The position numbers were made by a program, and so were the translations under genes. Below, in pieces: positions 1 through 64,000 of a stretch of DNA of 64,000 nucleotides (the stretch's first letter is position 1; each line of letters opens with the position of its first letter). The notes beneath the pieces are model-generated. The model was not told the DNA's origin. It worked only from the letters and a program-made list of their open reading frames with translations, and made no database searches. The DNA comes from Flaccisagitta enflata (lineage: Eukaryota), in contig OZ231126.1 of the NCBI GenBank assembly GCA_965153355.1, forward strand, positions 35,960,001 through 36,024,000. Direction: 5' to 3'.

Positions 1-52
1 TGAGGGGAAATATTTTTTGGCTCTTTTTTTCTCTTCTGTTACGCTCTATGGG

Positions 53-110
<58 letters not shown>

Positions 111-287
111 TTTGTCGATTTCCTCTTCGTTACCCTTCTCACACACCTACTTTCAATTCTCGACAGCACCTATTTTATCACAGAATCTTTTTTTTATTTT
201 CATTTCCCGTGCAGGCTTTCTCACTGGCTCGCTCCGATGCGCGGTGATGACGACGCTTGACAAAACGACAACAACTTCTTTATCAAC

Positions 288-1025
<738 letters not shown>

Positions 1026-1075
1026 ATAAGAAGCCAAACTCAGCGACAAAGGCAAGTACCGATACAGCGTAAGGA

Positions 1076-2941
1076 AAACAAGCCCAACAGGCCAACAGTC
1101 GCGTGCTAAGTTACACAAAACTACACAACTTCATACTACACACAACTACATAACTTCATACTACATACTTAACATACTACATACTTACTACATACTTACA
1201 TACTACATACTTACATACTTACATACTTACATTATTACATACTTAACTAATTACATACTTACATATTTACATACTTACATATTTACTTACATACTTACAT
1301 ACATACTACATACTTACATACATACTACATACTTACATACTTACATACATACTACATACTTACATACTTACATACATACTTACTTACATACATACTTACT
1401 TACATACTTACTTACATACTTACATACTTACTTACATACTTACATACTTACTTACATACTTACATACATACATACTTACATACATACATACATACATACA
1501 TACTTACATACTTACATACATACATACTTACATACTTACATACTTACATATTTACATACTTACATACATACTTACTTACATACTTACTTTCATACTTACT
1601 TACATACCTACATACTTACATACTTACATACTTACCTACATACTTACATACTTACCTACATACTTACATACTTACCTACTTACATACTTACATACTTACT
1701 TACATACTTACATACTTACCTATATACTCACATACTTACGTACTTACATACTTACATTCTTACATACTTACATACTTACATACTTACATACTTACATACT
1801 TACATACTTACTTACATACATACTTACATACTTACATACTTACATACCTACATACTTACATACTTACTTACATACTTACATACATACTCTCATACTTACA
1901 TACTTACCTACTTTCATACTTACATACTTACTTACTTACATACTTACCTACACACTTACATACTTACCTGCACACTTACATACTTGCCTACATACTTACA
2001 TACTTATGTACTAACATACTGTCAAATCTACATATTCTCAACAAAGGCATAGACATAGCTATAGCTATAGCTATTGGGCTCCTAACATTATAATATACTA
2101 ACATAATAGCATAATTACATAATAACATGATAACATAATAACATATTTACAAAATAACATATTGACATAATGACATTATCACAATATTACATAACATAAT
2201 TTACAAAAAGTACCCTTAAGTAACGCATATTATCACATAATCACATAGTCAGATAATCACATATGCCCAACAGGTTAACAGTTGCGTGCTCTGTTTTACA
2301 AAAACACACACAACTATGTACATATTCCTTCCTTCCTTCCTTCCTTCTTTCCCTCCTTCCTTCCCCCTTCTTTCTATCATTTCTTCCTTCCTCCTTTCTT
2401 TCATACCCTACATTCCACAACGCAATTTCCACAATGTTCCACTATGTGCCACAATGCTCAAAAATGTCCCACAATGTCCCACTATGTTCCACAATGTTTT
2501 TAAAATATAAATACATCAATATATTCTAAAAATACCCAAAAATACCTGAAAATACCTACAAATACCTGCAAATACAAAAAAAAAATATCCAACGTACTCA
2601 AAAATACCCAAAAATACCCAAAAACACCCAAAAAACACCCAAAAATACCCAAAACACCCAAAAACACCCAAAAACACCCAAAAATACCCAAAAATACCTG
2701 AAAATACCCAAAAGTATCTGAAAGTACCCTAAAATACCTTAAGTACCTGAAATAACTTAAGTACCCTAAAGTACCCTGAAGTACCCTAAAGTACCCTGAA
2801 GTACCCTAAAGTACCCTGAAATACCCTAGAGTACCTTAACGTACCTTAAAAAACCTTAAAAAGTCATAATTTCAAAAACGTGACGGACGGACCTACCGAC
2901 CGACACGGCAAGGTGTAGAGTCGCGTGCACGCGACTAAAAA
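1076..2941 (-). mobile_element. HINE/DINE-1-like element (family A) expanded by internal tandem arrays
   Basis: 5' end at 2880-2941 is the reverse complement of tttttagtcgcgtgcacgcgactctacac..gtcggtcgg. A matching agtcgcgtgc plus tail lies at 1076-1106, and a second 3'-end-like motif at ~2265-2289. Internal (ACATACTT)n and 10-bp AAAAATACCC/AAGTACCCT arrays. Confidence 0.75.
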
Positions 2942-4659
2942 TGTCAATGAAAGAACCCACGTTGTTCAATTTCCTTCCCTTCACCCTCGAAATCGACCAT
3001 AAACGTCATAAGAAGGGGTTCAAGAAAAGCTGCAAAAGGCCTCTCCGTTTGAAAATGGGCCGCGTTTCTCATAAAACATGACTGCAATAAAAAAAAAAGC
3101 ACATGTCACGATTTTAAGTGTAGCACCAGACACACAGAGAGAAAGAGGGAGAAAAAAAAGAGGCGAAGAATGACAGAAAAAGTGCAATGAACTTTACATA
3201 TCAGAGGGACTTTTTTATTTGAAAGAATGATATGAATGTTTTACTCGATGAATGTAATACTTCTTCTACTTGCATTTGTGAAAGAAGCTTTTTGATTCTT
3301 TTTTTTTTCGCTTTTTACTCGCTGGCTATGCGACTCTTTTAAAGGGTTTGTTCCTGGGTAGGTAGGTAGGTATGTTGGTAACGCGATATTTTTGATGGCG
3401 AGAAATTAACTAATATAGTGATTTCTGCCCCTGCCTAGCCACATTACAGCCCCTGCCTTGCCCCCAAACTGCTCCTGCCCACCCACAACACTGCCCCTGC
3501 CCACCCGCCAGCGACTGTATATTGGGCGTGTATCCTTTTTTTTCAAATCTTTCTTAATGCCTTAAATATAAAACAAGTTTTTTTTTTTATCGGCGAAAGT
3601 TGAAAGTGTCTTTTCTCCATTTATACTTTTGCGTTCTGAGAGGCCCAAAGGGGATTGTATCAATGCCGAGCTTCGATTTCCCACGTGGCACCAGGAAAGA
3701 AAACGACCGTAGGTGAGTGTGGGGGAAACAAGCTGTGGGCTTAACCACAGTGGATGAGTTGTGGGGGGGGGCACTGACAGGCAAGCTCGATCGGGCATGA
3801 AACAACAGAGTAGCGAAGAAAACTCTCATAACACGTTTGTCGATCACTTGATTCAGTGTAGGATTTCATCGTTGCCAAAAACAGTCAAGAAACGCAATTT
3901 TTGCACCGGTGTAAAGGACATACCGACCGATGGACGGATAGACTCTCCTTTGGAGATGCGTTTCTTTCGGACGCATCTAAAAACGGGACACGCTTTGGGC
4001 TTAACCACAGTGGGTCACCGGGGTATGGGGAAAACTGGGGTATAGTTGGAATGAAAGGACCGCGGGATGGGTAAAACTGGGATTCATTTGGAATGGAAGT
4101 TTTTATTCTTGTGCTACGTCACTCATACAGTCACTTTTTGGTAAGTTAGTTAATTGCAGAGTTTGTTTCATGGTCATTATTCAATGTACATATACATTTA
4201 TTCATCTTCCATAATTTTAATCATCTGTTTTCGGTAGTTATAAAAAAAGGATAATCTAAGTTATGTAAAAAGATCAGGTCAATTTAATATTCTGAAGTTT
4301 TAGAGGGCATCAATTTAACTATTTCACCAGTTGACAAGATTATGTATTGATGAAGTACACGCAACTATTAGATGTTGGCCTTGTCTAGTTTCTTTTCCTT
4401 TCCATTTCCCACTGGCGTGCATTTCTGCGCGTGATGGGACCGAGTCTTATCGGACGCACGCCACGCATTTAATATTACATCGTACAAGTATTAGAGCAGG
4501 GCCGGTCTCTGAGACCACCTGAATATGATGGGGATGTGTCTTCTGAAGGCCGGAAAACTTTCGGCAAAAAAATTCCGCTCAGGAAAATTCGTCCAACCTC
4601 TACTGCTCTACAGAGGAGAATGTCATATCTTACACTCACTTTTTATCAAAACTTGCCGA

Positions 4660-5530
4660 AATCTTTAAATCTTCATAAAATCATAATTCCTGTCATAGTT
4701 GGAGTAAAACTTTGGGATAGGGCTCATTCGACGCGTATTGCTTAGTAGTTTTTCTGTAAAAAATCTCAGCTCAATCGGTCAAGTGGTTGTAGAGAAATTC
4801 GAATTTCTTTTCAAAAAAGGCAACTTAATTTTACTCTTTTTTTCTGACATGGTTTATAGCTACTCCGTATACCCACGTGTACGCAAGATATGGGTCCCAT
4901 GGCTAAGATAGATCAAAAGTATGACGCACTGGGGTCTAGAAGCCGCGTGGCGAGCCGAGGCGACCCCCAACTAATCGCTCTAAAAAATAGAACTCGCGAA
5001 ATTCTCAAATATTTATAAAATCATAATTCCTGTTCTTATGGGAGTAAAACTTTGGGATAGGGCTCATTCGACGCATATTTCTTAGTAGTTTCTCTCCATC
5101 GGTCAAGCGGTTGCCGAGAAAATTGAATTTCTTTTGCAGAAAGGCCTGAAAATCAGAATTATTTCTCATTTTTATGTTTTAAAACTCAAAGTACGCGTGT
5201 GAACGCATGATGTTGCTCCCATGGCCACGGTAGATCCAAAGTGATGCATTGGGGTGTAAAGGCCGCGTGGCGAGCTGAGGCGACCCACAACTGACCGCTC
5301 AACAACTTATCATTCACCATCAGGTCAAAATCGCTAAGGAACTGAACACACTGAACTCATAAATCTTCATAAAATCTCAATTCCTGTTTTAATTAGTCGT
5401 AAACTTTAAGATAAGGCTTATTCAACGCATAGTTTTAAGTAGTTGTTCTGTAAAAAATTTCAACTCAATCGGTCAAGGGGTTGTCAAGAAAATTGAATTT
5501 CTTTTCCAAAAAAGGCCTTAAAATCAGAAT
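4660..5530. repeat. ~350-bp tandem subrepeats (~2.5 units), probably transposon-internal
   Basis: aaaatcataattcctg..taaaactttgggatagggctcattcgacgc..aatcggtcaag recurs at ~4677, ~5016 and ~5370. Confidence 0.8.
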
Positions 5531-8500
5531 TTTTAGTCGCATGCACGCGACTCTACAACCCGCTTTGTCCGTCGGTCGGTTGGTCGGTTGGTTGGTCACA
5601 CTTTACTTTTTTTATCAATTTCATTTCTTTAAGTTGTTTTTAATCGTTCTAAGTAATTCTAAGACATTCTAAGTCGGAGGAGGGAGGGAAGGCGGCAACT
5701 GTTTGACAAGTAATTCTCCTTGAAAGGTTGTGCTGTTTTTTTTTTCAGCCCAGATTTTGGCTTTAAGATGGGATTTGTGGCTTGAGGTTGGGATTTTGGC
5801 CTCAAGACTGGGATTTGGGCCTTAAGGCTGGGATATGGGCCTCAAGGCTGAGATATGGGCCTGGAGGTGGGGGGGGGAGGGGACAAAGAAGGAGAAGGAG
5901 AAAGAGGAGGAGGAGAAAATTCCCGTGTCAAAGCATAGGTCATCGACCCCTTTGGGGCCGCTGCCCAAAAGGGGTCCGACCAACTGACCAACCAACCGAC
6001 GGACCGACATGGCAGGGTGTTAAGTCGCGTAGCACGCGATGAACTAGTCATCAAAGGATTGCACATGGTCAGCGGTAGCCGATGCCCTGCTGGTAGGGCA
6101 GCGGTCCCAACAGGCCGATGTCCTGTAGAACATAGGGGGGAATTTCGAGACGTCCGTCCATCCGTCCTGAGGGGGCATATTTCAGCTTTTGAGGTCTGGA
6201 GGGTGGATTTGAGGCCTGGGGGAGGCTAATTTCAAGCCAAGAGGGCTGATTTTAGGCCTTGGGGGCTAAGTTGAGGCCTGGGAGGGCTAATTTGAGGCCT
6301 GGGAGGGCTAATTTGAGGCCCAGGAGGGCTAATTTAAGGCCCAGGAGGGCTAATTTAAGGCCCAGGAGGGCTAATTTGATGCTCAATGGGGGATGACGGA
6401 AGGACGGAAGGATGGATGGACGGACAGACGTCTCGAAATTCCCCCCTGTGTTCTACAGGACATCGGCTTTTTGGGGCCGCTGCCCAAAAAAAGTGGTGAA
6501 ACATGAAAACCCCTCAACCACCGGCTTGAAAGATGACCGGATGTGTTGTTATGATATAACAATCATGAAAAGTCGTTAACTTCTAATAACCTGTCAACGG
6601 AAAAAATAATGCGTCAAGGACTACAAGCCAGAGCAAATTGATAAACCTTTTAGATAAATCATTGGATGGCGCGAAATGACGCCTTTCATTGGCGCGCCAC
6701 TTCCAGTTATGGTGAAATTGCTGATTTGGAAATAATTCAGACCAAGCGAATAAGAGAAAGCAGTTACCTTTACGATTCCAGGTGGTACAAACCAACAGTC
6801 ACTCAGGAAGCCTTGTTTTTAGATGCGTCCATGGATCTCTATAAGAGGATTTGTCCGTCCGCTAGTCCGTCCATAACAAACAAGTTGAAAATGATTAAAA
6901 TTCAAGGAAATTACCCAAAATGTTAAGTCATTGCATCATTCCAAATAATTGATGCAATATTGCATCATTCTTAACAAGCTAAGCAGCATGTGGACGCATC
7001 GTTGTACCCCTGGGGTACTTGTTTGGATGCATTCTCCCTAAAGCGATGTCACTTCCATTTTCAAAACAAACATTTTTTGCAAAGAAAATTTGCTAAAATT
7101 TAAGACTGAATGATGTACAAAAGGTTATGTGGGGTTACAGTACTGTCACACACGAGGGGTAAATGGGCGTGTACCCCTCTAAGCGCACACATGGATGCAT
7201 ATGTTCATATGTTTCCGACCGACAAATTGACAGACCGACAGATAAAGCTTCTCAAAGTCGCGAGAATGCGTTTTTAGTCGCGGAAAAGCGACTCTATAAG
7301 AGGCTTTGTCTGTCGGTCAGTCGGTCGGTCAGTTGGTCGGTCCGTCCGTCCGTCACGCTCGAGTCGAAAAGTGGGAAAACACGCATTTCTGCCCCTGCCC
7401 AACCGTCCGCGACTGGTATTGGATATATACAGTATATCCAGCCTTGTTCTTCATTTGTTCATGTTCATAGGAATTAGATTCGAATGGTCAGCGCTCGAGG
7501 CATTATTTGTACAAACTTGTACATTACACACAATTAGACTCAAACATAACATAGGCGGTCTTTATAACAAAATATGGTATCAAAATCACAAGCTTCTAGT
7601 CACCATCTTTTCCCATTTGTGTCAAAACAAACGCCGGAACTCATTTTGTTTGTTCGCTCGCGCTCGCACCGCTCACTCCACTTACTCGCTCTGCAATGCT
7701 CCACTGTGGTACGCTCACTTCGCTATGATCTCTTGCTTGCTTCGTCCACAGGATCGTTCATTCACTTCACACACTCCCTCATGAATGTGTTCATGCTGTA
7801 ATCACGTTTAACAGGAAGAAACATGTTTATGGCCGTCACCGGAAACACACCTTTTTTGGGCAGCGGCCCCAAAGGCTCGGGGTTGCTCGGGGTGGTTTGG
7901 GGTTGGCGCGGGTTTGGCCTGGGGGTTTAATCTCATGTTTTTCTGTTATAGAATATGAGGTGCAGGATGGCACCTGAAAAAATGTGTTAGAAGAATAAGT
8001 GCAAATGGTAAATTCACCCAAACCAGAAGTTGCACGCAAATTAAGTTGTGGCGTGTACGGTAATTAAATCAGCTAACGATTATGAACATGTACAGATCAT
8101 AGCTAGATCAAGGTAGTTTAACAAGCCACCATGAGCGCTACAATGTAGTTCTTAAAGAAGAAAAAGGATTTTGCTCAAACTGGAAGTGGTACGCCATTTC
8201 GCGTCTTTTAGCGTTGTTTCGTTTAATTTAATGTTGACCTAGACTATAAATAATGATGAACTCAAAATTCGCGCTAAAAATGGTAAAAAATACTCTTTTT
8301 GGCTTGTCCAATACATTTAATTTGCGGAAGAAACTTGGCAAGCTCCGTTATGGAAAAAGTTGATAATGAAGAAAAGAATGACGTCACCATACGTGAGCAC
8401 TGAGAGTTTGGTTGAAAACTCCCAAGCGGGATTTTTTTGCCGAAAGTTTTCCGGCCTTCAGAACACACTTTCTGATCATAATCAGACGGTTTCAGAAACC

Positions 8501-8671
8501 GGCCCTGCTCAAATGCTTGTACGATGTCATATCAAATGCGTGACGCGTTGGCCTTTACGGCCGACGCGACAAAACTTCAACTCACAAAATGAAACAAATG
8601 TGAATTTTTGAAAGATAAGGATGGATCATTTACAAACTGGGAAAAGTGTGTGAGTATACGTGTGTGTGTAT

Positions 8672-9778
<1,107 letters not shown>

Positions 9779-10340
9779 CAAAACAGAGATCCGTTCATGT
9801 AGAGCCAAGTACAATCATTTTCTTCCGTTGCCTATATCTCGCTGTCTTCTTCCAATTTGTCGCTTGAATGATTTCTTACAAATCCATCACTTCCGGAAAA
9901 CAACAGACTTCTCTTTTTTTTTCTATTCAACTCAAACTCGTAGATGAACTGTAGTTATCAGCGGCCTATTTGTATTGATAATTTCGGTAATTCCCCACAA
10001 TGTCGGGTGGACTTTTCAATGGCTGGGAACAGATTATCTTTCAACATTGAGACGACTGTCGGGACAACATTGCATTATAAAACAAATTAAGATGAAAGGA
10101 TAAGAGCGATAGTGTCAATTTGCCATGTTTGGTGGAGACTATAATAACTCTCACTTATTTACATGGACTAAACTTCAAATGGTTATAACTGTTCCATTAT
10201 TTTGAAGCTTTGAATTGATTCATTCATTCATTTCGTTCATTCATTTAAAACGTCCATTCATTTTTAATCAGCGAAGCACATATTTTGGCCTTGTTTTCCA
10301 TTTTCAGTGCTTATCAACTATTTAATAAGTGAGTAAATGT

Positions 10341-10642
10341 ATGGTCAAATCCGAATCTCGTGTTCCTCGCGGGTGATTTGTAACCATTTCCATCAAAAAA
10401 GATAACTCTAAAATCCGATGATGATCAGCTAAAGTTTACTCATGACCGCCATCCCAACCCCTTTCCCATGATAAAATATAGGAAACATTTGAGGTTAAAA
10501 TACGTTCTTTTCCATGGGAATTAAAGGGGGTGTCGGCCATGAGTAAACTTACTTTGATTACAGCCAGCTTTGAGAGTTCTTATAAGTGATGTAAACGGTC
10601 ACAATTCTCCTGTTTGGAACACGAGATTCAAATGTGACCACA
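10341..10642. mobile_element. Decayed ~300-bp hairpin/MITE
   Basis: Imperfect inverted arms: gaatctcgtgttcc / ggaacacgagattc, aagtttactcatg / catgagtaaactt, ttcccatg / catgggaa. No TSD seen. Confidence 0.6.
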
Positions 10643-11248
10643 CTTTAAGACACTCTCCTCTTTAAGCTCCCAAGGTTGCCGTGTATCCGGCCTTGTTCCT
10701 CCACTTCTCTCGTTCGTGGGTTGCAAAAAAAATAGAGAAAATACTCACGCTACACAACGATCATTGGGAGAGGCGAAAAAGTCTGGAATGGGTGAAGCTG
10801 ATTGACTGCTCCGAGGTCAATCCGCCAAAAATGCCGGCAACTTACAACGAGAAAGACAAAGAGAGAGATTTAGTCCAAGAGTCCAAGTAAAGACTCGGGG
10901 TTACATTTACAGTCACTACGTGGGCAGAATTTTGATTCTATTATGAGATTTGTTGCACGATTTTTCCGAGGATTATATTTTCGTTGTATTTCCTTTTTTC
11001 CTTTCGTGTACTCTTTCTTTTACGTCGTTTTTTTGTTGTTGGGGTGACATGGGGATTGAAACAGAGCAATTCGGTTTTAGTAAAGCATCACTTTTAACAG
11101 CTGCTCGGTTAAGTCAAAAATGGCGAAAGAGAGAGGGAGAAAAAAAAAGAGGTTTACGATAATCTCCGTGATTGTAACCAAAATCCAGAATGTTTGCTTT
11201 AGATGCGTGAAAGCAAATAGAATAGAGCGGCGGAACGAAAGAAAAAAG

Positions 11249-13122
<1,874 letters not shown>

Positions 13123-14071
13123 TAGTTCATCAAACAGTTTTTATTCATAACACAATATTGATAACCTCAATTTGAAAATGAGTTGCAAAAGTCGCCTAAA
13201 AAGGCCAACAGTCAGAAAAGAAAACAAGTGATGCGAGGTCACAATATTGTTGCGGATGGATGGGTAGGGGCGGCCAACCCCCATCCACACCCAACGTCCC
13301 ACGCAACCCCCTTTCCAACACAGTCACATACAATAAAAGCTCCTAAAACGCTCCTTTTCCCATTTTTCGACTCGTGCTGACGGACGTATGGACCAACGGA
13401 CCAACGGACCAACGGACCAACGGACCAACGGACCAACGCACAAAGCCTCTTATAGAATTCCGTGTCCGCAACTTAAAAAGGATGAACTAGCATAAACAGA
13501 GAGAACGGCGGGGAAAGAGTAAAAACTCGATGCGGAGAATGGAAGATAAAAATGGAAAAAAGAACAGAAATGGTAGAAAAAATGGAACCAAAAAGACCAG
13601 CAACGATAGAAAGCCAGAAAAGGAGGGCAAAATCATGGTAAAAAGACGAAGGAAAAAAGACGGAGGACCTAAATAGAAATCAAAAGAAAGTGGACAGATT
13701 TGAGAAAAGAGCATAAAGAATAATAAAACAGAAAAGAAGGCCTTATACACTCCTCCCAGTCGCGGACGGGTGGGCAGGAGCGGAATAGCAAAAAAAAAAA
13801 AAAAAAAGCTACGGTTTGTTTTGGTTACCGACGGACCGACGGACCGACCGACACAGCAAGGTCTAAAGTCGCGAGTCCGCGAATAAAAATGGACGAAAAA
13901 GATTTTAACCGAAGGAAGATGAGGGAAAGATTGACAAACAGGCGTTTGGAGGGAAGAGTCTTTTGAAGGGTGAGGAAGGGCAATGAAAGATCCGGAAAAG
14001 AAAGAAAATAAAGGAAAAGACCCAAAGAGGAAAAAAGTCTGAATGAGCCGGAAATAGGACAGAAACATCGG

Positions 14072-14548
14072 AAAATCTGGACGGGGACGAACAATGTAAA
14101 TGTGGAGAGTGGTTCGAGGGCAGAAATGTAGTTGCCGATGAAAGAACTAATTACTATTTAGACTGTAAAAATCTGGACGGGGACGAACAATGTAAATGTG
14201 AAGAGTGGTTCGGGGGCAGAAATGTAGTTGCCGATGAAAGAACTAATTACTATCTAGACTGTAAAAATCTGGACGGGGACGAACAATGTAAATGTGGAGA
14301 GTGGTTCGAGGGCAGAAATGTAGTTGCCGATGAAAGAACTAATTACTATCTAGACTGTAAAAATCTGGAGGGGACGAACAATGTAAATGTGAAGAGTGGT
14401 TCGGGGGCAGAAATGTAGTTGCCGATGAAAGAACCAAGCACTATCCAGGCTGTAAAAATATGGGACGAACAATGTAAATGTGGAGAGAAGTTCGAGGGCA
14501 GAAATGTAGTTGCCTATGGAAATACTGATAACTATCTAGACCGTAAAA
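14072..14548. repeat. 96-bp minisatellite, 5 units
   Basis: atctgg anchor at 14075, 14171, 14267, 14363; fifth unit degenerate. Confidence 0.95.
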
Positions 14549-14687
14549 AGATTCCCATCTGTTGCTCCTTATACGAATGCAGTTAAATCAATCAGATCAT
14601 TTTTTAGAGACTTATCTGAACCCTTTTAAACGCAACATAACTGGGGTTGGCAGCTCAATTTCTCTAAGGGCAGTACTTACCTTAGTC

Positions 14688-14844
14688 TTTTTAGTCGCGG
14701 ACTCGCGACTCTAGAACTTGCCGCGTCGGTCGGTCGGTCGGTCGGTCGGTCGGTCGGTAACCAAAACAAAATGCGAGCGTTTTCTTGCTATTCCGCTCCT
14801 GCCCACCCGTCCGCGACTTACGGGGAGTGTATACGGCCTTGTTT
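14688..14844 (+). mobile_element. HINE-like family A variant; further copies at ~3311-3535(+), 5530-5660(+), 5970-6045(-), 7271-7450(+), 13200-13477(-), 13735-13890(-), 16400-16566(+), 19188-19372(+), 23876-24021(+), 24654-24800(+), 28885-29282(-), 63043-63248(+), 63246-63605(+)
   Basis: Shared architecture: T-run, agtcgcg..cgcgactct palindrome, (gtcg)n microsatellite, ctcctgcccacccgtccgcgact, and gtgtat(a/c)cggccttgttt end. Confidence 0.8.
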
Positions 14845-15342
14845 CAGGTGGGAAGATCATATTTTTTAAATAGTAAAAAAAGAAAAAAAGAAAACAGGGA
14901 AAGAAAATAAACAGAGCCGACAGAAAAGAGACCGGAAGAAAAGATTAACAAGATTAAATCCGGGATGAAAAAACAAGTATCGGGAGACATCAAAAAGACA
15001 GAGGAAAAGGACATTAGGGAACATAATAGATGAAGGAAGTGGATAAAATAGACGATAAAGAAGGTGAGAGGTGAAGGATCTGGGGAAATGCACGACAAAA
15101 TGACGACGAAAAAAGTGTCTCTTAATCATGGTTGTGAAGTACATGTAAAGATAAGCATACCAACTAGCAGGCAAGTTGATAAATTCACGCAAGAATTTTC
15201 CCACAGCCCCAGAGCAGAATATGGGCAGCCGAAAACGCGCCCGGCTTGATTCAGGCCAGAAAGCTGTTGTTTGAGCCTCATAGACCAAGATTCAAACATA
15301 ACTTGAGATGCTGGGCTTTTCAACTTGCAGGCTTTGGGAAAG

Positions 15343-15866
<524 letters not shown>

Positions 15867-17288
15867 TGAGCTGAGATGATGGCCGACATTTAGGAGGGAG
15901 GTTTTCAGGGATGGATAAAAATCCGAGATAAGGAGGAATGAAAACCGACAAAATGGCGAACGATTATGTCATCCACGTCACCTCGAATTTTCCCTCGTTA
16001 TGGCACTCAAGGTATAGGGATTCTTAAAAGGCTGGGCGCCTGATGGCGCTTTCAGAACGGAAATTATGATAAGAATTCCGTGATAACATTGATTTGGCCA
16101 TGAGGAATTCAAAACCAAGCGCACGGAGAGCGCAAGACATTGTGTCTGTACTGAGCTCAATATTTGTCCACCTCCTTTCAGTGACGACAATGTGTTACAG
16201 GGTCATCAATCTCGATTGGGAAAAAGTATTAAGCTTATACTCTCAGATGCTTCTTCTCAATGACCTGGAATTGATTTTCCTATATAGTACTATGTTTGAC
16301 GCTTTTTGTGTCCAAATATTATTGATCTGTGTCAATTATTTTGTCCACAATATCAATTTGAAGTAAAACAAGTATTTGTGGCTGAAGCTCAATTCATCTT
16401 TTTAGGCGTGGACACGCGACTCTACACCTTGCCGTGTCGGTTGGTAGGTCGGTAGGTTGGTCCATCCGTTTGTCCGTCCGTCACATTTTTGAATTCCATG
16501 CGGTTTTCTCATTACTGCTCCTGCCCAACCGTCCGTGACTGGATTGCCGTGCATCTGGCCTTGTTTTCATCAATACTAAGTTTCCTTCATTTTTGATCAG
16601 TTTGAGCTTCAAATGCTAAAATAGTCTCAAATAACAAATGTTTTTTTTTTAAATTCATAATGATATCTTCAACTGTGACAAATTTGACATTTGCTGCTCA
16701 ATCCAATGAGAAATAAGAGCAAATCAAAGCAAAACGGTTTTGATGAACTAAGGCTAAATTTAGCTATATCTGAAAATACTTGTTTTTCTTTAAATTGATG
16801 TTGTGGAGAAAGTCACAAAAAACGTCAAGCAAAGCACTGTAAAAGAAAACAAATTCCAGACCAGTGAGGAGAAGCAACTTTTTCCCAGTCCAGATTGATG
16901 ACCCTGTTGTGTGTACGTGAGTGTGTTTGTGTGTGTGTGTTTGTGTGTTTGGGTGTGTGTTTGTGTGTGTGTGTGTGTGTGTGCATTTTTATGCACGCTT
17001 CTGTGCGTGTTGAGCTTCTTATTCCAAGTGCAAGAATCGAAGAAATGGAAGTTTTGTGTCCACGCTTTCAAACCAGCAGCAAAAGAAAGGCGGAAAAATT
17101 GTTTCCTCGAGCCAGGAATCAAGTAGAGGTAATCCCGAGTCTAGAGGGCTTCAGCGCGGAGAAAAACGAAAACCTGAAAAACATGGACGAGGAAGAAAAG
17201 TCCTCTTCTGGAGATCTGGTATTGAAAGAGGTGGAAAATGAGAGGAGATTAAAGAGGTTTGTAGGGCGGCAAAAAGGGAAAGTGCAGA

Positions 17289-17663
<375 letters not shown>

Positions 17664-18433
17664 GAGAAATGAAAATATAGAAAGACACGGTCACTCAGAA
17701 ATATCGTATTATCTATGATGGATAAACTCAATGTGATGTTGAAAGTTAGAAAACATCAAAGCATAGTAATGGGCAGAATAAAATAAAGAAAGTAAAACGA
17801 GGAAAGAAGGATGAAAATAAGTAAGAGGGACAATAGATTTCGCTTTCAACTTCCAACAATAGCGTGTTGTAATCAAGAGTGACAGTGCAGATGACAAGAC
17901 CTGACTCGTTAACTGTTGCGATTGGCTTGTTTTTGATCATCGCTTTTTTTTTCAAGGCCAAAGAACGTCCATAACAGGTCATGTCCGCTGATTGGGCTGT
18001 CTGTCTGTCTGACCGTCTGTTGGTCGGTAACGCACTCGGTGGATGATTAACGCGGCGCCTTGTTGTCCCTTCGAGGGCTTGTTTCAGACTAACCACCGAA
18101 ACACAGATCTATTGTGGATTGCAGAAGGGACCTGAAGGGTAACCGGATTTAAGTCTCTCTTGCTAATTAACAGGCCGGTGAACTATTATTTGCATAGAGC
18201 AAAAGAAGCTAATGAAAGAATAACATTTCTTCTGCAAAGAAAAAGTCAGATCAGAATCAGAAAAGGAAAATTGAAAGCTTGTGAGAAAAAGGAAAGAGAA
18301 ATGCGGGGACATGTGGAGATAGAGGAAGAGGTATGGGGACAAGACGTGGTCCTTTTGAATCGAGAAAGGATATGAGCTGATCCCGCAAATAAATGGCAAG
18401 AATGGTGAAAAAAAAGGAAAGAATGGGGGGGGG

Positions 18434-18530
<97 letters not shown>

Positions 18531-20796
18531 ATCGGACAGCCGTACTACAGACAGATAGGCAGACAGAAAGACAGAGGGAGAGTTGAATAGACATAGACAG
18601 CTACATAGTCCAGAGGTACTGATGGCCACATCAGACAGAGGGAAAAAGGACAAAGAAATAGACAAAGAAAGAATCTGAGACCAAGACAGTCAGATGAGAG
18701 ATAGAAAGATAGATGAAAAAATTGACAGAAATACAGACCAACTGAATAACAGACATACGGAGCCAACGATGGAATAAAAGAAAAGCGCAGGCAATTGCCA
18801 AATCCCTCCACGTTTTCCTCATGGTTCTTATTTGTTCTACCATTCATCTTTTTATTTCCTTGTACAATCCTTTTCTCCGATTGCCTCATATCTTTCTTTT
18901 TAGCGGTTTGTTGAATTGCAACATCCAATGGGACATAATTTCTCGTTGGAAGGATAGAGAAGACAGAGTTGACAGAGAAGTCGGATAAAAGAAGCAAATT
19001 ATTTGTATGCGTCAAGGGCCTCTTTGATCACACGTCCATCTGATTGTTCATCCATCCATACATCCATTTGTCCATCCATCCCTACGTAGCATGTAGTTAA
19101 CTGTACATATATTATCATAAAACAAAACGAGTTTAATGATACTAGTAAGTTAACTTTCCAACTAAATAATGTAGCGTACGATTGTGATTTTTCGACGCGT
19201 TGACGCGACTCTATAACCCACTCTGTCCGTCAGTCGGTCAGTCTGTCGGTCGGTCCGTCACACTTTGCATTTTTGCGTTACTGCTCCTGCCTACTGCTTG
19301 GTCGGTCTATTTCATCTATGCCCCTGCCCACCCGCACGCGACTTCGGTAGCCGTGTATACGGCTTTGTTTTTCCTCGCTGTGCCACGTCTGGTCGTTCGG
19401 TTGATCAATAATATAAGATTGACCGCACCAGTCTGGCTTCCAAAAGTTTAAGAAATTATACTTCTTCCGTTGTTATTGAGCTCCGTTGACAGACCACAAT
19501 AAATCTCCATTTCCAGCTCAATGATTAGAATATATAAAATAATAAGCGGCAATCCACTGTGCACACGTCATATTTCATGAGAAAAGGCTATCATTTATTT
19601 ATAGATTCAAATCTCTTTTTTTTTCGCCTTCCATATCGCTTTCATCAAACCTTCCGATATTGGAATTATATTTTTCTATATACTACATAAAAAAAGATGT
19701 TCAACAAGGAAGGAAGAAATTCTCGTAAATAAAAAATTTATGAGATCGGAGTTGACAAGACCTTACTCGTCAACTGATTCGCTTGACTTGCGTTTGATCA
19801 TCGCTTTGTCTCCGTTCAAGCGCTTGTTTCTTTTTGACTCGGCCTCAATGATGTTACAACTGTTAACACATAGTCCACACTCAGCCACCAAAACACATGG
19901 GCATGAAGACTATGTAATGCTTACTTCAAGTCTGGCATAAAGAGTATAAAATGCATACTTCCAATCGGGCTGTTGTCATGAAATTTTTATTTAAGAGTCC
20001 CTATCTTTGGCCTACTGCGGTTAAGAAGTATGCATCTAAAGGTTAAGACTTTTTATATGCTCATTTGATTAACTATGGCAAAATAAAAAAGCGAACTACT
20101 TGTTTTTCAATGTTCCACATCGACGCAATGAGCAAAACATAGCAAAATCCATGTACGTTTTGAAGATCTGCGAAAGATCTTGCTGGATGTTCTAGCTCTA
20201 TCCGTTCAGAAATGGCATTAGAATGAAGACAGGTGGTCAAGAATTTGGAAATTCACTACGCCATTTTTGTGGGCTATTTTTTTCTTAATATAAGAATTAA
20301 ACGCGATGAGTTAGAAGAACCATTGCCTTTTCCAAACGAATAAAGCTACAATAACCAGCAACGTCGCATTTGGAAGATTTTTCGCCGAACTTTAAAACGG
20401 TCATGGATTTTCTATAGTTCAGGCCCATAATTAAGCAGAAACTAGCAAAACAAATTGTTTGCTTTTTTTCTTTGTCACAGTTATTGCACTATGACCATGT
20501 GCTTTTTTTTTAATTCTTACGTAAATGCTTTATTGACACAATAAACGTGTCCCAAACTAGAAAACAACAAAAACAGCCATATTCCTTGTGCCTTCCTCCG
20601 TCGATTGCCAATTCTATTTTTTGTATCTCCCGTCATCCATCATGGGTATGGGTATGCGTACAAATGGTCTGAGATAACTCAAAATCAAAAGGAGCAAAAT
20701 GCAAAAGATATCCAAGACGATGAATTCATGCATTTTTTCCAGTTGAATGTTTTCTCTTTCGTCTACGAAACCCATTTTCTTCATTTCTCCAATTTA

Positions 20797-20878
<82 letters not shown>

Positions 20879-21146
20879 TTATTGGTTAGTTTGCCTTTTG
20901 TTTCTCCCTTTGCCCGCCAGAAGGATAAATATGTCTCACGCGGTCATTCTGACACAATCTTTTTTTTTCTTCCAGAAACAAAGAAAAGGAAAAAAACGAA
21001 ACCAAGTTCTTGTCTTTCTTCGACACCTCCGATTTGCGGGGGGCAAAAAATCCAAACATATAAAGAGAGAAAAAAGTACTGCTTCCGCCAAAGGGAAAAA
21101 ATATTATGGAATATGTTGCGTGTCAATAACTCATGTTTTGGCGCGA

Positions 21147-21287
<141 letters not shown>

Positions 21288-21606
21288 ATCATTGAGTTGG
21301 TAGTACTGAGATAGAAATTGGAATTGCAAACAATGATTTCTTTTTTTCTTTCTTTTTTCTTGATGGAAACCAAAAACTTGCCAATCATCTTTTCTCTCTT
21401 TTACATGAAAAAGGGAAAAGGGAGGAAAAATAGAAAAAAATAAATCAAGTCACCCAGGAATACAACATCGCTATGGACGGGTGGGCAGGGGCAAACAAGC
21501 CCCCCCCCACCTCTCTCCACACATGTATAACCCCCTTTCCCACTTTCCCTATACGTACACACAAAAAGCATCTAAAACGCGTTTTTATACTTTTTGACTT
21601 GTGCAT

Positions 21607-22062
21607 ATATATGTCAGCATAATTAGCGACAGAACATACAATGCATCATACAGTTACAGAAGCAAAGATTTAAGTAGTACGTGAGGAAAAAAAAATGGTA
21701 AAGTCGGAGCAAATCAAGTATCATTTACAGATTGATTAAGCGTCAAAGATCGCAATTTTACTAAGATCGGATTGCATGTCAACCGTAAACAGCGAAAAAA
21801 GTTTGTTTGTCTTTTAGCAAAAATTTCTGTGATAGAATCGTACCCGGAAGATCGCCGTAATTCTCTTGTACTCTCCCAACAATGAAAAGAAAATATTTTT
21901 CTGATACAATCATTCAGAGCTACATCATATCTTGTCATTTCACGACCGGTAAACACTTTCACTTCGCACGCATAGGTCAATATCGGTACGCAATTCGTAT
22001 AAAGTAATTGCATTAAAACCTGTTCACTGGGCTTATTCAAAATATTCAAGATTGTATGGAAG
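21607..22062 (-). mobile_element. 3' fragment of a non-LTR retrotransposon (post-RT C-terminus + 3' UTR)
   Basis: LLYTNCVPILTYACEV...ALNDCIRKIF resembles LINE ORF2 C-termini (RTE-X-like by recollection). It interrupts a family A copy (21445-21606 / 22063-22110). Confidence 0.72.
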
Positions 22063-22614
22063 GATGTACCGACGGACGGACAAACAGATGAACAGAGCCT
22101 CGTAAAGAGAGAAAAGAGCACTGATAAGTTTTGATAAATTAGTAATCCCTGATCCCAATTTACAATGATTCGTCAAAATCAATGACTTAAAATTTCTATC
22201 TACGACATTTTTTTCTACTCCTTTCTACTCCTTTCTTAAATCGACTAAAATATTGAATTACTACCCCTGTCCAGCCACAACAAGACACTCGCCCTGCCAC
22301 ATACTGCTTTAGCCCAACCGCATTACTGCCCCTCCACATCCGTAAGCGACTACCTATTTGCCGTGTATCCGGCCTTTTTTTCTCGAAAAATGGTATCCAT
22401 AATAAACATATGATACTTCGCATTTGTTGGTACACCGCTTTTAGATCGGACTGTCGCCAAAAGAACCTATGTTACTCGTAAACTACTTGAGACAGCCACT
22501 TGATTCTATTTCTCTGTGGTAGATAATTTGTTAAGATTTTGTAACAAAGAAAGAAATAAAGCCCCAGTGTTGATGTATTAACATAAATTTCATGATAAGA
22601 AAAAGCCAATTCTA

Positions 22615-23814
22615 CTATCTAGGCGGAAAAAATCTTTCGGTACGTTTACATGCATATCTCAGGTTAGAATCAACAAATCATCAAAAAATTGGTGAAAAAA
22701 TTAAAGTTCTTCAAATTTGCAAGAGATTGGCGCAAACCCTATCCCTCTAGCTCTAAGCGTTCAAAAGCTATTCATTTTTGATTGAATCACTTCAATATCA
22801 CTTTTTCTATTTTTACACAATCTTCTGATGATATCATTTGACTTTTTTTTTGATTACTTCTAAACGCCTTGAGCTGGACAGATGCAATTTGCGTTACATG
22901 CTTGCAAATTCGATGGGCTTCATTTAAGTCACCGACTTTTCTATGATTTGATGATTCTTTTGAATGCTGTGAGTCTAACAGGTCTCACATAATTAGGCGG
23001 AAAACTAAAATGATCAATATATATAGTAAAAATGCCCTCAGCATGATGAAATTAGACATGGAGATAGCTTAGACTCAGTATTTTGACGAAGCAAGGCGAT
23101 GTGGGGGAGTTTCCTGCATGTAGGGCGAGATGGAGGGTGTTTTACCGAAAGTGAGGTGTCAGATTATTGCTGATTTTTACGGAAAAATGTAGCAAAGTGG
23201 AAAACGTTTACCATTCATCATTTTAAGAAGATAGAATGCAAAAAAAAACGTCATTTATCGTGTAATGCAGTTGTTGGATGCAGGAGAGTCAGTTATGCAG
23301 GAAGAAAGCCGTCTATTTTGACCACAGTTGAGGAATTGAAGGTGAAGTTGAGCATAAACAACAAGAAGAGTGTGTCAATCCCAAATTTGGTTACCTTTCA
23401 TTCATCGGCATATTTACGTCCATTAGGGGATAGCCTTTTACTTTTTTGGGCATTTTTTGCATTTTGTTGATAAAATAAACATAAATTGGTGATATATATC
23501 TCTTTGATGGATTTTATTTCCATGTTTAACACTCTTTTCAACGAGTTTTCATCCTTTTCCGCCTAATTTTGTGAGACCTGTTAAATGTAGCGAAAGAATA
23601 GACAAAAAAAAAGATCACGAGAAAGATCTGGAAGGCCTTAACTCCTCAGTAACTCGAACAGCTCTACAAATCGCCTCCGAAACAAATGGCTGCTATGAAT
23701 CAGTCAAAGGGAGCTCACACTTATTATTGATGGATTTGTAATTGATTTGCATTCATTTTTACGCCAATGAATACGTTTTTGTTACAGGACGAAAAATTTT
23801 TTCCGCCTAGATAG
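22615..23814. mobile_element. MITE with TA TSD, nested in the 22433-26313 element
   Basis: TIR ctatctaggcggaaaaaat / attttttccgcctagatag, flanked by TA. Confidence 0.82.
22978..23581 (+). mobile_element. 604-bp MITE, copy 1 (TA TSD)
   Basis: TIR acaggtctcaca(t/a)aattaggcggaaaa at both ends with TA flanks; near-identical inverted copy at 25189-25794. Confidence 0.92.
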
Positions 23815-25188
23815 TAGCAAAAGAGTTGCCCTATTTCATAGGAAAAACAAGGTTGAAATAGCATCAGTGCCAGGCCTTTTTAGTCGCGGACACGCGACTC
23901 TACACCTTGCCGTGTCGGTCAGTCCGTCCGTCCGAAATATTTTTGAATTGCGATCGGTTTTAGCATCACTGCTCCTGCCCAACCGTCTGCGACTGTATTG
24001 CCATGTATCCGGCCTTGTTTTAGAGCGAGCCCGCGAGCCCGTGGCTCTCTATTTTGCTGTCGGGCTCTCTGGTTTCACTGGCTCTGAGCCCGGCTGGCTC
24101 TCTCAAAATTGAAATCATGTTCTGTACTCAAATGGATTGGAAGATTCTCGTAAGATCATAAGAAGAAAACCCAATTCACAAGTTAAGAGTGACTAAAATG
24201 AATTTCTACCATAGTCACCTTGTCAAATGTAAATTGATCAACAAGTAAAGCATCTCATTTTTTCATGTAAATGCGTCTTATATTGATGGTAGAAAAAGTT
24301 GGCTTGTGATAATTTTAGCTTTCTTTAAAACTGATTTATTTCTTTTATGAGAGAGCTGAAAAATTACCATTGAAAGATGACAGTGTCATGAGGCTCACAC
24401 ATTTTAACAAAAAGGGGCAAAATGTTCAGTTTTTCAAGTCGTTTGCACGCTACTCACAATTCTGTTCATCTGTTTGTCTCTCGTCTGTTAGTCCATTCAT
24501 TGATAAGTCCATCTGTTGCTCTATTGGTCGGTGACACTGTTTTTTTGGCATTTACAAGTGATTTTAATGTCGCTTCTCCTGCCCAAATTTCTAACAAATT
24601 TCCTCACTACCCTCCTGCCCACAAACAATTCAAGTAGCCTTCCATTCAGCATTGTTTTGAGTTGCGGACACGCAACTCAAGAAGCTTTATCCGTCCGTCG
24701 GTTGGTCCGTTGGTGAGCACGAGTTGAAAAGTGGGAAAACGCGCATTTCTGCCCCTGCCCACCCATCCGCAACTGATGGCCGTGTATCCGGCCTTGTTTT
24801 GCCGGGCTCGCTGTTTTGCTGTCGGGCTCTGTAAATTTGTGAGGAGAGAGTCCGGTTGGCTCTGCCAAAAAAATCACTAAAAAAGGCCTGATCAGTGCTT
24901 CTTTTTTTCAATGAGTCTGGTCCAAGAGCGTTGGTTGTAAGAAATTAATGAAGATTTGATGATAACGCGGAAAGATTTGACTTATTTGATGCAATTATGA
25001 CTGATTTTGTCTCCAAAACACTGCAAAAACCTTAAAATTTGGGAATTCTTTTAGAAATTTGTCTGAAAATGGTTCAAAATTGAGAACAGTGAGCACATTC
25101 TTCACTTCAACCATAATGTACATTAAATTCTTGCAAATTTGAGACCTATCCCAGCATTTTAGCTCAATTTGTTCAGAAATAACAACTA

Positions 25189-25794
25189 ACAGGTCTCACA
25201 AAATTAGGCGGAAAAGGATGAAAACTCGTTGAAAAGAGTGTTAAACATGGAAATAAAATCCATCAAAGAGATATATATCACCAATTTATGTTTATTTTAT
25301 CAACAAAATGCAAAAAATGCCCAAAAAAGTAAAAGGCTATCCCCTAATGGACGTAAATATGCCGATGAATGAAAGGTAACCAAATTTGGGATTGACACAC
25401 TCTTCTTGTTGTTTATGCTCAACTTCACCTTCAATTCCTCAACTGTGGTCAAAATAGACGGCTTTCTTCCTGCATAACTGACTCTCCTGCATCCAACAAC
25501 TGCATTACACGATAAATGACGTTTTTTTTTTTGCATTCTATCTTCTTAAAATGACGAATGGTAAACGTTTTCCACTTTGCTACATTTTTCCGTAAAAATC
25601 AGCAATAATCTGACACCTCACTTTCGGTAAAACACCCTCCATCTCGGCCTACATGCAGGAAACTCCCCCACATCGCCTTGCTTCGTCAAAATACTGAGTC
25701 TAAGCTATCTCCATGTCTAATTTCATCATGCTGAGGGCATTTTTACTATATATATTGATCATTTTAGTTTTCCGCCTAATTATGTGAGACCTGT
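25189..25794 (-). mobile_element. 606-bp MITE, copy 2 (TA TSD), inverted relative to copy 1
   Basis: Reverse complement of 22978-23581; I see only two substitutions and a homopolymer length difference. Confidence 0.92.
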
Positions 25795-26416
25795 TATATG
25801 AACTAAGATATGCAACAAGTCGTTGGGGAAAAAATGGCTCATTGTGAAACACACTATATTTATTCATTTTAAGAAAGAGGCTTAAAATTTGTAGTCAGGG
25901 GGACATTCCCATTCAGAACTTTTGATTACGCCGCCTCCTCCTTGTCTAATTTTCTTTCAAAACATTCTCTGTTATTGAATAAGAAGAAAGCGATTATCTT
26001 AAACATCAACAAGTGATGTTAAATAAAAGAAGTAAGTCATTATCTTTCAGGGCAATTCATCTAAAATCTTTTTCACTCTTAACTTAATAGAAAGAAATAA
26101 GAAAAATACAAAACAAAGAAAATTTTAAACTTCATGAAATATGCAGGGTAAGACCCTTTTTTAGCCTCTCCCAGCGGCACGAGTTTTTATTCATGTAACT
26201 TGTAGCAAAACTTAATCAAATTATCTATCAGGGGAAATAGAAAAAATTGATTTCCATGAATAATTTTGGAGTAATTCAGGTTCTTTTGGCGACAGTCCGA
26301 TCTAAAAGCGGTGTACCTCGGTGCTTAAAGTCCTCAGACAACTTGCACTCAAGATAGCATACTTTTAAAACTGTGCGGTCATCCATTAGAACTTAACAGA
26401 TGTAGATGGTTGTCAC

Positions 26417-26552
26417 TAGGGATGTGGAAGCGGTTGATTTTCTTGCCGCTTCCACCGCTTCCGCTTCCGCTTCCGCTTCCATTTTACATTTCAAATACTA
26501 GTAGCTAACCCATCCTCTAAATTGGAAGCGGTCAATCGCTTCCACATCCCTA
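26417..26552. mobile_element. 136-bp hAT-type MITE
   Basis: TIR tagggatgtggaagcg / cgcttccacatcccta; exact 8-bp TSD gttgtcac (26409-26416, 26553-26560); internal (ccgctt)n subterminal repeats. Confidence 0.92.
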
Positions 26553-26710
26553 GTTGTCACTATTCTTTTTTATTAATTATATCACCATACAGAAGGTATA
26601 ACTTGAAAATGACTCTTTCTCAAAAGTCTCTGCTCGTTTCAAGGATCCTGGGTCATGTGGGCGCTGTCGCATTTTCTCTCTATCTCTCCCTTAATTCTAT
26701 TTACTTGTCC

Positions 26711-27250
26711 TTTTTTGGGCAGCGGCCCCGAAGGGGACGATGTCCTGTAGAACACAGGGGACTTTCGTTCGTTCGTTCGTTTGTCCGTTCGTTCGTTCGT
26801 CCCCCCCCTCATTGGGCCCCTCAGGCCTCAAATCTGGGCACTGGGACCTCAAATCCAGCCTCTCAGGCCTCAAATCCAGCCTCTCAGGCCTCAAATCTAG
26901 CCTCTCAGGTCTCAAATCCAGCCTCTCAGGCTTCAAACTTGGCCTCTCAGGCCTCTAATTAGGCTTCTCGGGCCTCAAATCCAAATTCTCAGGGCCAGCT
27001 TTCTCAAGCTTCCAATTGACATTCTCAGGCCTTACATCAGCCTTCTTAGACCTCAGTTAAGGCTCTTGAAGGCCTTCAGTCAGCATCTCATCCACTTATT
27101 CAGGCAGGACGAACAAAATTCCCCCTGTGTTCTACAGGACATCGTCCCCTTCGGGGCCGCTGCCCTGCTACCCTTCACTCCAATTCACAATCACTCAAAG
27201 CAGGGCAACGGGTATCGCTGACCACATATTGCCCTTGGGCGACCTGTTTT
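26711..27250 (+). mobile_element. Second HINE-like family (C) with 44-bp subterminal inverted repeats; relatives at ~5748-5971(-), 6062-6492(-), 63307-63480(+), 63630-63950(+)
   Basis: gggcagcggccccgaaggggacgatgtcctgtagaacacagggg (26717-26760) is inverted at 27122-27165. Also (cgtt)n, 21-bp tandem caggcctcaaatccagcctct, and an 85-nt 3' tail with a small hairpin gcccttgggc; T-runs on both sides. Confidence 0.8.
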
Positions 27251-28077
27251 AGTTTCGAAATTGGAGCTTCGATCAAATAACGAAGTAGAAATCTCAAATT
27301 CCTTTCATATTCAATAAAAGCGATTCGACATGTCGGTCATGCTTTGGGAGGGACAACATTTGCGTGCTTGTGTGTGTGTGGGAGAAAGAGGGTTGGGTGT
27401 TTGTTTGTGTTAGATTAGAAATTGCAATTTTCTTCACATTAACCAAATAGACGACTCGTTTTATCTGGGACCAACGAGTTGCCGTTACTGTAGCTGCCAG
27501 CATCAATCCCCAATGTTTCACGATAATCATAGTTAAGCGACAAGTAGAATGGTTTTATGAAATTACTGCCCAGTAATAGAATTTCTCTATCTTGGCTAAT
27601 TGTTATTTGCTGAAGAGAGGGATAAGAAATACGGAATCGAAATCCAACCAGGAGGGGGATCTGATTCAAAAAAATTAGCATCGGTCTCACGGGTTTAATG
27701 GGACCATTACCGCCAATTGCTTCTGGTTGTTGTCCATTACACCAGTTTGACACGTTGAGTGTTTTTTTTTCTGAATTCTTTACGAAATTGAGAAAAAAGG
27801 GATTCGAGACGAGAGTGGAATCACCAATTACGATTTCACGGATTTCGAGATCCTTTCCTCTTCTGTTTTTCATTAAAACGAGGTCGGAAACGTACGTTAA
27901 CGTTTTTATGGGCCAGTTGAAGCACCATGAAATTGTGTAGATGTGTGGATCCGGTCATGGTTGTTAGGTCCATCAATTACGCAATACGCGTTCGTCCATC
28001 GGTCTTTCAATCTGACTCATTGTAGATTATCTTTTGTCTGCCTCTTCGGCGGTCATTTTGTCAGCCTGCTTGATGAG

Positions 28078-28390
28078 AAAGGTTCACTACTACGAGGATA
28101 AAAAAAGGCGCACTTTTAAATGGCTAATTTTGCCTATAAATCCAAGAAAATACTTATTAAGATTCAAAACCATTTAAAGACTCACTACTCTAAAGGTTCA
28201 CTACTACGAGGATAAAAAAAGGCGCACTTTTAAATGGCTAATTTTGCCTATAAATCCAAGAAAATACTTATTAAGATTCAAAACCATTTAAAGACTCACT
28301 ACTCTAAAGGTTCACTACTACGAGGATAAAAAAAGACGCACTTTTAAATAGCTAATTTTGCCTATAAATCCAAGAAAATACCATTTAAAC
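28078..28390. repeat. 114-bp tandem repeat, ~2.7 units
   Basis: ggttcactactacgagg at 28081, 28195, 28309. Confidence 0.95.
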
Positions 28391-28413
28391 TCTTATAAAG
28401 GTCTTTCATTTCA

Positions 28414-28684
<271 letters not shown>

Positions 28685-29572
28685 TCTTCGCCTTCCCCTT
28701 TTGAGGTCAAAATATCTTTTGACCCTCGCAGAGTCTAATGACGGTTAAACGTGACGGGGAGGCGGAAGGCAAGATTCATGGCTCACACACGACAAAACAA
28801 GTCACGTACCACTGGGCAGGGCCAGTCAGCCAAATGAGAGGTAATGATGGGTTTTGGCGAAAAAGTTTGTTAAACGCAAGTGAGAAGAAACAAGGCCGGA
28901 TACACGGGCCAAAACGGTGCGCCTGGAGTTATCAATGCTTAGAACTATCCTTAGCTCTATCAAACCTATCTCAAGCTCTTCTGACCTCACCCAAGATGGA
29001 ATGAAATGACAAGTAACATGAGTGAGAAACAAGATGAGTTTTTGTTAGATATCAAACAGTCTCTGCGATTTTTCACTCTAGAGCATCGAACCGACTGACA
29101 GACCGACGGACTGGCTCTATCAAGCCTAACCGTAGCTGAAGATGCCATAATGAATGCAATGACGAGTAGCATGAATGACGAACGAGACAAGTTTTTATGA
29201 GATTTTAAACATTTTCTGCGATTTTCAACTCGAGCGTGACAGGCAGACAGAGCCTTTTATAGAGGTGCTGTCGCACCTAAAAAGGGGTAGAGGATGAAAT
29301 CATAGCGGTAGGATTTGGACAGCTTCCTCAAATCTGTGAGTGTTTCATTTGACATGATTCATTTATCATGGTGTGATTGATTTTTTTTTCTCAAAAACTG
29401 TCATTACCTATTCAAATGTGAAAATAAAAACAACCATAAAGATGAGAAAAAGTAAGAGAAAAGACGTAAGAATCAACTTTGCAGCTTTTGTTTCTGTTGC
29501 TGAAGAATTACAAGATGAAATAATTGTTTGATGACTTCCAGCTTTTAAAGCTTATCACAGCGGATACTTTTA

Positions 29573-30647
29573 CAGTCAGTGGACAAAACAAAAAAGGTAG
29601 AGAGCTCACTCTGTTGGTTTTGATCCAACCCACTGTTATCAAACAGCAGGCTATAAACAACAACTAGTTGTAAAAATTACAGCCGGCTGTCATGCTACAA
29701 AGTCGGCAAAAATCGAACTTTCACCAAATAGAATGAGACCTGCAAATTTATAATCCTGGTAAAATTCTGACAAGTTTGATATGTCACAACATACCGGGTG
29801 GACATAAAAAAGGTAGCTCTGTATCTAAATGAAATAAAAACTGTTTTTAACGGCTTATTATGTGAATATTTGAAATAGTGAATCTCTGAATTTGTATATC
29901 TGATTGAAATATATAAATTTAAATCATGTATGATAAACCAAAATGATTTTTTTTTAGTATTATTGCCTCTTTATAACCAAAAGTGATAATTGATTATTAT
30001 TAGTGTTTTGGGTGTGCACTAGGTTTTTTATTCAAGAAGTTTTGGTTTTTATACTTTCCTAAGACCCACTTTTATTGAACTACCTTCATTCAAAAGTAAA
30101 TTTTGTAAAAATCATTGATTTTTAGTCAAATCTAAGCAAAATTCTTTAAGTGGTCCATAATTCAATTCAGTTTTTTTTAAATAAAATGGAAAATAATGAT
30201 CCTCATGAAAAATGCTCATAATGGAACATGTAGGTGACAATCATATCTAGGTAGCTGAAAAATTTTTTTTTTTACTTAGGAGAAATTTTAAAAGTGTTAT
30301 GAAAAAAATTAAAAGCTACTTTTTTAAAGACCACCTGTTATACTTTTATATGAAAATAAAAAAAGAATTATCAATGTTTAATAGAGTTATCATGCAATAT
30401 CAAAAGATTATTTCTTACAAAAAGTGTTAAGTATGACATGCCAAACTTCTCAGAATTTCATCAGGATTATGAATATGCTAGTCACGTTCTATTCTATTTA
30501 GGTTGGATTTTTGCCTACTATGTAAGATAACAGCCGGCTCTAATTTTCACAACCAGTTGTTGTTTACAGCCTGCTGTTTAATAACAGTAGGTTGGATCAA
30601 AGCTAACAGAGTGAGCTCACTACCTATTTTGTTTTGTCCACTGACTG
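29573..30647. mobile_element. Tc1/mariner-type MITE with ~220-bp imperfect TIRs, containing a nested insert
   Basis: ta|cagtcagtggacaaaaca ... tgttttgtccactgactg; same family as 40968-41492. Confidence 0.88.
29794..30337. mobile_element. Nested TA-target MITE
   Basis: Degenerate TIRs ccgggtggacataaaaaaggtagct / agctacttttttaaagaccacctg. The empty site acaacatatactttta is seen in the sister copy at ~41181-41196. Confidence 0.75.
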
Positions 30648-30899
30648 TTTATTGCTAATGGCGATATAACTTTTAATCTCATCAAGGAAGATCGAAGGAG
30701 GAATGACAGAGGAGCGTACTCATAAAATTACCGACAAACTTAATGAAATCAAAACAGTTCAGCCCTCTCACATCATATGAATCATAAACCTCCCCTGACA
30801 CGGAGACAAAACAGACGATGAGGTTAACTGCCCGCGACGTTACGCATGATATATAGACGTAATAGAATTAAGTGCCACTTTTTTCCACGTGATGGACGG

Positions 30900-31111
30900 G
30901 TTTTTTGTCGCGTGCACGCGACTCTACACCCCGCTTTGTCCGTCCGTTGGTCGGTCGGTCGGTCGGTCCCCATTTTACTTTTTTTATCAATTTTATTTCT
31001 TTAAGTCATTTTAAGTCATTTTAGGGTATACTAAGTCATTCTAAGTCATTCTAAGTCATTCTAAGTCAATCTGTAAGTCTCGCACGCGACTTATAGGGGT
31101 TGGCCTTGTTT
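30900..31111 (+). mobile_element. HINE-like family A, short copy
   Basis: Same 5' palindrome, (gtcg)n, short (taagtcattc)n and 3' cgcacgcgacttataggggttggccttgttt. Confidence 0.85.
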
Positions 31112-32300
31112 CTTTTGGGGGGGGGGTCAGGTTGTGGAAATGGCATCATGTTATCGGCCTCATAGGGAAAAATGTATCACTGGCCTACTATCAGCGATAC
31201 GTCCCATTTGTGCGCACACATGCCCCCTACCTTCACGCACAGGTGATATATGGATAGATGATACAAGAGAACGAATAAACTAATTTTGAATTCGAGTCAG
31301 TCATGAGAACTTTCCCAGGCATGTTGCATGAAATTCCTTGGTACTTGACTTTTGGAAAACCCTTTCCTCGGAAGAATGACCGCTTTACTGCGCCTCAGTG
31401 CTTTCATGGGAAACCCTTTTCAGATGTCGACTGGTGCTTTCTACAGTAAGCCTAAGGAAGTAATTAGAAAATCTGGAAGTGTGTGGATCTGCCAGTAACG
31501 GATACAACGAATTTATTCCATGCGCAATTGCAGACAGATTGTAATCAGACAGAACTCCAATCCCTCAGCCGCGTTGGACTCTTTTTACTTTTCTCAATGA
31601 CTTCTACAAATGAGACCAAATCGTTCCCACTCCCCCTGCTTCGTATCTTTTTTTCTTTCAAGCTAGGACATGCCGAAAACACGGCTACCCATGTCGCGAG
31701 AGGATTGGCAGGGGCATATCCCATTATCCCAGCCTCTACACTCAAATTCATATGGAATGACAACAATTCTTTTATTCATCATCAATTGGGGAAACAAATA
31801 TCAATTCAGTTATTATAACAGCTATGATACTTAAAAAGCAATTAATTCTTTTCTTACCCGCTAATGTTGTAGCATTAAGAAATATTACTTATATAGACTA
31901 TAGTAGACATTAATTAGTCTAGGAAACAGGGTTTTCAATCCATATGATTTTAGCTCTGACACTGGAATCCTAGTTTCACAGTCCAAAGTCCAAGTCTCAG
32001 CCTTGCATGGGTCATCGATCCCTTCGGTGCCACTGGCACCGCCCCTCTCACCACATTATCCAAACATTTTTTTGCTTTTAGTAAGTGATGTGTAGAATAC
32101 TTGGTAAGTTGGTTGTCAACTGTTTCTGTGAAAAATGTGATTACTTTGATGTCTCGTTGATTGCTCACGCATTTCAAACTGAAGAAGCGCTCTAAATCTA
32201 ATTGGAATACTTATCCTCGCTCACTATTCGTGAAGCATCTTCCACCAGTTTTTGTCTCTATCTCTGGCTCTGTCGTTCTCTGACTCTGACCCTCTTTATC

Positions 32301-32374
<74 letters not shown>

Positions 32375-32594
32375 TTCTCTCTCTCTCTGATTTCTCCGTG
32401 GAACACAAAATCCCACAAAAACCACACATATACAGACCGCACAGACACAAACTGGCGTTGCCTCTGAGCTCATTTTTCTTGTACCTAAGAATTTTCCGTG
32501 GTTTACGACTTGGGCTTCGCTTTCCAGAATACAAAATTGAAATGATTTCTCCAAGCACTTTTAGTCTAATACAGCTATTCTTTGGAACCAGAAC

Positions 32595-32660
<66 letters not shown>

Positions 32661-32669
32661 ACACACGCA

Positions 32670-32795
<126 letters not shown>

Positions 32796-33272
32796 ATTGA
32801 CGCATGAAGCACACGCACACAAAAATCGATTCTTAAGCCACTTGACGGAGTAATGGAAAAAAACTGCGAAGAGATGCATAGCTATTAGCCATAGATATAT
32901 TGGCCGATTATATCGAGCTAAGATGGAATTCAGGTATATTTCGTCAGGGAAAAAAGAAGAACATGTCATGAGGGAAATTGAAAAGGAAATATAAACCACC
33001 GCAAATCTTTTTTTTCGGCAATGTTTTTTTTTCCGTCGTGAAGGATTTCAATTCAGAACTCTTCGAAGGTTCGTGACATCAAATGTAACGACGTATACCA
33101 TTCATATTGAATGTACGCAACTATGAAGAGTTGATGGGAAAAATGGGAAAAATACCCATACAATGCATAGGTACACATGGGAAGATGATTCTCAAAAGGA
33201 CTCTGGTGTTGGAAGACAACGATGCATATGCGTTGTATGCCATTGCTATTTAATACATCCTTAGGTGATTTG

Positions 33273-35502
33273 TTTTTAGTCGCGTGCACGCGACTCTACA
33301 ACCCGCTCCGTCGGTCGGTCGGTCGGTCGGTCGGTCCGTCGGTCCGTCGGTCCGTCGGTCCGTCGGTAACACTTTGCTTTTTTGCGTCTTTTTGGGTCGT
33401 CTGGAGTTATTTTGAGTCATTTTTTGTTGTTTTTGGGAATTATTGGTTGCTTTTAGTCATTTTTGGTCATTTTTGGTCATTTTTTGTCATTTTGGTCATT
33501 TTGGTCATTTTGGTCATTTTTGGTCATTTTTGGTCAATTTTGGTCAATTTTGGTCATTTTTGATCAATTTTGATCATTTTTGATCATTTTTGGTCATTTT
33601 TGGTCATTTTTGGTCATTTTTGGTCATTTTGGTCATTTTTGGTCATTATGGTCATTTTTGGTCACTTTTGGTCATTTTTGGCCATTTTTGATCATTTCTG
33701 ATCATTTTTGATCATTTTTGATCATTTTCTGTCATTTTTGGTCAATTTGGTTATTTTTGGTCTTTTTTGGTCATTTTGATCATTTTTGGTAATTTTGGTC
33801 ATTTTTGGTCATTTTTGGTCATTTTTGGTCATTTTTGGTCATTTTTGATCAGTTTTGGTCATTTTTGGTCATTTTTGGTCATTTTTGGTCATTTTTGGTC
33901 TTTTTTGGTTATTTTGGTCATTTTGGTCATTTTGGTCATTTTGGTTGTTTTTGGTCATTTTTGGTCATTTTTGGTCATTTTTGGTCATTTTTGGTCATTT
34001 TGGTCATTTTTGATCATTTTTTGTTATTTTGGTCATTTTTTGTCATTTTTGATCATTTTTGGTCATTTTCGGTCATTTTGGTCATTTTTGGTCGTTTTTG
34101 GTCATCTTTGGTCTTTTTGGTCATTTCGGTCATTTTTGGTCATTTTTGGTCATTTTTGGTCATTTTTGGTCATTTTTGGTCATTTTTGGTCATTTTTGGT
34201 CATTTTTGGTCATTTTTGGTCATTTTTGGTCATTTTTGATCATTCTTGGTCATTTTTGGTCATTTTTGGTCATATTGGTCATTTTGTTCATTTAGGTCAT
34301 TTTTGGTCATTTTGGTCATTTTTGGTCATTTTGGTCATTTTGGTCATTTTGGTCATTTTTGGTCATTTTTGGTAATTTTGGTTATTTTTGGTCATTTTTG
34401 GTCATTTTTGGTTAAAGTCTGCTGGTTAAAGTCTGCTGGTTAAAGTCTGCTGGTTGAAGTCTGCTGGTTAAAGTCTGCTGGTTAAAGTCTGCTGGTTAAA
34501 GTCTGCTGGTTAAAGTCTGCTGGGTAAAGTCTGATGGTTAAAGTCTTGTGGTTTAAATCTGCTGGTTTAAATCTGCTGGTTTAAGTCTGCTGGTTTAAAT
34601 CTAATGGGTTAAGTCTGCTGGTTAAAGTCTGCTGGTTTGAATCTGCTGGTTTAAGTCTGCTGGTTTAAGTCTGCTGGTTTAAATCTAATGGTTTAAGTCT
34701 GCTGGTCTAATGGTTTAAGTCTGCTGGTTTAAGTCTGCTGGTTAAAATTATATTAAAGATAAGTATGGTTTAAGTCTGGTTTAAGTCTGGTTTAAGTCTT
34801 GTTAAAGTCTTGTTAATGTCTGGTTTAAGTCTGGTTTAAGACTGGTTCATGTCTGATTTATGTCTGGTTTAGGTCTGGGTAAGGTCTGGTTTAGGTCTGG
34901 TCTATGTCTGGTTTTTGTCTGGTTTATGTTTGATTTAGGTCTGATTTAGGTCTGGTTTTGGTCTGGTTTTGGTCTGGTTTTGGTCTGGTTTAATTCTGGT
35001 TTGAGTCTGGTTTGAGTCTGGTTTGAGTCTGGTTTGAGTCTGGTTTGATTCTGGTTTGAGCCTGGTTTGAGCCTGGTTTGAGCCTGGTTTGAGCCTGGTT
35101 TCGGTCTGGTTTAAGTCTGGTTTGAGTCTGGTTTGAGTCTGGTTTGAGTCTGGTTTGAGTCTGGTTTGAGTCTGGTTTGAGTCTGGTTTGAGTCTGGTTT
35201 GAGTCTGGTTTGAGTCTGGTTTGAGTCTGGTTTGAGTTTGGCTTAAATCTGGTTTATGTCTGGTTTATGTCTGGTTTATGTCTGGTTTATGTCTGGTTTA
35301 TGTCTGATTTAGGTCTGGTTTCGGTCTGGTTTAATTCTGGTTTGAGTCTGGTTTGAGTCTGGTTTGAGTCTGGTTTGAGTCTGGTTTGGGTCTTTTTGGG
35401 TTGCGTTTAAGTCTGGTTTTCGATAAAAAGATACAATAAGGAGTCAGGTCAGTTCAGTTATTTTTGTCCTGAACGCGACTTATAGGTGTTGGCCTTGTTT
35501 TT
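33273..35502 (+). mobile_element. HINE/DINE-1-like element (family A) carrying ~2 kb of satellite arrays
   Basis: tttttagtcgcgtgcacgcgactctacaaccc + (gtcg/gtcc)n, then 10-, 14- and 11-bp arrays, ending acgcgacttataggtgttggccttgttttt. Confidence 0.88.
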
Positions 35503-35910
35503 GTAACAATTGGGATAAATACTACAGTTTTTAAGTTTGAGAGTTTGGGGTTGACATAAGATTTTTCAAGAGTGTTGTTTCAGGATGGAGAGAGTTTCAG
35601 TTGCTTGCTAATTTTTGGAATATGGGGAGTATGAAAGGTGCCCAGATGGATATGGTCTCCTTCGGTTCGCCATATTTATCAAGTATTTTCTTGTGGTCTA
35701 CATATCTCAAGTTTAGACAGGAATTGGCGACCCTTTTCTAAATGAAACATATCTTTTGATAAGTCTTGTGATAAATTCTGAAAAGGGAAGTTTCTTTCAG
35801 AAATTTTAAGGATAATTGTGATGGGTCCTGATTATTGTTTAAAACACCATTGAGAGCTCAAAAGGCTATTGTCCTTGTTATAATGTGGAGTAGTAATGTT
35901 GTCCAACTTT

Positions 35911-36110
35911 CATAGGCAGACATGAGGCATTGGTTTTGAAATAGGCTGCGCCGCGTCACAGGAGAATAACGATGTATGTGCGTCGTATGCCATAGGCAGA
36001 CATGAGGTATTGGTTTTCAAAAAGGCTGTGCAGCGTCACAGGAGAATAACGATGTATATGTGTTGTATGCCATAGGCGGATATGGGGCATTGGTTTTCAA
36101 AAAGACTGTG
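35911..36110. repeat. 80-bp tandem repeat, ~2.5 units
   Basis: cataggc anchor at 35911, 35991, 36071. Confidence 0.9.
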
Positions 36111-36128
36111 TCAAATGAGGGTAATGAT

Positions 36129-36303
<175 letters not shown>

Positions 36304-36306
36304 CAC

Positions 36307-36410
<104 letters not shown>

Positions 36411-37034
36411 CCATTTATGATGAAGATGATATATCATCATCATAAGCCTTTGATCAGGCTGTGAGATGGTTTCACTTAACAAACACGTTTGGCTGCCACC
36501 TATTTTGTTCGTGCTTGACTCTGCAAGTGAGAAATTGTCACACTTTGTCAAGTATTTGCCACATTTCTCATTTTCCTCCGATCCGATTATGAGCTTTTCA
36601 GTTTTCACTTCTCATTCAGCTTTCATCCATGTTGCTTCAATCCGTTTGGCATTGTCCACGCAACGAACGACGGTTGGTCTGAGCGTCTATCTTTCGTCAT
36701 ATATATTTACCCATATTCCTCAATGTCCGCCAGCTTAAATAAGAGCGATATTTATAGTTGATACAAACAAATGAACAAAACACATACAGGAGATACAGGA
36801 TACATAGCAATACATTCATATTCACTGCGGCAAAAGCATAAGTGCGATGTAGAACAAGAAGGCTGGTAGAGATTCTCGAGCCTTTTTCTTTCATACTAAT
36901 CGCGAATTACTTCAGTAAAGCCGCACGCGCTGTAATCTCTGTATATAGAGGCTGATTTGTATTCTTGTTGCCCGGTTTGCTTTTGCTATTCTAAAGGCAG
37001 AGCGGATTCAAGTGAAAAATTGCGAGTGCGACAA

Positions 37035-37071
<37 letters not shown>

Positions 37072-38876
37072 GCTTTTCTCTCTGTTTTTTCCTTCCTCAT
37101 CCTCTCATATTTTTCTTTGTCCATGGTCCCATAGATTTCATAGCTGCTATGACAAGTATTCTATTTCACAAGTAAGTGCGCCTCCAGTAACTCTCAAGCA
37201 CCATCCATAGAAAGGTCAACCATATGCTATTCAGTACATTAGATATATGGTCGCTTGGCGAGCGAGCTGTATTGGCGTCCATCTCACCACAAGTGGGGTT
37301 TGTTTTCTGTAAGAACGCTCATCAAACGATTCACGGGCGTGGCCGCGTTATTGTGACACGAAGCTCAGATCGCCGTCTCAGATGTGTAGTATCGATTTCG
37401 TTTCATCGTTTGGCTAACACAATCTCATCAATTTCAGATAAGATGAACGAGTTGATCATTCGCTTTGACGTGTTGAATGTAACAGACTTCTAAAGGTATC
37501 GCACGTCCGTCACGGGGGAACCATTTTAGGCCAAATTTCGGACTAGAGTTAAGACTGAAACCATTATACTAAGATTTAGACTCGAGTGGAATAAAGTAGA
37601 ACATTCCTCATTTTTAATTCTAACTGTGGTTTTTGTTTTTACTTACTCATGGAAATTGTAAAAGTCCGGTTTATTTTATCTCTGAAAAAGTAGAGTTTAT
37701 CTTTTTTTTTTCTCAAATTCTGATTTTATTTTCACCTTTTTTTAAAATCACTCTTTTACCTATTCTAAAAAAGTAAAATATTGAAATTCTATATGAGAGT
37801 AAAACAATGTATTTTGAAAAATAATGTTGGAATGAAAAAAATCTACATTTTTCCTTTCCTGTTTTAATATTTCAAGAATTTAAAAGCAAATGATAATTTT
37901 TTTGAAAAAAAATAAAAGATATCATATTTGGAGAATTTTGAACTTAAGATTTTCAAAAATTAACAATTATAGATTTTATTAAAAGATAACATAAAAAAAT
38001 TGAAGAATCTAAATAAGGCCCAAGAAAACTTTCTTTTTGAAGCTGATTTAAAAACCACTCTAGATAGAAGGGGAAGTTAAAATTGAAAACAATTCAAGTC
38101 TGATTCAGCCTTGAGTGTTTTTAGAGCTTATTGGCCTCATTTTCAAATGAGGATTCGGCCTTTAGTGCCCTCCTCCACGTCACGCCTATAAGTTACATCC
38201 GGTGAAAAAGAGGAATGGACGAATCAATGAGAGTCAAAAGACGCGGGAACAGTTGGAATCATCTCAAATTCCACTCCCTCTTCCATTCTAATCTCTGTTT
38301 AAATTGCTTGTCATCTGAGTTTTGCACCTTTAGGCACTTCCAATTCTTTCTTTGCTTCCTGTTTGTCGTGTTGTTTTCCTCCTACTTTTTCCCGGTCCAT
38401 TTGCAGATTTTTAGATACCTCTAAAGAATAAACCATGCTAGATTCACTGCTACGTTTGGTTTGGCATGACAGGGTGTCTGAGGCGATCACCGGTGATTTA
38501 TCGATAGAACACCTTTGGAATAATTCCGCTCTGACCAACCATATGACCGACAAATGGGCCAGCGCAAGAAAGAGCATACCCATTCTAAATCGATTTGTTT
38601 AGGCCGATTTTACTGAGCTGTGTCACTGTGTGTGTCCGCGAGTCTGTGTGTCTGTGTTTGTATGTGTGTGTGTCTGCGTGCCTGCGTGTCTTTCTATCTA
38701 TCGTCCGAAACACCACCTGCAGCCCTCTTTGAAAATTTCTTGCCCTTTCTTCCCGAGAACGATTTTTTCATTTATGATTCAAAAGTTAGAGGGAAAAAAG
38801 TCATAAAAAACGTGAATATAAATCCATGGGATGTTGAGGAAAGGTGAGAAAAAAATGACAAAAAAGCAGTGGGGAG

Positions 38877-38950
<74 letters not shown>

Positions 38951-38962
38951 AACAATAACAAT

Positions 38963-39017
<55 letters not shown>

Positions 39018-39379
39018 CCAACAATAACAACAACCAGTACACGGACAAACAAACAGATAGACAGTGGGGGATGCGATAAAAGCAAAATTTTGCTTTGCCA
39101 CACGGACATTAAACAGGGCGCAATCATGTTACCTTTGTGTAAAAGGAAAACAGCATGAGACAATTTACTGCCGTGCTGCATCCCAACTTTGTATTGAGAT
39201 GAATAAGGAGAAAGAGGAAGATGAAGCTTTTACCAGTAATGGCGGCTGTCTCCGTGAGGAAAAAAGTCGTAAGCATTCGTCACTTTTCACCAAGCTTTTA
39301 TCTTCAGTCCCTGCATTTTTTTTTATTTGTTAGATCAAATCAAGAGCAATTGTATGTATTGATTGTATTGAAAATCAGA

Positions 39380-39770
39380 GAAAAATGAGCCAAATGAGCT
39401 AGATGAGCTAAAATACTCAAAATCACTCAACCAGATATCCAGCTATGCTCACTGAAATGCTTTCTTGTATTTGCATGCTCAATAAAAACATTTATTCATC
39501 CTATTAAAAATTAAAAAAAAGACTATGCTAAATGAGCTAAATGAGCTAGAATACTTAAAAACACCCACACAGATGAGCATCTCTGCTCACTGACATGCTT
39601 TCTTATATAGGCTTGCTTAAACAAGTATCAAAATATTCATTCATTTATTGCATTTAAGATCAGAAAAAAGATTAAGCTAAATGAGCTAAATGAGCTGAAA
39701 TGCTCAAAAACAACCTCACAGATGAGCAGCTATGCTCATAAATAAGTTTTCTTGTATTTGTATGCTCAAA
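39380..39770. repeat. Degenerate ~145-bp tandem repeat, ~3 units
   Basis: Recurring aaatgagctaaatgagct...cagatgagcagctatgctca...tttcttgtat blocks. Confidence 0.7.
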
Positions 39771-40579
39771 CAAACATACACTCCTTCATTAGACCTACTT
39801 AAAATCATAAAAAATTGGAAAAAATTCAATTGAATTTTTTGTAAATCAATCTTTAAAAATTCATGAAGCAAAAATTTTTTGTCGTAGAATATTCTTCTTG
39901 GCGCAAAATGAAAGAGAATTATCAAATTTTCTTACCCTACAAATTTCATCGGAGGCCATAATGAGCCCTATGAGTTCCCCAACTTCCGCTTAAGAAAATG
40001 ATAACCCGGTTTCCCTCGAATATTTCAATAAGTCGAAGACTTACTTCGACTTTTTTCCCGATAATTACAATGAAGGATACAAGTGCGACATTGAAGTAGT
40101 TACTGTTGTATCGTGGGTATTTTACAAAGTGAAATCTTTGTAAGCCCGAGACACCCCAATTACATTACACATGTTTCCAAGCAGAATTGACGAGATCTGT
40201 GACTATGGCCCCTCTCAACAAATCGACAGACAGTCAGACAGAGAGAGAGACAGACAGATAGTCGGGAAGACCGTTAACAAACGGACAGACTGAAAGAAAG
40301 ACAGCTAAAACCCATGGACGGATAAAGAATCGAACCGATAGTCAGAGAAAGATAGACAGAGAAAGACGTACAACAGGGGTAAGATTTGCTGCCTAGAAGC
40401 TTAACGTATTTCGACCTCGCTGCGCTCTGCAGCCTGTTGGTAATCAAAACTTTCCCGTCAATGGTTTTAGCTGCTTTGCATTGCAAACCTTTTCCTTTCA
40501 GACCTCTTTATTTCCTTCTTTCTATCCAACCGGGTTTCCTACCCTCCCATCTGCGTTCCACCTAGTTATTGATTCTTCG

Positions 40580-40611
<32 letters not shown>

Positions 40612-40617
40612 ATCTAC

Positions 40618-40694
<77 letters not shown>

Positions 40695-40967
40695 GATCGA
40701 TCGATCTATCTATTTATCTATCCAGCTAACAATCTATCTTTCCACTTTTTGAGTTTTTGTTTACCCATTGATCTACCTTTAAAAATGGGGAGCTGATGGT
40801 AGTTCTACTTTTCTCCGTTTCCATGCCATCATGAAGTCATATGTAACATGTTGAAAACTTACAAATGCAACTGATGCAAGGGACGCAACATGATGTTGTA
40901 TGGAGTCACTTGCGAAATGGAAGTAAAGGATACACTTAAGTATTTTATGCACGATGTATGACTTATA

Positions 40968-41492
40968 CAGTCAGCGGACAAAACACAATAGGTATATATA
41001 TCACTTCGTTGGTATTGATCCAACCAACTGATGTTGAACAGAATGCTATAAACAACAACTGGTTGTTGAAATTACAGCTGGCTGTTAAATTACAAAGTTG
41101 GCAAAAATCCAACTTTCACCAAATAGAATGAGACCTGCAGATTCATAATCCTGATGAATTTCTAAGAAGTTTGATATGTCACAACATATACTTTTACAAG
41201 AAAACAAAAAAATGATTTCATTGTTAATTTAATTATAACGCAATGTTAAAAAATTTTTTTTATAAAAAGTGTTAAGTGTGACATATCAAACTTCTCAGAA
41301 TTTCATCAGGAGTATGAATCTGCAGGTCTCATTCTATTTAGGAAAAATTTGAGTTTTGCCAACTTTGTAACTTAACAGCCGGGTGTAATTTCAACAACCA
41401 GTTGTTGTTTACAGTATTCTGTTCAACATCAGTGGGTTGGATCAAAACCGACAGAGTGATATATATACCTATTGTGTTTTGTCCGCTGACTG
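40968..41492. mobile_element. 525-bp Tc1/mariner-type MITE (long TIRs, TA TSD)
   Basis: ta|cagtcagcggacaaaacacaatagg ... cctattgtgttttgtccgctgactg|ta; arms of ~220 bp. Confidence 0.92.
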
Positions 41493-42117
41493 TATAAGAA
41501 CTCTTTTGTCCTTTTTTTTTCATCACTTTTCATCACATATTTTTTTTCTCATCTGTTTGTTTTCCTTCCATGTTTTTCCTTCAATTCCTTCTCATCCTAT
41601 TAAGTAAATTCTTTGTTTCGTTATTTCTTCTATTTCTTTTCTATACTTGGATGTTTCTTTTTTGTCTTCTCTTTGGTGCCGCCAACAAACTTAAGAAGAA
41701 AAAAAAAGAAATGAAAAAAATTCGCCTCTTAAGTAAATACAATTGGGATCAGGGAGCTAAAATCGATCAAGCAAAATTTCGAATTCATTTAGGAAATTTT
41801 TTGGAGAGTTTGAAAAAAAAGAAAGAAATGTTTACCTACTTCTTACTCTTTTATAGACTTTACACAGATCATTGCCGAGCACACAATTAAATTCAAATGC
41901 GTGTGAAGTGCCGTTGAGATGAGGAATGGTTTCGATGAAGAATTATTTGATTCGATTTGTTTGCTTTTTTTTGTTTTGTTTTTTTTTATATATTTTTTCT
42001 CGCTTTCTCAATTTTTGGTGGGAAAATTTTGTTGTGTTCATTAACAATTTCTGAAAAATTGATCATTGATCAATGTTCATTGGAAACCTAAATTCAGGGA
42101 AACAAAGTAATCCTTGA

Positions 42118-43841
42118 CACACATCTCTGGATACCCCCCCAAAGAGAATCGAAAATACCATTTTTTCTGACTGTGCTATTTGTCTTCAGGAACATGTGGG
42201 CTACTGAAAAAAACAAAAAACAAAAAAATTCTTCTGAAATTTTTTCATTTATTTCACTTTTTAGGTAAAAAAAGGGCATTTTTAGCACTTTTTAAGCAAA
42301 AAATTTTTCATGCAGCTTAAAAAATCCAAAAAAATACAGGAAATGTATGGCAATAGATAGAATATACACGTTTTTACCCTTCATAAACAGTTTTTCTAGG
42401 TATCATACAGATTAGAGCTAAAAAATGGCCTAAAAATGACGAAATATGATTTTTTTCAGTATTTTTCAGTCTAAATTTGTTTTTACAGCATTTTAACTCC
42501 TGAAAAATCCTAGAAAAGTGTAGTAGTAGTCTGAGCTTTACTACTTTTACCTTGAACAATCAGAAAATTTTGATTTTTTTTAGGTTTACAGTTAAAAAAT
42601 AGCTAAAAAATAGCAAAATATTGTGTTTTTAGGCATGTTTAAATAAATAATTATTCGTGCACTTTTATAAATAAAAAAAAAATACTGGAAATGTGTGGCA
42701 ATAGATAGAATATACATGTTTTTACCTTTCACAAAAAGTTTTTTTAGACATCTTAAAGATTAAAGTTTAAAAATGGCGTAAAAATACTGAAATATAGTTT
42801 TTTTCAGCATTTTTAAGTCTCAAATTTTTTAATACAGCATTTCAACTCCCAAAAATCCTAGAAATATGTAGTAGTAGTCTGAATTTAAATACTTTTACCC
42901 TGAACAATCAATAATTTTTTTAAGTTCATAGTTTAAAAATGGCTTTTAAAGAGCAAAATATTGTTTTTTTAAGCATTTTCAAGAAAAGATTGTTTATGCG
43001 GTGTTATAAATTTTTGGAAATTCATGAACAATCTTTTAGTTTAAGAATATCAATTTTTTGTTTTTTTAAGTTAAACTCAGACTACTACTACACATTTCTA
43101 GGATTTTTGGGAGTTGAAATGCTGTATTAAAAAATTTGAGACTTAAAAATGCTGAAAAAAAACATATTTTAGTATTTTTACGCTATTTTTAAACTTTAAT
43201 CTTTAAGATGTCTAAAAAAACTTTTTGTGAAAGGTAAAAACATGTATATTCTATCTATTGCCACACATTTCCAGTATTTTTTTTTTATTTATAAAAGTGC
43301 ATAAATAATTATTTGCTTTAAGATGCTTAAAAACACAATATTTTGCTATTTTTTAGCTATTTTTTAACTCTAAACCTAAAAAAATCAAAATTTACTGATT
43401 GTTCAGGGTAAAAGTAGTTAAGCTCAGACTACTACTACACTTTTCCAGGACTTTTCGGGAGTTAAAATGCTGTAAAAACAAATTTAGACTGAAAACTAAG
43501 GAAAAAAACCATATTTCGTCTTTTTTTGGCCTTTTTTAAGCTCTAATCTGTATGATACCTAAAAAAACTGTTTAAGAAGGGTAAAAACGTGTATATTCTA
43601 TCTATTGCCATACATTTCCAGTAATTTTTCGGATTTTCTAAGCTGCATGAATAATTTTATGCTTAAAAAATGCTAAAACTGCCCTTTTTTTACCTAAAAA
43701 GTGAAATAAATGAAAAAATTTCAGAAGAATTTTTTTGTTTTTTGTTTTTTTCAGTAGCCCACATGTTCCTGAAGACAAAATTGCACAGTCAGAAAAAATG
43801 GTATTTTCGATTCTCTTTGGGGGGGTATCCAGAGATGTGTG
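42118..43841. mobile_element. 1.7-kb foldback element with CAC...GTG termini and 4-bp TSD (Chapaev/CMC-like)
   Basis: ttga|cacacatctctggatacccccccaaag ... ctttgggggggtatccagagatgtgtg|ttga. Arms of ~770 bp are inverted, each with ~350-bp internal subrepeats; no ORF. Confidence 0.85.
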
Positions 43842-43884
43842 TTGACGTTCGCGTGTCCGTTCGTCTGGCTACATATCTGTCTGA

Positions 43885-43987
<103 letters not shown>

Positions 43988-44512
43988 CCTTGAAAAAAAA
44001 TCATTGTCTCCCTTAGTTTCATTTCAACATTTCAACATTTCTTCCATTTATCTTCCTTCTCTTCTTTTATTTTTCTCTCTCTTTTTTGATGCCGAGCCCT
44101 TTGTTTGAACGTACATTGAAAGTTGGCAAAACAGGGCGCCCTAGAATCGAAAGAAACAGTGTTTTTCTGCTCTTCGGTAGGACGAACATTTGAAATTGGA
44201 AGACGTCGGGCCTGAGTCATAGTATTGAAGCTTTTTTTGTGTCTGCCGTAATACGATGAGAGTGTGAAATACTTTTGATTTTTCCTATTTCAAGAGACGG
44301 ACGAGGAACAATCTTTCTTTTCTCCCGGGGAATGTAACTCTCCCCTCCCCCCCCCCCCCCTTCATTGCCTTATTTTCTCTTTACTTTTTTTTTTCCTTCT
44401 CTTTCCTTCTCATTCTTATATGTCTTTTATACTCATCTTTATAAGAGCGTGTTTAATGGCGATTTTAATGGTTATCTTATTCATATATCCTCATCCTTTT
44501 AGGTACAACCTA

Positions 44513-45033
44513 TTTTTAGTCGCGTGCACGCGACTCTACAACCCGCTTTGTCGGTCCGTCCGTCGGTCCGTCAGTCCGTCCGTCTGTCGGTCGGTCCGTC
44601 CGTCCGTCCGTCACACTTTACTTTTTTGTAATATATCGTCAACTCTAAGGTCATTTTAAGTCTTTATTAGTCATTAATAGTTATACTAAGTCATTTTGAG
44701 TCATTCTAAGTCATTTTAAGTCATTCCAAGTCATTTTAAGTTATTTTAAGTCATTTTTGGTCATTTGGTTTTTTAGTCATTTTAAGTCCTTTTTGGACAT
44801 TTTAGGTCATTCTAAGTCATTCTAAGTCATTCTAAGTCATTCTAAGTCATTCTTACCCTGTAAATCTCGCACGCGACTTATAGGTGTTGGCCTTGTTTTT
44901 TATTATTCTATGTCTGAATGGGACGCATCTATTAGGAATCTATCGGCCTTGTTTACAGTCTACTTTTTTAGTCGCGTGCACGCGACTCTACACCCCGTTT
45001 TGTCCGTTCGTCCGTCCATCCGTCCGTTGGTCG

Positions 45034-45064
<31 letters not shown>

Positions 45065-45216
45065 GGTCCGTCACACTTATATTTTTTTTATCTACTTTTG
45101 TCATTTCAAGTCATTTAAGAATATACTAAGTGATTCTAAGTGATTCTAAGTCATTCTAAGTCATTCTCAGTCATCATGTAAGTCTCGCACGCGACGTTTA
45201 GTTGTTGGCCTTGTTC
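44513..45216 (+). mobile_element. Two adjacent HINE-like family A copies (44513-44900, 44964-45216)
   Basis: Each starts tttttagtcgcgtgcacgcgactctaca, has (taagtcatt(c/t))n and ends gcacgcgac...ttggccttgtt. Confidence 0.85.
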
Positions 45217-45333
45217 TTCATTGTTCCCAACGTCTCATGGGACAAAAACGACGGAGAATTCGAGAATTTCAAAACTTTATGGAAGTGACGAATATTTTTT
45301 ATTTCTCCCGTTTTACTCTCCCTGCTCTCTCTG

Positions 45334-45439
<106 letters not shown>

Positions 45440-45499
45440 TATTTTCCTGAAATTTTTTCGAGAAAAAGTGACGAATTCCAACTCTACACCCGTGCGTAG

Positions 45500-45600
<101 letters not shown>

Positions 45601-46615
45601 GGGGATCGATTATCAACACGATGCAGAAACATTTCAGTTGGCTTGCATATCTCCCTCGACTTCAATAAATGCAATATATGTTTATTGACAATGTGCAATA
45701 AGAGCAATGTATCATTCCAATGCTGACAGCTCTCAGGAGAGTCGCTGTGCAATATTCGCTTTATTGTTGACTTGTAGAGCGGTTGGCCGCGGATACTGCC
45801 CCGTAAATTTAAAGACAAGTACGTTGAGACGTGTTCAATGCCAATCTTTCCATCCTGGTCATTGTGTCTGTCTCAATCTGCGGACGTCTCTTCTTCTGTC
45901 TATGTCCTATTTTCCCCCTTTGTTTCGTCTTTTCTGTCTTATCTGTGTTCGACAGAACTTCATTCTTTGAAGGGAGACAGTGAGAGTGAGTTGGTTTTAT
46001 TCTTCGGCAGATGCAGTTGTCACTGTCAGTAGACTCTTTTTTTTCATTTTCTCTGGTCTTGATTCATCTTCTTGGTAAAAATTAGATTGCCCGCTCCTTT
46101 TTCGTCTGTCAGTTTGTCACTATGTCCGTCTATCTGCCTGTCTGTTGTTCTGAGCATTTTCAGTTTTTTTTTCACCCATTCACTCTTTAGGTACATCTTT
46201 CATTCATTTATTCAATCATTCATTCATTCATTCATTCATTCAATCATTCATTCATTCATTCATTCAATCATTAATTCATTCATTCATTCATCCATTTCCT
46301 ACATTTTTCGTTCTTATTTCTCTTGAATTAACCATTCATTCATTCATTCATTCATTCATTCATTCATTCATTCATTCCATTTACCATTTGCGCCTCCCGC
46401 CGTGAGCTGGTGTCCTTCTTGATCTCGTACTACTTGCTTTTGAGTTAACGATGTTCCCGTCACAAAAATGAAAGTGCAACGAAAAAAAACATAAGTAAAA
46501 GAGGAGAGAGAAGAATGGAAAAAAGTAGAAGATGGTTGCGACGATAATGTTGTTTCCCTCCGCTCACCCGTCGCATCTTCCGTTGAAAAAATACATGGGC
46601 TAGAAATACTAATCC

Positions 46616-46707
<92 letters not shown>

Positions 46708-46709
46708 TT

Positions 46710-48015
<1,306 letters not shown>

Positions 48016-48239
48016 AATGATTATTGGAACGAGTTTCACTTCGATCACGCCTATATTTAGCGAAAATTTGTCAATATCTTCGACGTCTACACGTCTGATT
48101 GGACCAAAACTTGTCAGTTTCGCCAGTTTCATATTCATCATGAATAGTCTCGCAAGAACATATGTGCTGTTAAATTATTCAGATTGTGACTTGTGAGTAT
48201 TCACATCAAAATATGAAAAAAAATTGGCAGTGGTTTTTT

Positions 48240-49221
48240 AGCAGACCAGCTGTCATCAGACCATTTTAGAGGATGAATCTTAAGAATATAAAATAAAATC
48301 TGTATGTTCTAGCAGATCAGCATCAGACCAGTTTAGCTTTTTTTGAATCAAAGCTAGATCCAGAAATAAAATCATCAGACCACCATCAGACCACTAATAA
48401 CCTCATTGTGGTTCAATCTCAAAACAAAATCATCAGACCACCATCAGGCCAGCCCTATATCCCTCTAGAAGAGGTTCAACCTCCAAATAAAATCATCAGA
48501 CCACCATCAGACCAGCCTTATATCCCTCTGGGAGAGGTTCAACCTCAAAATAAAATCATCAGACCACCATCAGACCAGGCAGTTATGATTGTATAAAGGT
48601 TCCAAGCTCAAAAATAAATCATCAGACCACCATCAGACCAGCCACTATATCCCTCTAGAACAGGTTCAACCTCAAATAAAAATCGTAGACCACGCCCGTC
48701 AGATAGCCTTATATCCCTCTATAAGAGATTCAACCTAAAAAAAAATCATCAGACCACCATCAGACCAGCAGTTATCGTTATATAGAGGTTCAACCTCAAA
48801 AAATAGAATCATCAGACCACCATCAGACCAGCCATATCCTCACAGGAGAGTTCTAACCTCAAAAAATAAAATCATCAGACACCCATCCAGACAGCCCTAT
48901 ATCCCTCTGAAAGTTCAACCTCAAAATAAAATCATCAGACCAGCATCAGAATAGCCTTATATCCCTCTAGGAAAGGTTCCACCTGAAAATCGAATCATCA
49001 GACCACCGTCAGATAAGGCAGTTATTATTGTATAAGAGGTTTAACCCCAAAATAAAATCATCAGACCACCATCAGACCAGCCTTATATCCTCACAAAGGG
49101 AAGTTCCACCTCAAAAAATAAATCATCAGACCACCATCAGACCAGAAAGTTATCATTATATAAGAGGTTCAACACTCAAAATAAAATCATCAGACCACCC
49201 CATCAGACCGGCCTTATATCC
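48240..49221. repeat. ~62-bp minisatellite running into the assembly gap
   Basis: Repeated aaataaaatcatcagaccaccatcagaccag..tatatccctct..aggttcaacctc. Confidence 0.92.
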
Positions 49222-49231
49222 NNNNNNNNNN
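49222..49231. other. Assembly gap (10 N)
   Basis: Run of N between the minisatellite and the 5' LTR. Confidence 1.
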
Positions 49232-50082
49232 AGGTGCAGCTTTTCCTCTTTTTCTTATTATTCAATATAAATTGTCTTTTGTTTCTCGCCATTTCTTATA
49301 ATGAAGGCTAGATGAGTAACCATATGGTTGCGCTTGTATTTTTATGCCATTTGTTTTTATTACGTAAACAAACATACGTAACTCGTCTTCGTGTCATTCA
49401 ATTTTGGATTGATTGTTTTTATTTATTTACGGCATTGCTTCCTAAAGTGATTGATTGATTTTTGTGATTGATTGAATGTGCCCTTGGAATTCACTAATTT
49501 CAATAATCTCTCATCTTTTTATTGCAGATAGACTTGTGAACGGACAATTTACGTTAGTTTGACATCGACAGACTGTGGGTTGAAACCAGCAGTGGGCCTA
49601 AAAGTAGTTTTGAAACGCGTCTTGGTTTTAATGTGTTGTTTTTATCTTCATTCATTCCGGTCTGTTATTCTTGTTTTTGCGTTTTTGCATTTTTATCGCC
49701 GGATTTTAGTATGGTTTTATCGTTTGCCCGATCAGCTAACTATGGGGATGATATGGATGAATTTAATGGGATGGGCCGGGGCAGGGGCAGGTATTATCAA
49801 AATAATATGGGCTCTGAAGAAGATGAACATGTTGTTATGTGCTATTTCTGTCGCTGACCCATTGTCTGTCTCGATTTCATGTTATCTTTTGCGTTTGCTG
49901 ATCACCATTAACGCCCACTTTCCCTTTATTTTATCCCCTCTCTTCAGTTGTTGAAATTTTTATGGAATAAACGAGACGATCGCCTTCCTGTTTTCCAATC
50001 GGCTAACTTTCTTTCACCACAAGTCATCAGTCAGATAGGCGCTCATAGACAGTGCCAGTTGAAACTCGTGAAGTAATTTACA
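49232..50082 (+). repeat. 5' LTR (5'-truncated by gap)
   Basis: Aligns by eye to ~61450-62305 and ends ...gtaatttaCA, which is inverted-complementary to the TGTAA start of the 3' LTR. Confidence 0.9.
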
Positions 50083-50149
50083 TGTTTCAACAATTTAAAA
50101 AAACGACTGGAAGCTCTTTTCATCTTCGACCTCCGCAGGGATTTGGACA

Positions 50150-52750
50150 ATGGCGCGCGTAGCACGACGACACCGTCTCGACTGCTTCACGTCATCTCGT
50201 GTATCTCACTTCGGTTTGAATCAGTGTCCGAGGTCGGATCGTTTGCGCGCAATGAGGAACGACATCACGGCGGAGATGGAAGGATGCCGGCGCCTTTTCG
50301 ACGCCGTTGCTTGCGCCGGAAAGGCGAATGATTCGGCGACGCCGCATGTAGTCAGATGGCGCTACGACACGGCCTTCGGGATATGGTCTACGACTTCATA
50401 TCATACGCAAGGCAAATGGCGCTCGACTCAATGCCAGTCGACCCTCTTCGATTCGCAGCATCCACTCTGCGTAGATCCCGGCGCGAATGGAACTCCATGC
50501 GTTTCTTCGATCGTGAGAACTATCCAGAGGGTTTTCCTTCCAACGCCGACATCGTGAACGCAATGCACAACGATCGGGAATCGTAAAAGACCCGTCAATG
50601 AATTCTCATGAGACAGTCTCCCAACTGACACTCATGCCGCCCGTGACAATATTACTGGCGCTCCAACACCCAGGATGCGGACGTCTTCGCCAAACCCCGA
50701 CGGATCCGAGTATCTGCCACTTCCAATCCCTCGACATGATGCGCAATCTCCAACTGGCGGCCAATTTTTAGATCTGCCGCCGATTCAAAGAGGAGATGCC
50801 GTCAATCAGTGGGTTTCAGATTTGGTATCGGAAATCGAACCTGCGCGTGCGTCTCCGATGGAGCAGGCCGACGACATGCTCTTGCGGATCTCGGCAGCCT
50901 TCGATGCTCTGCAGAAGTGCCGGGATCATCAACGGACTGGCGCGCAGGAAGGGGCGGGCGACGCTTCGTCAGCAGGAGTGCGGAGAGAGACAGATGGGGT
51001 AGGCAGCTGGAGGAAGAAGTACGACAAGAGCTGTACGGCTGATAAATGATTTGCAGCGCTTGGCGCAGCGGAGGGCAGCGACAGCAACGGGTGGCAACAA
51101 CGGCAGCATCAATTGCAGATGCAGCGGCAACAACTCCAACAGCAGCGATCAACTCCTGCGCGACCGCAAGAGCAGCGGCAAGCGACAGCTCGCGACAGCG
51201 GCAAGGCTGTTGCATGGCGGCAGTTGCAACAACTCCAACAATTTCGTCAACAAGACCAGCAACAGCGTCAGATCCTGCGGCGGGCGCCCACAGCCTGTGG
51301 TTCAAGCAGCAGCGGCAACACGGCGACAGCAGCAACAACAACAGCAACAACAACCGCGCCTGCCAACAGCATCGGCGGTAGCATGGCCACAAGAACAACA
51401 TAACAACAGCGGCAAAATAATGCAGAAGTATGCAACAGCAACTGCAGCAACAACAGCCTAGCCCCGCGATCCCAGCGGTGGTAGTGGATCCTCCAGCGCT
51501 AAATAACCATCCTGTCGAAAGCATGAATGTCAGTGAAGAAACAGAAGAAGCGAGACAGCAACGCCTTGCAGAACAACGACTGCGCATGATGGCTGAAGGT
51601 GAAGGTGGTGGTGCAGCAGCAGCTCCAAAGGCGCCGATCGCGGTGCCATTGGGATTCCAACAGCGAAGCTCATCACAAGAAGACAAAGAGTTATACGACA
51701 GAATGTGCGACTTTAAATAGCAGCAACAGCGAGATGAAGATAAGAAGGGCAGGAGTATTCAACAATGCCAGGCAGAGATGCAACGAAAGCACTGGAATAG
51801 CCTGAACGACGGCGGCATTGGTGGGGCTTTAGAGCAGCGAGATGTGAAGCTTAGACAACTGTCTGAGCTGGACAAACAGCAGCCGCAGCATCCGTCAAAA
51901 GACCGTCGATCTATCTTCTTGCAGCAACATCATGTGCAGCCAGTGGAAACGTCCGTCAAGCAGCCGATGCAGCAGCAGCAACAGGTGGAGCAGCAGCAGC
52001 AGCAAGGACAGCGACAGCATCAACTGCAGCAGCAGAATGAGCAGCAACAGCATCCTGACCAGCAGCAGCGGCTCCAGCATCAACAGTGGCAGCAGCAACG
52101 GTTTCAACTTAGCAGCAACAGCATCAGGATCAGCATCACCAAACCCCAGCAGCAGCGATTCTTTCTACGCACGGAAGTGATCTTGAAGCGATTGGTTCTG
52201 CTAGAAGGGCAACCCGTCAAGAGGAAAGGTCTTCAACACAGCCGGAGACGGAGGTGATGCAGCGGAGCGTGCGCAGGAGGCAGAGGCAGGAGGCCGCTGA
52301 CGCGAAGTTGGCACAGCAGCTGCAGGATAAGGAGAGAAGAAAAGTCGCTCCAAAGAAGACAATGAGTGGATTGCAGCCGAAGGCGCCAAAAGTAGCGCAA
52401 GCGCCTCTGGCAATGCCTCAAGCGGAAGTCATCCAGCAGAATCAACGTTTGCGGCCAAGTGGATAGTTTGAGATGCAGATTCAGCGAGGCTTTGACCTTG
52501 CCGCAGCGAGAGAAGAAGAGAAACAACGCAAAGAACAACAAAGCGGCAGTGCTTCCTTAAGATTTTGATGCTCCCCGATTCCATCAAGATGATCGTCAAC
52601 AACAAATGAATCAGCAGGAAGAAGTTGGGTGGAGTGTGAAAACGACCAAAAAGAGATCTCCGGTCAGGGTCAGGGGTCAATACGCGTTCATCCAACAAGC
52701 CCCAGCGTATCATCAAAGTGGGTTCTTAGAGAAGGGCGGCGTACAACGAT
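50150..52750 (+). pseudogene. Long low-complexity, Gln/Ala-rich coding-like region upstream of the Gag core (probable Gag N-terminal extension)
   Basis: GC-rich, with overlapping ORF fragments and CAG/CAA-rich runs between the 5' LTR and the Gag core; no recognised domain. Confidence 0.5.
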
Positions 52751-52753
52751 CAT

Positions 52754-53700
52754 ATGCGAGCAAGGGAGGTCGGCCTCAAAGCGTTGGAGAGAGCAAGACC
52801 TGAGAAGCCTCTGCATGAGCTTTCATCCACCGATTTCATGATGTGGAAGAGGAAGTTCAAAGATGCTGAAAAGCATGAAGGCTTGACGCAAATGGACATT
52901 TTATTGGAATTGCCTAAGTGGTTTGCTGGTCGGGCAAAAGAGATCGCCGAAACTGCGGCGATTGGTGCAACTGAAGCGACAGCAAGAAAAGAGATTGTGA
53001 CGCCTTCGCAAAAATGGGCGTCGTCTTCGCGCTGAGCGCTGCAACATTGCGCGTGTTCAGCACTGAATCGTCGCGGAGGCGAAGAGTCAGTCGGCCGACC
53101 ATGCAAGGCATTTCAATTTGTCTGCAAGGTTGCAAAAGGCAAAGAAGATTGCGAAGACCTGTGAAGTACTAGCAATGCTATCGTGACGAGTTGCTGCAAG
53201 AGGAATCCTCAGCAAGAGGGTTTATCTCATCTTACAGATAAATTTTACGGGAAGAAGCAACATGAAACTGGCCCAAAAGGACAATCATTTTCATTCGACA
53301 ACTTGGTCAACATGATTGAAACATGGGCGGTGATTCAGCGCAATAAAGGTGCAAGCTGCAAAACAGCATCAGTGGCAGCAGTTGCAACGACAGAAAAAGA
53401 GGCGCCATCATCATATGAGGATGCTTTGACCAATGGCAAGCAAAAGGTGCAGTCGACGGACCGCTGCAACGTCTGCAGTGGAATGCATCAAACAGAAGAG
53501 TGTCATCAGTTGTTAGAGTTGGAAGTGGACGCGAGAGTTCAGAAGATCATGTCTCGTCGTCTCTGCTTCCACTGCCTCGCAAGGACACAGCGCCAAAGGA
53601 TGCGGGTGGATAACTTGCCAGATCTGCCAAACGCACAACGATTCTCCACGGCGCACCTACAAAGAAGAAGAAAAAGAAGAGAAGAAAGAGAATAAGCAGG
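52754..53700 (+). pseudogene. gag: BEL/Pao Gag core with three Cys/His knuckles (frameshifted)
   Basis: CNVCSGMHQTEEC, then CFHCLA/GHSAKGC and CQICQ..H..TILHG read across frameshifts; a triple knuckle is typical of BEL/Pao Gag. Confidence 0.85.
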
Positions 53701-53869
53701 GGAAAATAAAGTACCGCTGGCTCCCTTCAACAAGTCAGAGGATGCGGCTGCAGTAGCACCAACAGCTCCGTCGACGGCGGAGGCAGCCAATCCTACGGAA
53801 GTGATCTCTTCTAACGTCACGGCATGACTGGCGGCGTGGCAGCGTCATGATCGTCTTCATTCGACGGCG

Positions 53870-54340
53870 TTGTCGTCCGATTGTTCAGTGACTATCATAA
53901 ACAATTCTTCGGGTGCGCAGAGGGCGATATACGCCTTGATCGACTCAGGCGCTGATCGCGACGTGATCAGTACCAATGTCATTCGCAGTCTTCTGATTCC
54001 AACAAAAACAGTGCAAATGGCGGTGATTACTGTGGGAAATCGTGTTGTTGAGGATCGTTTCATCCATCATTTACCATGCAATCGGTCGACGAGGAATATG
54101 TCGTCGACGTCAACGACGCATTGGTGGGTGATTTGTTAACGAGTGAACGCGACATTCCTCCTTTTCTCCGCGACCTATCCGACCAACCTCACATCGGAGA
54201 CATAAAATTTCCAGAAGCAGAAGGCGGTGTGATGATGATCATCGGAGCGGCGCATGCGGATGCCGCCGTCGCTCAGGAAATCCGCCGAGGGCCTTCAGGA
54301 TCTTTGACTTGCTTCAGATGTTTATTCGGTTGGACTGTAT
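53870..54340 (+). pseudogene. pol: Aspartic protease domain of pol
   Basis: YALIDSGADRDVIS active-site motif, followed by MIIGA and CLFGWTVCG in the next frame. Confidence 0.85.
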
Positions 54341-54599
54341 GTGGAAAAACGGGGAAGAGGGGGCGAGATTTTGCATCAATCAACGCTGTCGCAACGGATG
54401 ATCGCGTCCTCAACGACAGCATCGATCGCATCCTCGATAATCGCGTCCTCAACAGCAACATTGACCGCATTTTCTACCATGACTTTGCATCATCAATCGT
54501 CTCGCAAGAGGAGATGGGCGATTCCCTAGAGAATATCAGAGCGTGCAAAACGTTAGAGGAAAAGATATATTTTTGCCCAATTGTGAAAAAATATTTTGC

Positions 54600-55700
54600 T
54601 CCCGTCACATGGAAATTTCATCGCGAAAAAATCATGGAAATTCTGAGAAGAGTGAAGTCACGACCTACTGCGATGAAGCGGCTCGGCAACCAACGTTTCC
54701 GCTTCAAGCGTGATCCAGCCTTCAAAGAAAGAGTCTTCCGTGAGATCGAGAAATTTTACGAGACGGGAGTGGCGATTGAGATTGACAGCGTCGACGATGA
54801 CGACAGCATTGAGAAGCCGCGCTGGTACTTACCACTTCACATTGTGGAGTTGCGCGGAAAAACGCGCGTATGCCACGATGCGCGTGCGGCGACCGACGGG
54901 ATCTCACTCAATGATTTGCTCGTCGGAGGCCCAAACTTGATGAATAGCTTGATGGACATCCTCATGCGTTTTCGTCAGTGGAAAATCGCCTTATGTGTGA
55001 TATAAAGGCGTTTTTCCACAACGCGTCCATCCTGACGACGCTGATTTGTTCAGATTCTTTAGTTTAAAGACCGTACTCTACGAAGCAATTTTGAATCTGT
55101 TCTTATCACACGTCTTGGCAGCCAATCCAGCTCATTCGTCACATCTTTCACCGTCAGGAAGCATGCTGAAGTAATCCGGCCCAAGTATCCCTACAACGTC
55201 TACGATCTTATTCGCTACGGCTTCTACGTCGACGACGGAAGTGGGGGTGGGGATTCGGTCGACGAAGCACTGCAGTTGAAGGTGGATTCAGTGGCGGCGA
55301 TGGCTGAAGGCGGGATGGATCTTGTGAAGTGGAAAAGCAACGCGCGGCAATTGATGGATGGAGATCCGAACGTGCCAATTCCCATCTCAGATAAGCAAGA
55401 TGATGCTCCGACGAAGGTGTTGGGCGTCTCATGGCTTCCGGCGGAAGACGTCTTCATCTTCATCTGCGACGAGGAATTCAAAACTCTTAGAGCAAAAACA
55501 CCTCGTCAATTGGTCTCCATGCAAGCCAAACTTTATGATCCATTGGGATTTTGGAGTCCAAGCGCATACATCGGCAGACGACATCTTCAACTCTGTCGTC
55601 CACAGGAAGTGGGATGGGATTCGCCCTTGGAAGAGAGCGTCGAGGAATCCTTCTTCCGCTACACTTCATCTTGGCCTCTTCTACAACAATACCGACTGAC
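54600..55700 (+). pseudogene. pol: Reverse transcriptase domain of pol (frameshifted)
   Basis: WYLPLH, KTRVCHDA, SLNDLLVGGPNL, LMRFR, IKAFFH, FYVDD (YVDD at 55225-55236), KVLGVSW, YDPLG: Pao-type RT motifs. Confidence 0.92.
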
Positions 55701-55739
55701 GCTGGTGGAATGGCGGCGTCGACAACAGCGACATTGCAG

Positions 55740-56250
55740 AAGTCACAATCGAGTTCTTTTGCGATGCGGCTCCAAAAGGCGGATATGGAGCAGTTGCATA
55801 TCGACGTCAAGTCAATCGAGATGGAGATGTTCACATTTCATTCCTTGCCTCCAAATCTCACGTCATCCCACTCAATCCAAAACGTGCTTCTCATCATAAC
55901 AGCGTTCCACGAGTCGAGATTGTATCCGCAGAAAAAGCAGTGCAGCTCAAACGCTTTGTCGGAAGGACCATCGACTTGGACAATCTTGTCGTCAGATTTT
56001 GGTCTGATTCTGAATCTGCACTGAAGATGATTTACAATCCGGCAAAACCGAGGCCTGTATTCTTCGCCAATCGTCTCTCCAAGATCCATAGTGGGTCTGA
56101 TCCACAGCAGTGGCGCTGGGTTGACTCGTCAAACAACCCAGCTGACCACTGCAGCCGTGGCATCCAGGCCCATGAAGCCGAAAAATGGCGTCAATTCCAT
56201 CACGGTCCTGCATTTTTGCGTCTTCCCGAAGATCAATGGCCAAAGACGAA
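55740..56250 (+). pseudogene. pol: Pao-type RNase H domain
   Basis: FFCDAA..GYGAVAY, ASKSHVIP, VPRVEI, FWSDSESAL, VFFANRLSKI, WRWVDSSNNPADHCSRG. Confidence 0.9.
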
Positions 56251-56599
56251 CATCGCGACGTGCCCTATTTCTGCACAAGTCGCCGCTCTGTATGTGGCTG
56301 AAAGTGAAAAGAAACAAGTGGCTGACGCGATACTTCTTGCAGCAGCTTCTCGGGGAAAATGGATGCATAAGTTGCGGATCATCGGCATGGTTCTCATCGC
56401 AGTCAAAAGGTGGAGAGCGTATCCAAGGGCGAAGACACGAGCAGCAAAGGATCTCCTTCCTAAACCGGAAGTGACGCAAGACGTTTTGGAGGAGGCGCGC
56501 AAACAGCTCGTCAAGTCAATGCAGCGGCATCATTATTCCGACGTCTTCGAACAATTGGAGTTGGGAAAAGTCTTTAAACCAGAAAGCCGTCATGACTTT

Positions 56600-57852
56600 A
56601 TCATAAAAAACAAGGAGATGCGGAAGTTGAATCCCTTCGTCGACGACGACGGTATCCTTCGCGTCGGCAGCCGATTGGAAAATGCCGACATCGCACATGA
56701 CGCTAAATTTCCCTTCATCCTGCCGCCAAAAAAAGACGAGAATGTGAAATCATTAATTCGCCATCATCATCAAATGATTTTCACGCGGTGCAAAGCATAC
56801 ATTGTGCCAATTACGCCAATTTGTGTGGATTACAAAAGGTCTTCAGGCTGTCAAGAGCGTCGTCAACACGTGCTTCAGATGCCAGAAGAACTTCAAAAAG
56901 AACGCAAATCAGCAAATGGCCAATCTTCCATCAAATCGCGTCAATCCTGCGCCTGTTTTTGCAGAGACTGGATTGGACGTCATGGGGCATTTCCTCGTCA
57001 AAATGAACGGACGTGCTGATCACAAGGTGTGGATCGCAGTGTTCACCTGTTTCGTGTCACGTGCCGTCCATGTGGAATTGCTCTTCAACATGTCAGCCGA
57101 TGCGATGGTAAATGCAATCATCCGCTTTGCAGCAAGGCGCCCAGGAATCCGCCGTTTCACTGGACTGTGGAACGAATCTAGTTGGCGCCAACAATATCCT
57201 CAAGAAGGAAATGGAAGCTTGGAACCGCTCGTCAACTCCCGGATAGGCGGCGCGGCGCGGTGGGATTTCATCACGCCGAGAACACCCCACTATGGAGGGG
57301 TGTGGAGAGAATCGTCGGTCTCTTCAAGCGCCATCTTGCTTCCATTTCGACTGGCGCCATCCTCCACGTCGACGCCTTCAACACTGCTGTCGTCGAAGTT
57401 GAAGGAATTCTCAATCGCCGTCCTCTGACAGCGCTCAGCGATGATCCAAATGACTCTGAGGCCCTCACACCGAATCATATCCTCAATCCATCAACATCCG
57501 GTCACGCCCCTCTGGATCTGGTGCAACAAGGCGTCAACTCTGACGCTGACTCCATGAATTCAATGGACGCGCACAATCGCGTGTGGATGCGTTTTGGAAA
57601 TCATGGAGGGTCGAATACTTGTCGCTTCTTCATGCGCGAAGCAAATGGTCGAGATCCGAGAGAGACTTTGCGGTCGATGACATGGTCATCGTCATGGACG
57701 AAACGCTGCCTCGTCACAATTGGAGTTTAGGACGCGTCATGGGTGTCGAAGGATCATCAGCTCATGTCCGGAGGGCTCATGTTCGACGCCAAGATGGAAA
57801 GATCGTGACGAAAGACCGCACAAAGCTTGTGCGGCTGGAATTGGACTCATAA
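56600..57852 (+). pseudogene. pol: Integrase domain (HHCC + DDE), frameshifted
   Basis: LNPFVDDDGILRVGSRL, CFRC, TGLDVMG, RAVHVEL, DCGTNLVG, PHYGGVWERIVG, LNRRPL, LTPNHIL, WSLGRV; stop at 57850-57852. Confidence 0.92.
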
Positions 57853-58203
57853 AAAACGCTAAGTTTTGAGAGAGAGAGAAAAAGGCGCATGGGCCTGTCC
57901 ATTAGTAACTATAGATATGAGTGATTGAGACTCTGACTTGTTATATTTACAAAGAGTTGTTATTATTCATATTTGGTTCTGATTATCCATGCTTTCATCT
58001 TTCCTCTTGTCAATTATGTTGTCCATTTCCACTTACACATTAAAAACACTGATTCATTCGCTCTGTCTATATGTACATATTATTGTGCCAAAATCCGTTC
58101 TTACCATTATCAGTTCTCAAACGAACATTTCAAAGCTTCCGCTGACGACGTCATTCCATCTACGAAGTCAGTTCGCATCTTGAAGTCGCTCGTCGGAGTC
58201 AAG

Positions 58204-60326
58204 ATGTCCCGTCAGCAGCGTCTCGAGGCAGAAGCCGACGTGTCGACGTCGTACGGATCCTTGGATCTCCATCGGCTCTTCAGCGACGGCTCTACTCGAG
58301 AAGGATCTGCATCCACGACGTCGTTCGGGGCGGAGGAGGAGGCTGTCGCGCTTGCAGCCTTCAATGGCGACCTTCGTTCCGTCGTTGACGCAAAAATGGC
58401 GAATAAAAAGCGTCAACAAGATGATGCGTTGGAAAAACGTCAACAGCCATCCAACGCCGTTGATCCCGCGTCGCTTCCTCCATTGGTGGTCATCAAGGAT
58501 GGAGGTTCGAGGCGGATCTCGATCAATCGGTCGTCGACGGATTTATCCACCACTTCCGCGACGGCGTCATCATCATCGGATTTGCCCCCATCGCCTCGCC
58601 AATTTTGTCTTGATTTCGGTCGCCCAGCGTCTCGTCATCAAGCGTCTGCAGCTGCAAGTCAACGCAGCGGGGGCGAAGAGAGAGAGAGATCGGTCAATGA
58701 TGGAGCAAGAGTGGAGGAGGAGGGGATGGAGACAGAGGAGGAGGTGCCGGTGAATGGGGAGGTGGTGGAGAAAGACATTGACCCGGAAGTGGACACTGCG
58801 GGAAGAGAAACGCCAACGGATGCAGGCACGTTGGTGGTATCGTATCATCAGTCCGGACGTCGGAGTATCTCTCCTCTTCAAAGAGTTTGAAAAACTTTCA
58901 GTGTGCTGCAACAAACAAACTCTCATGCGCTCATCGGCTAATCAAACAGAGCTTGGCTCGGAGACTCTGGAGCGCAAAATCCAAAGCAACAAAAGAAGGA
59001 GGGAGCATGATAAGGAGGTTCGTCGCATGGTCCAGGCGACGAAGAGGAAGGATGCGACTCCGAAGCCTCCTGCTGCAGCTGCAACTTCATCTGCAGCAAC
59101 TTCCGTCGGCGCTTCCGCAACTCCACCGGCGGTATTTGTGCTCGACGCAGCCGCAGCTACATCAGCGGCAATTCATACCACAGCAGCAGGAAGTCGTCAA
59201 CCGCGCCCTGGATTGGTTCATCCCCCAAATCAGCAGCAACAGGGTCCTCGTGACGTCACTCCCTCACAACCATCGAAGAGATCAAGACGGGGAAAGACTC
59301 CACAAAAGCGCAATGTGCCGAGTCAACAAAAAGGGCCAGATTCCAAAAGCAAAGGCCCTCTTCAAGCGCCTCCAGGCGCGCCCACTGCAGCAGCAACGCC
59401 CAAAGGCCAAGGAGAAGCTTCAGGTGGTTCGTCGACGGCAACGTCAGCAGCAACCCAGAAGCTGAATCAGGCGCCTGGGGCAGCAGCAGCAAAAGGGAAG
59501 AAGACCAAGAGAGCTGGAAGAAAGCACAAAGCAGCAACCAAGGGAGGTTCTACTTGCGGTGCTTCGGCGTCCGCTGTTCAACCTCAAGTCTCTGGTCAGC
59601 AGACGAGAGCGTCTTCCTTTCACTCGCAGCCGTCAAAAGCAGCGGTAGGAAGCGAACTAGTTGGCGGTGCATTAGCATCTGTTAAAGCTGGTGTAGCGCC
59701 TCGTCAGCAAACAGAGTCTGCCCAAGGTTTGCAGCAAGTGCAAAATCCGCCTCCCCCGTCGGATCCAGCCTTTGATCCTGCGCATGGACACCACATCGCC
59801 GAGTCATTGCTACGGGAAGCCTCTTCACTTACCTCAAATGCTCCATTGGGTGTGGTGAAGAATTTAGCATCACGGCTTCCAAAAAACTTCTTCGCGTCGC
59901 TCAATCCGCGTCAACGAGTTGAAGCGGCTCGTCAAGTCTTAGACAGGAAATTGAGTCGCAATATCCAAAGGAGACGATGCTCGTCAGGCAGCAATGGCTG
60001 CGGACAATGAGGTGGTCAAAGGCAATAAGCGAGTCGTGGAACTGGAGAAGCAGCTTGAAAAGGAGAAGCAGGCCTGTGCGATGAAGGCTAAGAAGAAAGA
60101 GGAAGCTGTGGAACGCGCGAAGGCGGCTATGGCCGTGGACTTCACAACAGCGTCGGCCGTGCGTCCTAAATTTCGACTGGCGCCGAATTGCGATGCAGCA
60201 TCTCCACCTTCAGCATCTTCTCCTGCACAAAAAGACGGTCAGCAGATCCTGTCGCAAAAAGACGCTCCCAAGCCTGGAAATAAGAAAAATCGAACCAGGC
60301 CTTGGAAAAATCAGACCGCCAGTTAA
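58204..60326 (+). CDS. Extra post-integrase ORF(s) of unknown function inside the retrotransposon (frameshifted; low-complexity, basic, coiled-coil-like)
   Basis: ATG at 58204 (MSRQQRLEAEAD...). Three overlapping sense ORFs (to 58890, 58754-60010, 59994-60326) form a continuous GC-rich block set off from pol by an AT-rich spacer. No signal peptide or TM helix is visible. Confidence 0.6.
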
Positions 60327-61221
60327 ATACTGATTGGTGCCACGCCCAGTTGCTGTTCAACTTAACTACCAATTTGCAACATGGCGTGGAGAGCGCCACC
60401 ATTCGCTGAGGATCGTCTTCCACCATCACATCCTCATCCCATCGATGGACAGGCCGGCAATGTCGGGGGCGCAACCCGGGGCGTGGGAATGACGTCCGCC
60501 CCGGGGCCTGGCGAAAAACGCCCGCGTAAGTATCATGGTTTGGGAAGGGTTGAGGTTGAGTTTTTGTGGTAAATTGAATCTGTGTACGATAAGAACTTTA
60601 CTAATCAATCTGCCCCTATTCTTTCTCTTTCTTTGTCTTCCCCTTGGGGAGGATACATTCTCAGACGGCTGCACCACCTGCGCCTTTCGATGCGGTCGCC
60701 GTTGACGACTTCATTCATCGCCTTTCGCCCACGGATTGACGAGGTGTTGGAGCCCCGGAATGACCCGCTCGTCTCTGTAATGGAGAAGGCGCAGGTGATG
60801 TGGTCGTTCCATGATGCTTACTAATTTTTTTTGCTTTACAGATTCGTTTTTACATATAGTTAGTAATTTATTTAATTTTGTCTTGTTTTGTTTGGTTCCT
60901 TGGAACATGTACATTTTTGTTGTGTTTGTTTTAGACATGGTCTTTTTAGTCATTATTACGAATACTTTCGTATGACATGTTTTTAGTAGTATGCCCCTAC
61001 TTATTATTTTCCACTCTCAAGTCAAATCCCAGGCTTGGAGTGCTCCAAGGCCCGTTCCCCCTTCCCCCCCCCCTTTCCCCTTAACTTTTACAGAACGGGT
61101 GCCTCAACCTCCTCGTCGCCGCCTCGTTTCCATCCGCGTCATCGTTGATCGTTGAAAATTTGCTGGTGGTGGATCCTTTCCGGACGGGAATCATCATTCG
61201 TGCAGTCGTCGATCTGTTGAT

Positions 61222-61235
61222 AGTTAGGGTGGGGA
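61222..61235 (+). promoter_or_regulatory. Polypurine tract (plus-strand primer site)
   Basis: agttagggtgggga lies immediately 5' of the 3' LTR TGT. Confidence 0.7.
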
Positions 61236-62305
61236 TGTAAGAGGCGGTGGACGGGGGGGGAGGGGCGGGGGCTGTGTCTATGTAAATTTTTTTAAGGAAG
61301 GTAGTATCGGTTTTTTAGTAGGGTTTCCCCGACCGGAAACTAGATGTCGGATTTTTGAAATTCGTGAAATTCCAAAAATGGGGCAGAATGTTAGAAATGT
61401 ATGTCCGTCCGTCTATTAAGTATGTGTGCTTTTGTTTCTTTTGCGTGCTTTTGGCTTTTCCTCTTTTCTTATTATTCAATGCCGGTGTCTTTTGTTTCTC
61501 GCCATTTTTTATAATGAAGGCTAGATGGGTAACCATATGGTTGCGCCTTGTATTTTATGCCATTTGTTTTTATTACGTAAACAAACATACGTAACTCGTC
61601 TTCGTGTCATCCAATTTTGGATTGATTGTTTTTATTTATTTACGGCATTGCTTCCTAAAGTGATTGATTGATTTTTTTGTGATTGATTGAATGTGCCCTT
61701 GGAATTTGCTAATTTCAATAATCTCTCATCTTTTTATTGCAGATAAACTTATGAACGGACAATTTACGTTAGTTTGACATCGACAGACTGTGGGTTGAAA
61801 CCAACGAAAGTGGGCCTAAAAGTAAGTTTTTATAGACGCGTCTTGGTTTTAGTAACGTTGTTTTTATCTTGTATTCCGGTCTGTTATTCTTGTTTTTTGC
61901 GTTTTTTGCATTTTTATCGCCGGATTTTAGTATGGTTTTTATCGTTTGCCCGATCAGCTAACTATGGGGATGATATGGATGAATTTAATGGGATGGGCCG
62001 GGGCAGGGGCAGGTATTATCAAATGGCATGGGCTCTGAAGAAGATGAACATGTTGTTATGTGCTGTTTCTGTCCTTTATTGTGTCCTGTCTCGATTTCAT
62101 GTTATCTTTTGCGTTTGCTGATCACCATTAACGCCCACTTTCCCTTTTATTTTATCCCCTCTCTTCAGTTGTTGAAATTTTTATGGAATAAACGAGACGA
62201 TCGCCTTCCTATTTTCCAATCGGCCAACTTTCTTTCACCACAAGTCGTCAGTCAGATAGACGCTCATAGACAGTGCCAGTTGAAACTCGTGGGCGTAATT
62301 TTATA
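61236..62305 (+). repeat. 3' LTR (~1070 bp)
   Basis: Starts TGTAAG right after the polypurine tract. Similarity to the 5' LTR stops at gtaattttata (CA appears as TA). Confidence 0.88.
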
Positions 62306-62995
62306 AGGCCCCTACCCTACTACAGCCCTGATACTAATTCTGGTGAGCAGGGCAAAGCTACCACTGACCATGTGTGTTTCTTTGGTCATTTTATCCTTTT
62401 ATCTACAGTGCATTTTAGTCTTTTTCGGGTGACTATGACGTCAGGTTTCTTAGTTATTTGAATTTGATCATTTGGCTTCTGGTGACTTTAATGGGGTTAA
62501 ACTTCACAGTTCACGCTTTAAAAGAGGGACCATATTAATTCATCTGTGTGGGCTACATACGCTTGCTTAAAGGTAGAGGGGTAAAAGCCTAATTTGCATA
62601 ATCAAATTCTTCCGAATTTTTTTTTGGAATTGGTCAGTACTTTATATTAGAAGACTATCGAGACCATTAATCGACTATCTAGCTCATTTTTTGCCCTGCT
62701 TAATAGGCCCTAAAAATTGCTGAATATCGATATTTTTCTGCAAGCCTTGATATTTGTTCAATAATATTAGATATAGTGCTAAAAAGTTTTAAAATTCTTT
62801 GTTAAAAACGTTTCCAACATTAATAAAACATTTTGGAAGATTAGAAGCGAAATGGTTAAAAAAATTACTTCGTTTAAACAATGACTGAGCGAAGCGACAA
62901 ATGTGAGAAAATGCGACTATTCTCATTTTCCATTTGACTTCTTCTCAAGATCTTGGTCAATGGCGGTAGGCGAAAGCCACAAACCTAAAACCTTG

Positions 62996-63036
<41 letters not shown>

Positions 63037-64000
63037 TTCGTCTTTTTATTTGCAGACTCGCAACTCTATAAGAGGCTTTGTCTGTCTGTCCGTCGGTCCG
63101 GGATCATCGAGTTGAAAATTGGGAAAACAAGCGTTTTTGATACTTTTTGTGTATGTTTGAGTGTTGGGGGTGGGTTAGGGTGTGGATGGGGGTTGGATGC
63201 CCCTGCCCACCCGTCCGCAACAATATTGTGACCCCGCGTCACTTGTTAGTCTTGTGCTACGCGACTCTACACCCCGCTATGTCGGTTGGTTGGTAGGTTG
63301 GTTCCCTTTTTGGGCAGCGGCCCCAAAGGGGTCGATGACCCATGCTTTCACACATATTTGGGATTTTCTCCTTCTCCATCATCTACCCCTTAGGGGCCGC
63401 TGCCCTGCTCCCCTCTCAACTTCAACCACAACCTACTTAAGCAGGGCACGGGTACCGCTGACAATCTAACACTGGAACTATTACTTTTTTGGTGTTTTTG
63501 AGCTTTTTAAGCGTACGGCTCCTGCCCAGATGCCCTAGTGACTTTCTCCAGCACTGCTCCTGCCCACCTGCTCGCGACTAGGGTTGCCCTGTATCCAACC
63601 TTGTTCTCTTTCTTGCTTTTATTGTGGGACCGATTACCTATGCTTTAACACATGAGGACATTTCTCCTTCTCTTCCTTCTATGTACCCTATCCCCCCCTC
63701 ACCCAGCCTCAAGATCCAAACCCAAGCCTCAAGGCCCATACCCTAGCCTTTACAGGCTTAAGTACAGCCTGAAGGCCAAATTCTCTGCCTCAAGGCCCAA
63801 ATCTAAGGATGAGGAGGAGAAAAAGGAGAAGTTATATCACGTGTGAAAGTATGGATAATTTGCCCCTTTTGGGCCGCTGCCCTGCTCCTTCCCTCAATTT
63901 AGGCAGGATATGGGTATCGCTGACAATCTACTGCTTTGGCGACTATTTTCTTTCTTGCTTTCTTGATCTTGATCTTTTCTTTCTTTTCTTCTCTTTCCAT

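What the first reader, a model, noticed from the sequence alone, without database searches (positions are those of the whole stretch)
57853..61235. BEL/Pao retrotransposon with a ~3.4 kb post-integrase region encoding an unknown, non-env protein
Seen: between the integrase stop (57852) and the PPT there is an AT-rich spacer, then ATG 58204 and ~2.1 kb of continuous sense coding-like sequence. It has an acidic/Ser-rich N-terminus, a basic Ala/Pro/Gln/Lys-rich middle, a helical block HHIAESLLREASSLTSNAPLGVVKNLASRLPKNFFASLNPRQRVEAARQVLDRKL, and a coiled-coil-like RVVELEKQLEKEKQACAMKAKKKEEAVERAK. Known: most BEL/Pao elements end soon after integrase, and the described extra 3' ORFs (Tas, some Cer elements, roo) are env-like. 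No signal peptide, TM helix or Cys-rich ectodomain is visible here. Inference: an accessory, possibly nuclear or nucleic-acid-binding, factor defining an unusual large BEL lineage.
Basis: partly seen in the sequence, partly recalled or inferred. Interest (0 to 1): 0.72.

Follow-up and report, generated by a model that had tools for sequence, protein, structure and literature searches.

The report
Retrotransposon with unknown extra regulatory gene
A young, high-copy jumping gene in a marine animal carries a conserved extra protein of no known family where related elements have a viral envelope gene or nothing; it probably regulates the element's own RNA in the nucleus, and the element also appears to prime its own copying without a tRNA.

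Summary
The extra gene is real. The window holds one damaged copy of a ~13 kb BEL/Pao family with at least 150 copies and 5-bp target duplications. The ORF runs from ATG 58204 to TAA 60326 (~710 aa). It is intact in 18 of 40 copies examined and under purifying selection (omega 0.36; 0.05-0.17 in three blocks). Unnamed relatives of 673-692 aa are 38-49% identical. No transmembrane helix, signal peptide, Pfam, PDB or fold match was found, so it is not env. It has an acidic start, conserved nuclear-localisation-like motifs, a predicted homodimeric coiled coil and a candidate Inr-DPE promoter. The 1 kb after its stop is more conserved than its silent sites and keeps splice signals, some inside U3. 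Best guess (0.45): a Rev/CERV-like nuclear regulator of the intron-retaining genomic RNA; function is not shown, and RNA contigs showed no splicing. Correction: the PPT is 61374-61388. Side findings: UGA between gag and pol, and no tRNA primer site. The predicted RNA 5' end pairs with the 11 bases after the LTR (Tf1-like self-priming), with different matching sequences in four other BEL families here.

The parts
49234..50082 (+). 5' LTR (its start is lost in the N gap at 49223-49232)
   Evidence: 93% identical to the 3' LTR over 859 columns; ends located from other copies
49946..49956 (+). Predicted first 11 nt of the genomic RNA (A of an Inr-like TCAGTT); candidate self-primer
   Evidence: complementary to the 11 nt after the LTR; identical in 16 of 17 5' LTRs located; start site not measured
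50085..50095 (+). Primer-binding site complementary to the element's own LTR, not a TGG tRNA site
   Evidence: 11-bp duplex with one G-U, 0 of 200 shuffles reach it; present after all 17 LTRs located
50150..53827 (+). gag (about 1,275 aa in intact copies, long Gln-rich N-terminal part, three zinc knuckles), ending in TGA; broken in this copy
53825..53830 (+). TGA-CTG between gag and protease, candidate readthrough site
   Evidence: TGA-CTG in all 19 anchored of 23 loci and in the window; gag and pol frames abut in frame in L022, L024, L025, L031, L034, L035, L037
53828..57852 (+). pol: protease, RT, RNase H, integrase (1,350 aa in L024, L025, L037); broken in this copy
   Evidence: Pfam PF05380, PF17921, PF18701
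57853..58203 (+). AT-rich spacer, non-coding, low variation
   Evidence: 4-11 shared substitutions per 150 nt against 7-23 in the ORF; no coding signal; 1-2 nt length variants in the leader
58168..58201 (+). Candidate internal core promoter: Inr TCAGTT plus DPE-like AGTCA at +28 to +32
   Evidence: only match in the window, 1.78 expected by chance in 64 kb on both strands; exact spacing in 47 of 55 loci, some copies counted twice; consensus and spacing are recalled
58204..60326 (+). ORF3, ~710 aa accessory protein; two frame breaks in this copy
58204..58473 (+). Block A (aa 1-90): acidic, conserved DLxxL[FM] and F[NS]GDL motifs
   Evidence: omega 0.07; alignment
58789..59068 (+). Block B (aa 196-290): DPxV, QARWxY, FKxFxxLxxCC, SSAxQ motifs, then a basic helix
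   Evidence: omega 0.17; invariant columns; AF2 helices but no confident fold
59759..60188 (+). Block C (aa 521-665): two short helices and a 78-residue helix, predicted antiparallel homodimer
   Evidence: omega 0.05-0.09; AF2 pLDDT 90-97 over model residues 21-130; ipSAE 0.46 against best control 0.00
60327..61373 (+). Conserved 1-kb non-coding region with splice-like signals (donors 60526 and 60795; acceptors 60664, 60841, 61093) and a conserved hairpin near 61015-61042
   Evidence: 62-89% identity per 100 nt to relic L092 against 43% at ORF3 fourfold sites
61374..61388 (+). Polypurine tract
   Evidence: abuts the LTR start in 40 of 40 copies
61389..62304 (+). 3' LTR, 916 bp, TG...TA ends; U3 about 780 bp with conserved acceptor 61742 and donor 61822; Inr-like A at 62167, AATAAA after it

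Best explanation
SHOWN: ORF3 is a functional, soluble, non-env accessory gene carried by an active BEL/Pao family (about 0.95). INFERRED (0.45): it is a nuclear regulator of the element's own RNA, working like HIV Rev or C. elegans Cer1 CERV. A subgenomic RNA from the internal Inr-DPE promoter makes the protein independently of the genomic RNA. Basic motifs take it to the nucleus and the C-terminal coiled coil dimerises it. Block B with its basic helix binds a conserved element in the 3' kilobase, and the acidic N-terminal motifs recruit host factors. This would let the full-length RNA leave the nucleus unspliced. It must keep the splice-site-rich 3' region and U3 to rebuild its LTR.
For: Intact in 18 of 40 copies. 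Selection falls on three blocks, with relaxed linkers. The same Met start and block order occur in relatives at 38-49%. No hydrophobic segment: best 19-residue Kyte-Doolittle mean 0.76-1.32 in 6 of 6 proteins; K-[KR]-x-[KR] motifs in 6 of 6. Homodimer model 0.46 against best control 0.00; runs agree in at least 89% of contacts, pLDDT at least 70. The mark was met by 21 of 30 solved pairs and 0 of 23 single chains, and for animals by 7 of 16 pairs. Inr-DPE at exact spacing 2 nt before the ATG. The 3' kilobase is constrained far above silent sites without coding signal. On the sense strand 4 of 6 acceptors and 5 of 12 donors are kept in L092, two of them in U3. Precedent: CERV is a 3' ORF once taken for env, with leucine zipper and NLS, needed for export of genomic RNA (PMC10309623, passages).
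Against: No localisation, binding or export data. Contigs of three marine RNA libraries cover the element evenly with no splice joint, and one spans the first predicted intron unspliced; they may contain DNA and drop rare forms. The one raw-read run held no real reads of the element. No sequence or fold likeness to any solved protein. No leucine-rich export motif in P0002 or P0030. The excess of conserved splice signals on the sense strand is modest (antisense: 1 of 3 and 1 of 5). The promoter pattern was noticed first and tested afterwards. Other BEL families in this genome replicate with no such ORF.
Confidence: 0.45

Rival explanations
1. Nuclear transcriptional trans-activator or anti-silencing factor acting on the long U3 and the internal promoter, like foamy-virus Tas/Bel1 (comparison recalled).
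For: Acidic N-terminus with short hydrophobic motifs, basic helix, dimerising coiled coil and NLS-like motifs; own internal promoter candidate; 780-bp U3; plant accessory ORFs such as Grande GENE23 are nuclear (PMC7264820).
Against: No DNA-binding family or fold. It does not explain why the 3' kilobase and its splice signals are conserved.
Confidence: 0.2
2. Cytoplasmic particle-associated scaffold or RNA chaperone that concentrates Gag and genomic RNA or links particles to transport.
For: Long basic low-complexity middle (net +5 to +14 in the 100-aa bins spanning aa 301-500 of the five full-length proteins), coiled-coil dimer, very large Gln-rich Gag.
Against: Conserved NLS-like motif in all full-length relatives; the middle is the least constrained part (omega 0.5-1.3).
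Confidence: 0.17
3. Factor aimed at the host, for example a suppressor of small-RNA silencing, which would explain the high copy number.
For: At least 150 copies, LTR pairs 98.4-100% identical in 10 of 11; disordered protein with short conserved motifs.
Against: Blocks are under purifying, not diversifying, selection; no similarity to known suppressors.
Confidence: 0.12
4. Neutral passenger: a captured host fragment that stays open only because the copies are young.
For: Copies are young; a host source gene cannot be excluded because genome searches return only the best 150 matches.
Against: Shared variants are biased to silent changes, P=2.9e-12; protein blocks persist where fourfold sites have fallen to 43% identity.
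Confidence: 0.03
5. A divergent envelope or small fusogen.
For: Position after integrase, where Tas and Atlas carry env (PMC8742986; PMC9094657); contains a long coiled coil.
Against: No signal peptide or transmembrane segment and only 2-6 Cys in 6 of 6 proteins; no env family or fold.
Confidence: 0.03

Closest known systems
Belpaoviridae / BEL-Pao retrotransposons (ICTV profile PMC8742986, whole text)
   Same: LTRs, gag with three zinc knuckles, PR-RT-RH-IN order, Pao peptidase A17 and DUF5641 domains, PPT, 5-bp target duplication.
   Different: About 13.1-13.4 kb against 4.2-10 kb in the profile (medians 6.2-9.4 kb, maxima up to 22.8 kb, in PMC3118150 supplement 9, so size alone is not unique). 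The third gene is not env-like. There is no tRNA-Arg/Gly primer site. gag and pol are separated by an in-frame stop rather than continuous or overlapping.
CERV of C. elegans Cer1 (PMC10309623, abstract and passages)
   Same: 3' ORF at the env position, no homology outside its lineage, structured domains joined by flexible linkers, zipper, NLS, predicted multimer.
   Different: CERV is made from a spliced mRNA sharing gag exons and has a G-like domain. Here the leader changes length by 1-2 nt between copies, pointing to a stand-alone start. No homology to CERV was tested directly.
Plant accessory ORFs: Grande GENE23, Retand, RIRE2 (PMC7264820, parts 1-2 of 3)
   Same: Family-wide ORF between pol and 3' LTR, own promoter, nuclear, no database match.
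   Different: Those are antisense and in plant elements; this one is sense, in an animal BEL/Pao element.
Non-env ORF3s of bdelloid LTR elements (PMC5408684, passages and section 3.3)
   Same: Non-env genes after pol in an invertebrate, including a coiled-coil type.
   Different: Those characterised are GDSL esterases or DEDDy nucleases in other LTR clades; no enzyme signature here.
Env of nematode belpaoviruses, Tas and Atlas (PMC9094657, passages)
   Same: Position in the genome only.
   Different: Phlebovirus-like class II fusion glycoprotein with transmembrane anchor; none of this here.
Self-priming of Tf1/sushi, Tj1, Tcn1, TAR (PMC4600332 and PMC6317226, passages)
   Same: Primer site complementary to the 5' end of the element's own RNA; Tj1 also has a stop between gag and pol.
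   Different: Described there for Ty3/gypsy and Ty1/copia groups; not found for BEL/Pao in my searches.

Membership tests
Belpaoviridae (BEL/Pao) | PR-RT-RH-IN order with BEL/Pao-specific domains | tested here: met
   PF05380 E 1e-13, PF18701 E 4e-20, PF17921; YVDD motif in natural copy L025
Belpaoviridae (BEL/Pao) | Gag with triple Cys-His box | tested here: met
   three CCHC-type knuckles read in L025 gag; hallmark per PMC554778
Belpaoviridae (BEL/Pao) | LTRs, PPT, target-site duplication | tested here: met
   916-bp LTRs; 5-bp TSD called in 9 of 11 anchored copies (15 tried), a tenth by eye
Belpaoviridae (BEL/Pao) | Primer site complementary to tRNA-Arg or tRNA-Gly (typical feature in the ICTV profile) | tested here: not met
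   no TGG site after any of 17 LTRs; the site matches the element's own LTR instead. I treat this as a variant trait: membership rests on the pol domains
Belpaoviridae (BEL/Pao) | Placement in a named clade (BEL, Pao, Tas, Suzu, Sinbad/Sailor, Dan, Flow) | not testable with these tools
   no reference sequences were on hand; the tree holds only families of this genome
Env / fusogen | Signal peptide and transmembrane anchor | tested here: not met
   hydropathy scan of 6 natural proteins; not SignalP or TMHMM
Env / fusogen | Homology to a viral glycoprotein family or fold | tested here: inconclusive
   no hit in Pfam, PDB sequences, Foldseek PDB/BFVD or VIA-align; absence does not exclude a family
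Rev/CERV-like export factors (works like) | Nuclear localisation and oligomerisation | tested here: inconclusive
   motifs and a dimer model only
Rev/CERV-like export factors (works like) | Binds a response element and exports unspliced RNA | not testable with these tools
   candidate conserved region only
Rev/CERV-like export factors (works like) | Made from a spliced or subgenomic RNA | tested here: inconclusive
   promoter motif; no joints or start sites in RNA contigs
Tf1-type self-priming | Primer site right after the 5' LTR complementary to an internal LTR site, differing between families | tested here: met
   this family 11 bp (0 of 200 shuffles); 4 of 9 other families 9-13 bp (0-3 of 200) with different sequences; 2 weak, 3 none
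Tf1-type self-priming | That LTR site is the true RNA 5' end and is cleaved to prime | not testable with these tools
   no start-site data

The most novel reading that the evidence does not exclude
This is a 'complex' belpaovirus with a retrovirus-like regulatory circuit not described for the family. An accessory nuclear protein of a new family, made from its own promoter, binds a response element in a conserved, intron-containing 3' region and licenses export of the unspliced genome. That genome primes reverse transcription with its own 5' end and makes Pol by UGA readthrough, and self-priming is a trait of a whole deep BEL/Pao lineage.
Probability: 0.3. Interest if true: 0.85.

Novelty: new variant of a known kind. 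Interest (0 to 1): 0.66.

Why it matters
Third genes of BEL/Pao elements are described as env-like, and replication of the family is called poorly understood and tRNA-primed (PMC8742986). Here a conserved, selected, non-env protein of no known family sits in a young, abundant element, with a candidate promoter and a candidate target region. That makes it a testable case of accessory-gene regulation arising independently outside retroviruses. The self-priming signal is independent of ORF3 and can be checked by computer across all BEL/Pao collections; if general, the family's definition needs amending.

Tried and rejected
Family and structure searches were empty or non-specific. Pfam on ORF3 and 11 relatives gave nothing below E 0.02. 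PDB sequences gave best E 0.11-0.18. ESM Atlas gave no usable hit for two blocks. Foldseek PDB and BFVD gave nothing at E<=0.001. VIA-align gave only generic coiled coils, Z<=6.5, covering the long helix. The N-terminal model was low confidence (pLDDT 53.6). Rfam and ARAGORN found nothing. A JGI metagenome scan confirmed no relative among 342 pattern matches, so the 38-49% relatives have no genomic context; viral contigs were not scanned. L092 and L094 are single, 5'-truncated relics without pol. A fourth protein from small exons after the stop or in U3 was rejected: no codon signal, frame-breaking indels between families. In-frame fusion of gag to ORF3 through the AG at 58114 is disfavoured because the leader is 90, 91 or 92 nt long. 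The antisense frame that shares third codon positions mirrors the signal (omega 0.40), but no antisense frame over ORF3 reaches 150 codons in the window. The 218-aa post-integrase ORF of family L063/L078 is not detectably homologous (probability 0.4%). Whole-leader folding is not exceptional (z -0.84); only the terminal helix is informative. The reading of the LTR site as a splice acceptor was considered: several families have pyrimidines plus AG there, but the pairing includes that AG and stops at it, which favours a start site. RNA run X21 was uninformative. Earlier scan notes held nothing.
Full report
VERDICT. It is not env and belongs to no family I could find. Its function is not shown; my best reading is a nuclear regulator of the element's own RNA.

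1. The element. The window (G000:C1, a 794-Mb assembly in 9 contigs; run labels point to a marine host) holds a BEL/Pao element from the N gap at about 49233 to 62304. Pfam finds Pao peptidase A17, the integrase zinc domain and DUF5641. The LTR is 916 bp (61389-62304) and ends TG...TA. Of 15 copies tried, 11 could be anchored at both ends: 9 have a 5-bp target duplication, one more by eye, one none. LTR pairs are 98.4-100% identical in 10 of 11, so the family is young. The window copy is one of the poorer ones: its LTRs are 93% alike and gag, pol and ORF3 are all broken. I cannot tell decay from assembly error beside the gap.

2. The ORF is real. Among the 40 best DNA matches, 18 have one ORF of 699-710 aa from the ATG at 58204 to the TAA at 60326, 17 are broken (the window among them) and 5 lacked an anchor. 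These copies were chosen for likeness to the C-terminal part, so the fraction is biased upward. In 18 of 19 copies followed upstream, gag-pol is collinear. The window leaves the frame near 58802-58809 and 59945-59977.

3. Selection. Against one natural copy, variants shared by two or more of 40 copies were 103 silent, 81 replacing and 0 stops, with 57.3 silent expected from the mutation spectrum: omega 0.36, P=2.9e-12. The other two sense frames gave 1.35 and 2.35. Constraint sits in three blocks: aa 1-90 (0.07), 196-290 (0.17) and 521-665 (0.05-0.09); the linkers give 0.43-1.31. An uncorrected count gave ORF3 0.24, gag 0.10, pol 0.06 (35, 16 and 17 copies). Shared variants are not independent events, so P is approximate.

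4. Relatives. A full scan of 1.84 billion representatives gave 21 hits; 19 were read and the two left out matched one 35-residue stretch many times over. The 10 looked up are all unnamed ENA proteins. Full-length relatives P0023, P0044 and P0046 (673-692 aa) are 49, 42 and 38% identical to P0002, with the same start and block order. Their contigs could not be read. In G000, L095 links an 84%-identical ORF3 to pol. L092 and L094 are lone truncated relics of sister families, ORF3 41-52% identical, with the 3' region (and, in L092, the LTR) but no pol.

5. The protein. In 6 of 6 natural proteins the best 19-residue hydropathy is 0.76-1.32, below the usual 1.6 for a membrane helix (threshold recalled); the N-terminus is hydrophilic and there are 2-6 Cys. 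The first 200 residues are acidic, the rest basic, with K-[KR]-x-[KR] motifs in all six; one such motif, preceded by TP, aligns across the full-length relatives. AF2 gives block C two short helices and a 78-residue helix at pLDDT above 90. Two copies of it model as an antiparallel coiled coil, score 0.46 against best control 0.00, runs agreeing in at least 89% of contacts, pLDDT at least 70. That mark was reached by 21 of 30 solved pairs and 0 of 23 single chains, in animals by 7 of 16 pairs, and coiled coils may pass from memory. The N-terminal half gave no confident fold. No family or fold matched.

6. How it may be expressed. TCAGTT at 58168 and AGTCA at 58197 fit an Inr-DPE core promoter with exact spacing (consensus recalled), ending 2 nt before the ATG. 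It is the only match in the window, where 1.78 are expected by chance. Spacing is exact in 47 of 55 loci, which count some copies twice. The upstream translation of P0047, a 42% relative, keeps the same letters and spacing. I noticed the motif before testing it. A splice or trans-splice acceptor at 58114 or 58171 is the alternative.

7. The kilobase after the stop. It shows no codon signal, yet is 62-89% identical per 100 nt to relic L092 while fourfold sites of ORF3 are 43% identical. Conserved features are donor 60526, a TACTAA branch-like motif, acceptor 60664, donor 60795, acceptors 60841 and 61093, and in U3 acceptor 61742 and donor 61822. On the sense strand 4 of 6 acceptors and 5 of 12 donors survive in L092, against 1 of 3 and 1 of 5 antisense. 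The 60930-61100 block folds better than 100 of 100 column shuffles, though 10 of 30 pairs break in some sequence. Against this: contigs of three RNA libraries cover the element evenly, show no splice joint, and one crosses the first predicted intron unspliced. They may be DNA, and contigs drop rare forms. The raw-read run had no real reads.

8. Mechanism. Shown: a selected, soluble, non-env gene with a candidate promoter and a constrained downstream region. Inferred: the genomic RNA must retain that region and U3 to rebuild its LTR, the situation in which retroviruses use Rev (recalled) and Cer1 uses CERV (PMC10309623, abstract and passages). I give 0.45 to an RNA export or splicing regulator, 0.2 to a trans-activator, 0.17 to a particle scaffold, 0.12 to a host-directed factor, 0.03 each to passenger and env.

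9. Side findings. (a) TGA-CTG separates gag from protease in all 19 anchored of 23 loci and in the window, in frame in seven copies; UGA-C is a leaky context (recalled). (b) No TGG tRNA site follows the LTR. The 11 bases after it pair with an 11-base LTR site that starts at the A of TCAGTT, 138 nt before the LTR end (16 of 17 LTRs identical there; 0 of 200 shuffles; terminal helix in the predicted fold). Of 9 other BEL families of this genome (13 elements), 4 show 9-13 bp pairings with different sequences (0-3 of 200 shuffles), 2 are weak (8 bp, 35-44 of 200; one member of one has none) and 3 have none, two of these with TGG sites. In a quick tree of RNase H-integrase the families with strong or weak pairing, 12 rows, stand apart from the 4 rows of the other three families (SH-aLRT 100, midpoint root, long-branch warnings). 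This is the geometry of Tf1/Tj1 self-priming (PMC4600332, passages; the 11-nt length for Tf1 is recalled). Most of these families lack an ORF3, so the two traits are independent.

10. What is known. The ICTV profile (PMC8742986, whole text) gives 4.2-10 kb, gag, pol, optional env-like gene and tRNA-Arg/Gly priming. Non-env 3' ORFs are known in other LTR groups (PMC5408684, passages and section 3.3; PMC7264820, parts 1-2 of 3; PMC10309623). Self-priming is reported for gypsy and copia groups (PMC6317226, passages). Ten library searches and term look-ups in PMC3118150 (plus supplement 9), PMC554778, PMC6238403, PMC8556966, PMC9094657 and bioRxiv 2025.03.14.642691 (passages only) found no non-env accessory ORF or self-priming for BEL/Pao. 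The library lacks most subscription papers, Repbase and GyDB, and I did not see the other supplements, so this is weak evidence of novelty.

Score: new variant of a known kind, interest 0.66.

Noticed in passing
window 49946-49956 and 50085-50095; L021-L039; other families L060-L079 with L101-L114: Primer site complementary to the element's own LTR (Tf1-like self-priming), with different matching sequences in 4 of 9 other BEL families; these families group apart from those with TGG tRNA sites.
   Followed up: yes
window 53825-53830: Conserved in-frame TGA-CTG between gag and protease; candidate stop-codon readthrough.
   Followed up: partly
L078 (oriented 2371-3024) and L063: A second BEL family has its own 218-aa ORF between integrase and PPT: acidic start, basic and coiled-coil end, no detectable homology to ORF3, with a T-rich acceptor-like AG right before its ATG. 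It is the nearest family to this one in RNase H-integrase (35%).
   Followed up: partly
window 50150-53827; L025: Gag is unusually long (~1,275 aa), with a non-repetitive N-terminal part and several hundred Gln-rich residues before the capsid region; shared variants are under purifying selection (0.10).
   Followed up: no
window 61389-62304: LTR ends TG...TA instead of TG...CA; other families here end in TA or AA, and one starts with TA.
   Followed up: partly
L061, L067, L073, L077, L079 (oriented about 2345-3500): A related group has about 1 kb between integrase and LTR with short repeats and no convincing ORF.
   Followed up: no
L027; L097; P0010: Rearranged copies: an inversion of the 5' part, an inverted head-to-head 3' duplication, and a public protein that joins integrase to block C, as an internal deletion would give.
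   Followed up: no
window 49234-52721: The 5' part of the window copy is only 84-91% identical to other copies while its 3' LTR is 99-100% identical to LTRs of L021, L023, L024: recombinant, or poorly polished next to the gap.
   Followed up: no
window 42179-43779 and 22976-25796: Long inverted repeats (arms 270-400 nt, 94-99% complementary), probably foldback or MITE-like DNA transposons.
   Followed up: no
window 48348-49220: 63-nt tandem repeat array directly before the gap that cuts the 5' LTR.
   Followed up: no
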